Shown here: positions 1-36,067 of the stretch, piece after piece
Layout of the letters: each line of letters starts with the position of its first letter
Numbering within the stretch: the first letter of the stretch is position 1
DNA from: Bacilli bacterium
GTDB taxonomy: Bacteria; Bacillota_I; Bacilli_A; RF39; UBA660
Direction of reading: 5' to 3'
Assembly (NCBI GenBank): GCA_007117285.1
Contig: SKGW01000013.1
Coordinates: 1 to 36,067 of the forward strand
Length of the DNA: 36,067 nt
Notes under the pieces: model-generated
The model's input: only the letters and a program-made list of their open reading frames with translations
The model's database searches: none
What the model was told of the DNA's origin: nothing
Program-made: the position numbers and the translations under genes

Positions 1-702
1 GATCTTGAAATGATCGATGCGACAGCACAACACTTTATGAACAACGATCCATTTATGGTTTATTACTTAACGATAAGTGGTCACTTAAGACATAATCGAT
101 ATAACTCGATAGCTTTAAAAAATTGGAGCATGGTAAAACACTTAGAATATTCTGATTCAATTAAATATTATATGGCACAACATGTTGAGCTTGATAATGC
201 AATTGGAAACCTAATTAATTATTTAGAAGAAGCCGGCATTGCTGAGGATACAGTAATTGCTATCAGCTCCGACCACTGGCCATACGGCCTAACGCCAGAA
301 GAACTGAATGAAAAATCAAACTTTGAGAGAAATGATTTCTTTGATCGAGATAAACTCCCATTTATGATATGGCATAAGGGAATTGAAGGAGAGCAAGTAA
401 ATAAATTATCTAGTAGTTTAGATATAATGCCGACACTATCAAATTTGTTTGGACTTGAATATGATTCAAGATTAATGGTGGGAAAAGATATTTTTTCTGA
501 CTCGGACCCGCTTGTTATATTTTCTAATAGAAGTTGGATAACAGAAAAAGGAAAATACAATAATGAAACAAATGAGTTCTTTCCGCAAGAAGCAGTGGAA
601 GAAGAATACATTGAAAACATGAAAAAAATAGTTTTTAACAAATTTGAGGTTTCATCAAGGGTGTTAGATTTAGATTATTACAGGACAGTTTTAGGGCGTT
701 AA
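1..702 (+). CDS. LTA-synthase / sulfatase-family transferase, C-terminal part (5' end lies off-window)
   Basis: The frame is open from base 1 (DLEMIDAT...) to the stop at 700-702. It contains a sulfatase-fold core motif (IAISSDHWPYG) followed by an LtaS-like extracellular C-terminal region. Confidence 0.55.
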   Translation, partial: DLEMIDATAQHFMNNDPFMVYYLTISGHLRHNRYNSIALKNWSMVKHLEYSDSIKYYMAQHVELDNAIGNLINYLEEAGIAEDTVIAISSDHWPYGLTPEELNEKSNFERNDFFDRDKLPFMIWHKGIEGEQVNKLSSSLDIMPTLSNLFGLEYDSRLMVGKDIFSDSDPLVIFSNRSWITEKGKYNNETNEFFPQEAVEEEYIENMKKIVFNKFEVSSRVLDLDYYRTVLGR

Positions 703-764
703 AGCGCTCTTTTTCTTTTTAAAATAAAGAAATCAATTAAATTTCAAAAAAAACCTAAAAAGTG

Positions 765-793
765 TTGTAATTTACTACAAATATGTGTATAAT
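765..793 (+). promoter_or_regulatory. Sigma-A type promoter of the S10 operon
   Basis: TTGTAA (765-770), a 17-nt spacer, then TATAAT (788-793). It lies about 130 nt upstream of the rpsJ start. Confidence 0.45.
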
Positions 794-924
794 TATTTAT
801 TGTGTAGATGCAATGATGTGCGAGGTTGTCGAAACGCCAGGAGGAGTTGTTCAAAACTCTAAAGGTTTATCGGGTTTTTGCGCGGAGCAAGTCTGTACAT
901 GATATAGACGAAGGGAGGATAAAG

Positions 925-1233
925 ATGTCAAACAAGAAAGTTCGTGTAAAATTGAAAGCTTTTGAACACAAAAGTTTAGATACAGCTTGTGCGAAAATTA
1001 TCACAACTGTAAAAAGAACTGGAGGGGAAATTAGTGGTCCAGTACCGCTACCGACAGAGATTGAAAAAATCACGATTTTAAGAGCTGTTCACAAATACAA
1101 AGATTCACGTGAGCAATTTGAAAAAAGAACACACAAAAGATTAATTGATATCACTAATCCAAGCAAGGAAACTATTGAGGCATTAACTCATTTAGATATT
1201 CCAAGCGGAGTAGACATAAAAATCAAATTATAG
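925..1233 (+). CDS. rpsJ: 30S ribosomal protein S10
   Basis: A GGGAGG RBS precedes ATG 925, and [19 protein letters not shown] matches the S10 N-terminus. The ORF-track start at 826 is an upstream in-frame extension. Confidence 0.96.
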
Positions 1234-1242
1234 GAGGAAAGT

Positions 1243-2067
1243 ATGAAAAAAGGAATCTTAGGAAAAAAACTTGGGATGACTCAAGTATTCACTAAAACTG
1301 GTCAGTTGATTCCGGTTACTGTAATTGAAGTTGAGCCAAACGTTATTACACAGATTAAAACTGTTGATACAGATGGATACGACGCTATTCAATTAGGTTT
1401 TGATACTAAAAGAGAAAAACTAGTAAACAAACCTTCAATCGGACATACGACTAAAGCCAATACAACACCTAAGCGCTTCTTTAGAGAAATCAGGGGTGTT
1501 GATCCAAGCGCGTATACACTTGGACAAACAATAACAGTTGAAATATTTCAAGAAGGAGAAGTTATTGATGTAACTGGAACAAGTAAAGGTAAAGGTTTCC
1601 AAGGAAGCATTAAAAGACATAATTTCTCACGTGGGCCAATGACTCACGGTTCACATTATCATAGAAAATCAGGTTCAATGGGATCTATGAGACCAATGCG
1701 TGTTTTCAAAGGTAAAAAATTACCTGGACACATGGGAGTTGAAAGAGTTACTATTCAAAACTTAGAAATAGTAATGGTTGACGTTGAAAATAATGTTTTA
1801 TTAGTTAAAGGTAATGTACCTGGACCTAAAAAAGGTTCAGTTCTTATTAGAACAGCCGTTAAAAATCCAGGAAAGATTAATGAATTTGACGGATTAAACA
1901 TTTATGAAACAGAAGCAGTAAACATTGAAAAAACACCAGAAGTTGTAGTTGAGACACAAGAAGAGCTAACTGAAAATACAGTTGAAACTCCAGAAGTGGC
2001 AGTTGAAGATACAGTTGAAACACCTGAGGATGCAGTTGAAACTGATAAGCAGCAAGGAGGGTTATAA
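1243..2067 (+). CDS. rplC: 50S ribosomal protein L3 with a roughly 60-aa acidic C-terminal extension
   Basis: [16 protein letters not shown] and GKGFQG motifs, in the position after rpsJ. At 274 aa it is longer than the roughly 210 aa typical of L3. Confidence 0.96.
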
Positions 2068-2690
2068 TGAAAAAAATGAAAATAATTAACCTAAATGGTG
2101 AAGAAAAAAAAGATTTAACATTATCAAAAGATATATGGGGAATCGAACCTAATGACGCTGTTTTGTATGATGCATTAACATTAACAAACAACTCACTTAG
2201 ACAAGGTACACATTCAACTAAAACTCGTGCAGAAGTACGTGGTGGAGGAAAGAAACCTTGGAGACAAAAAGGTACAGGTAGAGCAAGGCAAGGAACAATC
2301 CGTGCACCTCACTGGCCAGGCGGAGGTATTGCCTTCGGACCTAAACCAAGAGATTATGATAAAAAAATGAACAGAAAAGAAAGACGTTTAGCTCTTAAGT
2401 CAGCTTTAGCATATAAAGTGATTAACGAAGAGTTAATAGTTATAGAAAACTTTGATGTTCAATCATTAAAAACAAAAGATATGAAGAAATTGTTAGAAGA
2501 TATAAAAGCAGTAGGAAAAGTTCTTATTGTGGTAGAAGAGTTAACAGATAACTTAATCTTAAGTACCAGAAACTTAGATAACGTAAACTTATTACAAGCT
2601 AGCGAAATTAACACATATGATGTAATTAACTGTAACAAAATGGTTATAACAGAAAACGCTGTAAAAACACTAGAGGAGGTGCTTGTTTAA
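2067..2690 (+). CDS. rplD: 50S ribosomal protein L4
   Basis: [21 protein letters not shown] motif. Its start overlaps the rplC stop in a TAATG junction. Confidence 0.96.
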
Positions 2691-2965
2691 TGGAAAACTA
2701 TAGAGACGTTATAAAAGCACCAATTATTAGCGAAAAAACAGCAACGTTACAACAAGAAAATAAATATGTTTTCAGCGTTGATATTCGTTCTAATAAAGTG
2801 CAAATAAAGCAAGCTATTGAAGCAATTTTTGGTGTAAAAGTTGAAAGCGTTAATATTATTAACGTAAAACCAAAAACAAAAAGAGTTGGTCGTTATTATG
2901 GTACAAGAAATAAAGTTAAAAAGGCTATTGTTACTCTTAAAGAAGGAAATTCAATAGAATTTTAA
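2690..2965 (+). CDS. rplW: 50S ribosomal protein L23
   Basis: 91 aa, located between rplD and rplB. It has an L23-like sequence (APIISEKT...[10 protein letters not shown]). Confidence 0.95.
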
Positions 2966-2976
2966 GGAGGTAAAGT

Positions 2977-3807
2977 ATGGCAATTAAAACTTACAGACCA
3001 ATGACAAACGGTACCAGAAATAAGTCAACACTAATAAATAGCGAAATAACAAAAACAACACCTGAAAAATCATTAGTAGTTACTTTGAAAAAATCAGGTG
3101 GAAGAAATAACCAAGGTAAAATTACATTAAGACATCGTGGTGGTGGAGCAAAAAGAAAATACAGAATTATCGATTTCAAAAGAAATAAAGATGAGGTTAT
3201 TGGAACAGTTGCTTCAATTGAGTACGATCCAAATCGTACTGCAAATATCGCTTTAATAAATTATGCAGATGGTGAGAAAAGATACATTTTAGCACCAAAC
3301 AAATTAAAAGTTGGCGATAAAATCGTTAGCGGAGAAAACGTTGACATACAAGTTGGTAATGCTGCACCTATTAAAAATATGCCAGAAGGTACAATGGTTC
3401 ACAATGTTGAACTAAGACCAGGTAAAGGTGGAGAATTAGCTCGTTCAGCGGGCGCATCAGTTCAAATACTAGGAATCGAAGGAAATTACGTTCTTATTAA
3501 ATTAAGAAGTGGCGAAGTTCGAAAAGTATTAGGAACTTGTAGAGCGACAATTGGAGAAGTTGGAAACAAAGATAGCGAACTTGTTAGATTAGGTAAAGCA
3601 GGAAGAAAAAGACACATGGGAATCAAACCTACAGTTCGTGGTTCGGTTATGAATCCAAATGATCACCCACATGGTGGTGGAGAAGGTAAAGCACCTATTG
3701 GTAGAAAAGCACCAGTAACACCTTGGGGTAAACCAGCATTAGGACTTAAAACAAGAAATAAGAAAAAGGCGTCAAGTAACTTAATCGTTCGTCGTCGTAA
3801 AAAATAA
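2977..3807 (+). CDS. rplB: 50S ribosomal protein L2
   Basis: [15 protein letters not shown]-terminus and the HPHGGGEGK motif. Confidence 0.97.
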
Positions 3808-3823
3808 AAGAAAGGATGGAAAT

Positions 3824-4087
3824 ATGAGTAGAAGTTTAAAAAAAGGAGCTTTCATAGATGAGAGCCTAGCCAAAAAGGTTGAAACAGTTAAAGCTTCAGG
3901 AAAAAAAGAAGTAATCAAAACTTGGTCACGTCGTTCAACAATCTATCCTGATTTTATTGGACTAACATTTGCTGTTCATAATGGTAAAGAATTTATACCG
4001 GTTTATGTTACAGAAGATATGGTAGGGCATAAATTAGGAGAATTCTCACCAACAAGAAAAGTTGGCAAACATGGTGACAAGAAATAG
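3824..4087 (+). CDS. rpsS: 30S ribosomal protein S19
   Basis: [13 protein letters not shown]-terminus and [11 protein letters not shown] motif. Confidence 0.96.
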
Positions 4088-4111
4088 TATTAACTGGGAA
4101 GGAGGACTAAA

Positions 4112-4447
4112 ATGGAAGCAAAAGCGATTGCAAAAACATTAAGAATTGCACCTCGTAAAGCCCGTTTAGTTGTAGATTTAATCCGTGGCAAACACGTTGA
4201 TGAAGCTCAAATGGTATTAAAAGGATTTAGTAATAAAGCATCTGTATTAGTAGAAAAAGTTTTAAACTCAGCTGTGGCTAATGCAGTTAATAATTATGAA
4301 ATGGATAGAGAAAAACTATTTGTTAAGGAAATATATGTGAATGAGGGCCAAACAATGAAAAGAATAAGATTTGGTTCAAGATCAAATATAGATCCAATTA
4401 AAAAAAGAACAAGCCACATTATAGTAGTAGTAAGTGATGAAAATTAA
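4112..4447 (+). CDS. rplV: 50S ribosomal protein L22
   Basis: [25 protein letters not shown] motif and conserved synteny. Confidence 0.96.
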
Positions 4448-4464
4448 GCAAAGGAGGTATAACG

Positions 4465-5151
4465 ATGGGACAAAAAGTTAGTCCAATAGGACTTAGAATA
4501 GGCATTAATAAAGATTGGGAATCAAAATGGTTTGCTGATAAAAAAGATTTTTCTAAATTTTTGGATAACGATGTAAAAATCAGAAGATATGTTGAAAAAG
4601 CTTTGAAAACAGCTTCAGTTTCTAATATTTTAATTAATAGAACATCGGAAAAAACAGAAGTTATTATCGCAACTTCAAAACCAGGTATCATTATTGGTCA
4701 TGGTGGAGAAGGAATCGAAAAACTTAGAAAAGAACTTAATAAATTAGTAAAAGAAAATATTCAAGTTTCAATTAAAGAAGTTAAAAATCCAGCAATGGAT
4801 GCTGCTTTAGTTGCAGAGGATATTGCAAAACAAATTGAAAATAGAGTTTCATTTAGAATTGCACAAAAAAGAGCGATTAGAAACACTATGAAATCGGGAG
4901 CAAAAGGTATTAAAACTGCGGTTTCAGGACGTTTAGGAGGAGCTGACATGGCTCGTACTGAAGGTTACACTGAAGGAATGATACCGTTACATACACTAAG
5001 AGCAGATGTTGATTACGCTTTAAAAGAAGCAGATACAACATACGGTAAAATTGGTGTAAAAGTTTGGATTTACAAAGGAGAAATCCTTCCCGAGAAAAAA
5101 AACAAGGGAGGTAATTTAGATGGCGTTAATACCAAAGAGAACAAAATATAG
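4465..5151 (+). CDS. rpsC: 30S ribosomal protein S3
   Basis: [14 protein letters not shown]-terminus with a KH domain. Its 3' end overlaps rplP by 32 nt. Confidence 0.96.
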
Positions 5152-5548
5152 AAAACCTCACCGTATATCTTATGAAGGAAAATCTCGTGGAAATACAGAA
5201 TTACATTTTGGAACATATGGTCTAATGGCTTTAGAAGGAGCTTGGATTACAAACCGCCAAATTGAAGCAGCTCGTATCGCAATGACTCGTTACATGAAAA
5301 GAGGAGGAAAAGTATGGATTAACATATTCCCTCATCTATCTTTAACTAAAATACCTTTAGAAACTCGTATGGGTAAAGGTAAAGGACAACCTGAATCTTG
5401 GGTTGCAGTTGTAAAAGAAGGAAAAATCATGTTTGAAATCGATGGCGTTAGTGAAAAAGTAGCTAGAGAAGCTTTAAGATTAGCGATGCATAAACTTCCT
5501 ATCAAATGTAAATTTGTTATGAAAGAAAGTGGTGAAGCTAATGAATAA
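5120..5548 (+). CDS. rplP: 50S ribosomal protein L16
   Basis: A GGGAGG RBS lies upstream, and the N-terminus is [15 protein letters not shown]. Confidence 0.95.
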
Positions 5549-5735
5549 TATAGAAATCAGAAAACTTTCTAATGAAGAAATAACTAAAAAAATTAGTGCG
5601 CACAAAGAAGAATTATTTAACTTACGTTTTAGTCAAGCTACGGGAAATCTAGAAAAACCTTCAAGAATAAAACAACTCAGAAAAGAAGTTGCACGCATGA
5701 AAACAATTTTGCGTGAACGTGAAATGGAAAAATAA
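5541..5735 (+). CDS. rpmC: 50S ribosomal protein L29
   Basis: ATG at 5541 gives [14 protein letters not shown]...[21 protein letters not shown]. The GTG at 5529 is an alternative start. Confidence 0.9.
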
Positions 5736-5744
5736 GGAGGATTT

Positions 5745-6002
5745 ATGGAAAAGAACACTCGTGAATTAGTAGGAAAAGTAGTAAGTGACAAAACTGATAA
5801 AACAATTACAGTTTTAGTTGAAAGCTACAAAATTGATAGATTGTACAAAAAACGTGTTAAATACTCAAAAAAATATGCGGCTCATGACGAAAACAACCAA
5901 GCGAAAATTGGTGACGTTGTGAAAATCGTTGAAACTAGACCACTATCAAGAACAAAAAGATATCGTTTAGTTGAAATCGTTGAAAGCGCAATTATTTTAT
6001 AA
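5745..6002 (+). CDS. rpsQ: 30S ribosomal protein S17
   Basis: 85 aa, with [15 protein letters not shown] and [14 protein letters not shown] motifs. Confidence 0.95.
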
Positions 6003-6021
6003 TTGATAAGGAGGAATCAAA

Positions 6022-6390
6022 ATGATACAACAAGAAAGTCGTTTAAAAGTAGCTGATAACTCTGGTGCGAGAGAATTGTTAGTTATTAGAGTCCTTGGCG
6101 GAAGCAAAGTTAAGTCTGGCGGCATTGGAGACATTGTTGTTGGAACAGTTAAAAAAGCAACTCCTAATGGAGCTTTGAAAAAAGGAAAAGTAGTAAAAGC
6201 AGTAGTCGTAAGAACAAAATCAGGTCTTGGACGTGAAGATGGGTCATACATAAAATTTGATGACAATGCATGTGTTTTAATTAAAGAGGACAAAAGTCCA
6301 GTTGGAACACGTATTTTCGGTCCAGTGGCAAGAGAACTACGCGACAAAAAATATATGAAAATAATATCACTTGCAAAAGAAGTGTTATAG
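6022..6390 (+). CDS. rplN: 50S ribosomal protein L14
   Basis: [17 protein letters not shown]-terminus. Confidence 0.97.
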
Positions 6391-6405
6391 TTTGGAGGAA
6401 AAATT

Positions 6406-6714
6406 ATGAACTTTAAAACTGGTGACAAAGTTATCGTTATAGCTGGTAAAGAAAAAGGAAAAGAAGGAAAAATAACTAAACTTCTTAAATCTGAAAACAA
6501 AGTTATAATCGAAAATATTAACTTAATGAAAAAACACCAAAAATCGAATGGTCAAACACCTGGAAGTATTGTTGAAATAGAATCTCCGATGGATGCATCA
6601 AATGTAATGATTTTAGATCCTTCAACAAAAACAAGAACAAGAGTTGGACATTCAACTGATAAAAATGGAAAAAAAATAAGAGTTAGTAAAAAGTCTAACA
6701 AATCTATTGATTAA
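6406..6714 (+). CDS. rplX: 50S ribosomal protein L24
   Basis: KOW motif GDKVIVIAGKEKGKEG and conserved synteny. Confidence 0.95.
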   Translation: MNFKTGDKVIVIAGKEKGKEGKITKLLKSENKVIIENINLMKKHQKSNGQTPGSIVEIESPMDASNVMILDPSTKTRTRVGHSTDKNGKKIRVSKKSNKSID

Positions 6715-6730
6715 TTGAAAGGAGGATATT

Positions 6731-7270
6731 ATGAATCGCCTAAAAGAAAAATACAATAAAGAAATAGTTCCAGAGCTAATTAAAAAATATAACTATAAAT
6801 CAAAAATGGAAGCACCAAAAATTGAAAAAATAGTTTTAAACATTGGCGTTGGGGATGCAACAACAAATACAAAACTTTTAGATGCTGCAGTTGCTGATTT
6901 AACAGCAATTACTGGTCAAAAACCAGTAGTTACAAAAGCTAAAAAAGCTATCGCAGGATTTAAATTAAGAGAAGATCAGGCAATTGGGTGCAAAGTTACA
7001 CTAAGAGGTGAAAATATGTATAACTTCTTAGATAAACTAGTAAGTATCACTCTACCTCGTGTTCGTGACTTCCGTGGTATTTCGCCAAAAGCGTTTGATG
7101 GACGTGGAAATTATACACTAGGACTTACCGAGCAATTGATTTTTTCAGAAATAGAATACGATAATGTAGTTAAAGTTCGAGGAATGGATATCGTTTTCGT
7201 TACAACAGCGAATACAAACGATGAAGCCTTCGATCTCTTAAAAGGCTTCGGTATGCCGTTTAAGAAATAA
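6731..7270 (+). CDS. rplE: 50S ribosomal protein L5
   Basis: [17 protein letters not shown]-terminus and PRVRDFRG motif. Confidence 0.96.
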
Positions 7271-7288
7271 CTCTAAAAAGGAGGAAAT

Positions 7289-7474
7289 ATGGCAAAAACA
7301 AGTAAAGTAGTAAGCGCAAGCAGAAAACCGAAATTTCAAGTTAGAGAATATACACGTTGTAATAGATGTGGAAGACCGCATTCGGTATTGAAAAAATACG
7401 GAATCTGTCGTATATGCTTTAGAGAACTAGCTTATAAAGGACAAATACCAGGTGTAAAAAAATCAAGCTGGTAA
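7289..7474 (+). CDS. rpsN: 30S ribosomal protein S14, short zinc-ribbon (type Z) form
   Basis: 61 aa with a CNRC...CRIC Cys4 arrangement, located between rplE and rpsH. Confidence 0.95.
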
Positions 7475-7490
7475 GAAGGGAGGATAAATT

Positions 7491-7886
7491 ATGGTAAATG
7501 ATCCAATTGCAGATATGCTTACGAGAATTCGTAATGCAAATCAAATGCGATATAAAGAAGTAGAAGTACCCGCTTCTAAAACAAAAGAAGAATTAGCAAA
7601 AATCTTGATGGCAGAAGGATTTGTTAGCAATTATGTTGTTAATAAAAAAGATGTTCAAGATGTTATCGTTTTATCTTTAAAATATGGAGATAAAAAAGAG
7701 AGAGTAATCAAAGGTTTAAAAAGAATTTCAAAGCCAGGCTTGAGAGTTTATGCGAAATCACATGAAATACCTAAAGTATTAAATGGTTTAGGTATAGCAG
7801 TTATCTCGACATCAAAAGGTCTTATGACTGACAAACAAGCAAGAGAAGAAAATGTTGGTGGAGAGGTTCTAGCATACATTTGGTAG
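7491..7886 (+). CDS. rpsH: 30S ribosomal protein S8
   Basis: [13 protein letters not shown] motif. Confidence 0.96.
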
Positions 7887-7905
7887 AAAGTAAGGAGGAG
7901 TATTT

Positions 7906-8439
7906 ATGAGTCGTATTGGTAATAGAGTATTAACAATACCAGAAAATGTTACAGTATCAGTTGATGATCAGACAGTAAATGTAAAAGGTCCTAAGGGTGA
8001 ACTTTCTACAAAAATAGATCGAAACATAACTGTATCAATCGAAGGTAATGAGTTAAAAGTTGAAAGAAAAAACGACAAATACAAGCAATTTCATGGAACT
8101 GCTAATGCTAATATTAATAACATGCTTATTGGTGTTACAGAAGGATTTTCAAAAACCCTAGATATGGTAGGTGTAGGTTATAGATTTACACTAAAAGGAA
8201 ATAAACTAGCAATAGCTGCTGGATTTTCACATCCAATGGAAATGGAAATACCTGCAGGATTAACAGTTGAAGTTCCTACAAACACGCAAGTGATTATCAA
8301 AGGTTTTGACAAGTACTTAGTAGGTGAATTTGCTGCTAACGTTAGAAAAACTAGAAAACCAGAACCTTATAAAGGTAAAGGTATTAGATATAGCGACGAA
8401 CGTGTTATTCGAAAAGTAGGTAAAAAAGCTGCTAAATAG
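7906..8439 (+). CDS. rplF: 50S ribosomal protein L6
   Basis: [16 protein letters not shown]-terminus and conserved synteny. Confidence 0.96.
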
Positions 8440-8456
8440 GAAAGGGAGAGTATTTT

Positions 8457-8819
8457 ATGATTAAGAAAGCAAATCGCAATGAAGAGCGTAAAAAAAGACA
8501 TAATCGTGTTAAAGGCAAAGTACAAGGAACAAGTGAAATACCTCGTTTAAATGTATTTAGATCGAATAGCAATATTTTTGCGCAAATTATCGATGATGAA
8601 AAAGCCGTTACTATAGTTAGTGCATCTTCAATTGACAAGGATTTAAAACTTGAAAATGGAAAAACAGTTGAATCAGCAACAAAAGTTGGAGAATTACTAG
8701 CAAAACGAGCTAAAGAAGCAAAAATCAAAAAAGTAAAATTTGATAGAGGTGGATACCTATATCATGGACGCGTAAAAGCATTAGCTGATGCTGCACGTCA
8801 AAATGGATTAGATTTCTAA
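8457..8819 (+). CDS. rplR: 50S ribosomal protein L18
   Basis: 120 aa, with [18 protein letters not shown] and [20 protein letters not shown] motifs. Confidence 0.96.
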
Positions 8820-8831
8820 GGAGGGTTAAGA

Positions 8832-9341
8832 ATGGAACAAAAAAGAAATTTTAGAGAACCCCGTGCAAAAGCATATGATTCAGAAGTCATTAATATCAGC
8901 CGTGTTACAAAAGTAACAAAGGGTGGTAGAAATTTCCGTTTTTCAGCAGTAGTAGCTGTTGGCGATAGAAAAGGAAATGTAGGACTTGCAACGGGAAAAG
9001 CAAACGAAGTCCCAGATGCAATTAAAAAAGCAGAAAGCCTTGCTGCAAAAAGTATGGTTAAAATTTCACTTGTTGAAAATAGAACTATACCTCACGATGC
9101 TACAGGCGTAGCTGGTGGAAGTAAAGTTTTAATTAAACCAGCAAAAAGAGGTACAGGTGTTAAAGCTGGAGGACCAGTTCGTGCTGTTCTAGAACTAGCA
9201 GGAGTAAAAGACATCTTATCAAAATCACTTGGTTCAAACACGAAAATTAATATAGCAAAAGCAACTCTTGAAGCATTAAAATCACAAAGAACTATTGAAG
9301 AAATAGCAAAACTTCGTGGTAAAAGCGTGGAGGAAATTTAG
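8832..9341 (+). CDS. rpsE: 30S ribosomal protein S5
   Basis: [21 protein letters not shown] motif. Confidence 0.96.
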
Positions 9342-9342
9342 T

Positions 9343-9786
9343 ATGAAATTACATAATTTAAAGCCATCAGATGGTGCAACAAAAACAAGAAAAAGAGTTG
9401 GTAGAGGTCCAGGAAGCGGAACTGGTAAAACTAGTGGCCGTGGAGAAAAAGGACAGAACGCTAGAAGTGGTGGAGGAGTAAGACCAATTTTCGAAGGTGG
9501 TCAAACGCCATTATTTAGAACAATTCCAAAAAGAGGATTCACTAACGCTAGGTTCAAAAAAGAATTTGCTATTATTAATGTAAGTGATTTAAATAAATTT
9601 GAAGATGGTTCAGTTGTAACACTAGAACTATTAAAAGAAATGGGACTAATTAAAAAAGAATTATCAGGGTTGAAAGTTTTAGGAAACGGAGATTTTGATA
9701 AGAAAATAACGGTTAAAGTTAGTAAGATATCTGAAACTGCAAGAGAAAAAATTGAAAAATCAGGTGGAAAAGTAGAGGTGATTTAA
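9343..9786 (+). CDS. rplO: 50S ribosomal protein L15
   Basis: ATG 9343 lies 1 nt after the rpsE stop and gives [26 protein letters not shown]. The ORF-track start at 9316 is an in-frame extension inside rpsE. Confidence 0.94.
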
Positions 9787-11039
9787 TGTTCGCCAAGTTT
9801 AAACAGATTCTAAGTCCAAAAAACAAAGGATTACAAAAGAGAATTTTGTTCACCCTAGGTGTATTATTCATTTTCAAAATCGGAACAGCAATAGTTGTTC
9901 CGGGAGTAGATAGAGCTGCTTTACAAACAGATAGTTTAGGATTTTTACAACTAGTCAACATCATGGGTGGTGGAGCACTACAGCAATTTTCAATATTTGC
10001 CTTAGGTGTTATGCCATACATTACAGCATCAATTGTTATTCAATTAGCACAAATGGATATTGTGCCCTATCTAGCAGAACTATCAAAAGAAGGTCATATA
10101 GGTAGACAAAAAATAAATAAAATAACTAGAATTTTAGGAATCTCAGTAGCATTTGTTCAAGGTTACTTGATGTCATTTGCATTCATTCAAGGCGGAACCG
10201 TTTTAGAATATATGCAATTTGCAACTGTTTTAACAGCAGGTACTGCATTGCTACTATGGATGGGAGACCGAATCACTGCAAAAGGTATTGGTAACGGTAT
10301 ATCGCTTATAATTATGGCGGGTATTATCGCAAGTATGCCAGTAATGTTTGCAAGTGCTTGGGAAACATTAGTTGATAGCGGATTAGGAATTCTATTATTT
10401 ATTGCATTTGTTGCAATATATTTAGCAATCATAATCGGCGTAATATTTGTTGAAACAGCATCAAGAAGAGTGCCAATTCAATATGCAAATAAATCAACAA
10501 GTTTTTCAGGAAATAACTATATACCTTTCAAACTAAATTCAGCAGGTGTTATTCCAGTAATATTTGCATCAACATTATTATCGATTCCAGCATTTGTTGT
10601 TCAAGTAGTCAAAAATGAATCGGTTGTTAATTTTGTTCAAAAATATTTATCAATGGAATCAGGAACAGGCTTTTTGCTTTATATCTCAATGATTATAGCA
10701 TTTACTTATTTCTATACACACTTGCAGATGAAGCCTAAAGAAATGGCAGAAAATTTGCAAAAAAATGGTGGATATATACCAGGTGTAAGACCTGGTAAAG
10801 AAACAATAGAGTATGTAAAATACATATTAAACCATTTAACATTAGTTGGAGCAATGTTCTTAGCATTTATTGCCGGACTTCCAATAATATTTGCAGTAAT
10901 TACAGGTTTGCCATCAAACGTTTCAATTGGAGGAACTGGACTACTTATCGTTGTCGGTGTTGCTCTTGAAACTTATAAAAAAATCGATAGCGAGTTAACA
11001 AGCGCTACTTACGAAGGCAGAAGAGGTCGTAGAAGATGA
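9786..11039 (+). CDS. secY: Preprotein translocase subunit SecY
   Basis: 417 aa with about 10 TM segments. It has an LFIFKIGTAIVVPGVD N-terminus and GIGNGISLIIMAGI motif, and follows rplO. Confidence 0.96.
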   Translation: MFAKFKQILSPKNKGLQKRILFTLGVLFIFKIGTAIVVPGVDRAALQTDSLGFLQLVNIMGGGALQQFSIFALGVMPYITASIVIQLAQMDIVPYLAELSKEGHIGRQKINKITRILGISVAFVQGYLMSFAFIQGGTVLEYMQFATVLTAGTALLLWMGDRITAKGIGNGISLIIMAGIIASMPVMFASAWETLVDSGLGILLFIAFVAIYLAIIIGVIFVETASRRVPIQYANKSTSFSGNNYIPFKLNSAGVIPVIFASTLLSIPAFVVQVVKNESVVNFVQKYLSMESGTGFLLYISMIIAFTYFYTHLQMKPKEMAENLQKNGGYIPGVRPGKETIEYVKYILNHLTLVGAMFLAFIAGLPIIFAVITGLPSNVSIGGTGLLIVVGVALETYKKIDSELTSATYEGRRGRRR

Positions 11040-11695
11040 TTAACCTCATCTTAATTGCGCCACCAGCAGCTGGTAAAGGCACACAGGCCTCTTTGATTTC
11101 AAAAGAGTACGACATACCTCATATCTCGATTGGAGAAATTCTTAGAAAAGAAATTTCAAATAATTCTGATGTTGGTAAAATAGTAAAAAACATGATTGCC
11201 TCAGGCCAATTAGCACCTGATGATCTTGTTTCAAAACTCTTAGAAAAAAGGCTTTTAGAAGATGATTGTGAAAAAGGTTTTATCTTAGATGGATTTCCAA
11301 GGAATATCCACCAGGCCAACATCCTGGAAGAAATTTTAAAAAGCCAAAACAAACAAATAACAAAAGTATTTTTATTAAGCATAGATAAAGAAATAGCTAA
11401 AAAAAGACTCTTAGGGCGTTTAATATGTTCTAATTGTTCAGCAAACTATAATGATTTATTCGAAGATAGCAAACCTAATAAAAATGGTAAATGCGATCTT
11501 TGTTCAGGAACTTTAGTGAGACGAGAAGATGATAATGAAGAAACATTTGAAACTAGATTCTTATCTTATGAAAAAGATACCTTACCGATAATAGAACATT
11601 ATAATACGAGAAACATTTTAATAGAAATAGATGCAGGTATATCAGTGGAACATACATTTTCATTAATTAAAAAGGTGTTAAATGATAAAAATTAA
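11036..11695 (+). CDS. adk: Adenylate kinase (Cys4 zinc-lid type)
   Basis: P-loop APPAAGKGTQ and lid CSNC...CDLC. Its ATG overlaps the secY TGA stop in an ATGA junction. Confidence 0.95.
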   Translation: MINLILIAPPAAGKGTQASLISKEYDIPHISIGEILRKEISNNSDVGKIVKNMIASGQLAPDDLVSKLLEKRLLEDDCEKGFILDGFPRNIHQANILEEILKSQNKQITKVFLLSIDKEIAKKRLLGRLICSNCSANYNDLFEDSKPNKNGKCDLCSGTLVRREDDNEETFETRFLSYEKDTLPIIEHYNTRNILIEIDAGISVEHTFSLIKKVLNDKN

Positions 11696-12428
11696 AAATG
11701 AAAAACAAATAGAATTGCTTGAAAAAGCAGGTGAAATAGTTTATGATACGCATCAAGAGTTAAAAAAACACATAAAATGTGGAATAACAACCGATGAGCT
11801 AAATGATATAGCCGAGAGTTATATTATAAGTCAGAATGCAACACCATCATTTAAAAATTATCATGGATATCCAAAATCGATATGTACATCAATAAATGAA
11901 GAGGTTGTTCACGGAATTCCAAGTAATCGAAAACTTAAAAATGGCGACATAGTTTCAATTGATATTGGGGCCTACTATAAGGGCTACCATTCAGATTCAG
12001 CTTGGACATATCCAGTTGGTGATATAAGCGAGGATAAAGCGATCCTCCTCGAAAAAACCGAGAACTCTTTATATAAAGGATTAGAAGTTATTAAAGAAGG
12101 ATGCACAACCGGCGATATCGGCAACGCTATTGAATCGTATTTAAAAAAATATAATTTAGGTATTGTTGAAGTATTGGTTGGACATGGAGTTGGAAGTGAA
12201 CTACATGAACCACCAGACATCCCCAACTATGGAAAGAAAAAAACAGGTCCGGTTTTAAAAGCCGGAATGGTTATAGCTGTCGAACCTATGATTAATTTAG
12301 GCGCAAAAGAAGTTTTAATGCTCGAAGACGAATGGACAATTGTAACTGCTGATGGGAAACCATCCGTGCACTTTGAACATACGGTTTTAGTATTAAAAGA
12401 AGGATTTAAAATTTTAACAAAGAGGTGA
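11682..12428 (+). CDS. map: Methionine aminopeptidase type I
   Basis: Metal-ligand motifs are present (DIGA...GYHSD, GHGVG, EP, EHT). Confidence 0.95.
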
Positions 12429-12432
12429 TTAT

Positions 12433-12651
12433 ATGGCTAAAGAAGATATTATAGAGATAGAAGGAAAAGTATTAGAACTTCTACCCGGTGGAACATTTAG
12501 AGTAGAACTTGAAAATAAACATTTAATAACGGCACACGTTTCTGGTAAAATCCGAATGCATCACATTCGCATTTCAGCAGGAGATACAGTCATGATTGCG
12601 TTATCGCCGTATGACTTAACACGTGGTCGTATAACCTACAGAAGAAATTAG
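12433..12651 (+). CDS. infA: Translation initiation factor IF-1
   Basis: 72 aa with an S1-like fold. [16 protein letters not shown]-terminus and GRITYR motif. Confidence 0.96.
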
Positions 12652-12661
12652 GAGGTATATT

Positions 12662-12775
12662 ATGAAGGTAAGAGCGTCAGTAAAAAAAATATGTGACAAA
12701 TGTAAATTGATAAGAAGAAAAGGAAAAGTGTATGTAATATGCACTAATCCAAAACATAAACAAAGACAAGGATAA
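12662..12775 (+). CDS. rpmJ: 50S ribosomal protein L36
   Basis: Absent from the ORF track because it is too short. My own translation gives [37 protein letters not shown] (37 aa, CxxC...C...H zinc motif), preceded by a GGAGG RBS. Confidence 0.93.
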
Positions 12776-12789
12776 TAGGAGGTGTTTTA

Positions 12790-13155
12790 ATGGCACGTAT
12801 TAAAGGTGTAGATGTCCCAGATAACAAAAGAGTTGTTATATCACTGACATATGTTTACGGAGTTGGAAAAAAATTATCAGAACAAATTTTGAAAACCGTA
12901 AAAATTGATGAAAACAGAAAAGTAAGTGACTTAACTACCGATGAGTTAGTATCAATTCGTGAAGAAATTGAAAAACATACAACTGAAGGAGATCTTCGTC
13001 GTGAAACTAGTATGAATATCAAAACAAAGATGGAAATCAATTCATACGAAGGAACAAGACATAAAAAAGGTTTGCCGGTTCGTGGACAAAGAACAAGCAG
13101 AAATGCTCGTACTCGTAAAGGAAAGCCAACAACAGTAGCAAACAAGAAAAAATAG
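12790..13155 (+). CDS. rpsM: 30S ribosomal protein S13
   Basis: [27 protein letters not shown]-terminus. Confidence 0.96.
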
Positions 13156-13179
13156 TTTTAACTAAAAGGAGGTTTAGTA

Positions 13180-13563
13180 ATGGCTTATAAAGCAAGAAAA
13201 AGAAAAGTTAAAAAAAATGTGCCAGAAGGTCGTGCATATATACATTCAACTTTTAACAACACAATTGTAACAATTTCTGATAAAGATGGAAATGCAATTA
13301 GTTGGGCTTCTGCAGGAACATTAGGTTTCAAAGGAAGTAAAAAATCAACGCCTTTTGCAGCAGGTATGTCTGCAGAAGCAGCTGGTAAAGCAGCAGTTGA
13401 AATGGGAATGAAAAGTGTAGATGTTTTAGTAAAAGGTCTTGGTTCTGGACGTGAAACGGCAATTCGTTCACTTCAAACTGCAGGTCTTGAAATAGAGTCA
13501 ATCACAGACGTAACCCCAGTTCCACATAATGGATGTCGTCCACCAAAACGCCCACGTGGATAA
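13180..13563 (+). CDS. rpsK: 30S ribosomal protein S11
   Basis: [14 protein letters not shown] and [12 protein letters not shown] motifs. Confidence 0.96.
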
Positions 13564-13583
13564 AAGAAAAGGAGAGTGTAGAA

Positions 13584-14534
13584 GTGTTGAACTTTGAAAA
13601 ACCAGTATACAAAATAACAGAGTATATTGAAAACAACAATTATGGTAAATTTGAATTAGAGCCACTTGAAAGAGGATTTGGAACAACAATCGGAAATTCA
13701 CTTAGAAGAGTAATGCTATCTAGTTTGCCAGGAAGTGCAATTGTGGCAATTAAGGTTGAAGGAGCAATGCACGAATTTCAAACACTTGATGGAGTAGTTG
13801 AAGATTTAACTACAATTATCCTAAATCTTAAATCAGTTGCAGTTAGAAATCACTCTGGAGAAAGTAAAACAATTTCTTTGTTTGCAGATAAAGAAGGTAT
13901 AATTACTGCAGGTGATATTAAATGTGATGCTGATATTGAAATTGTAAATAAAGATTTAGTTATTGCGCACATTGCAGATGGTGGAAAATTAGATATTGAA
14001 ATGATAGTAACCAACGGAAGAGGGTATGCTCCTTCATCTGAAAATAAAATTCATATTGAAAATGAAAAAATTGGCTTTATTCCAATAGATGCATTATATT
14101 CACCAATTGAAAGAGTTAGTTATGATGTTGAAAGTGCTCGTGTTGGACAAAATGCCAATTATGATAAATTAACATTAAACGTTATGACAAACGGAGCATT
14201 AAGACCTGAAGAGGCTGTTTCAATAGCTTCAAAAATAATGGCTGAACACTTAAAAATACTTATGGATTTAAGTGAAGTAGCTGATTTAACTGGTGTTATG
14301 ACAGCTAAAAAAGAAGATAAAAAACAGAAGAAATTAGAAACTTCAATTGATGATTTAGACTTTACTGTTAGAGCAGAAAACTGTTTGAAAAAAGCAGGTA
14401 TTAAAACAATCGGTGATCTAACGGAAAAAACTGAATCAGAAATTAAGAAAATTCGAAATCTTGGACAAAAGTCATTAAAAGAAGTAATGGATAAAATTGC
14501 TGAACTTGGACTTAAGTTTAAAGAAGAAGAGTAG
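13584..14534 (+). CDS. rpoA: DNA-directed RNA polymerase alpha subunit
   Basis: GTG 13584 lies 9 nt after a GGAG RBS. VLNFEKPVYKI...GKFELEPLERGFGTTIGNSLRR matches the RpoA N-terminus. The ORF-track start at 13533 lies inside rpsK. Confidence 0.93.
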   Translation: MLNFEKPVYKITEYIENNNYGKFELEPLERGFGTTIGNSLRRVMLSSLPGSAIVAIKVEGAMHEFQTLDGVVEDLTTIILNLKSVAVRNHSGESKTISLFADKEGIITAGDIKCDADIEIVNKDLVIAHIADGGKLDIEMIVTNGRGYAPSSENKIHIENEKIGFIPIDALYSPIERVSYDVESARVGQNANYDKLTLNVMTNGALRPEEAVSIASKIMAEHLKILMDLSEVADLTGVMTAKKEDKKQKKLETSIDDLDFTVRAENCLKKAGIKTIGDLTEKTESEIKKIRNLGQKSLKEVMDKIAELGLKFKEEE

Positions 14535-14545
14535 GAGGAGGCATT

Positions 14546-14893
14546 ATGTATAGAAAACTCGGAAGAGATAATAAACATCGTAGAAGTATGTTAGCTAATC
14601 TTACTAGAGACTTAATTATGAATGAAGAAATCAAAACAACAGAAACAAGAGCAAAAGAAGTTCGCAAATTTGTTGATAAAATGATTACACATGGTAAAAA
14701 AGGAACTCTAGTTTCCAGAAGAAAAGTATTAGCATTTTTCCACAACGACAAAGAAGTTGCTGAAAAAGTTTGTGATGTTTTAGCAAAAAGATTTGAAAAT
14801 AGAGATGGTGGATACTCAAGAATCATCAAATTAGATGAAAGAAGAGGAGACAACGCTTTAATAGTTGTAATTAAATTAGTTGAAGAAAAGTAG
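14546..14893 (+). CDS. rplQ: 50S ribosomal protein L17
   Basis: MYRKLGRDNKHRRSMLANL N-terminus. It is the last gene of the alpha operon. Confidence 0.96.
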   Translation: MYRKLGRDNKHRRSMLANLTRDLIMNEEIKTTETRAKEVRKFVDKMITHGKKGTLVSRRKVLAFFHNDKEVAEKVCDVLAKRFENRDGGYSRIIKLDERRGDNALIVVIKLVEEK

Positions 14894-14910
14894 AGAAATC
14901 TACTTTTTTT
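14890..14910 (+). terminator. Short rho-independent terminator after rplQ
   Basis: GTAGA-GAAA-TCTAC hairpin (5 bp) followed by a T7 run. The stem is short, so termination is probably leaky. Confidence 0.5.
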
Positions 14911-14943
14911 ATTTACATTGAATTTTCAAATAACAAAAAATCA

Positions 14944-14972
14944 TTGCAAAAAAAAACTACAACTGATAAACT
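14944..14972 (+). promoter_or_regulatory. Candidate promoter of the mega-pilin gene, with an A9 tract in the -35/spacer
   Basis: TTGCAA (14944-14949), a 17-nt spacer, then TGaTAAACT (-10 at 14967-14972). The A9 homopolymer spans 14948-14956. Confidence 0.4.
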
Positions 14973-14993
14973 TTAAAAGTAGAGGTGAACTAG

Positions 14994-17900
14994 ATGATAA
15001 ATGGAACACGTAACAAAATAAAAAATTTAAAAGAGAAAAGAAAAAAGTCCTTAAGGGGCTTTTCTTTGGTGGAACTGTTGGGAGTGATTATACTTTTAAC
15101 AGTTATATTTATGATTGCAACACCAATCGTTTTAAATGTAGTTGAAGATGCTAGAAAATCAGCATTTGCATCAACTGTTTCTTCATTAGTGAAGATCACA
15201 GAAAATGATTGTTTGCAAAGTAGAATTTTTGGGGAGCCAGAAGATCACTATATAGTGTTTGAAAATGGTCAGCAAGAAGGCGAAAAAATAAGTTTTTCCG
15301 GTAGAGCACCGGAAACAGGAACTATTTATGTAACAACGGATTGTAAAGTTGCTTATACACTTCACGATGGGAATTGGTGTGCAGTTAAAACTTTTGAATC
15401 GGCTAATGCTGAAACACACAAAATTTCACCAGAACAGTGTAATTTTGAATACTTTGGAATTTCTACTACAGAGGGAATATTTGAATTAATTGCATTAGGG
15501 TATTTACCAATTTCAAGTATTGAAGATTTACAAGCAATAGGTCAGGGTGAGGCTGATAGAATATGGGGCGAAAGCTCAAGGTTTTCAGTTCAGGGAACTG
15601 GAACAATGACTTCAAATTATGTTATTGTGCAGAACCTAGATTTAACAAGCGTTAATTTTGAACCAATCGGATATCAAATCGGCAACGGTTATGATAGTTT
15701 TGAAGGAATCATAAACGGATATAATCACACATTATCTAATGGAGATATTGATTTTTTAGGTGACAACTATATTGGTGGATTAGTTGCTTATCTTGGAAAT
15801 AACGGCATTATTAGAAACATTAACTTAGAAGATTACTATGTTAGAGGGAACTTAAACGTAGGAGGAATAGCAGGGTTAAATAATGGTGTCATCCAAAATG
15901 CATCATTTACTTTAACAGTAGAAGGAACCGACAATGTTGGTGGAATAGCAGGGAATAACCAAGGTGATATATTTAATAGTGAAGTTACTTCAGTTTTAAT
16001 TGGTGAAAATCAATCATTTGGAAATGATATTGGATTAATATGCGGAGCAGGAACGTGTCCGCTAGTGACAAATGGAAACACAGCTGTTGGTGATATCATT
16101 TATAATTTTTATGATATAGTATTTAATGCAAACGGTGGAGCATTTACAACTATTGAGGGGAACCCAGTAACTGTAACTTCAACAGTGGCAAGAAATACAG
16201 TAACCTCAGAACCAGAAATACCAACGAGACAACATTATGAATTCTTGTGGTGGTTAGATGGAGCAACGCCGTATAATTTTTCAAATTTAGTTACAAGCGG
16301 AAAGACACTTCAAGCACATTGGGGTGTTACACTAGAAATATCAGCACCATTTGAACCAACATGGACTGTTTTAGCAACGAGTATAACAGCAGACATTTCA
16401 CTAGTTGCAAATGCAGATCAATATCGCATTAAACAAACAAGTGAAACAGAATGGTCAGAGTGGGCGGGTAATAATGTATTTACTAATTTACTACCATATA
16501 CTGAATATGACTTTCAAGCTCGTTCTCTAGATCCTTCAGTTTTGGGGAGTATCGCAACATATAGAACTCCAAAATTGGATAATGATGTTCCGGAATTTAC
16601 AGGAACAATAAACTGGACAATTCAAGTAGGAAACGTTACTGCAGAAGTTCCAAATGTTGGAGTAGGTGCAGAATACCGTGTTAATGGCGGAAGCTGGCAG
16701 ACGGGAAGAACATTTTCGTCATTAAATCCAAATGTTGAATATACATTTGAGGCAAGAATGGCGGAAACAGGAACGCACAATGCATCATTAGTTTCAAGTC
16801 CAATTATAGAAACAAGTCCAAAAGCCAATCAAACAATTGGAACTTTAGGAAGTCCATCATGGACAGTTCAAGAAGGAACAGTAACGGCAAGCTTACCTGC
16901 ATTAACAGGAGCAACTCACTATCGAGTTAATGGTGGAACATGGCAGACAGGAACAACATTTGCATCATTAAGCCCAGTAGTTGAATACACGTTTGAAGCA
17001 AGAAAAGCAGAAACAGCAACATTGAATGAAGTAATAAGTAATTCCGTTGCATCAACAAGTCCAAAAGCAAACCAAGCAGCACCAGCGCAACCATCATCAT
17101 CAAACTTACTGTTTGATAGAGTAACAATAACAGGAGCTGCAGGAACACAAGTAAGACAAGGTGTTGCAGGAACTGGATATAACACACCATACACATTTAC
17201 AGGACTGACACAAAATACATCATATAGTTTTTATGCATTCAGACCAGCAACAGCGACACTAAATGCCTCACCAAACAGTGTGGCAAGAACAGTAACAACA
17301 CCATTGCAAGTAGTAGCACCAGGTTTACCAGGAGCATTTACAAGTCCATCAGGAACATTGTTTAGAAATCAAACAGTAACAGTAACATGGGGAGGAACAG
17401 GTTCATGGGGAGTTCCAACATCAGGTCAGAATTATCGATTAGAAATTCAATATGATGCAGGAGCATGGAACTTAGTAGCTAATAATGGAACTTCAACAAC
17501 AAGAAGCCATACACTTGCAAGTGCGGGAAACTCAGTAAGATTTAGAGTAAGAGCAGAAAATTCAAGTGCTCAATCAGATTGGAGATATTCAAGTACATTA
17601 ACATTAACGTCTCCAGCTTGGGTGCTTACAACAGATAACTATCCATCAACACATTATTCAGGGTGTGATACAAGAAAAAATAGACTTCAAATAGGTTCGA
17701 GTTGGGTATACGGAGTTGGAACAATAGCAACTACTCCTGATGGCTGTTCAAACGCAAGTGGAGTTACAATATGGAGCGGTGACTTTCACTTATATGAATG
17801 GCGTGTTACTTTCTTAAGTGGTCCAGATACTTCAGTATGGGGATCAAATGCAACACTAAGAGCAGAATGGCCTTATACACTTCTTTATGGATATGATCCT

Positions 17901-18035
17901 CAGTTTACAAGTGCCGGACAGTCCTTCATATTTGACTCTGCAAGACACATAACTGGTTCACAATGGATCTTTGCTCCAGAAGAAACTTATGGAACGTCAT
18001 ATTTAAGAGTTGAACGAAGATTAAAAGTAAATTGA
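14994..18035 (+). CDS. Modular type IV pilin-like surface protein (prepilin signal and pilin head, GLUG-like beta-helix, Listeria-Bacteroides repeat, five Fn3-like modules, orphan C-terminal domain)
   Basis: An AGAGGTGA RBS precedes the start. The 22-aa basic leader ends in G, followed by FSLVELLGVIILLTVIFMIATP (class III signal, with E5 and P22 in mature numbering). GG[IL][AV]G repeats are spaced 26-29 aa apart. DIVFNANGG...HYEFLWW...LQAHW fits a Flg_new-type repeat. Repeated WT(V/I)..G.VTA...YRVNGG.WQTG..F..L.P.VEYTFEAR modules follow. Confidence 0.85.
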   Translation: MINGTRNKIKNLKEKRKKSLRGFSLVELLGVIILLTVIFMIATPIVLNVVEDARKSAFASTVSSLVKITENDCLQSRIFGEPEDHYIVFENGQQEGEKISFSGRAPETGTIYVTTDCKVAYTLHDGNWCAVKTFESANAETHKISPEQCNFEYFGISTTEGIFELIALGYLPISSIEDLQAIGQGEADRIWGESSRFSVQGTGTMTSNYVIVQNLDLTSVNFEPIGYQIGNGYDSFEGIINGYNHTLSNGDIDFLGDNYIGGLVAYLGNNGIIRNINLEDYYVRGNLNVGGIAGLNNGVIQNASFTLTVEGTDNVGGIAGNNQGDIFNSEVTSVLIGENQSFGNDIGLICGAGTCPLVTNGNTAVGDIIYNFYDIVFNANGGAFTTIEGNPVTVTSTVARNTVTSEPEIPTRQHYEFLWWLDGATPYNFSNLVTSGKTLQAHWGVTLEISAPFEPTWTVLATSITADISLVANADQYRIKQTSETEWSEWAGNNVFTNLLPYTEYDFQARSLDPSVLGSIATYRTPKLDNDVPEFTGTINWTIQVGNVTAEVPNVGVGAEYRVNGGSWQTGRTFSSLNPNVEYTFEARMAETGTHNASLVSSPIIETSPKANQTIGTLGSPSWTVQEGTVTASLPALTGATHYRVNGGTWQTGTTFASLSPVVEYTFEARKAETATLNEVISNSVASTSPKANQAAPAQPSSSNLLFDRVTITGAAGTQVRQGVAGTGYNTPYTFTGLTQNTSYSFYAFRPATATLNASPNSVARTVTTPLQVVAPGLPGAFTSPSGTLFRNQTVTVTWGGTGSWGVPTSGQNYRLEIQYDAGAWNLVANNGTSTTRSHTLASAGNSVRFRVRAENSSAQSDWRYSSTLTLTSPAWVLTTDNYPSTHYSGCDTRKNRLQIGSSWVYGVGTIATTPDGCSNASGVTIWSGDFHLYEWRVTFLSGPDTSVWGSNATLRAEWPYTLLYGYDPQFTSAGQSFIFDSARHITGSQWIFAPEETYGTSYLRVERRLKVN
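16608..17075 (+). repeat. Tandem imperfect direct repeat (two ~225-nt units with a ~246-nt period) encoding adjacent Fn3-like modules
   Basis: Unit A is 16608-16832 and unit B is 16854-17075. Both encode ...WT(I/V)Q.G.VTA..P....GA.YRVNGG.WQTG.TF.SL.P.VEYTFEAR.AET.T.N....S....TSPKANQ. Confidence 0.85.
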
Positions 18036-18060
18036 CAAATTTAAATCATTTTGTTAAAAT
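18032..18060 (+). promoter_or_regulatory. Near-consensus sigma-A promoter driving the T-box leader and proC
   Basis: TTGACA (18032-18037, overlapping the mega-pilin TGA stop), a 17-nt spacer containing TGt, then TAAAAT (18055-18060). Confidence 0.6.
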
Positions 18061-18066
18061 TAATGA

Positions 18067-18316
18067 AATCAAAAAGCATTGATCGAGAATTATTACAAAA
18101 TAATTAGCAATTAAGAGAAAGAATCAAATAGGTGAAAGATTCTATTGTGAAAATTTGGAACCTCTCTCGCTAGCTGCAAGCGAAAGCTTAGCCGTATCCA
18201 GTAACGTTACAAACTGGCTGATATCGCTTTTTGCCGTATCGGAAAAAGATAATTCATTTGAATTAACAAAGGTGGTACCGCGAACTTCGCCCTTTAATTA
18301 GGGTGGAGTTTTTTTA
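18067..18316 (+). promoter_or_regulatory. T-box riboswitch leader with a probable proline (CCU) specifier
   Basis: Stem I distal motifs are AGAGA (18114-18118) and GGTGAAAG (18131-18138). GAA-CCT lies at 18158-18163. An F-box-like CGTTA sits in the hairpin CCAGT..ACTGG. The T-box sequence is AAAGGTGGTACCGCG (18268-18282). The canonical antiterminator has helix A1 AAAGG/CCTTT, a 7-nt bulge TGGTACC and helix A2 GCGA/TCGC. The competing terminator pairs 18286-18293 with 18300-18307 and is followed by a T7 run. Confidence 0.85.
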
Positions 18317-18330
18317 TTGGAGGAGATTAT

Positions 18331-19176
18331 ATGAAAAAAATAGGGTTTATAGGAGTAGGAAATATGGCGGAGGCTATGATTGACGGAATGCTTCAATCAG
18401 GAGAGTTTTCGTCAGAACAAATATTAGTAACAAATAAGAATAATTCAGAGAGGTTAAAAAAAATTCAAACAAAATTCAATGTTGAATACTTTTCAAAAAA
18501 GAAACTTGTTGAAAAAAGTGATGTTTTAATAATTGCTGTCAAACCACAAGATTTAAAAGATGTGTTATTAAATATCAAAAATTTTATTAAAAAAGATATT
18601 TTAATTATCTCGGTTGTTGCCGGAGTTGACATTGAAAGTATTATTAATTATCTCGGTAAAAAGTTACCAATAATTAGAGCGATGCCAAATACATCAGCGC
18701 GCGTTAATTATTCAGCAACAGCTATGGCGGTGTCTAAAAATATCAAAGATGAAGAAGTGGGAATGGCACATAAAATTTTATCATGTGTTGGAACTGTTCA
18801 TCTTGTTGAAGAAAATAACTTAGATGCAGTGACTGGATTAAGCGGAAGCGGGCCTGCTTATGTATATTCGTTTATCAATGCAATGATAAAAGGTGGGGAA
18901 GAACAAGGGCTTTCACATGAATTATCAGAGAAACTGGCATTTCAAACTCTAAGAGGAGCTCTTGAGATGATTACTGTTACAGGTAGTGAAATAGATGAAC
19001 TGATAGTGCAAATTTGTTCGCCAAACGGAACAACTGTAGCTGGTCTAGGTGTTTTAAAAGAAACTTTTTTTGAAGATAATATAAAAAAAGCAATATCAAC
19101 AGCAACAAACAGATCAAAACAACTTTGCTTTGAAAATAAAGTTGGAATAATAACTCCTCAAAAAACTTGCCAATAA
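18331..19176 (+). CDS. proC: Pyrroline-5-carboxylate reductase
   Basis: IGFIGVGNMAEAM NAD(P)-binding motif plus RAMPNT, GSGPAY and SPNGTT motifs. Confidence 0.93.
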   Translation: MKKIGFIGVGNMAEAMIDGMLQSGEFSSEQILVTNKNNSERLKKIQTKFNVEYFSKKKLVEKSDVLIIAVKPQDLKDVLLNIKNFIKKDILIISVVAGVDIESIINYLGKKLPIIRAMPNTSARVNYSATAMAVSKNIKDEEVGMAHKILSCVGTVHLVEENNLDAVTGLSGSGPAYVYSFINAMIKGGEEQGLSHELSEKLAFQTLRGALEMITVTGSEIDELIVQICSPNGTTVAGLGVLKETFFEDNIKKAISTATNRSKQLCFENKVGIITPQKTCQ

Positions 19177-19195
19177 TTACTTTAATAGTTATAAT
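19167..19195 (+). promoter_or_regulatory. Internal promoter for gpsA, embedded in the 3' end of proC
   Basis: TTGCCA (19167-19172), a 17-nt spacer, then TATAAT (19190-19195). Confidence 0.5.
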
Positions 19196-19212
19196 TAATG
19201 TGGAGGTATATT

Positions 19213-20187
19213 ATGAAAATAGCAATTATTGGAACAGGAGCATATGGCATTGCTATGAGCTTGATGTTAAATGAAAACAACAAAAATATTGTAATGTATA
19301 CGAAGTTTGAAGAAGAATTAAAAACTTTGAGAAAATATAGGGCAAATCCAGCTTTACTTCCTGGAGTTAAAATACCTGGGAATATAACTTTTACAAACGA
19401 CATGAAAGAATGTGTAGAGAACAGTGACATTATTTTTATAATGGTTCCTGCTGGCTTTGTTGATGACGTAAGCAGAGAGTTGGCGAATTACTATAATAAA
19501 CAAATAATTTGTATCGGCTCAAAAGGAATAGAACAAGATACGTGTTTGTTTGTTGCAGATGTTGTCAGAAAATACATAGAAACAGATAAAATAGCGGTAC
19601 TATCTGGACCATCTTTTGCAATTGATATGGCAAGTTATGTACCAATTGGTCTGACATTGGCAACTGAGAACAAAAAGATTGGAAAAATTGTGAAAAAATC
19701 ACTTGAAAATAATTATTTAAAAATTCGTGTTTGTGATGACATTGTTGGAACTGAAATTTGTGGTTCAATTAAAAATATTATTGCAATTGCTTCTGGAATA
19801 ATAGAAGGACTTGATCTTCCAGAATCAACTAGAGCTATGTTATTAACTGAATCAATGCACGATATAAAAGAATTGATAAATGTATTAGGCGGAAATAAAA
19901 AAACAATTTTATCATATGCTGGAATTGGTGATTTAATATTAACTTGTAGTAGTGATAAAAGTAGAAACTATACTTTTGGAAAAATGTTGGGCGAGAGAAA
20001 AAGTAAATCAGAAATCGAAAAATACCTTTCCGAAACTACAGTAGAAGGTTTTTACACATTAAAATCTATATATAATTTGCTTAGAAACAAAAAGGTTAAA
20101 ATGCCTATTATTGATTTAATGTATGATATAATAATACACGGAGAAGATGTCGATAAATTAAAAAAATTCTTAGTTGAAAAAGAATAG
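19213..20187 (+). CDS. gpsA: NAD(P)H-dependent glycerol-3-phosphate dehydrogenase
   Basis: ATG 19213 follows a TGGAGG RBS. MKIAIIGTGAYG Rossmann motif, plus GPSFA and GSIKNIIAIA motifs. Confidence 0.92.
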   Translation: MKIAIIGTGAYGIAMSLMLNENNKNIVMYTKFEEELKTLRKYRANPALLPGVKIPGNITFTNDMKECVENSDIIFIMVPAGFVDDVSRELANYYNKQIICIGSKGIEQDTCLFVADVVRKYIETDKIAVLSGPSFAIDMASYVPIGLTLATENKKIGKIVKKSLENNYLKIRVCDDIVGTEICGSIKNIIAIASGIIEGLDLPESTRAMLLTESMHDIKELINVLGGNKKTILSYAGIGDLILTCSSDKSRNYTFGKMLGERKSKSEIEKYLSETTVEGFYTLKSIYNLLRNKKVKMPIIDLMYDIIIHGEDVDKLKKFLVEKE

Positions 20188-20220
20188 AAAAATTATGATA
20201 TAATTGGTAGAGGTGAATTT

Positions 20221-20643
20221 ATGAAAGTAGTAATAATAGAAAATGATGAAAAAAGATTAAACAAATTTATTGATTGGGCGATTCACATGATTGGGTATGC
20301 AATTGTATTAATTGCCGTATCCCTGCTATTTAAAAACACATTAATTATCGATGCTGAATTATTTGGCTTTTGGGGTCTTATAGCAGCAATAATTATTTAT
20401 GTTTTAAATCAAACATTAAAGCCAATATTGGTGTTTTTAACGCTGCCGATAACAGCTGTAACACTTGGGCTTTTCTATCCATTTATAAATGTTTTTATAT
20501 TAAACATGGTTGACTTTTTAATGAGGGACAAGTTTATAATTGATGGACTTTTTAATAGTTTTTTTGTAGCAATTTTAATATCTCTTATGAATATTTTCAT
20601 GAGAGAACTTGTAATAAAACCATTATTAGAAAAGAGGCGATAA
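20221..20643 (+). CDS. YvlD/DUF360-type small membrane protein (family annotated as 'phage holin family 4')
   Basis: 140 aa with 4 predicted TM helices. The LKPILVFLTLPITAVTLGLFYPFINVFIL core is typical of the family. A TGaTATAAT extended -10 lies at 20195-20203. Confidence 0.6.
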   Translation: MKVVIIENDEKRLNKFIDWAIHMIGYAIVLIAVSLLFKNTLIIDAELFGFWGLIAAIIIYVLNQTLKPILVFLTLPITAVTLGLFYPFINVFILNMVDFLMRDKFIIDGLFNSFFVAILISLMNIFMRELVIKPLLEKRR

Positions 20644-20644
20644 T

Positions 20645-21499
20645 ATGAATCCTGTTTTAATCGACTTACAATTTATGAAAATTTACTGGTATTCTTTATT
20701 TGTAATGCTAGCTTTTTTGGTTGGTGGTTACATCGCAATGAGAGAGGCCCGAAAAAATTCAATTGATGATGATTATATGATTAATTTTATTTTCTTTTTA
20801 GTTCCAATCGCACTACTAGGAGCAAGAATTTATTATATAATTTTTAATTGGTCTTATTATCAAAGTGATTTAATTGGAGCTCTAAAAGTTTGGGAAGGCG
20901 GACTTGCCATTCATGGAGGAATAATTTTCGGATTTTTATGGTTGTTATTTTACACTAGAAATACTGGAGTTAGAACTCTTAGATTTTTAGACATAGTTGC
21001 ACCTGCAGTTTTAATAGGTCAGGCGATTGGAAGATGGGGTAATTTCTTTAACCAGGAGGCCTACGGTGCTATAACAACTGCTGAAAAACTTCAAAGCTTC
21101 TTCATTCCTGATTTCATAATTGAAGGAATGCTTATAGATGGCCAATACCATCATCCTACATTTCTATATGAGTTTCTTTGGTGTGTATTAGGTTTTATAA
21201 TAATACTTCTTGTTAGACGTTTTTCTAAGTATTTAAAAGTGGGACAGCTAACAAGTTTGTTTTTGCTTTGGTATGGAACAGGTCGCTACTTTATAGAAGG
21301 TTTGAGAACGGATAGTTTGATGTTTGGATCAATTAGAGTTGCTCAGGCATTCTCGTTGGTAATGATTTTTATAGGAATAACAATGTATTTTTACTTAAAA
21401 AGAGGATCTCGTTTTGACGATTTATATGCAATGGAAGACAAAACGGTGGACCGAGTTAATAAATTGCTTGACAACGACACGGAGGGTGATGCTGAATGA
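20645..21499 (+). CDS. lgt: Prolipoprotein diacylglyceryl transferase
   Basis: GLAIHGGIIFG and GRWGNFFNQEAYG signature motifs. Confidence 0.94.
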   Translation: MNPVLIDLQFMKIYWYSLFVMLAFLVGGYIAMREARKNSIDDDYMINFIFFLVPIALLGARIYYIIFNWSYYQSDLIGALKVWEGGLAIHGGIIFGFLWLLFYTRNTGVRTLRFLDIVAPAVLIGQAIGRWGNFFNQEAYGAITTAEKLQSFFIPDFIIEGMLIDGQYHHPTFLYEFLWCVLGFIIILLVRRFSKYLKVGQLTSLFLLWYGTGRYFIEGLRTDSLMFGSIRVAQAFSLVMIFIGITMYFYLKRGSRFDDLYAMEDKTVDRVNKLLDNDTEGDAE

Positions 21500-22404
21500 G
21501 AAAAACTGACTGTGTTGTAATCGGTGCTGGAATAGCAGGAATGACAGCTGCTATTTATTTAAAAAGATCTAATGTTGATTGTGTTATTGTTGAAAAATCA
21601 GCTCCAGGTGGAGTTATGAACAGAACTAGTCAAATTGATAATTATCCGGGCTATACAGAATCTGATGGTGTCAATTTAGCTATGAATGTCTATAAACAAA
21701 TAACTGATTTAGAAGTACCTTATGTTTTTGGAGCAGTTTCAAAAATCGAATTAGTTGGAAATAAAAAAATTGTCAAAACAGATTCTGAAGATATTGAAAC
21801 AAAGACCATTATTATCGCTTCTGGAAGAGTTCCAAGGGAATTAGGTCTAGAACACGAGAAAGCGCTTTCTGGCCGAGGAATAAGCTGGTGTGCCATCTGT
21901 GACGGTGCTTTTTACAAAGATAAGGAAGTCGCAATCGTTGGCGGAGGAAATGGTGCTTTTGAAGAAGCTGTTTATTTAGCGTCAATTGCATCAAAGGTAT
22001 ACATGATTTATGATTCAAAAAGAGTAAGAGCAGATAAAATACTACAAGATAAAGTTGAAAGTTTAAAAAATGTTGAAGCTGTTCGAGACAATCCGATAAA
22101 AGAACTTATAAATGAAAACAACAAACTGGGTGGTCTAATTTTAGAAGATGGAAGAAAACTGGATGTTGAAGGTTTATTTATTTTTATAGGATACGACCCA
22201 TTACTTGTTTGTGTTAAAGAATTAGATATTGAAAGAGATAGTAACTATTTAGTTGTTGACAAACAAATGAGAACAAGCGTTAAAGGAATTTATGCATGTG
22301 GAGACGTTATTAAAAAAGATGTTTATCAATTAACAACAGCAGTAGGTGAGGCATCAATTGCTGCAACTTTTGTTAAAAAAGAATTAGACATGGAAAAAGT
22401 GTAG
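21496..22404 (+). CDS. trxB: Thioredoxin-disulfide reductase
   Basis: VIGAGIAGMTAA FAD-binding motif, redox CAICDG, a second GGGNGAFEEA dinucleotide fold, and GIYACGDV. Confidence 0.93.
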   Translation: MRKTDCVVIGAGIAGMTAAIYLKRSNVDCVIVEKSAPGGVMNRTSQIDNYPGYTESDGVNLAMNVYKQITDLEVPYVFGAVSKIELVGNKKIVKTDSEDIETKTIIIASGRVPRELGLEHEKALSGRGISWCAICDGAFYKDKEVAIVGGGNGAFEEAVYLASIASKVYMIYDSKRVRADKILQDKVESLKNVEAVRDNPIKELINENNKLGGLILEDGRKLDVEGLFIFIGYDPLLVCVKELDIERDSNYLVVDKQMRTSVKGIYACGDVIKKDVYQLTTAVGEASIAATFVKKELDMEKV

Positions 22405-22423
22405 AGATTAATCTACACTTTTA
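22398..22423. terminator. Bidirectional terminator between convergent trxB and the P-II-like gene
   Basis: AGTGTAGA-GATTAA-TCTACACT hairpin (8 bp), flanked by an A-run upstream and a T-run downstream. Confidence 0.75.
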
Positions 22424-23068
22424 ATTTGATCTTTTCATTCCATAAGTATTAGTTACTGATTGAACAAATAGAATTCCATTTCCTGGTTTTTCAATTTCTA
22501 AGTCTTCGGTAATTGCTTTGACTATATTATCTGTTATTTCGCTCTCTGCTAATATTAAAACAACTTCTTTTTCGGGCTCAATTTCCATTGAAAACAACTT
22601 GCTAGTTTCGTGTATTCCAGATCCTCGAGCATTAATAATGGTTCCGCCTTTAGATCCGGCTTTGTTAGCTGAATCAACAACATCAACGGCACGACCTTTA
22701 TCGACAACAACATAAATACAATTAAACATACTTTCCACCTCTACTTTATTATCTGGGTTAGATTTGTTTTTAGAACCGGTAAAATAATTTATACTTGAAG
22801 AAAAGCCAATTCCATTTTGTTTTTCTTTTAATTTTAATTTTTCTTCTATAAAGGGCATTGTAGCATTGGAAATTCTATCCTCTGCAACCATTAAAACTAT
22901 TTCTTTCCTAGTATCACATATACCAAGTACATCTAAAAGTTTGTCATCAACTGTACCTTTACCAAGGAAAATAGTTCCGCCAGTAACTCCCTTTTTTTTG
23001 GCTAATTTTAAAACTTTGCTTCCGATTCCAAAGTCTACTATAACAACCATTAAGCTCAGATTAGTCAT
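22421..23068 (-). CDS. Tandem P-II-like signal-transduction protein (two fused P-II-fold domains)
   Basis: 215 aa. Both halves (about 5-95 and 118-210) follow the beta-alpha-beta / loop / beta-alpha-beta pattern. The second half, IYVVVDKGRAVDVV...GGTIINARGSG...VVLILAE...GNGILFVQSV, aligns with GlnB-type P-II. Its start overlaps the upstream stop in a TAATG junction. Confidence 0.7.
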   Translation of the reverse strand: MTNLSLMVVIVDFGIGSKVLKLAKKKGVTGGTIFLGKGTVDDKLLDVLGICDTRKEIVLMVAEDRISNATMPFIEEKLKLKEKQNGIGFSSSINYFTGSKNKSNPDNKVEVESMFNCIYVVVDKGRAVDVVDSANKAGSKGGTIINARGSGIHETSKLFSMEIEPEKEVVLILAESEITDNIVKAITEDLEIEKPGNGILFVQSVTNTYGMKRSN

Positions 23069-24522
23069 TAAACACCCTCCTTTTTGGATTTTAGTTTAAA
23101 CATGATACCTAATATTTGTAGCGTTATGATAGGAACTAATGCAACGAGTGCAATCATTCCAAATCCATCAGATAAAACAGTTGCTCCTTCAGTTGCTGTT
23201 GCAACACCGTGCATAAACGCTAGAATAAATGTCGCTGTCATTGGACCAGAGGCAACACCACCTGAATCAAATGCAATTCCAACAAATAGATTTGGTGTGA
23301 AAAGCATTAACAAAATTGCAATGCCGTATCCAGGTAGTAAAAACAACCATAAATCTAATTGATATTTAATTTTAATGATTGAAAGAACAATTGCCAGACC
23401 AACACCAATTGCTAGAGATGCAATTACGAATTTCCTTTTTATGTACCCAGCTGTGACCTCTTCAATTTGTTTAGTTAAAACGTATACTGCGGGCTCTGCA
23501 AGAATTGTTGTCATTCCTAATATAAAACATAAGAACAATATTAGAGTAAAATTTTTGTTAGCAAGAGTATGCCCAATTTCTCTTCCGACTTCAAGAAAAC
23601 CAGAGTTAACACCAACTAAGAAAAATATCATTCCAATAAAAGTATACAAAAGACCTTTCTGAATTATTTTCAACTGTCTTCCTTCAAATTTAAAGGAAGT
23701 TTTGTTGAATAATATAAATATTAATAGTATTGGGAGAAGTGCTAAAACTACTTCGCTTGTTATTGATTTTACAATATTAAAAAAACTCAAACTTTCATTT
23801 GCACCCATGTTTTCCAATGGTATAAAGTTACCTTTTGAAATATTGACTAGCAACATTATTATTATGACGCCTGCTGAAACTATTCCAACTAAACCAAAAC
23901 TATCTTTTGCGGAGTCAGTACTGTTTTTATTTAGTTTAGCAATACCTAGAGTTAGAGCTAAGATAAAAGGAACCGCCATCGCTCCTGTTGTGGCTCCTGA
24001 TGTATCAAATGCAATTCCCATCAATTTGTTTGGTGAGAGTGCTGCCAGTAATAAAATTATTGTGTATAAAATCAACATTGTCTTTTTTAATGAAAAATTC
24101 TTAACAATTCTCGTAAGACCATAAGAGAATGAAAGACCAATTCCAATTGATGCTACCACAATAATCATAATATTATTAATAAAACCGTTTGAAAAATAAT
24201 CAATTTGCTTTGCAATTATGTGTAGGTCTGGTTCGGCAACTGAAATGAAAAATCCAAGGAAAAATCCACCAATAATAACAATCCACATTTTATTTTTTTT
24301 CGCTAGGTTTTCACCCATTATATTTCCAATTGGAGATATTGAAAGATCAACACCTAATAAAAATATTGCAAGGCCAAGAATTGTGAGTGCAGATCCAGTT
24401 ATAAACTTAAGTAATAAATCGTTTGATAAAGGCGCAATTGTTAAATGTAACATTAAAACTAGCAATACAACAGGTGCAACGGCAAAAACGACTTCTTTTA
24501 TTTTATGTAACAATATTTTCAA
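23068..24522 (-). CDS. Internally duplicated polytopic membrane protein, DUF1538-like putative transporter
   Basis: 484 aa with a TTG start after a GGGGG RBS. The two halves share motifs: ...ISVAEPDLHIIAKQI / ...TILAEPAVYVLTKQIE and IAFDTSGATTGAMAVPFILAL / IAFDSGGVASGPMTATFILAF. The DUF1538 assignment is from memory of the family and its usual P-II neighbour. Confidence 0.6.
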   Translation of the reverse strand: MKILLHKIKEVVFAVAPVVLLVLMLHLTIAPLSNDLLLKFITGSALTILGLAIFLLGVDLSISPIGNIMGENLAKKNKMWIVIIGGFFLGFFISVAEPDLHIIAKQIDYFSNGFINNIMIIVVASIGIGLSFSYGLTRIVKNFSLKKTMLILYTIILLLAALSPNKLMGIAFDTSGATTGAMAVPFILALTLGIAKLNKNSTDSAKDSFGLVGIVSAGVIIIMLLVNISKGNFIPLENMGANESLSFFNIVKSITSEVVLALLPILLIFILFNKTSFKFEGRQLKIIQKGLLYTFIGMIFFLVGVNSGFLEVGREIGHTLANKNFTLILFLCFILGMTTILAEPAVYVLTKQIEEVTAGYIKRKFVIASLAIGVGLAIVLSIIKIKYQLDLWLFLLPGYGIAILLMLFTPNLFVGIAFDSGGVASGPMTATFILAFMHGVATATEGATVLSDGFGMIALVALVPIITLQILGIMFKLKSKKEGV

Positions 24523-24548
24523 GGTTACGCCCCCTTTATCATATGTAA

Positions 24549-24578
24549 ATTATACCACGAGGAGCTGTTTAAAAACAA
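24549..24578 (-). promoter_or_regulatory. Candidate promoter of the DUF1538-like / P-II operon
   Basis: On the minus strand: TTGTTT, an 18-nt spacer, then TGgTATAAT. The leader to the TTG start is about 25 nt. Confidence 0.4.
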
Positions 24579-24608
24579 CAATCAATATGTAAATAAGACA
24601 TTTATCAA

Positions 24609-24637
24609 TTGACTATGAAAAGTTGTTGTGATATATT
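24609..24637 (+). promoter_or_regulatory. Promoter of pilin paralog 1
   Basis: TTGACT (24609-24614), a 17-nt spacer ending in TGa, then TATATT (24632-24637). The conserved 5'UTR GTAAGATAAGGAGGG follows. Confidence 0.6.
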
Positions 24638-24663
24638 GTTATTGTAAGATAAGGAGGGTAATT

Positions 24664-25158
24664 ATGAATAAGAAAGGTTTTACACTAATCGAACTATTGG
24701 CGGTAATCGTTGTACTAGCAATCATCTTATTAATAGCAATGCCAATCGTACTTAATGTTATTAATGATGCAAGACAAGGTGCTTTTGATGCAACTGCACA
24801 AGGTATGGTTAAAGCAGCTGAAAATGAATATATGAGAGGTGCCTTAGACAACAGCGTTGAAGAAAAGTGGTATGAATTTGCAGGTGGAGTTCAAACTGTT
24901 TATGTTTGCGAAACTGAAGCTTGCCTTAACAGTATCGTGGATGCTGGTGCTGACAAATTAAACTTCTCAGGTCAAGGACCGGATACAGGAACAATTTATG
25001 TTGCTGCAGATGGAGAGATCGGAATGTTTATAAGTGATGGAACATATTGCTCACAAAAAGAAGTTGGAAAAAACACTACTGTTGCAACAACACAAGCAGA
25101 ATGTCCGACATCAGGAGAACCGGGATCATTATACTATGACGTTGTTAGACCACAGTAA
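24664..25158 (+). CDS. Type IV pilin-like protein, paralog 1 (prepilin-type N-terminal cleavage/methylation motif)
   Basis: MNKKG|FTLIELLAVIVVLAIILLIAMPIV (E5 and P22) with an AAGGAGGG RBS. The head motif is FSGQGPDTGTIYVAADGEIGMFISDGTYC. The ORF-track start at 24628 is a UTR read-through. Confidence 0.88.
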   Translation: MNKKGFTLIELLAVIVVLAIILLIAMPIVLNVINDARQGAFDATAQGMVKAAENEYMRGALDNSVEEKWYEFAGGVQTVYVCETEACLNSIVDAGADKLNFSGQGPDTGTIYVAADGEIGMFISDGTYCSQKEVGKNTTVATTQAECPTSGEPGSLYYDVVRPQ

Positions 25159-25165
25159 AACTAAA

Positions 25166-25188
25166 GGAAGATTTTCTTCCTTTTTTTT
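25166..25188 (+). terminator. Rho-independent terminator of pilin 1
   Basis: GGAAGA-TTT-TCTTCC hairpin followed by a T8 run. Confidence 0.75.
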
Positions 25189-25218
25189 GTCCACTTGTAA
25201 AGAAAATCACTTTGCATA

Positions 25219-25248
25219 TTGACTGATTAAACATTAACATGATATATT
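25219..25248 (+). promoter_or_regulatory. Promoter of pilin paralog 2
   Basis: TTGACT (25219-25224), an 18-nt spacer with TGa, then TATATT (25243-25248). The same GTAAGATAAGGAGGG UTR follows. Confidence 0.6.
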
Positions 25249-25274
25249 TAAACAGTAAGATAAGGAGGGAAATT

Positions 25275-25736
25275 ATGAATAAGAAAGGTTTTACATTAAT
25301 TGAGCTATTGGCGGTAATCGTTGTATTAGCAATTATCCTATTAATAGCAATGCCAATTGTACTTAATGTTATTAATGATGCTAGACAAGGTGCTTTCAAT
25401 TCAACGGGTTATGGATTGGTGAAAGCAGCAGAGAACGAGCACATGAGAACAGCACTTGAAGGCGGAACAATAATGGAAACGACATATAACTTCGCAGGTG
25501 ATGTTTCAGCATTAGACTTTTCAGGAGAAGCACCAACTCACGGAACAATCTTTGTTGCAGTAGATGGAACAATTGAAATGGCCGTTACAAATGGAGCTTT
25601 CTGTGCTGTAAAAGAATCTGATTCAACTGAAGTAAAAACATATACTTGGTCTGAATTGCAAGCAGAAGCAGCATATACAGCAGTAGCCATTAATAACATA
25701 ACTACCGATTGTAACGTTGCAACATTAATGCCATAA
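25275..25736 (+). CDS. Type IV pilin-like protein, paralog 2
   Basis: Its first 40 aa are identical to paralog 1 (MNKKGFTLIELLAVIVVLAIILLIAMPIVLNVINDARQGAF). It has FSGEAPTHGTIFVAVDGT...NGAFCAVK and a C-terminal CNVATL, which could form a Cys pair. Confidence 0.88.
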   Translation: MNKKGFTLIELLAVIVVLAIILLIAMPIVLNVINDARQGAFNSTGYGLVKAAENEHMRTALEGGTIMETTYNFAGDVSALDFSGEAPTHGTIFVAVDGTIEMAVTNGAFCAVKESDSTEVKTYTWSELQAEAAYTAVAINNITTDCNVATLMP

Positions 25737-25742
25737 CACTAA

Positions 25743-25765
25743 ACAGAATTTAATTCTGTTTTTTT
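25743..25765 (+). terminator. Rho-independent terminator of pilin 2
   Basis: ACAGAAT-TTA-ATTCTGT hairpin followed by a T-run. Confidence 0.8.
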
Positions 25766-25810
25766 CTTGTCATTAAAGAGACAAAAAGAAATTAAAAATA
25801 TTGACTATAT

Positions 25811-25840
25811 ATTATTTGTTGTGTTATATTAATATTGTAA
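25811..25840 (+). promoter_or_regulatory. Promoter of pilin paralog 3
   Basis: TTGACT (25811-25816), an 18-nt spacer with TGt, then TATATT (25835-25840). The same GTAAGATAAGGAGGG UTR follows. Confidence 0.6.
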
Positions 25841-25858
25841 GATAAGGAGGGGAAGAAA

Positions 25859-26335
25859 ATGAATAAGAGAGGTTTTACATTAATTGAATTATTAGCAGTA
25901 ATCGTCGTATTAGCAATCATCTTATTAATAGCAATGCCAATTGTACTAAGTGTTATTAATGATGCTAGAGAAGGAGCTTTCAATTCAACAGGTTATGGAT
26001 TGGTGAAAGCAGCTGAGAATGAGCACATGAGAAATGCACTTGATGGTGGAGTTATGGCAACTCAAACTTACACTTTTAATGAAGCTGGTGATGGTACCGG
26101 TAACACTTTGCTGGACTTTTCAGGAGAAGCACCAACTAGTGGATCAATAGTTGTTGAAGTTGATGGAACTACATACATGGCTATTTCAAATGGAGCATTT
26201 TGTGCAGTTAAAGCATATAACTCGACAGAAGTTATTACTTATGATGGAGATGGACTTAATGAAGCTTTTACAGAAGCTACAAACGGAATAGCTCATTGTA
26301 ACGTGGCTACTTTAACAAGCTTAGCAACACCATAA
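25859..26335 (+). CDS. Type IV pilin-like protein, paralog 3
   Basis: MNKRG|FTLIELLAVIVVLAIILLIAMPIVLSVINDAREGAF N-terminus. It has FSGEAPTSGSIVVEVDGT...NGAFCAVK and CNVATL motifs. Confidence 0.88.
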   Translation: MNKRGFTLIELLAVIVVLAIILLIAMPIVLSVINDAREGAFNSTGYGLVKAAENEHMRNALDGGVMATQTYTFNEAGDGTGNTLLDFSGEAPTSGSIVVEVDGTTYMAISNGAFCAVKAYNSTEVITYDGDGLNEAFTEATNGIAHCNVATLTSLATP

Positions 26336-26354
26336 CAAAAACATTATAAACTAA

Positions 26355-26377
26355 ACAGAATTTAATTCTGTTTTTTT
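26355..26377 (+). terminator. Rho-independent terminator of pilin 3 (sequence identical to the pilin 2 terminator)
   Basis: The block ACTAAACAGAATTTAATTCTGTTTTTTT is identical to the one after pilin 2. Confidence 0.8.
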
Positions 26378-26400
26378 ATTTGCTTATTTTCTTTTTTTAA

Positions 26401-28401
<2,001 letters not shown>

Positions 28402-28448
28402 ATGACTATTAAACCAAATTATAGTATAATGTCAAAAGAGGTGAATGT

Positions 28449-29423
28449 ATGACAACTACTTTTAAATCTATTACATCATTGATAAAAGAAGCCGATAATG
28501 TTATAATAATGGCTCATAAAAATATCGACTTAGATGCATTGGGAAGCGCCCTTTGCCTGTCCTCCATTGTTAGGGGATTTAAAAAAGAGGCCTACGTTTG
28601 CTTAAACAAAAAAACAAGTAGTGTAGCAATAGAAAAAGCGCTTGAATTAGTGAAAAAAAGCAATCTTGAGTTAGGTGTAAAATCAAAAAGTGAAACATTA
28701 AAAATAATAAAGAAAAACACTTTATTAGTTATTTTAGATACAAGCAAAGTTGAATTAGTTGAATGTGAAGAGTTACTTTCAAAAATTTCAAACAAAATTG
28801 TTCTTGATCATCACGCCGTTGGAAACAAAAACATAAAAGACACAAAAATTTCTTATATTAATTCGAATCTCTCATCAACAAATGAAATAATGGTTGGATA
28901 TCTTAAATACCTAAACAAACAAGTAAGTCCAATTATAGCAACAATAATGCTTGCCGGAATGGAAGTAGACACAAACTCATTCACAGTAAAAACAACATCT
29001 GCAACATTTGATGCAGCAGCACATCTTCTTGAATTGGGTGCTTTAAACATGCTAAGACAAGAACTTTTGAAAGAGGACAAGGAACAATACTTAAGAAGAG
29101 AAAAATACTTATTGAAAAGCGAAATTATTTTTTCAAAGTACGCTATTTGTAAAATACCTGATATTGTTGAAAAAGAAGACATTGCAGTTGTTGCGGAAAA
29201 AATGATTTTATTTGATGATGTGAAAGCCTCATTTGCAATAGCTAAAATAAATAAAAACATAGTTTCAATAAGTGCAAGGTCAGCCGACGGTACCGACGTA
29301 TATCAAATTATGAAGGAATTTGGTGGCGGTGGTCACGTAACAGAGGCAGCAGCACAAATAGAAGGTACATCAGTTGACGCCGTTGAAAAAGAATTAATTT
29401 CTAAATTAAAGGTGATAAAATGA
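28449..29423 (+). CDS. Stand-alone DHH/DHHA1 phosphoesterase (GdpP/NrnA-like, lacking sensor domains)
   Basis: [11 protein letters not shown] (DHH motifs I/II), LDHH, and the DHHA1 motif GGGGH. It occupies the position upstream of rplI-dnaB that gdpP holds in Bacilli. Confidence 0.8.
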
Positions 29424-29869
29424 AAGTAATATTTTTAAAAGATGTTAAAGGTCAGGGAAAAAAAGGAGAAGTTAAAGAAGTATCTGATGGATACGGAATG
29501 AACTTTTTAATAAAAAGAAATTTAGCAGTACTTGCAAATAAAGATGCTTTAAAAAACTTGGAAAGAGAAAACGAAAAATCAGATGCTGAAGAGTTAAAAA
29601 AAATAGTTGAAGCCAAGGAATTAAAAAAAACACTTGAAAAATTAGACATAGTATTTCAAGTTCAAACCGGAAAAGATGATCAAGTTTTTGGCTCAATAAG
29701 TACAAAACAAATTTCTAATTACTTAGCAGATAAAGATTTTAAAATAGATAAAAAACAAATTTCTTTTAAAACTCCACTTAATAGCTTAGGATTTCACGAG
29801 ATTGAAATAAATCTTCACCGTGATATAATAGCAAAAGTCAAAGTGCAGTTGATTCAGGAAGGAAAGTGA
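29420..29869 (+). CDS. rplI: 50S ribosomal protein L9
   Basis: [32 protein letters not shown]-terminus. Confidence 0.95.
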
Positions 29870-29873
29870 AAAA

Positions 29874-31220
29874 ATGAATAATAATATACTTCCAAATAGT
29901 AGGGAAGCAGAACAAGCTGTTCTCGGATCAATGTTTCTAAGCAAATATGCATTACAAAAATGTGTTGAGGCAATAAATCCAGAACTTTTCTTTTTTGATG
30001 CTCACAGAAAGCTTTTTTCAGTTTTAGTTGATTTATCAGAACAGAAAAAAACGATTGATTTTACAGTTGTAACAGCTGAATTAGAAAAGAAAAAACTTCT
30101 ATCAGCTATTGGTGGTATAGATTATTTAGTAGAACTAACCGAAAAAGTTCCAAGTGCCGTAAACGTTGATTCATATATATCAATCGTTGTTGAAAAAGCA
30201 ACACTTAGAAAGCTAATCCAAGAAGCAAGTGATATAGTTGAACTAGCGTATTCAGACGTTGATTCAATGAATGAAGTTCTAGATTCAGCAGAAAGAAAAA
30301 TCTTCAGCGTTTCAAAAGCAAGAAAAGGGACTGAATTTAAAACAATCCAAGAAGTTCTTTTCAAAGCTCAAAACGATCTTGAAAAACTTTCTCAAACAAA
30401 AGGTGAAATAACAGGAGTTGCAACAGGTTTTTATGATCTTGATAAATTAACTTCAGGTCTTCACGAAAACGAATTAATAATAATAGCAGCAAGACCAGCA
30501 ATGGGTAAAACAGCCTTTGCACTAAACGTTGCTTGTAATATTGCAATCAATTCAAAAAAAACAGTCGCTATTTTCAACATGGAGATGAGCGCTGAACAAT
30601 TAGCAATGAGAATGTTATCATCAATTGGACAAATTGAAGGTAATAAACTAAGAACAGGAAACTTAGATCACAAGGATTGGAAAAAAGTTAATGAAGCAAT
30701 AAGTCGTTTATCTGACACAAAACTTTTTGTTGATGATACTCCAGGAATGACAATAGGTGAAATACGAGCAAAATGTCGAAGACTTGCTAGCACCTCAGAA
30801 GACTTAGGCGTAATAGTAATTGACTACCTCCAGTTATTAAGTGGTTCAAATAAATATGTAGGAAACCGACAAATGGAAGTTTCTGAAATTTCACGAGCTT
30901 TAAAAACACTTGCTATGGAGCTTGGAGTTCCTATAATAGCACTTGCTCAGCTTTCACGTTCAGTTGAAGGAAGAGAAGACAAACGTCCATTATTGAGCGA
31001 CTTGAGAGAATCAGGATCAATAGAGCAGGACGCCGATATTGTTGCGTTCTTATATCGTGATGATTATTACAACAACGAAAGTTCAATAGATGAAAATACA
31101 AGTAAAAGTGAATTTATAATTAAAAAGCACAGAAGTGGACCTATTGATACAGTTGAACTTGTATTCAAAAGAAATACTAGTACTTTTAGAAATTATGTAA
31201 AAACCGAAGAAGAGGAATGA
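29874..31220 (+). CDS. dnaB: Replicative DNA helicase
   Basis: PNSREAEQAVLGSM N-terminus, Walker A ARPAMGKTAF, LSRSVE and SGSIEQDAD motifs. Confidence 0.96.
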   Translation: MNNNILPNSREAEQAVLGSMFLSKYALQKCVEAINPELFFFDAHRKLFSVLVDLSEQKKTIDFTVVTAELEKKKLLSAIGGIDYLVELTEKVPSAVNVDSYISIVVEKATLRKLIQEASDIVELAYSDVDSMNEVLDSAERKIFSVSKARKGTEFKTIQEVLFKAQNDLEKLSQTKGEITGVATGFYDLDKLTSGLHENELIIIAARPAMGKTAFALNVACNIAINSKKTVAIFNMEMSAEQLAMRMLSSIGQIEGNKLRTGNLDHKDWKKVNEAISRLSDTKLFVDDTPGMTIGEIRAKCRRLASTSEDLGVIVIDYLQLLSGSNKYVGNRQMEVSEISRALKTLAMELGVPIIALAQLSRSVEGREDKRPLLSDLRESGSIEQDADIVAFLYRDDYYNNESSIDENTSKSEFIIKKHRSGPIDTVELVFKRNTSTFRNYVKTEEEE

Positions 31221-31224
31221 TAAA

Positions 31225-32673
31225 TTGAAAAAATATATAATAGCAGCTATCGTTTCCTCATTACTTGTAGTAATGGGGTTTTCAACGAATAGAGTTGTTC
31301 AACCTGATGTAATCTACAATGTTTATCTTGAAGGTGAATTAATTGGTTTTGTTGATAGTAAAACTTCATTTGAAAAATACATGGATGAAAAATCCGAACA
31401 CTTGAAAGATCTATATAAAATAGAGCAAATTCATGGTCCGGATTCATTAGAAATAGTTAAATACGTAACATACAATTCAGAAGTTAATACATACGATGAG
31501 GTTTTTAAAAACATCACCAAACCGCTAACAGTTGAAGGGTTTCAAATAACTATACATAAAGAAGAACAAGAAGAACCGCTTAAAATAAATGTAAATAATT
31601 TAGAAGTTTTTGAAGATTCAATAAAAAATGTAATCTCTAGTTTTATTGGTACAGATAATTACCAACTTTACTACGAAGAGGAAAGAATTATATTCGAAGC
31701 AGACGAATCAAGAATTGAAAATGTTTATTTAGAAGATGAAATAACATACAGAAGCATAAAAATTCCAATTAACGAAGAAATATATACTTCTGCAAGCGAA
31801 TTATCTAAGTTTTTGCTTTTTGGAACAACTGAAAGTCAACAAAAATACATTGTTGAAGCAGATGATACAATCGAATCAGTAGCTTTTAAGCACGAAATAA
31901 GTGCTGAAGAATTTCTTGTTTCAAATCCAGAATTTACCGGTGTTAATAATTTACTTTATGAAAGTCAAGAAGTAATTATCGGTGTTACTGATCCGCAAAT
32001 ATCAGTTGTAGTCGAAGAATTTGTAGTCGAAGAAGTTTTAAATAACTACAGAGTAGAAGTGAGATATGATGAAAACGAATTAATCGGTTATTCAAAAGTT
32101 GTTCAAAAAGGAGAGCAAGGAATTGAAAAACTAACTCGTAACGTTAAAACCGTAAATGGAGTAGTTGTATTCTCGGATCTATTATCAAGAGAAGAAATAA
32201 AACCTAGTATAAGTCAGATAGTTGTCAAAGGAGAAAAAAACATCCCAAGTGTGGCATCAGCATATGCTTGGACATGGCCGACAGCACCAGGGTGGACGAT
32301 TACTTCAAACTACGCTTATCGAATACACCCGATCACAAGAAGACGTGAATTACACCCAGCATTGGATATTGCCATTGGATATGGAGCTCACATATATGCT
32401 TCAAATAATGGAGTCGTTCATGAAGTTGGATATCAAGGTGGTTACGGTAATTACGTTATAATCAAACATAATAATAATGCTAATAATTACACCCTCTACG
32501 CCCACTTATCAAGATATATTGTTCGAAAGGGACAAGTTGTATCAGCGGGAACGCTACTTGGTTATATGGGAAGCACAGGTATGTCAACAGGGCCTCACCT
32601 TCACTTTGAACTTTGGGTTGGTGAACCTCATAAAGGTGGTTACCGTTTGAATCCTTGGAGCATTTTACGTTGA
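31225..32673 (+). CDS. Membrane-anchored M23 metallopeptidase with LysM and G5-like domains
   Basis: TTG start after an AGAGGA RBS, with an N-terminal TM helix. It has a LysM-like YIVEADDTIESVAFKHEISAEEFLVSNP segment and a G5-like segment ending VVKGEKN. The M23 motifs are HPALDIA, YAHLS and GSTGMSTGPHLHFE. Confidence 0.85.
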   Translation: MKKYIIAAIVSSLLVVMGFSTNRVVQPDVIYNVYLEGELIGFVDSKTSFEKYMDEKSEHLKDLYKIEQIHGPDSLEIVKYVTYNSEVNTYDEVFKNITKPLTVEGFQITIHKEEQEEPLKINVNNLEVFEDSIKNVISSFIGTDNYQLYYEEERIIFEADESRIENVYLEDEITYRSIKIPINEEIYTSASELSKFLLFGTTESQQKYIVEADDTIESVAFKHEISAEEFLVSNPEFTGVNNLLYESQEVIIGVTDPQISVVVEEFVVEEVLNNYRVEVRYDENELIGYSKVVQKGEQGIEKLTRNVKTVNGVVVFSDLLSREEIKPSISQIVVKGEKNIPSVASAYAWTWPTAPGWTITSNYAYRIHPITRRRELHPALDIAIGYGAHIYASNNGVVHEVGYQGGYGNYVIIKHNNNANNYTLYAHLSRYIVRKGQVVSAGTLLGYMGSTGMSTGPHLHFELWVGEPHKGGYRLNPWSILR

Positions 32674-33413
32674 GGTTGAAAATTATAGCAAGTGGAAGTT
32701 CCGGCAACTCAACCTTTTTAGAAATAAACAATAAAAGATTTCTAATAGATGTCGGAATTTCATGCTCTGCAATTGAAAAAAGTTTGAAAGAATTTGGTGT
32801 TGATCCCAAAAGCATTAATTACATTTTACTAACCCACACCCATAGCGATCACGTTAGAGGTTTAGAAGTTTTTTGCAAAAAACATAAAACTCAAGTTTAT
32901 ATTACAGAAAAAATTCATAAAGATATTCCCTTTTTGAAAAATAATTTCTTTTATATCCAAAACAAATTTTACATAGAAGATTTAGAAGTAACCTTAATAA
33001 AAACATCCCACGATTCAACAGAATCGTATGGATATATATTTGAAAACGGAAAAGAAAATCTAGTTTATATAACCGATACAGGATATATAAATAAAAAAAC
33101 AAGAGAAAAAATAAAAAACAAAAACATCTATGTAATTGAAAGTAATCACGATGTTGAAATGTTAATGAATACCAATCGACCTCATGCTATTAAAATGAGA
33201 ATACTCGGTGATAAAGGACATCTTTCTAATGAAGATTCAGCAGATTGTATTAGTGAAATTATCGGACCAAATACAAAAAAAGTGGTTTTAGCACATTTAA
33301 GTGAAGAAGCTAATACACCAGAAAAAGCCTATCAAATAATGAGAGAAAGAATCCAAGAAAAAGCAACTATAATTGTTGCTCAAAAAGAGGGGACTGAATT
33401 GTTCGAATTATGA
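32670..33413 (+). CDS. MBL-fold metallo-hydrolase (WalJ/YycJ-like)
   Basis: ASGSSGNS and HTHSDH motifs. The start is ambiguous among TTG codons at 32655, 32670 and 32676; 32670 has a GGAG 9 nt upstream. Confidence 0.8.
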   Translation: MRLKIIASGSSGNSTFLEINNKRFLIDVGISCSAIEKSLKEFGVDPKSINYILLTHTHSDHVRGLEVFCKKHKTQVYITEKIHKDIPFLKNNFFYIQNKFYIEDLEVTLIKTSHDSTESYGYIFENGKENLVYITDTGYINKKTREKIKNKNIYVIESNHDVEMLMNTNRPHAIKMRILGDKGHLSNEDSADCISEIIGPNTKKVVLAHLSEEANTPEKAYQIMRERIQEKATIIVAQKEGTELFEL

Positions 33414-33856
33414 TAAAAATAATAACTGTTGGAAAACTAAAAGAAGAATATTTAAAAAAAGCATGTGATGATTATGCAAAAAGAATTGCTAAATATCACG
33501 ATGTTGAAATAATTGAAGTTCCTCATAAGGACAGTGAAAAAGGTTTGATATTAGAGAGGGATCTAATTTTAAAACATATCTCACCTAAGGACAATGTTTT
33601 GTTAATGGCAATTTCAGGTAAACAAACTGATTCAAAAGAATTTAGTAAGTTAGTAGAAAAGAGTTTTATAAAAAAACCTAACATAACTTTTATAATAGGT
33701 GGTAGCAATGGAGTTCATGATGACATAAGGAAGATATCTAGTTCCCAAATTTCTTTTTCAAAAATGACATTTCCCCATCAAGTGTTTAGACTAATTTTAT
33801 TAGAACAAATATATAGAGCTTTCAAAATAAGTAAAAATGAAAGTTATCACAAATAA
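33410..33856 (+). CDS. rlmH: 23S rRNA (pseudouridine1915-N3)-methyltransferase, SPOUT family
   Basis: 148 aa, with ITFIIGGSNGV and MTFPHQVFRLILLEQIYRA motifs. Confidence 0.9.
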   Translation: MIKIITVGKLKEEYLKKACDDYAKRIAKYHDVEIIEVPHKDSEKGLILERDLILKHISPKDNVLLMAISGKQTDSKEFSKLVEKSFIKKPNITFIIGGSNGVHDDIRKISSSQISFSKMTFPHQVFRLILLEQIYRAFKISKNESYHK

Positions 33857-33859
33857 AAA

Positions 33860-33883
33860 ACAGGAAATTAATTTTCCTGTTTT
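33860..33883. terminator. Bidirectional hairpin between convergent rlmH and rpmE
   Basis: ACAGGAAA-loop-TTTCCTGT hairpin, flanked by A- and T-runs. It overlaps the last codons and stop of rpmE. Confidence 0.6.
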
Positions 33884-34074
33884 ATTCCGTATTTACGGTT
33901 GAATTTTTCTATTCTACCAGTCTTAGAAGTTTTACCTTGTACTCCAGTATAGAATGGGTGGCACATATTACAAATCTCAAGATCTAATTGTTTCTTATTT
34001 GACCTAACTGTAAATTTGTTTCCACAAGTACACTCAACAGCTGTTTCCATGTATTCTGGTTTTTCCTTTTTCAT
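33868..34074 (-). CDS. rpmE: 50S ribosomal protein L31 (zinc-binding type A)
   Basis: CTCGN...CNMCHPFYTG motif, 68 aa. Confidence 0.94.
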   Translation of the reverse strand: MKKEKPEYMETAVECTCGNKFTVRSNKKQLDLEICNMCHPFYTGVQGKTSKTGRIEKFNRKYGIKQEN

Positions 34075-34126
34075 ATTAACTCTCCTTCCGCCATGGCTTT
34101 TAACCCATAGTAATTTGACGCTTTTT

Positions 34127-34155
34127 CATTATATCAATAAATATTTTAAAAATCA
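34127..34155 (-). promoter_or_regulatory. Promoter of rpmE
   Basis: On the minus strand: TTGATT, a 17-nt spacer ending in TGa, then TATAAT. Coordinates are accurate to within about 1 nt. Confidence 0.55.
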
Positions 34156-34157
34156 AT

Positions 34158-35414
34158 CTAAATGTCGACAATTTCAATATTGACACCGACATTTTTTAAT
34201 TTGTCCTCAATATTTTCATAGCCCCTCAAAATATGCTCAGCTTTATCAATAAAAGTTTTCTTATTCGTTGTTAAAGCTGCAATAATCATACAAGCTCCAG
34301 CTCTCAAATCAGTCGCCATAACAGTGCCGCCTTTATACTTTGTAGGACCTTTAATTTTAATAACTCGCTGACTTGAAACATCAATATCAGCACCCATTTT
34401 ATTTAAATACTTAACATTTTGAAATCTATTTTCATAAATCGTTTCTTCTAATTTAGAAACACCTTCCGCCATCGAAAGAAGAACAGTGAGTGGCTGTTGA
34501 AGATCAGTTGGAAATCCAGGATATCCGGCAGTTCTAACAGAAATTGGTTTTAGTGAATTCGCTCTAGATACAGTTACACTTGTACTATCAACAGTTATTG
34601 GAACTCCCATTTCCTTTAGTTTTTGAATTAAGTTCTCAATATGCTCAGGTATAATATTAGCTACTGTAAGATTGTGACCCATAACTGCACCAGCAATTAT
34701 GTAAGTACCAGCTTCAATTCTATCAGGAATAACCTCTGAAAAACCGCTTGTCATTTTTTCAACACCAATTATTTTAATTTTACTAGTTCCGGCGCCAGTT
34801 ATTCGAGCGCCCATACTATTTAAAAAATTGGCAACACTTACTATTTCTGGTTCACGAGCAGCATTTTCTATTATAGTTCCACCAGTAGCTCTAACCGCAA
34901 CTAGCATAGTATTAATAGTTGCACCGACACTTGGCATGTCTAAATAAACATGAGCACCTTTTAATTCATCCGCAAAAATTTTAAACTTATTATTTTCCTC
35001 GATTACTGTTGCTCCTAAAGCTCTAAAACCTTTTAAAGTTTGATCAATAGGTCGGGCACCAATCGCACAACCACCTGGAAAATACATTTCAACATGCTTG
35101 TATTTTCCAAGAAGAGCCGACATAAAGTAATAAGAAGCTCTTAGTTTTTTCGAAACATTTTCAGGAATTTCTTTATTTTCAACACTACTAGAGTCTATTT
35201 TTATTACATCATTTTCCAAACTAATATCCGCCCCTAAATATTCCAAAATTTCGGTTAGGGCTTCAATGTCAGATATTTTAGGTATGTTACTTATGGTAAC
35301 CTTTTCATCAGATAACAAAGATGCTGGAACTAATGCAACAGCGCTATTTTTAGCACCGCCAATATTAATTGTTCCCGTCAAAAGATTTCCACCACTAATG
35401 ATAATTTGTTTCAT
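34158..35414 (-). CDS. murA: UDP-N-acetylglucosamine 1-carboxyvinyltransferase
   Basis: GGAKNSAV motif and catalytic-loop PGGCAIGARPID. The fba-murA-rpmE neighbourhood resembles the B. subtilis murAB locus. Confidence 0.95.
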   Translation of the reverse strand: MKQIIISGGNLLTGTINIGGAKNSAVALVPASLLSDEKVTISNIPKISDIEALTEILEYLGADISLENDVIKIDSSSVENKEIPENVSKKLRASYYFMSALLGKYKHVEMYFPGGCAIGARPIDQTLKGFRALGATVIEENNKFKIFADELKGAHVYLDMPSVGATINTMLVAVRATGGTIIENAAREPEIVSVANFLNSMGARITGAGTSKIKIIGVEKMTSGFSEVIPDRIEAGTYIIAGAVMGHNLTVANIIPEHIENLIQKLKEMGVPITVDSTSVTVSRANSLKPISVRTAGYPGFPTDLQQPLTVLLSMAEGVSKLEETIYENRFQNVKYLNKMGADIDVSSQRVIKIKGPTKYKGGTVMATDLRAGACMIIAALTTNKKTFIDKAEHILRGYENIEDKLKNVGVNIEIVDI

Positions 35415-35423
35415 AAAATCCTC

Positions 35424-36067
35424 CTATGCTTTATTAGCTGATTCAGTTAAAATTAATTTTTCTTTGACTTTATTTTTCAAAGAAACTTCACCAGATCCAA
35501 TAACTTTTCTTGGATCATATTCCTTTTTATCTTCTTCCAAAAATTTTCTAACACTTTCAGTCCAAACTAACTGCAAATCAGTATTAATATTAATTTTAGC
35601 AATTCCGCATTGAATACTAGTTTTTATTTGTTCATCATATATTCCGGTTCCACCATGCAAAACAAGAGGAGTTTTAAGCAAATTATTTATCTCAGCCATT
35701 CTCTCAAAGTTTAACTTAGGATCTCCTTTATATGGTCCGTGAACACTTCCTAAAGCAGGTGCGAGCATGAAAATTCCTGTTGAATTAACTATTTTAACAG
35801 AATCCTCGACACTTGCATAGTGTATATCTCCAATTACATCATCTTCTTGACCACCTACATGACCAACCTCGGCCTCAACCGTGATCTCATCCCCAGCATA
35901 ATTAACAACCGATTTAGTTATTTTAATGTTTTCATCTATTTCATATTTTGATGCATCAATCATTACCGAAGTAAATCCAGCATCAATTGCATTTTTACAA
36001 TCTTCAAAACTTCCACCATGATCTAAGTGAAGCGCAACAGGTATTTTTATACCCAATTCATTTATTA
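35424..36067 (-). CDS. fba: Class II fructose-1,6-bisphosphate aldolase (N-terminus lies off-window)
   Basis: ALHLDHG, EAEVGHVGG and LVLHGGTG motifs. The frame remains open to the window edge. Confidence 0.9.
   Translation of the reverse strand, partial: INELGIKIPVALHLDHGGSFEDCKNAIDAGFTSVMIDASKYEIDENIKITKSVVNYAGDEITVEAEVGHVGGQEDDVIGDIHYASVEDSVKIVNSTGIFMLAPALGSVHGPYKGDPKLNFERMAEINNLLKTPLVLHGGTGIYDEQIKTSIQCGIAKININTDLQLVWTESVRKFLEEDKKEYDPRKVIGSGEVSLKNKVKEKLILTESANKA

Follow-up and report, generated by a model that had tools for sequence, protein, structure and literature searches.

A 1013-residue prepilin with adhesin-type modules encoded behind the ribosomal alpha operon of a Bacilli bacterium: a candidate modular type IV pilin

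Behind the ribosomal alpha operon of a Bacilli bacterium lies a gene whose product begins as a type IV prepilin does and then continues far beyond the length of a pilin. This raises the question of whether the protein is a pilin that carries a large adhesin on a filament, or a surface adhesin that has merely taken a pilin-type N-terminus as its anchor. We analysed the gene within the whole of the DNA stretch available (the window; 36,067 nucleotides of contig SKGW01000013.1), for which a sequence-only reading had proposed a modular "mega-pilin". As judged from its sequence, the protein starts with a genuine type IV pilin subunit of ~155 residues, and the remaining ~860 residues are by prediction a chain of domains of the adhesin or surface-protein type.

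The open reading frame is intact in two independent assemblies, in which the gene is identical and which are 9 SNPs apart elsewhere. The proposed 1013-aa frame is thus real; it lies immediately 3' of rplQ as stated in the sequence-only reading, whose module coordinates were correct to within a few residues. A strong ribosome-binding site, AGAGGTGA, precedes the gene, no in-frame alternative start was found between Met1 and Gly22, and independent gene callers (ENA and Logan contigs) agree on the start. A terminator-like hairpin with a 12-bp stem (-11.8 kcal/mol and z -3.8 against shuffles, RNA fold) divides the pilin gene from the ribosomal alpha operon. The GC3 of every module lies between 0.11 and 0.22, as in host genes. 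The GC-richer 3' half is therefore an effect of amino-acid composition, and its recent horizontal transfer was ruled out. The features of the locus are compiled in the table.

Table. Position and nature of the features described in the text, numbered within the window
Feature	Position	Strand	Remarks
Terminator-like hairpin and T-run	14883..14910	+	overlaps rplQ stop codon; RNA fold
Ribosome-binding site AGAGGTGA	14981..14988	+	5 nt 5' of ATG; read from sequence
Modular pilin ORF	14994..18035	+	1013 aa
Basic leader peptide of class III (prepilin) signal	14994..15059	+	22 aa, Gly22 last
Pilin module, aa 23-155	15060..15458	+	alpha1 helix (Glu5, Pro22), beta-sheet head
GLUG-repeat domain, aa ~156-370	15459..16103	+	Pfam Glug
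Listeria-Bacteroides repeat (Flg_new), aa 373-442	16104..16328	+	Pfam PF09479
Four tandem related Fn3-like modules	16329..17309	+	profile matches to FN3 structures
Fifth, divergent Fn3 module, aa 773-872	17310..17609	+	FN3con structure match
Orphan C-terminal domain, aa 873-1013	17610..18035	+	ends at stop codon
Small pilin paralogue 1	24664..25158	+	164 aa, 5-aa leader MNKKG; TIGR02532 32.4 bits
Small pilin paralogue 2	25275..25736	+	153 aa; TIGR02532 33.0 bits
Small pilin paralogue 3	25859..26335	+	158 aa; TIGR02532 33.4 bits

The N-terminus was found to carry the class III signal that had been proposed. The leader, MINGTRNKIKNLKEKRKKSLRG, contains nine Lys/Arg residues and one Asp/Glu residue and ends with Gly22; it is followed by FSLVE, with Glu5 and Pro22 in mature numbering (junction ...KKSLRG/FSLVELLGVIILLTVIFMIATP). 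In class III signals, a hydrophilic leader closes on Gly or Ala and precedes about 21 hydrophobic residues, mostly with Glu5. The segment FSLVELLGVIILLTVIFMIATP is the sole hydrophobic one in the protein. Prepilin motifs, searched for in all six frames of the window, occur exactly four times, namely in the 1013-aa frame and in the three small pilins. On the 1013-aa protein, the N_methyl and TIGR02532 HMMs gave scores of 16.9 and 11.5, under their curated cut-offs of 21.2 and 16.3, respectively. The relatives P0042 and P0044 share the signature GFSLVELLGVI and carry PF07963. The leaders of 125 related prepilins are most frequently 5 aa long and a single one reaches 22 aa; the predicted leader is thus unusually long and atypical for its family. 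A resemblance to type IVb pilins had been read from this length, which does not separate pilin subtypes (PMC10191384), and the head is paralogous to pilins with 5-aa leaders. T4bP are known solely from Proteobacteria (PMC10191384), the relatives found here belong to Bacillota- and Mollicutes-type MAGs, and no cluster of machinery genes surrounds the gene in the window; with the long leader as the only fit, a type IVb assignment was rejected. Likewise, an LPx[TSA]G motif and a C-terminal hydrophobic window were sought in the 1013-aa protein and not found, and sortase anchoring was rejected.

The proposed homology between the head and the small pilins at 24.6-26.3 kb is well borne out. Residues 21-132 share 37% identity with the small pilins (129 aa aligned, pairwise E 5e-31), and G22, F23, E27, P44, C129 and K132 do not vary between the aligned sequences. 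Cys129 and Cys149 flank the C-terminal loop of the module. The alpha1N segments of the large and the small pilins (FSLVELLGVIILLTVIFMIATPIVLNVVEDAR versus FTLIELLAVIVVLAIILLIAMPIVLNVINDAR) are nearly superimposable and would thus meet the need of co-assembly in one filament core. A profile of the pilin module matched the PDB entries of PilE1 (8pfb, 4.2e-12), MshA (6.6e-10), PAK pilin (3.6e-7) and GspG (1.3e-3), and the PilE1 match spans positions 6-105, thus reaching beyond the helix. When the pilin module was used on its own in a word-indexed search, only three matches were obtained.

The structure of the pilin module was predicted with AlphaFold2 from a 10-sequence alignment (pLDDT 81). The model contains a helix of 55 residues (25-79) and strands at 85-90, 108-113, 119-124, 129-132 and 140-142. 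In the order of its elements, it corresponds to the lollipop fold, i.e. an alpha1 helix of ~53 residues and then an antiparallel sheet; the N-terminus is hence predicted as a helix followed by four to five strands. A Foldseek comparison of the model with the PDB gave no match at E <= 0.001 (best E 0.43, TM < 0.2), so that the case for the pilin fold is one of topology and sequence profile. Foldseek probably performs poorly with a query made up largely of a single long helix.

The protein combines, as modular pilins do, a pilin module with domains that are not pilus-specific, and two of these domain types exceed their Pfam cut-offs. The GLUG repeats are recognised by Pfam Glug in three stretches (32.7 bits, cut-off 20.5). 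They include three units of the form [IV]GG[IL][AV][GA] at aa 260, 289 and 315 and presumably build a beta-solenoid, to which the pilin head is joined by a linker of only about 10 residues. Some 40 large surface proteins have a region that matches aa 163-385. GLUG repeats are associated with M26 (IgA1 protease/Zmp) peptidases. The HExxH zinc-binding motif is absent throughout the 1013-aa protein and no peptidase family matched, and an M26-type protease function via GLUG was rejected. The Listeria-Bacteroides repeat was confirmed by a full-length match to PF09479 (profile positions 1-65 of 65; 28.5 bits, cut-off 27); we take IPR013378 to denote the same repeat.

For the Fn3-like modules, the agreement with the earlier proposal is at the level of profile matches. 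The four related modules (aa 446-528, 529-611, 612-692 and 693-772; each ~80 aa) are 26-54% identical to M2. Homologues were aligned from P0003, P0047 and P0048, and the resulting profile of 11 homologous modules matches FN3 structures with E values from 4.2e-5 to 4e-3, among them FN3con (4.2e-5) and the FnIII domain of chitinase A1 (1k85, 0.0038). The Pfam fn3 model stayed below its cut-off of 25 with the whole protein (23.3) and gave 13.7-14.3 bits with single modules. The fifth, divergent module matches FN3con (4u3h) at E 0.0076, again a profile match, and shares 48% identity (E 4e-27) with the Fn3 module found in P0046, a pilin of 653 aa.

The C-terminal domain of ~140 aa, which had been left without assignment, matches no Pfam family and no PDB sequence. 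It is rich in Trp and Tyr and contains Cys891 and Cys918. An exhaustive phmmer search against 1.84 billion representative proteins yielded no real homologue: P0045 proved to be an artefact, a translated tandem repeat, and otherwise only the self-match was returned. A single-sequence AlphaFold2 model is all-beta (pLDDT 45.7), and its Foldseek matches to CUB, CBM, collagen-binding and Ena2A structures (E >= 0.007, TM <= 0.48) hint at a generic beta-sandwich resemblance only. The domain is a candidate for the ligand-binding end of the stalk and for a new ligand-binding fold.

Taken together, we consider it reasonably likely that the product of the gene is a modular type IV pilin, incorporated into a filament and displaying an adhesin stalk; the protein is probably a low-abundance pilin located at the tip. 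The steps set out below, by which we infer its cleavage, polymerisation, tip position, adhesion and ligand, are drawn from established prepilin biogenesis (PMC10191384). The prepilin would enter the membrane through alpha1N, its only hydrophobic helix, while the basic leader of 22 aa stays in the cytoplasm. A prepilin peptidase, with its gene at another place in the genome, would cut after Gly22 to leave Phe1 and Glu5. The ~130-aa pilin module would then dock by alpha1 into a filament built mainly from at least one of the three small paralogues. A tandem duplication was noted for paralogue 2 (209 nt at 85% DNA identity), and all three paralogues pass the TIGR02532 cut-off. From there, the protein would extend a GLUG solenoid, the Flg_new repeat and a stalk of five Fn3 modules, terminating in the orphan aromatic-rich beta domain as the likeliest ligand-binding end. 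The ~860-aa appendage would have to pass the pilus machine and the cell wall, which is not known of any pilin of this size. Against the tip position counts that tip-capping subunits have been described without Glu5 (PMC10191384), which the 1013-aa pilin has.

A different explanation is that the N-terminus is a pilin-type anchor only, whether cleaved by the peptidase or not, of a monomeric, wall-spanning GLUG/Flg_new/Fn3 adhesin that forms no filament. We regard this as unlikely but worth serious attention. A search of the 36-kb window with 15 seed proteins for a prepilin peptidase, an assembly ATPase and a platform protein found none of them, and only ~6/80 loci of related large pilins have homologues of any of these within 10 kb. 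In favour of a filament, such machinery does lie beside related pilins in the MAG loci L047 (T2SSF platform and A24 peptidase), L034 (T2SSE ATPase and four pilins at one locus), L055 and L073. It also speaks for an anchor that related large pilin genes are scattered among housekeeping genes, that they occur in such numbers per MAG as to resemble an adhesin repertoire, and that a stalk of eight domains could conceivably reach the surface unaided. On the other hand, the protein has kept Glu5, its contig also encodes three small pilins from which a filament could be built, and the full head is retained with its conserved Cys129/Cys149 pair and 37-42% identity to small pilins; conservation of the whole head is more than a mere anchor would need.

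It appears improbable to us that the protein instead belongs, as a minor pilin, to a competence (Com) pseudopilus or another non-adhesive type IV filament, its modules capturing DNA or substrate and not adhering to hosts or particles. Among the type IV filaments of Bacilli, Com pili are the most frequent (PMC10191384), and the best partial NCBIfam matches of the small pilins are the N-termini of ComGC, ComGD and GspG. These matches, however, cover the N-terminal helix only and remain far under the equivalog cut-offs (<= 29.6 bits for the small pilins; for the 1013-aa protein, ComGC 12.5 bits with a cut-off of 75 and ComGD 12.9 with a cut-off of 70). Moreover, no comG-like operon adjoins the gene in the window, and arrays of GLUG, Flg_new and Fn3 modules are characteristic of surface adhesins rather than of proteins that bind DNA. 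Highly improbable, finally, is a shaft subunit present throughout the filament, which would give a bottle-brush fibre with stalks. Glu5 is present as in shaft pilins, and a body location has been left possible given a flexible linker (Raynaud et al., PMC8179133), but the short linker between head and GLUG domain argues against it, steric crowding would be expected, and the role of major subunit suits the three small paralogues better.

Many large prepilins were also found in MAGs of uncultured Bacilli, Mollicutes and Clostridia, among them proteins of 2674, at least 1057 and 1030 aa; several occur per MAG, and tandem arrays of ~675-aa pilins were seen. Modular relatives sharing the head type or the modules include P0019 (600 aa), P0023 (735 aa, LRR) and L007 (887 aa, head 42% identical). 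A JGI metagenome scan with the full protein gave no match. Catalogued modular pilins reach 860 aa, in Candidatus Falkowbacteria (Raynaud et al. 2021, PMC8179133). The view of the 1013-aa pilin as an extreme case therefore stands in so far as it is longer than this cited extreme, but not among the prepilins from MAGs.

A wider reading, which we put forward with considerable doubt, is that the prepilin N-terminus may have become a general display device for a repertoire of very large multi-domain adhesins, in the role that LPXTG/sortase anchoring plays elsewhere in Bacillota. It concerns a set of uncultured MAGs from gut, rumen and sediment whose titles name Bacilli, Mollicutes, Tenericutes or Mycoplasmatota and whose pilins range from hundreds to over 2600 residues; the 1013-aa protein would then exemplify this strategy. 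The data suggest that uncultured gut Bacilli may depend heavily on pilin-carried adhesins. The machinery for such pilins may be an unconventional one: a GFTLIELL-type pilin of one MAG lies inside a Tad-like locus. If loaded onto a filament, the 1013-aa pilin would be a test case for the passage of cargo through the type IV pilus machine and the monoderm wall and would show the limits of grafting modules on pilins. As its N_methyl score is below the cut-off, the screen of Raynaud et al. would have missed it. Published surveys relied on this signature, and larger relatives of up to 2674 aa exist, which suggests that big modular pilins are undercounted.

With its unusual size, the 1013-aa pilin adds a new example to the modular pilins already described; it is not a new kind of system and leaves the known concept unchanged. 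Fusions of pilins with IPR011493 (GLUG), IPR003961 (FN3) and IPR013378 repeats are already listed by Raynaud et al. 2021 (PMC8179133, Dataset S1). The principle is thus the same and, with IPR013378 taken as the Listeria-Bacteroides repeat, each recognisable module type has been found fused to a pilin before; the combination of GLUG, Flg_new, five Fn3 modules and an orphan domain is absent from that dataset (PMC8179133). Close in design is P0046, a 653-aa unannotated prepilin (Logan SRR22184554-6) that shares the pilin module, Fn3 and GLUG (E 1e-7) and whose gene likewise stands alone among housekeeping genes. It differs in its order (pilin-Fn3-GLUG) and its 5-aa leader, and lacks Flg_new, the Fn3 array and the orphan C-terminal domain.

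ETEC CofB and V. cholerae TcpB also combine a pilin module with extra beta-rich domains, and they sit at the tip and initiate assembly (PMC8179133, PMC10191384). These T4b-clade pilins of Proteobacteria carry two extra domains, whereas the head studied here is paralogous to short-leader Bacillota pilins. PilY1/PilC of diderm type IVa pili are large modular tip adhesins with variable N-terminal modules, yet these are non-pilins docking by a beta-propeller onto minor pilins, while here the pilin itself would be the carrier. There is also a likeness to the modular minor pilins PilB (vWA) and PilC (lectin) of S. sanguinis, which come from a monoderm host and have a class III signal with Glu5 (PMC8179133; PMC9934059). 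In all three proteins, a small pilin module is joined by a short linker to modules that are not pilus-specific, all co-exist with small major pilins, and S. sanguinis PilE1 is the best solved-structure match of our pilin-module profile. PilB and PilC are proteins of ~50 kDa with one grafted module each, as compared to ~108 kDa and eight modules of five types for the 1013-aa pilin; PilB has a leader of 7 aa instead of 22 aa, and the PilB and PilC genes lie inside a pil cluster with the machinery, whereas the gene described here is isolated behind rplQ. Adhesion has been demonstrated for PilB and PilC and is predicted for the 1013-aa pilin.

The mega-pilin gene is preceded by a strong Shine-Dalgarno sequence, and its reading frame holds no alternative start from Met1 to Gly22. 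The same start appears in the gene calls on ENA contig k141_26846 (ERZ27301260; 37,137 bp) and on the Logan contig of SRR7083930. The window and the Logan contig do not differ in sequence; the ENA contig differs from the window over window positions 4994-28035 by 9 substitutions in 23,042 positions, none of them in the mega-pilin gene. Since two assemblies agree across the gene, the ORF is not an assembly chimera, and the differences on the ENA contig together with the Logan identity indicate that at least two very close strains were sampled. Minus-strand ORFs within the gene do not exceed 91 aa and were assumed to be spurious.

The prepilin signal described in the sequence-only reading is present. 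The leader MINGTRNKIKNLKEKRKKSLRG, with nine Lys/Arg residues and one Asp/Glu residue, is followed by FSLVELLGVIILLTVIFMIATP, which contains Glu5 and Pro22 in mature numbering and is the sole hydrophobic segment of the protein. The mature N-terminal peptide, possibly N-methylated, is predicted to be FSLVELLGVIILL... Exactly four class III motifs are found in the six frames of the window, namely those of the 1013-aa ORF and the three small pilins. The proposed homology of the head to these small pilins is unambiguous at the sequence level: residues 21-132 share 37% identity with small pilin 1 (pairwise E 5e-31), and G-1, F1, E5, P22, the 'SG.aP..G.i.v..DG' strands and Cys129 are kept in the alignment. 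Cys129 and Cys149 border a C-terminal loop, an arrangement also seen in the paralogues, and may form a disulphide. The 22-aa leader is unusual among related prepilins, where the modal length is 5 aa and 22 aa is reached in 1 of 125. The likeness to type IVb pilins formerly drawn from it does not hold, as leader length is not discriminatory and T4bP are reported from Proteobacteria only (PMC10191384).

The small pilins scored 32-33 bits with TIGR02532, above its cut-off, whereas the 1013-aa protein stayed below the curated cut-offs of both Pfam N_methyl (16.9 vs 21.2) and TIGR02532 (11.5 vs 16.3). Thus, a signature-based screen would overlook it. Profile A4, from the pilin-module alignment, matched solved pilins, with S. 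sanguinis PilE1 (8pfb) as best match (E 4.2e-12, profile positions 6-105), extending well past the N-terminal helix; other matches were geopilins, MshA (6.6e-10), T. thermophilus PilA5, PAK pilin (3.6e-7) and GspG (1.3e-3). An AlphaFold2 model of residues 1-165 based on the A4 alignment (mean pLDDT 81) comprises a helix (25-79) and strands at 85-90, 108-113, 119-124, 129-132 and 140-142, and the order of elements in this model is that expected of a pilin 'lollipop'. Foldseek returned no significant PDB match for the model (best E 0.43), which we attribute to the helix-dominated query.

Coordinates of features in the window, in the 1013-aa protein (aa) and in related MAG loci
Feature	Position	Size	Description
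Shine-Dalgarno AGAGGTGA	14981-14988		spacing to ATG 5 nt
Mega-pilin ORF	14994-18035 (+)	1013 aa
GLUG domain	aa ~156-370		Pfam Glug 32.7 bits (cut-off 20.5); three repeat units, aa 260, 289, 315
Flg_new	aa 373-442		28.5 bits (cut-off 27); match spans full model
Fn3-like M1-M4	aa 446-772	~80 aa each	four related modules, 26-54% identity to M2
Fifth Fn3	aa 773-872		FN3con (4u3h) match, E 0.0076
C-terminal domain	aa 873-1013		orphan
Region past mega-pilin stop codon	18032-18311		promoter TTGACA-17-TAAAAT, 11/12, TG-extended
T-box leader	18070-18297		91.2 bits, slightly below Rfam cut-off 93
T-box terminator hairpin	18282-18311
P-II-like and DUF1538 genes	22421-24522 (-)	215 and 484 aa	1-bp overlap
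Small pilin genes, whole cluster	24629-26335
Small pilins 1, 2, 3	24664-25158, 25275-25736, 25859-26335 (+)
L005 prepilin	9992-18016	2674 aa	MAG titled Clostridium sp. NALB_7821b_8; N_methyl at cut-off; five LCCL; Big_7 and fn3 sub-threshold
L015 prepilin		at least 1057 aa	three Bact_surface_Ig-like, HYR
L029 prepilin		1030 aa	Flg_new
L007 prepilin		887 aa	Glug sub-threshold, Lcl_C; head 42% identical to that of main protein
L003 prepilin		873 aa	ALK_LTK glycine-rich domain, SH3
L043 prepilins	2146-12907	~672-681 mature residues each	five in tandem, near-identical N-termini; uncultured Bacilli MAG CAKPHH01
L050 Tad-like locus	79-7164		MAG Erysipelotrichaceae RUG14093
L057 Tad-like locus	14190-18762		rabbit-gut Bacilli bin

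Behind the pilin module, the module map of the sequence-only reading stands, its Listeria-Bacteroides repeat being the family that we take to be IPR013378. The GLUG domain has counterparts in about 40 large surface proteins, in which the homologous unit is repeated; since the region contains no HExxH motif, a Zmp-type protease was ruled out. M1-M4 are sub-threshold with Pfam fn3, and a profile of 11 M-type modules matches FN3 structures (FN3con 4.2e-5; chitinase A1 FnIII 0.0038). Homologues of M1-M4 occur in P0003, an SLH-type surface protein of Firmicutes, and in P0047 and P0048, which are proteins of Bacteroidota that carry a Por_Secre_tail (T9SS sorting) domain; in the latter two, the similarity extends to the linker ANQAAPAQP. 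Neither an LPXTG motif nor a second membrane segment is present in the 1013-aa protein.

The C-terminal domain contains seven Trp, nine Tyr and Cys891/Cys918. It has no match in Pfam or among PDB sequences, and an exhaustive HMMER search over 1.84 billion representative proteins yielded no genuine homologue. The sole non-self match, P0045, was rejected as a translated tandem DNA repeat, its 945 aa consisting of 11 perfect repeats of ~86 aa. A single-sequence AlphaFold model of the domain is all-beta and unreliable (pLDDT 45.7); its Foldseek neighbours, which are non-significant, are generic beta-sandwich binding modules (CUB, CBMs, collagenase collagen-binding domain).

As read earlier, rplQ directly precedes the mega-pilin gene. 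The rplQ stop codon forms part of an A/U-rich hairpin of 12 bp that has a T-run (-11.8 kcal/mol, z -3.8), and the promoter-like match 5' of the mega-pilin gene is weak (9/12), so that read-through or a weak promoter of its own are both possible. The GC content of the 3' half of the gene is 0.39-0.40 vs ~0.32. GC3 is 0.11-0.22 in every module and 0.17-0.26 in housekeeping genes; a recent transfer of the GC-richer half was therefore ruled out, and the rise in GC is due to amino-acid composition. Just past the mega-pilin stop codon lie a near-consensus promoter and a T-box leader with its own terminator, followed by proC. At the specifier position, the aligned triplet is CCU (Pro), which would fit proline-responsive control of proC.

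The small pilin genes are tandem duplicates: repeats of a 209-nt unit, made up of the upstream region and the 5' part of the coding sequence, are 85% and 76% identical. Small pilins 1 and 2 agree in all of their first ~40 residues; in the heads and C-terminal tails, the small pilins are divergent. Directly upstream of the cluster and divergent from it are the genes for a P-II-like protein and a DUF1538 membrane protein, with no evident pilin link.

No full-length homologue of the 1013-aa protein was found among 5.8 billion clustered proteins, and no close relative in JGI metagenomes. Members of the pilin-module family are frequent in MAGs whose titles name uncultured Bacilli, Mollicutes, Tenericutes, Mycoplasmatota, Erysipelotrichaceae and Clostridia, with sample sources including Hadza and other human gut, mouse, rabbit and rumen. 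The MAG 'Bacillota bacterium OH_CBlB_40' (L027) shares synteny with the window (holin-lgt-[pilin]-rplI-dnaB (68%)-M23-MBL-rlmH-murA (70%)). Between 125 and 131 prepilin-motif ORFs, with a median mature length of 188 aa, are present in 80 fetched loci; of 125, 52 have 300 aa or more, 19 have 600 or more, 6 have 800 or more and 3 have 1000 or more. In Pfam scans, the largest (L005, L015, L029, L007 and L003) carry N_methyl and surface-protein modules. The tandem set of L043 resembles a paralogous array of large modular pilins. The closest architecture is that of P0046 (653 aa), with pilin module, Fn3 and GLUG in that order; its Fn3 is 48% identical to the fifth Fn3 of the main protein (E 4e-27), and its gene, like the mega-pilin gene, stands alone among housekeeping genes. 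Modules have evidently been shuffled on pilin carriers. Tad-like loci occur in two of the MAGs, where T2SSF proteins and a T2SSE ATPase (437-444 aa) are encoded together with a ParA/TadZ-like ATPase and two TadE-like genes. The L050 locus also has a GFTLIELL-type pilin of 341 aa right behind the ATPase, an unusual combination of a T4a/Com-like pilin and Tad-type machinery.

According to the prepilin pathway (PMC10191384), the 1013-aa protein would be inserted into the membrane via Sec/SRP with its basic leader inside, and cut behind Gly22 by an A24 peptidase, after which an ATPase-platform motor would extract the subunits and polymerise them. The main rival explanation, which we consider less likely, is that the pilin N-terminus merely anchors a monomeric adhesin in the membrane. 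A six-frame search of the window with 15 seeds gave no homologue of a prepilin peptidase, a PilB/PilT/TadA ATPase, a PilC/TadB/TadC platform or TadE, and no contig longer than 37 kb carrying the terminal genes of the window is on record. Indirect support comes from related MAGs: a T2SSF platform and an A24 peptidase adjoin a pilin in L047, a T2SSE ATPase adjoins four tandem pilins in L034, and L055 and L073 hold full PilB/PilT/PilC/PilD sets; most related pilin genes, as the mega-pilin gene, are scattered away from any machinery. In its alpha1N, the 1013-aa protein can be almost superimposed on the three small paralogues, which would be compatible with co-assembly in one filament core.

Only ~10 residues link the ~860-aa appendage to the pilin head. 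Given this short junction, a rare, tip-proximal position, by analogy with S. sanguinis PilB and PilC (PMC8179133, PMC10191384), appears most plausible, and we hold it with moderate confidence. The five Fn3 modules would then act as a spacer, and the leading candidate for a role in ligand binding is the orphan domain at the distal end.

Overall, the 1013-aa protein is, by its sequence, a large modular pilin that ends in an orphan domain. The class of modular pilins is already established, and more than 1,200 proteins with 264 architectures have been described, the most extreme case cited having 860 residues (Raynaud et al. 2021, PMC8179133). Dataset S1 of that survey lists pilins with IPR011493 (GLUG; 6 proteins), with IPR003961 (FN3; 12 proteins, plus multi-copy forms) and with IPR013378 repeats; the combination of GLUG, Flg_new, five Fn3 modules and an orphan domain in the main protein is absent there. 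Together with its relatives, the main protein suggests an expansion of big pilin-carried adhesins throughout the lineage, which merits a proper census. The protein had been taken for an extreme case, and it is indeed longer than the 860 residues cited; however, three prepilins in public MAGs are larger, so that 1013 aa is no record, and the prepilin of L005 lies far above any modular pilin size cited in the 2021 survey.

Follow-up and report, generated by a model that had tools for sequence, protein, structure and literature searches.

The 36,067-nucleotide stretch of DNA analysed here (the window, contig C55) codes for four type IV pilins, a large one of 1013 aa and three small ones of 153-164 aa, and raises the question of what assembles their products. 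The initial annotation had remarked that assembly genes are absent from the window, and we indeed found no T2SSE, T2SSF or Peptidase_A24 match on this contig. Two answers had been offered: a machinery encoded remotely, or a use of these proteins outside known operon models. The surrounding genome, a 769-kb MAG from an uncultured low-GC Bacilli labelled 'Mollicutes' (about 95% complete), favours the first. Our main reading, to which we give a probability of roughly 75%, is that the four proteins are type IV pilins built on a lineage-specific module, processed by PilD and assembled by PilB and PilC, the small ones acting as major pilins and the 1013-aa protein as a modular minor pilin.

Translations recovered the four ORFs as originally described (Table 1). 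Starts of the small genes were chosen from promoter and RBS positions, which yields MNK(K/R)G leaders. Every small gene is preceded by a near-consensus extended -10 promoter of its own (10/12) and by an AGGAGG RBS. Promoter and RBS signals of the large gene are weak only, with GAGGTG as the RBS upstream of its ATG, and a small hairpin with a T-run lies there after the rplQ stop. A class III signal (K/R-G↓F-[ST]-L-[IV]-E-L-L, with a hydrophobic alpha1N) is present in all four pilins. The three small ones reach 31-33 bits with the N_methyl and TIGR02532 models, above the cut-offs of 21.2 and 16.3. The large one scores 16.9 bits, under the cut-off, with a motif that is recognisable by eye: its 22-aa leader ends in G (G-1 = residue 22), followed by F+1 and E+5. 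The class III Glu is invariant (E10 of small pilin 3 falls in an invariant column of alignment A2), and the alpha1 helices of the small pilins have 44-50 of 52 residues in common.

Table 1. Location of the window pilin genes, their modules and regulatory sites, and of the assembly genes found elsewhere in the genome.
Feature	Location	Strand	Basis or detail
Large modular type IV pilin gene	14994..18035	+	1013 aa; translation; N_methyl, GLUG, Flg_new and fn3 matches
Pilin module of large pilin (alpha1 helix and beta-head)	15060..15473	+	Alignments A1, A2
Head motif of large pilin, FSGRAPETGTIYVTTDCKVAYTLHDGNWCAVK	15294..15389	+	Regex match
GLUG-containing middle module of large pilin	15474..16109	+	aa 161-372; Pfam GLUG at aa 285-309
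Listeria-Bacteroides repeat (Flg_new) module	16110..16319	+	aa 373-442; Pfam PF09479, 28.5 bits (cut-off 27)
Fn3-like module array	16329..17573	+	Weak fn3 match; contains recent internal duplication
Orphan C-terminal domain of large pilin	17574..18032	+	About 153 aa, predicted all-beta
Promoter-like site, small pilin 1	24609..24637	+	TTGACT-17-TG-TATATT
Small pilin 1	24664..25158	+	164 aa from ATG 24664; leader MNKKG; N_methyl 31 bits; head HMM E 3.5e-35
Intrinsic-terminator-like hairpin 3' of small pilin 1	25163..25183	+	
Promoter-like site, small pilin 2	25219..25248	+	TTGACT-18-TG-TATATT
Small pilin 2	25275..25736	+	153 aa from ATG 25275; leader MNKKG; head HMM E 3.9e-36
Promoter-like site, small pilin 3	25801..25830	+	TTGACT-18-TG-TATATT
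Small pilin 3	25859..26335	+	158 aa from ATG 25859; leader MNKRG; AF2-modelled
PilB	C14:2957-4366		412 bits to T2SSE; 480-483 bits to PilB and GspE models
PilC (long)	C3:5467-8004		Two T2SSF domains
PilD	C3:4674-5456		Peptidase_A24, 56 bits

The four proteins form one family, as had been proposed from a shared head motif and helix continuation. A regex search found the motif FSG..P..G[TS]I.V..D[GC]...[DN]G.[YFW]C[AS].K in all of them and in exactly these four genes genome-wide (nt 15294-15389, 24964-25059, 25518-25613 and 26117-26212); the continuation (DAR..AF ... VK..EN) is likewise common to the four. Similarity persists when the entire alpha1 helix is removed: the large and small beta-heads still match by BLASTP (E 2e-11 to 6e-9), and with Smith-Waterman they score 83-99, whereas shuffled sequences average 25-26 (sd about 4.6, z 13-16). 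Membership extends beyond the window: the genome encodes at least 11 canonical members and gives 14 HMM matches (the match in the large pilin spans 15141-15452, E 7e-41). The top HMM matches, P0007 and P0008, are cadherin/VCBS-type repeat proteins that match profile positions 43-73 only, through a beta-hairpin motif (L.F.G..P.NG.V.V..DG), and were rejected as members.

No Pfam or NCBIfam model covers the head. When the small pilin 3 head was used in a word-based search, 3 proteins only were retrieved, which understates the family, and a full HMMER search was needed to reveal matches in about 1,600 cluster representatives. Among these, 82% of the 149 best-scoring representatives whose sequences were read exceed 200 aa, suggesting that the head serves chiefly to carry cargo in the already known "modular pilins".

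The fold of the module was approached through small pilin 3, whose AF2 model (pLDDT 85.7) consists of an alpha1 helix of 54 residues (8-61) followed by five short beta strands, with a Cys115/Cys147 pair, an order consistent with the lollipop architecture of type IV pilins, in which an antiparallel beta-sheet head packs against a long alpha1 helix. A Foldseek comparison of the full model with the PDB gave no significant pilin match (best E-value 0.89), so that a pilin fold for the head is deduced solely from the order of its secondary-structure elements and from the alpha1 match. Sequence comparison gives the Streptococcus sanguinis major pilin PilE1 as the closest solved protein (E 6.5e-9), and a head-only profile run against PDB sequences returned just a chance match to eL24 (E 1.2). 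As no solved pilin matches beyond alpha1, the head is not a generic motif.

With GLUG and Flg_new matches above the Pfam cut-offs (23.2 bits against 20.5 for GLUG), both downstream of the pilin module, the large protein is a modular pilin as defined in PMC8179133. Its pilin module contains four Cys, at residues 73, 117, 129 and 149. Two of its other modules recur in the genome: tblastn detected the middle module in pilin-like proteins on C68 (35% over 201 aa), C16 and C13, and the Fn3-like array, in which 16674-16835 and 16920-17078 are a DNA repeat of 74% identity, is similar to a pilin on C65. For the C-terminal domain, a homologue search came back empty, as did searches of the genome and of the fetched related loci, and the AF2 model made from the single sequence cannot be relied on (pLDDT 49).

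A cognate prepilin peptidase, an assembly ATPase and a platform protein are all encoded in the same genome, PilB on C14 and PilC and PilD on C3 (Table 1), and two minor-pilin-like genes adjoin pilB. As the machinery is coded elsewhere in the genome, these genes represent ordinary type IV pilus biology, not a new system. We looked for PilT, PilM, PilN and PilO in this genome (about 95% complete) and detected none, which suggests a machine more minimal than the characterised monoderm type IV pili. One PilM_2 match, on C70, was discarded as a PilM candidate, since it is FtsA (218.8 bits; cut-off 175.85).

This arrangement is not peculiar to our genome. The locus rpoD-(pilC-pilD)-pilB <> minor pilin-minor pilin-...-mutS is conserved in relatives, and a PilB orthologue occurs in 117 of 121 genomes in a sample of the order. 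The head family itself was found in 17 of these 121 genomes, mostly close relatives, and reaches 27 copies per 0.8 Mb; in G033, the closest relative, tandem small head-family pilins are likewise present, beside many large ones. In none of the 80 related loci collected with the full N-terminal alignment does a head-family pilin have pilB, pilC or pilD as a neighbour within 8 kb, so the unlinked arrangement is the norm for this family. Unlinked pilin genes are common among type IV pilins, for example pilE in Neisseria.

The large and small genes are separated in the window by housekeeping genes, and the initial annotation was right about their identity (proC, gpsA, lgt, trxB, P-II and DUF1538). 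It had also read a linkage across these 6.6 kb. In a synteny test, the sites that the pilins occupy after rplQ and before ligA were not kept in three relatives (G009, G022 and G002), and the linkage is therefore without significance. A 4-TM holin-like gene is also found among the intervening genes.

Under our main reading, each pilin would be built on a module that begins with a class III signal peptide, continues as an alpha1 helix of about 54 residues and ends in a small beta-sheet head. PilD would cleave the pilins after the leader glycine, and the PilB ATPase and the long PilC platform would polymerise them, with the two minor-pilin-like proteins coded beside pilB probably priming the process. 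The three small genes, in tandem and individually promoted, most likely supply the fibre-forming major subunit(s). In the 1013-aa minor pilin, the pilin module would be a handle displaying the GLUG, Listeria-Bacteroides-repeat, Fn3-like and orphan C-terminal modules, which most likely serve adhesion. The near-consensus promoters and RBSs make it plausible that the products of the small genes form the fibre, and the weak signals and non-pilin modules of the large gene that its product is a minor or tip subunit.

The small pilins might alternatively be ComGC-like subunits of a short Com pilus or T2SS-like pseudopilus, mainly devoted to DNA uptake as a means of nucleotide scavenging in a reduced genome. 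Such a pilus would fit the minimal Com-like set of ATPase, platform and peptidase, with PilT, PilM, PilN and PilO undetected, as well as the ComEC channel gene on C11 and the weak N-terminal matches of the small pilins to the ComGC model. However, window pilins score 26-30 bits with this model (cut-off 75), through the N-terminal helix alone; the GspG model TIGR01710 likewise matches the N-terminal helix only (15-25 bits, cut-off 88.85), and they do not qualify as T2SS major pseudopilins. The ATPase scores 480 bits with PilB/GspE models against 263 with ComGA (cut-off 300), and the platform 273 bits with PilC/GspF models against 132 with ComGB (cut-off 240). On these scores, the machine is of the PilB/PilC type, split over two loci, with no standard comG operon. 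In addition, DprA was looked for in the genome and not found, and about 21 pilin-like genes (3.6% of the 769 kb), many with adhesin-type modules, exceed the needs of a Com pilus. We thus consider this explanation unlikely. The initial annotation had allowed that its pilins might be ordinary biology after all, their motif being the generic pseudopilin fold and the genes scattered paralogues of a standard comG operon elsewhere; the ordinary biology and the remote machinery were confirmed, but neither a generic head nor such an operon was.

A second explanation is that the family, and especially its large members, does not polymerise. In that case the class III signal and head would provide no more than a processed membrane anchor from which binding modules are exposed at the cell surface, as in the archaeal bindosome. 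The high proportion of long proteins among the 149 best representatives and the lack of a detected retraction ATPase are both compatible with this. So are two paralogues without a class III signal, one with its head on an ordinary TM anchor (C13) and the other with a C-terminal head (C46:14301), which suggest that the head can function outside a pilin context. On the other hand, the alignment shows strict conservation of the features required for polymerisation (Glu5 and alpha1N), some small members have strong promoters and could form a fibre, a PilB/PilC pair is conserved in nearly every genome of the order, and filaments do incorporate characterised modular pilins (PMC8179133). A pure anchor is therefore distinctly improbable.

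Finally, a new kind of system, in which pilin-like proteins are handled by an unknown machinery or used outside known models, could be suspected from a 36-kb window devoid of assembly genes and a head devoid of Pfam or NCBIfam model, but it is largely refuted by the PilB, PilC and PilD set, which this genome encodes and the order as a whole conserves, and by the fact that unlinked genes are the rule for the head family and common for type IV pilins generally, leaving it a very small chance.

Returning to type IV pilins assembled by PilB and PilC, the window genes cease to be orphans: a false lead is removed, as their machinery is present and conserved. What emerges is a previously unannotated pilin-module family, mainly a handle for large adhesin-like cargo, and a model of its head would improve the annotation of such MAGs. 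The family is strongly expanded in the sub-megabase genomes of this uncultured Bacilli lineage (14 to 27 copies), which points to surface attachment as a central investment of organisms with such reduced genomes. The genome also contains a DGR, with its RT and TR on C29 and mismatches at template adenines in 23/26 and 20/25 cases; no TR-like repeat occurs in any window pilin, and these were rejected as DGR targets. One may speculate, although we regard it as rather doubtful, that in these ultrasmall Bacilli the modular pilins, having exactly the same head and alpha1 design as the major ones, could insert all along the fibre, not at the tip alone. The minimal PilB/PilC/PilD machine would then serve to display dozens of interchangeable adhesin modules, DGR-diversified in some cases, and would be the main organ of a surface-attached or episymbiotic life, similar to that of Saccharibacteria and evolved independently in Bacillota.

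Among known systems, the monoderm Com pilus (ComGA, ComGB, ComC, ComGC-GG) resembles the present one in its ATPase, platform, peptidase and pilins, in the undetected PilT and PilMNO, in its low-GC Bacilli setting and in the presence of ComEC. It differs in that the ComGA, ComGB and ComGC equivalog cut-offs are missed here and PilB/GspE- and PilC/GspF-type models score much higher. Here there is also no comG operon, DprA was not found, and adhesin-like cargo is borne by many of the pilins.

Closer parallels are offered by S. sanguinis, whose type IV pili comprise the major pilins PilE1 and PilE2 and the modular pilins PilB, with a vWA module, and PilC, with a lectin module (Raynaud et al. 2021, PMC8179133; structure of the heteropolymeric pilus in PMC10628169). 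Both systems share a monoderm-type setting, a short-leader class III signal, tandem small major-pilin paralogues, and minor pilins in which a small pilin module carries grafted non-pilin modules; among solved structures, PilE1 is also the best sequence match. However, S. sanguinis groups its pil genes in one locus, including PilT and PilMNO, whereas here the pilins are scattered, the machine lies in two loci, and PilT and PilMNO were undetected; and PilE1 has no detectable beta-head sequence similarity with the window pilins. The repertoire of about 21 pilin-like genes is also much larger than that of S. sanguinis, and the 1013-aa multi-module pilin exceeds the extreme of 860 aa given in PMC8179133.

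Lastly, Saccharibacteria, which are ultrasmall episymbionts, have expanded type IV pilin repertoires, and their pili are thought to mediate attachment (PMC9894109, PMC11623550). Our lineage belongs to the Bacilli and not to the Patescibacteria, and uses another pilin head family, but like Saccharibacteria it keeps a type IV pilus machine and several pilins in a very small genome.

Four genes in the window, one for a large pilin and three for small pilins (see table), code for proteins bearing a class III (prepilin) signal. Each small pilin gene has its own promoter-like site (TTGACT-17/18-TG-TATATT) and an AGGAGG ribosome-binding site upstream, the positions of which single out the MNK(K/R)G codons, rather than the longer ORF starts, as the gene starts. 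The large pilin gene also has its own ribosome-binding site, together with a weak promoter-like site located after a small hairpin behind rplQ; in keeping with this weak site, the large pilin may be expressed at a low level. Between the large and small pilin genes lie proC, gpsA, a 4-TM holin-like gene, lgt, trxB and a P-II and DUF1538 pair. A near-consensus promoter (TTGACA-17-TAAAAT, 11/12) overlaps the large pilin stop codon, and a strong terminator-like hairpin (18282-18311) is found upstream of proC; this arrangement, at 18032-18316, would be compatible with the T-box leader proposed in the initial annotation.

Coordinates of pilin, assembly and retroelement features in the window and on other contigs (C-numbers) of the source genome
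Feature	Location	Strand	Setting	Remarks
Large pilin, 1013 aa	window 14994-18035		directly after rpoA-rplQ	class III signal
Small pilin 1	window 24664-25158		tandem set	class III signal
Small pilin 2	window 25275-25736		tandem set	class III signal
Small pilin 3	window 25859-26335		tandem set	class III signal
PilB-type ATPase	C14:2957-4366		divergent flanking pilin-like genes, 168 and 420 aa	flanking proteins each with Glu5
PilC-type platform protein, 845 aa	C3:5467-8004	(-)		two T2SSF domains
Prepilin peptidase PilD	C3:4674-5456		after PilC gene	
Reverse transcriptase	C29:1535-2515			
Template repeat	C29:1430-1613			
Variable repeat	C29:184-368			23/26 mismatches at template adenines
Variable repeat	C51:3474-3658			20/25 mismatches at template adenines

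The four pilins had been proposed to form one family sharing a head motif, and this proposal held up: the motif is found in exactly those four genes genome-wide, and the likeness extends beyond the hydrophobic helix. When the head (i.e. the beta-part following the alpha1 helix) of the large pilin was compared with those of the small ones, alpha1 being wholly removed, BLASTP E-values ranged from 2e-11 to 6e-9 and Smith-Waterman scores from 83 to 99, for a shuffle mean of 25-26 (z of 13-16). Head similarity is thus confirmed and beyond chance. A scan of the whole source genome (a 769-kb draft in 84 contigs, ~95% complete, of which the window is contig C55) yielded 21 pilin-like ORFs in which a GFxxxE signal is found; together they encode 9,119 aa and take up 3.6% of the genome. 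The head is common to at least 11 of them, in the window and on C9, C15, C16, C33, C39, C46, and C80, and a head HMM has 14 matches in this genome. Other pilins have heads of different families, one of which has five members, on C9, C39, C59, and C68.

Pfam and NCBIfam models recognize the N-terminal methylation motif alone in the pilins. A head-only profile has no match among solved structures, while a full-length profile matches solved pilins via alpha1 only (best match: S. sanguinis PilE1, E 6.5e-9). Small pilin 3, as modelled by AlphaFold2 (pLDDT 85.7), has a helix spanning residues 8-61 and then five short strands, and a Cys115-Cys147 disulfide could form in it. This order of elements would fit the pilin lollipop and, as Foldseek returned no significant match for the model in the PDB, it is from the order that we infer a pilin fold for the head.

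After its pilin module, the large pilin carries a GLUG-containing module, a Listeria-Bacteroides repeat, an Fn3-like array and an orphan C-terminal domain of ~153 aa. Such an architecture corresponds to the "modular pilin" design already described in the literature, a survey of which lists 264 architectures among >1,200 proteins, up to an extreme of 860 aa (PMC8179133). Within the Fn3-like array, a DNA repeat (window 16674-16835 vs 16920-17078, 74% identity) indicates a recent module duplication. The GLUG module recurs in a C68 pilin with a different head, as well as on C16 and C13, and a C65 pilin also contains the Fn3 modules; cargo modules are thus shuffled among pilin handles.

A diversity-generating retroelement is located outside the window (C29:184-2515, with further repeats on C51 and C9). 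It targets lectin tips of the Fib_succ_major type; contig ends truncate both of the strong targets. An older, diverged copy of this tip (C9:5142-5326) ends C9_3605, a pilin of the second family, and two head-family proteins from other genomes (P0012 and P0019) also end in such a tip. The window pilins were tested as well, and none is a target.

No assembly gene had been seen in the window, and the initial annotation had offered remotely encoded machinery as one explanation. Such machinery exists, with pilB on C14 and pilC and pilD together on C3. The gene order at this locus in relatives is rpoD-(pilC-pilD)-pilB <> minor pilin-minor pilin-...-mutS; pilC and pilD lie between rpoD and pilB in three relatives, but not in the source genome or its closest relative (G033). 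PilC has a Lys-rich extension of ~440 aa, including TM segments, N-terminal to its T2SSF domains, which is kept in relatives from residue ~230 on (~50% identity); we speculate that it might stand in for PilM/N/O. Neither a second PilB/PilT-type ATPase nor PilN, PilO, or DprA was found in the ~95% complete draft, which for PilT, PilMNO, and DprA is not proof of absence. A PilM-like match was rejected, as it is FtsA. The genome also contains a second type 4 filament set, of Tad/Flp type, split over contig ends (C45:1-3063 and C10:3-1129) and comprising a CpaF-like ATPase, a CpaE/ParA-like protein, two Flp/TadE-like small proteins and TadB/C-like proteins.

We favor an account (probability about 0.75), built from sequence, in which PilD would cleave the leaders of the pilins, PilB and PilC would polymerize the small pilins into a fibre, and the 1013-aa pilin would be incorporated at low frequency, presenting its modules for adhesion. 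Polymerization would perhaps be primed by the two pilin-like proteins encoded beside pilB, and the fibre may be a heteropolymer, as is described for S. sanguinis PilE1/PilE2 (PMC10628169). The machine is minimal and a ComEC gene is present, as might be expected of a Com-like pseudopilus for DNA uptake, but the pilin repertoire is rich in adhesin modules and NCBIfam scores favor PilB/GspE (480-483 bits for the ATPase, vs 263 with ComGA) and PilC/GspF (273 bits for the platform protein, vs 132 with ComGB), both Com cut-offs being missed. By these scores, the ATPase and platform group with PilB/GspE and PilC/GspF, and we regard a DNA-uptake pseudopilus as unlikely.

A phylogenetic profile, also called for in the initial annotation, was established for 121 sampled genomes of the same order. 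A PilB orthologue is present in 117 of them (57-85% identity), nearly always as a single copy, while the head family occurs in 17 genomes and 14 of 74 genera. Taking 69% identity to the PilB of the source genome as a threshold, and counting from both tables, the head is present in 14 of the 22 genomes at or above it and in only one of the ~95 PilB-positive genomes below. As the genomes are related, these numbers describe a distribution and do not amount to a statistical test. The head thus marks a subclade. Its copy number reaches 27, in the 0.8-Mb genome of G033, where tandem small copies accompany many large ones. PilB is kept almost universally, and Glu5 and alpha1N are strictly conserved, both of which argue against non-polymerized surface display by head-family proteins. 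In favor of such display are two TM-anchored head paralogues without a class III signal: in C13:3110-4639, the head follows an ordinary N-terminal TM anchor and precedes a GLUG-type module, and C46:14301-16058 encodes an acidic protein of 586 aa that carries, C-terminally, a head closely similar to those of small pilins 2 and 3. We consider this reading slightly more doubtful still than DNA uptake.

In a search of 1.84 billion cluster representatives, 1,642 proteins matched the head profile at E <= 1e-3, of which 506 also did so at E <= 1e-10. Among the best 149 sequences (median length 406 aa, 82% longer than 200 aa), a canonical G↓F...E signal lies just upstream in 124, and ~10 have Ala at -1 (e.g. 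KKAFTLIELL). Ala for Gly at this position is unusual among prepilin peptidase substrates. Five of the 149 (P0007, P0008, P0055, P0089, and P0140) were rejected as members: they are giant cadherin/VCBS-type repeat proteins, which match a short hairpin segment alone (profile positions 43-73, L.F.G..P.NG.V.V..DG), 11-21 times each. The head motif thus locally resembles a common beta-hairpin repeat motif, a likeness that suggests convergence or else a very remote relationship. In the species-representative collection, the MAGs that carry the head family are labelled Mollicutes, Tenericutes, or Bacilli and come from gut, digester, and sediment samples. None of 80 loci in this collection has pilB, pilC, or pilD within 8 kb of a head-family pilin, so that an unlinked, scattered arrangement is the norm for the family. 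Similarly, no head-family pilin follows rplQ or precedes ligA in three related genomes (G009, G022, and G002), and the spacing between large and small pilins in the window is therefore incidental.

Among known systems, the T4P of S. sanguinis, which has modular minor pilins, comes closest. In contrast to the latter, pilin genes lie scattered in the source genome and the machinery is divided between two loci, PilT and PilMNO are not detected in the draft, the head family is undescribed, and the pilin repertoire is unusually large for so small a genome. None of these four differences makes a new kind of system, a reading we hold to be highly improbable.

Follow-up and report, generated by a model that had tools for sequence, protein, structure and literature searches.

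Close examination of the window, i.e., the whole stretch of 36,067 nucleotides analyzed here, revealed three prepilin genes (here named p1, p2, and p3) on the forward strand between positions 24609 and 26377, with a DUF1538 gene and ligA as neighbors of the array. The first gene, p1 (24664 to 25158), encodes a prepilin of 164 amino acids that starts with MNKKG/FTLIELL (the slash marks the predicted cleavage site) and represents a 4-Cys type with an extra Cys pair in the αβ loop (p1 type). The gene p2 (25275 to 25736) encodes a prepilin of 153 amino acids with the start MNKKG/FTLIE and two Cys residues (p2 type). A second p2-type copy, p3 (25859 to 26335), encodes 158 amino acids, begins with MNKRG/FTLIELL, and ends in ...SLATP. 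The ATG start codons at 24664, 25275, and 25859 sit 6 to 8 nt 3′ of AAGGAGGG; the open reading frame list places the starts of p1 and p2 further upstream (24628 and 25239), which is a mechanical extension, the true ATGs being located downstream.

Each gene is preceded on the same strand by a promoter-like site composed of TTGACT, a spacer of 17 nt (unit 1, 24609 to 24637) or 18 nt (unit 2, 25219 to 25248; unit 3, 25801 to 25830), and a TG-extended TATATT, with 10/12 matches in every case. Between positions 24000 and 27000, the four best promoter matches (10/12) include all three of these sites, and the total number of promoter-like sites in this AT-rich region is unremarkable (19 versus 14.9 ± 3.2 in shuffled sequences). 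A conserved leader with a Shine-Dalgarno sequence, GTAAGATAAGGAGGG, follows at 24644 to 24658, 25255 to 25269, and 25837 to 25851. These forward-strand copies are the only three exact ones in the 36 kb; at up to two mismatches, 0.06 copies are expected, and three were reached in none of 100 shuffles. The hexamers, the TG motif, and the leader are thus the same in all units, while the −35/−10 spacers and the sequences upstream of −35 differ.

Downstream of each stop codon, a terminator-like hairpin with a 9-bp stem, a 3-nt loop, and a T-run was found on the forward strand (25163 to 25188, 25741 to 25765, and 26353 to 26377; ΔG = −9.9, −6.7, and −8.1 kcal/mol; z = −2.3 for unit 1 and −2.3 to −3.5 overall). 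A scan for GC-rich terminators was passed by the unit 1 hairpin only. Those of units 2 and 3 are weak and AT-rich, which leaves room for some read-through and partial co-transcription. Both lie within a 28-nt block, ACTAAACAGAATTTAATTCTGTTTTTTT, which is identical after p2 (25738 to 25765) and after p3 (26350 to 26377), as reported in the initial annotation. The promoter, leader, class III start, and own hairpin that it had assigned to each unit were likewise located where it had placed them. Codon adaptation of p1 to p3 is 0.67 to 0.71, compared with a mean of 0.70 for ribosomal protein genes and 0.57 to 0.70 for other genes. Each gene probably gives rise to its own transcript, driven by a strong promoter of the sigma-A type, equipped with a strong Shine-Dalgarno sequence, and ended by its own hairpin.

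An own promoter and terminator for each copy would also suit a repertoire for alternative use, in which each gene supplies the sole major pilin, switched by conditions, and the homopolymers differ in adhesion. A precedent exists in Haloferax volcanii, where each of the pilins PilA1 to PilA6 alone can make a pilus (PMC4371748), and the sequences that vary between −35 and −10 and upstream of −35 fit such a switch. However, hexamers, TG motif, and leader are shared by all three units. The array contains no promoter-flanking inverted repeats, repeat tracts, or operator-like or invertible elements as devices of phase variation, its only strong inverted repeats being the terminator palindromes, and the sequence gives no hint of differential control. 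We therefore regard alternative use as rather unlikely, although it is the competitor to which we give most weight.

Pilin identity and modular paralogs

The products of p1 to p3 are type IV pilins. Gly−1, Phe+1, and Glu+5 are present after a short basic leader, and the proteins score above the cutoffs of PF07963 (31.6 to 32.3 bits; cutoff, 21.2) and TIGR02532 (32.5 to 33.4 bits; cutoff, 16.3), which agrees with their original designation as pilin paralogs. An AF2 model of p2 (pLDDT 85.4) predicts a helix at residues 8 to 61 and strands at residues 69 to 72, 89 to 94, 100 to 105, 109 to 113, and 121 to 124. This topology of a long helix and a five-strand sheet fits a pilin. Foldseek gave no confident match to solved structures, and no pilin head alike was found in the PDB (best E value, 0.45 with the full model and 0.64 with the head alone). 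A sequence search of the PDB matched the N-terminal helix alone, with 8pfb_G aligning to residues 6 to 52 only.

More specific identities were rejected. Scores for ComGC (NF040999) were 26.2 to 29.8 bits versus a cutoff of 75, with an N-terminal alignment reaching residue 53 at most, and those for GspG (TIGR01710) were 22.8 to 25.1 bits versus 88.85. Flp/Tad pilins comprise about 50 to 80 amino acids, carry a G/xxxxEY motif, and are encoded in a tad operon. An assignment to this class was dismissed as well, since mature p1 to p3 have 148 to 159 amino acids and the motif G/FTLIEL, and the window harbors no tad genes. A true Flp gene in the relative L089 (6712 to 6909) carries G/QALVEY, unlike p1 to p3.

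The window contains a fourth paralog (14994 to 18035, forward strand), a modular pilin of 1,013 amino acids with a long basic leader ending in RG/FSLVELL. Its head module is 39% identical to p2 over 139 amino acids and is followed by about 850 amino acids in which GLUG, Listeria-Bacteroides-repeat, and fn3-like sequences were matched; the gene has a promoter and a leader unlike those of p1 to p3. This gene is absent from the initial annotation. The head module of p1 to p3 also forms the N-terminal base of many modular proteins of 300 to 2,000 amino acids.

Such architectures could point to a short filament of the ComG-like or secretion type, with p1 to p3 as its minor pilins or pseudopilins, or to membrane-anchored surface proteins that borrow a class III signal. 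ComGC is the best named NCBIfam partial match, and a modular build is typical of the minor or tip pilins of Streptococcus sanguinis (PMC8179133). Against this stand the ComGC scores (26 to 30 bits versus 75), which cover N-terminal residues only, and the location of the genes outside any comG-like polycistronic set. In addition, the mature length of 148 to 159 amino acids, Glu+5, the strong promoter and Shine-Dalgarno sequence, and the ribosomal-like codon usage fit abundant major subunits. A role of p1 to p3 as minor pilins or anchored surface proteins is thus very unlikely in our view. The comG-like polycistronic sets that do occur in relatives (L036, L053, and L163) show short gaps and divergent N termini, unlike p1 to p3.

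Conserved 5′ ends and divergent heads

The units share a putatively homogenized 5′ module of 209 nt that spans the −10 box, the leader, and codons 1 to 58 (reference copy, 24629 to 24837); the further members of this repeat family, also on the forward strand, are located at 25240 to 25448 (85%) and 25824 to 26032 (76%). Alignment of p1 and p2 over the first 128 nt yielded exactly 11 differences, of which 9 fall in the first 123 nt and are all synonymous, so the initial counts (11 differences in 128 nt, the early ones synonymous) were reproduced. At the protein level, p1 and p2 are identical over residues 1 to 41, p3 has three changes, and the heads of p1 to p3 are just 37 to 64% identical. The sharp divergence after the conserved start, noted earlier by eye, proved significant: maximum chi-square breakpoints lie at 24786 (codon 41) for units 1 and 2 and at 25460 (codon 62) for units 2 and 3, and in both cases 0 of 1,000 permutations reached the observed value.

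Between p2 and p3, identity is 93 to 95% over residues 1 to 61, 62% in the αβ loop and sheet, and 45% between the Cys residues. Variation had been thought to concentrate in the Cys-Cys stretch. It is indeed the most variable part, but the αβ loop varies too, and it is here that the indels occur, among them the 20-residue insert that holds the extra Cys pair of p1. Residues 1 to 40 hardly vary among 20 homologs taken from different genomes, and the N-terminal protein identity appears to be mostly due to family-wide purifying selection.

Synonymous sites point to a second component. Overall, synonymous divergence is about 0.3 in the 5′ block versus 0.6 to 0.9 downstream. For p1 and p2, pS is 0.31 in codons 1 to 41 versus 0.90 in codons 42 to 61 (Fisher P = 0.004 for the contrast between 5′ and downstream sites), and for p2 and p3, dS is 0.32 to 0.41 in codons 1 to 61 versus about 1.2 to 1.4 in the heads (P = 0.001). 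A 37-codon 5′ block shows a pS of 0.32 to 0.43 within the window genome and of 0.51 to 0.89 between genomes. Quartet sites grouping by genome, by type, or otherwise occur at 14:4:1 in the 5′ part versus 10:18:10 in the 3′ part (P = 0.007). Leaders are genome specific and common to paralogs, which in the related metagenome-assembled genome (MAG) L001 includes a copy 5 kb off. A single-pair test of the window against orthologs was weak (9 versus 18 differences; P = 0.10), and a shared codon preference may account for part of the grouping by genome at synonymous sites.

The 5′/3′ contrast and the quartet sites support concerted evolution of the 5′ ends beyond protein-level constraint, in keeping with the earlier proposal of gene conversion over the common 5′ block. 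The shared 5′ end thus appears to have two causes, purifying selection and concerted evolution. In tandem pilins of relatives (L061, L084, L113, L052, and L010), the 5′ blocks differ at 0 to 4 of 111 nt, with heads 53 to 76% identical. Because the window blocks still differ from one another at 9 to 14 of 111 nt, conversion in this array, if any, would be old or patchy.

Age and stability of the array

In the related MAG L001, a DUF1538 gene, a 4-Cys p1-type gene, a p2-type gene, and ligA follow one another in the same order as in the window, which indicates that the p1/p2 pair is old. Head identities group window p1 with P0012 and L001_b, and window p2 with p3 and then with L001_c. Previously, p2 and p3 had been taken for a recent tandem duplication; a head dS of about 1.2 to 1.4, versus 0.3 to 0.4 in codons 1 to 61, refutes this. 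Given such values, the identical terminator and the alike 5′ ends reflect homogenized or constrained flanks rather than youth. Judged by these comparisons, p3 is an extra p2-type copy that is not recent, though probably later than the pair.

The same array was found in assemblies L008, which is 99.97% identical to the window over 20 kb, and L009, which shows 1 mismatch in 1,183 nt. Across these three independent assemblies of the organism (the window, L008, and L009, a small sample of consensus assemblies rather than reads), the array differs by one single nucleotide polymorphism (SNP) (position 25070, p1 K136R) and contains no chimeras, so the previously suggested variable repertoire with chimeric alleles was not borne out. 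A search for closer relatives in JGI metagenome and GTDB genome collections gave best matches of 44 to 63% identity and, consequently, no population series.

These data also bear on programmed antigenic variation, i.e., frequent exchange of heads by gene conversion over 5′ and 3′ blocks, giving rise to chimeric alleles. The variable head does have conserved blocks on either side (the 5′ module and, in p2 and p3, CNVATL plus the terminator), and past conversion has left a signature. Yet all copies are complete and apparently expressed, so that there is no asymmetry between silent donors and an expression locus. Frequent exchange of heads is hard to reconcile with their saturated dS, both head types (p1 and p2) can still be recognized at the same locus in another genus-level relative, and L008 and L009 carry the same array with one SNP and no chimeras. 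Antigenic variation of this kind is highly improbable.

Assembly machinery

No gene for a prepilin peptidase, a T2SSE-type ATPase, or a T2SSF platform protein was detected in the 36-kb window, as expected from the initial annotation, which had seen no machinery nearby. It had considered this distance unusual; instead, it is the rule for this pilin family in a clade of uncultured Bacilli. In the available sequence of 173 family loci, no assembly machinery was found except tad genes at three (tadA in L047 and L089; tadB/tadC in L102). All open reading frames were scanned for T2SSE Walker A, Walker B, and His-box motifs and by phmmer with TadZ/A/B/C seeds, in 90 and then 172 sequences (171 loci plus the window; 1.86 Mb), which gave tad genes at these three loci and at L091 only; L172 and L173 were assessed from the Pfam listing of called genes. 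The contexts of P0218, P0074, and P0042 revealed no link to assembly machinery, and according to Pfam, the flanks of L012 and L037, the other pilin loci of the closest MAG, contain only housekeeping genes and a GH94 gene.

A search of 5.8 billion proteins with the L047 TadA yielded 120 matches, each from a gut lineage and with an identity of 78% or more, and did not reach the lineage of the window. The tad operon was rejected as a general home of the family: in L091, retrieved through its own TadA, the tad operon is complete and includes an Flp gene but lacks a pilin of this family. The clade consists of reduced-genome, wall-bearing uncultured Bacilli, and its MAGs are labelled Mollicutes, Tenericutes, or Bacilli bacterium.

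Discussion

The explanation that we favor, and consider reasonably probable as a whole, is that p1 to p3 encode structural, major-pilin-like subunits of a type IV filament, with the genes for prepilin peptidase, ATPase, and platform protein at other sites of the genome. Once inserted by Sec, the prepilins would lose their MNK(K/R)G leader by cleavage ahead of Phe1, and the common hydrophobic helix would allow all three to share one filament core. A mixed or condition-dependent surface would result from the divergent heads (αβ loop and Cys-Cys region). The module of promoter, leader, and α1N would be kept alike by strong purifying selection on the helix and occasional gene conversion, and the array would have arisen from an old p1-type/p2-type pair with a later, not recent, p2-type duplication. 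We infer that the pilins are expressed, processed, and co-assembled into one filament, for which adhesion would be the likeliest function because the modular paralogs are adhesin-like.

A bolder version, which we think quite unlikely, treats promoter, leader, and α1N as a portable expression and assembly cassette onto which very different heads are grafted, yielding proteins that range from pilins of 150 amino acids to adhesin-bearing ones of >1,000 amino acids, and a Tad-built mixed filament. Gene conversion would keep the cassette uniform within each genome, and the filament might be glycosylated by Wzy_C or YfhO enzymes encoded beside some pilins. The clade's conserved Tad-type machine (CpaF/TadB/TadC), rather than one of the PilB or ComGA type, may build this filament, which would then be a hybrid of type IVa-like pilins and a Tad machine.

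If p1 to p3 are subunits of one type IV filament, as we favor, the window illustrates neatly how one machine can accommodate several pilins whose surfaces have grown apart. Compatibility would reside in a short, DNA-homogenized module of promoter, translation start, and polymerization helix, and relatives show the same design, often more extreme. True co-assembly would represent a second, independent case of a heteropolymeric pilus after S. sanguinis and a natural experiment on the head divergence that a filament tolerates. As a single finding, the array is solid but expected gene-family behavior without a new mechanism, a fairly ordinary variation on pilus genes. To our knowledge, very few models exist for type IV filaments of monoderm bacteria, and a literature search found no pilus biology for RF39, Izemoplasma-like, or "environmental Tenericutes" lineages.

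Comparison with known systems

With ComGC, the pilins share the class III signal type (KG/FTLIE...) and a monoderm host, and it is the best-scoring named NCBIfam equivalog; unlike ComGC, they comprise about 150 rather than about 90 amino acids in the mature form and are not encoded in an operon with ComGA/ComGB. In the pilE/pilS system of Neisseria, multiple copies carry conserved segments that bracket Cys-flanked hypervariable loops and undergo gene conversion, the pilS copies being silent donors without a promoter and 5′ coding region. The array is similar in its multiple pilin copies, bracketed variable regions, and probable conversion between copies. In contrast to pilS, each copy in the window has a promoter-like site, a Shine-Dalgarno sequence, an ATG, and a full N terminus, and it is the 5′ end itself that is conserved. 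A cassette system of the Neisseria type is not supported, since all copies are complete and no chimeras were seen in the window and the two other assemblies (a small sample of consensus sequences).

The pilin O-oligosaccharyltransferases TfpO and TfpM, Wzy_C proteins of 420 to 470 amino acids, glycosylate C-terminal Ser/Thr residues of pilins (PMC9829042). A likeness to this system applies to the relatives L001 and L007, where a gene for a Wzy_C-domain protein of 422 to 425 amino acids lies beside family pilins ending in ...TTP or ...PTP; the window is without a Wzy_C gene. Unlike in TfpO/TfpM pilins, the hydroxyl residue is penultimate (before Pro) rather than terminal in these relatives, which are monoderm and whose pilins may be glycosylated.

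The six adhesion pilins of H. volcanii are encoded at scattered sites, hardly vary in their H-domain, and are not co-regulated with the biosynthesis genes (PMC4371748). Several pilins apart from biosynthesis genes, with a conserved hydrophobic domain and a divergent remainder, are likewise found here. The archaeal pilins differ in being PibD processed, in having no Glu+5 requirement, and in lacking homology to p1 to p3; conversion of a 5′ DNA block is not the point made for PilA1 to PilA6.

In S. sanguinis, PilE1 and PilE2 have an identical N-terminal portion of α1 and polymerize stochastically into one pilus (PMC10628169), and modular pilins with extra domains accompany them (PMC8179133). Whereas PilE1 and PilE2 lie within a pil locus with machinery and show extensive identity throughout, p1 to p3 are orphans between DUF1538 and ligA, with own promoters and terminators, three copies, a conserved Cys pair, heads only 37 to 64% identical, and no similarity to PilE1/PilE2 past α1N. 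Like PilE1 and PilE2, they are adjacent, tandem paralogs in Bacillota with an identical α1N (residues 1 to 41 in p1 and p2; three changes in p3) and a variable αβ loop and C terminus, and they are accompanied by a modular paralog, here of 1,013 amino acids.

Anatomy of the pilin array

The 36-kb window from an uncultured Bacillota organism (33% GC) has the S10-spc-alpha ribosomal operon at one end and murA and fba at the other. Three tandem prepilin genes, here named p1 (24664-25158), p2 (25275-25736) and p3 (25859-26335), lie on its forward strand, flanked by a divergent P-II/DUF1538 pair and by ligA. Each starts with ATG (24664, 25275 and 25859), with AAGGAGGG 6 to 8 nt upstream; the longer reading frames called by an ORF finder were rejected as mechanical extensions. 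A promoter-like site, TTGACT-N17/18-TGnTATATT, precedes each gene, and these sites are three of the four top matches (10/12) within 24000-27000. The 15-mer GTAAGATAAGGAGGG downstream of each site is present in the window in exactly three copies (0.06 expected). The stop codons are followed by hairpins with a 9-bp stem, a 3-nt loop and a T-run (dG -6.7 to -9.9 kcal/mol, z -2.3 to -3.5), of which only the first, after p1, is GC-rich enough to pass a consensus terminator scan. The initial annotation had described an identical 28-nt block 3' of p2 and p3 and 11 differences between p1 and p2 in the first 128 nt; the block is identical and the count exact, and the early differences, described as synonymous, are so for all of the first nine.

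The P-II-like gene and the DUF1538 membrane-protein gene (22421-24522, reverse strand) form a divergent pair just 5' of the array both in the window and in the related locus L001. The soda-lake metagenome-assembled genome (MAG) L004 has neither this pair nor a pilin at the DUF1538-ligA site, and pair and array are thus jointly present or jointly absent in the three genomes compared.

All three proteins score above the curated PF07963 and TIGR02532 cut-offs and carry the canonical Gly-1/Phe+1/Glu+5 signature. Assignment to ComGC or GspG was rejected, with equivalog scores of 26 to 30 bits (cut-off, 75) and 23 to 25 bits (cut-off, 89), respectively, and matches confined to the N-terminal helix. 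An AlphaFold2 model of p2 built with 20 homologs (pLDDT 85) has a 54-residue helix and then five strands and agrees with a model of the head, the part downstream of the conserved helix (pLDDT 81). Foldseek searches of the PDB with both models gave no significant neighbor, and PDB sequence matches end at residue 73 or before, which argues for a predicted head that is pilin-like in topology and distant from every solved pilin. When the head alone was searched against 1.84 billion cluster representatives, only 97 clusters matched at E <= 1e-3, mostly with the N-terminal ~80-residue module of proteins of 300 to 2000 aa. As judged from these matches, the head family appears narrow and often forms the base of modular pilins. 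The p2 head also matched 3 to 10 separate internal stretches in each of four proteins of 1600 to 2200 aa (P0244, P0252, P0257 and P0278), suggesting that part of its sheet resembles a repeat unit of giant surface proteins.

Evidence for selection and conversion at the 5' ends

The likeness of the 5' ends has two separable causes. The first is selection, to which the near invariance of residues 1 to 40 throughout an alignment of 20 homologs, each set in other genomes, points; for this reason, protein identity by itself is uninformative on conversion. The second, concerted evolution, is supported by synonymous sites. For p1/p2, pS was 0.31 in codons 1 to 41 and 0.90 in codons 42 to 61 (Fisher p = 0.004), and for p2/p3, dS was 0.32 to 0.41 in codons 1 to 61 and 1.2 to 1.4 downstream (Fisher p = 0.001). 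Maximum chi-square placed breakpoints at codon 41 (p1/p2) and codon 62 (p2/p3), and none of 1000 permutations reached the observed value. In the 37-codon 5' block, pS within genomes was low (window, 0.32 to 0.43; L001, 0.41 to 0.49; L007, 0.19), which is not a codon-bias ceiling, since pS between genomes was 0.51 to 0.89.

A quartet of p1, p2 and their L001 counterparts (L001_b, p1 type; L001_c, p2 type) gave 14:4:1 informative 5' sites, favoring grouping by genome, whereas the 3' sites (10:18:10) favored grouping by head type (5' versus 3', p = 0.007). Four amino-acid states (presence of Asn2, Val/Ile 17, Asp/Glu 35 and Gln/Lys 38) are genome-specific and common to paralogs, as are the untranslated leaders, including that of an L001 copy 5 kb from its pair. 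A single comparison of 9 within-genome versus 18 orthologous differences was not significant alone (p = 0.10). The window's own 5' blocks still differ at 9 to 14 of 111 nt, so conversion there appears to be old or partial.

Homogenization is much stronger in more distant relatives than in the window. When 32 tandem pairs from the fetched loci were compared over the 111-nt block from G-1 to F36, several (in L061, L084, L113, L052 and L010) differed at 0 to 4 nt, with heads 53 to 76% identical. Pairs with 0 to 2 differences and heads in the same range begin at 4532 in L061, 4215 in L084, 198 in L113 and 1857 in L157, the last with four such genes in a row. The three-gene arrays of L050 and L052 have one promoter-like site and Shine-Dalgarno sequence per gene.

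The initial annotation had likened the array to a variable major-subunit repertoire, possibly for antigenic or functional diversification. All three copies are complete, which leaves no asymmetry with silent cassettes; neither an invertible nor a slippage element was found near the pilin promoters, no chimeric allele occurs among three assemblies (the window, L008 and L009), and head types are stable across genera. Neisseria-type programmed antigenic variation is therefore unlikely.

History of the array

The same DNA was found in L008 (ENA assembly ERZ27301260; 7 mismatches in 20.5 kb) and L009 (Logan assembly, SRR7083930; 1 mismatch in 1183 nt). The sole polymorphism in the array is 25070, A in the window and G in both others, which gives K136R in p1, within its Cys-Cys region. 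Apart from these assemblies, the nearest genomes are MAGs labeled Mollicutes bacterium or, implausibly, Muribaculaceae; eight loci (L012, L018, L019, L032, L036, L037, L076 and L078) are titled "uncultured Muribaculaceae bacterium" despite Bacilli-type pilins and gene order, very probably a mislabel. In L012 (1125-8723), from the closest MAG, a 2532-aa GH94-family protein (of the cellobiose/chitobiose phosphorylase or cyclic glucan synthase type) and a PGI-like gene lie just 5' of a 1419-aa modular pilin with Flg_new_2 repeats and a Fib_succ_major domain.

L001 (GCA_964349455.1) has the order trxB, P-II, DUF1538, two pilins, ligA. Its first pilin has, like p1, a GVQxVxxCxxxxC insert that carries an additional pair of Cys residues, and its second is similar to p2 and p3. 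The p1 head is nearest to the homolog P0012 (identity 0.47) and L001_b (0.44), that of p2 to p3 (0.64) and then L001_c (0.53), which supports two old pilin types. Most probably, the array goes back to an ancestral p1-type/p2-type pair, with p2-type duplication following in the window's lineage. This duplication, previously proposed to be recent, is not, because the heads of p2 and p3 have a dS of about 1.2 to 1.4.

Modular paralog, assembly machinery and possible glycosylation

Directly after rplQ (14994-18035, forward strand), the window encodes a 1013-aa modular pilin with a long basic prepilin leader ending in RG|FSLVELL. Its head is homologous to those of p1 to p3 (39% identity to p2 over 139 residues, E 7e-27), and the ~850 residues that follow gave weak GLUG, Listeria-Bacteroides-repeat and fn3-like matches. 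No homogenization with p1 to p3 was seen in its upstream region or N terminus. The same slot in L004 holds a 147-aa pilin.

Genes for a prepilin peptidase, an ATPase or a platform protein are absent from the window. Separation of pilin genes from their machinery had been regarded as unusual, but orphan location is the norm for the family: in 173 family loci, with flanks of at most 10 kb, no PilB- or ComGA-like ATPase was found (motif and phmmer scans of 171 loci, together with the window 1.86 Mb; Pfam listing of called genes for L172 and L173). At three of the 173 loci, family pilins of the GFTLIELL type lie inside or abut a tad operon (L047, 3550-11362; L089, 6712-10498; L102, 2-2884) with genes for Flp, two TadE, TadZ, CpaF/TadA, TadB and TadC; Pfam confirmed T2SSE, two T2SSF genes, ParA-like TadZ and TadE in L047. 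There, 2 nt separate tadC from the start of the first modular pilin downstream, and the 172-aa pilin of L089 begins right where tadA stops. Since L091 has a tad operon with its own Flp gene and no family pilin, the link to tad is a lead only.

A 422- to 425-aa Wzy_C (O-antigen-ligase-like) gene adjoins family pilins ending in ...TTP or ...PTP in L001 (28-1808) and L007 (280-2611), an arrangement resembling TfpO/TfpM glycosylation at the pilin C-terminal Ser/Thr. The window has no Wzy_C gene; an (S/T)P C terminus occurs in about one-third of the family, including p3 (...SLATP). In the more distant L172 (10001-12972) and L173 (10001-13495), an ~840-aa YfhO-family membrane glycosyltransferase lies directly 3' of an orphan pilin, with GtrA also present in L173, a second hint of pilin glycosylation in the clade.

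Proposed mechanism

Codon adaptation of p1 to p3 (0.67 to 0.71) equals that of ribosomal proteins (mean, 0.70), which hints at high expression. We infer expression, processing, co-assembly and function as follows, in a mechanism that is somewhat favored overall. The three genes would be separately transcribed and encode abundantly expressed structural pilins, subunits of a single type IV filament system that is encoded elsewhere in the genome. The shared helix would allow entry into the same filament core, and the differing heads would give a mixed or switchable surface that, with the modular paralog, probably serves adhesion; the 5' module would be kept by selection and occasional gene conversion.

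The array is real and belongs to an already known kind of feature. Its main interest lies in the clade-wide homogenized promoter-leader-helix module and in the question of which machine assembles the pilins. The closest precedents for the proposed mechanism are PilE1/PilE2 of S. sanguinis (PMC10628169) and PilA1-6 of H. volcanii (PMC4371748).
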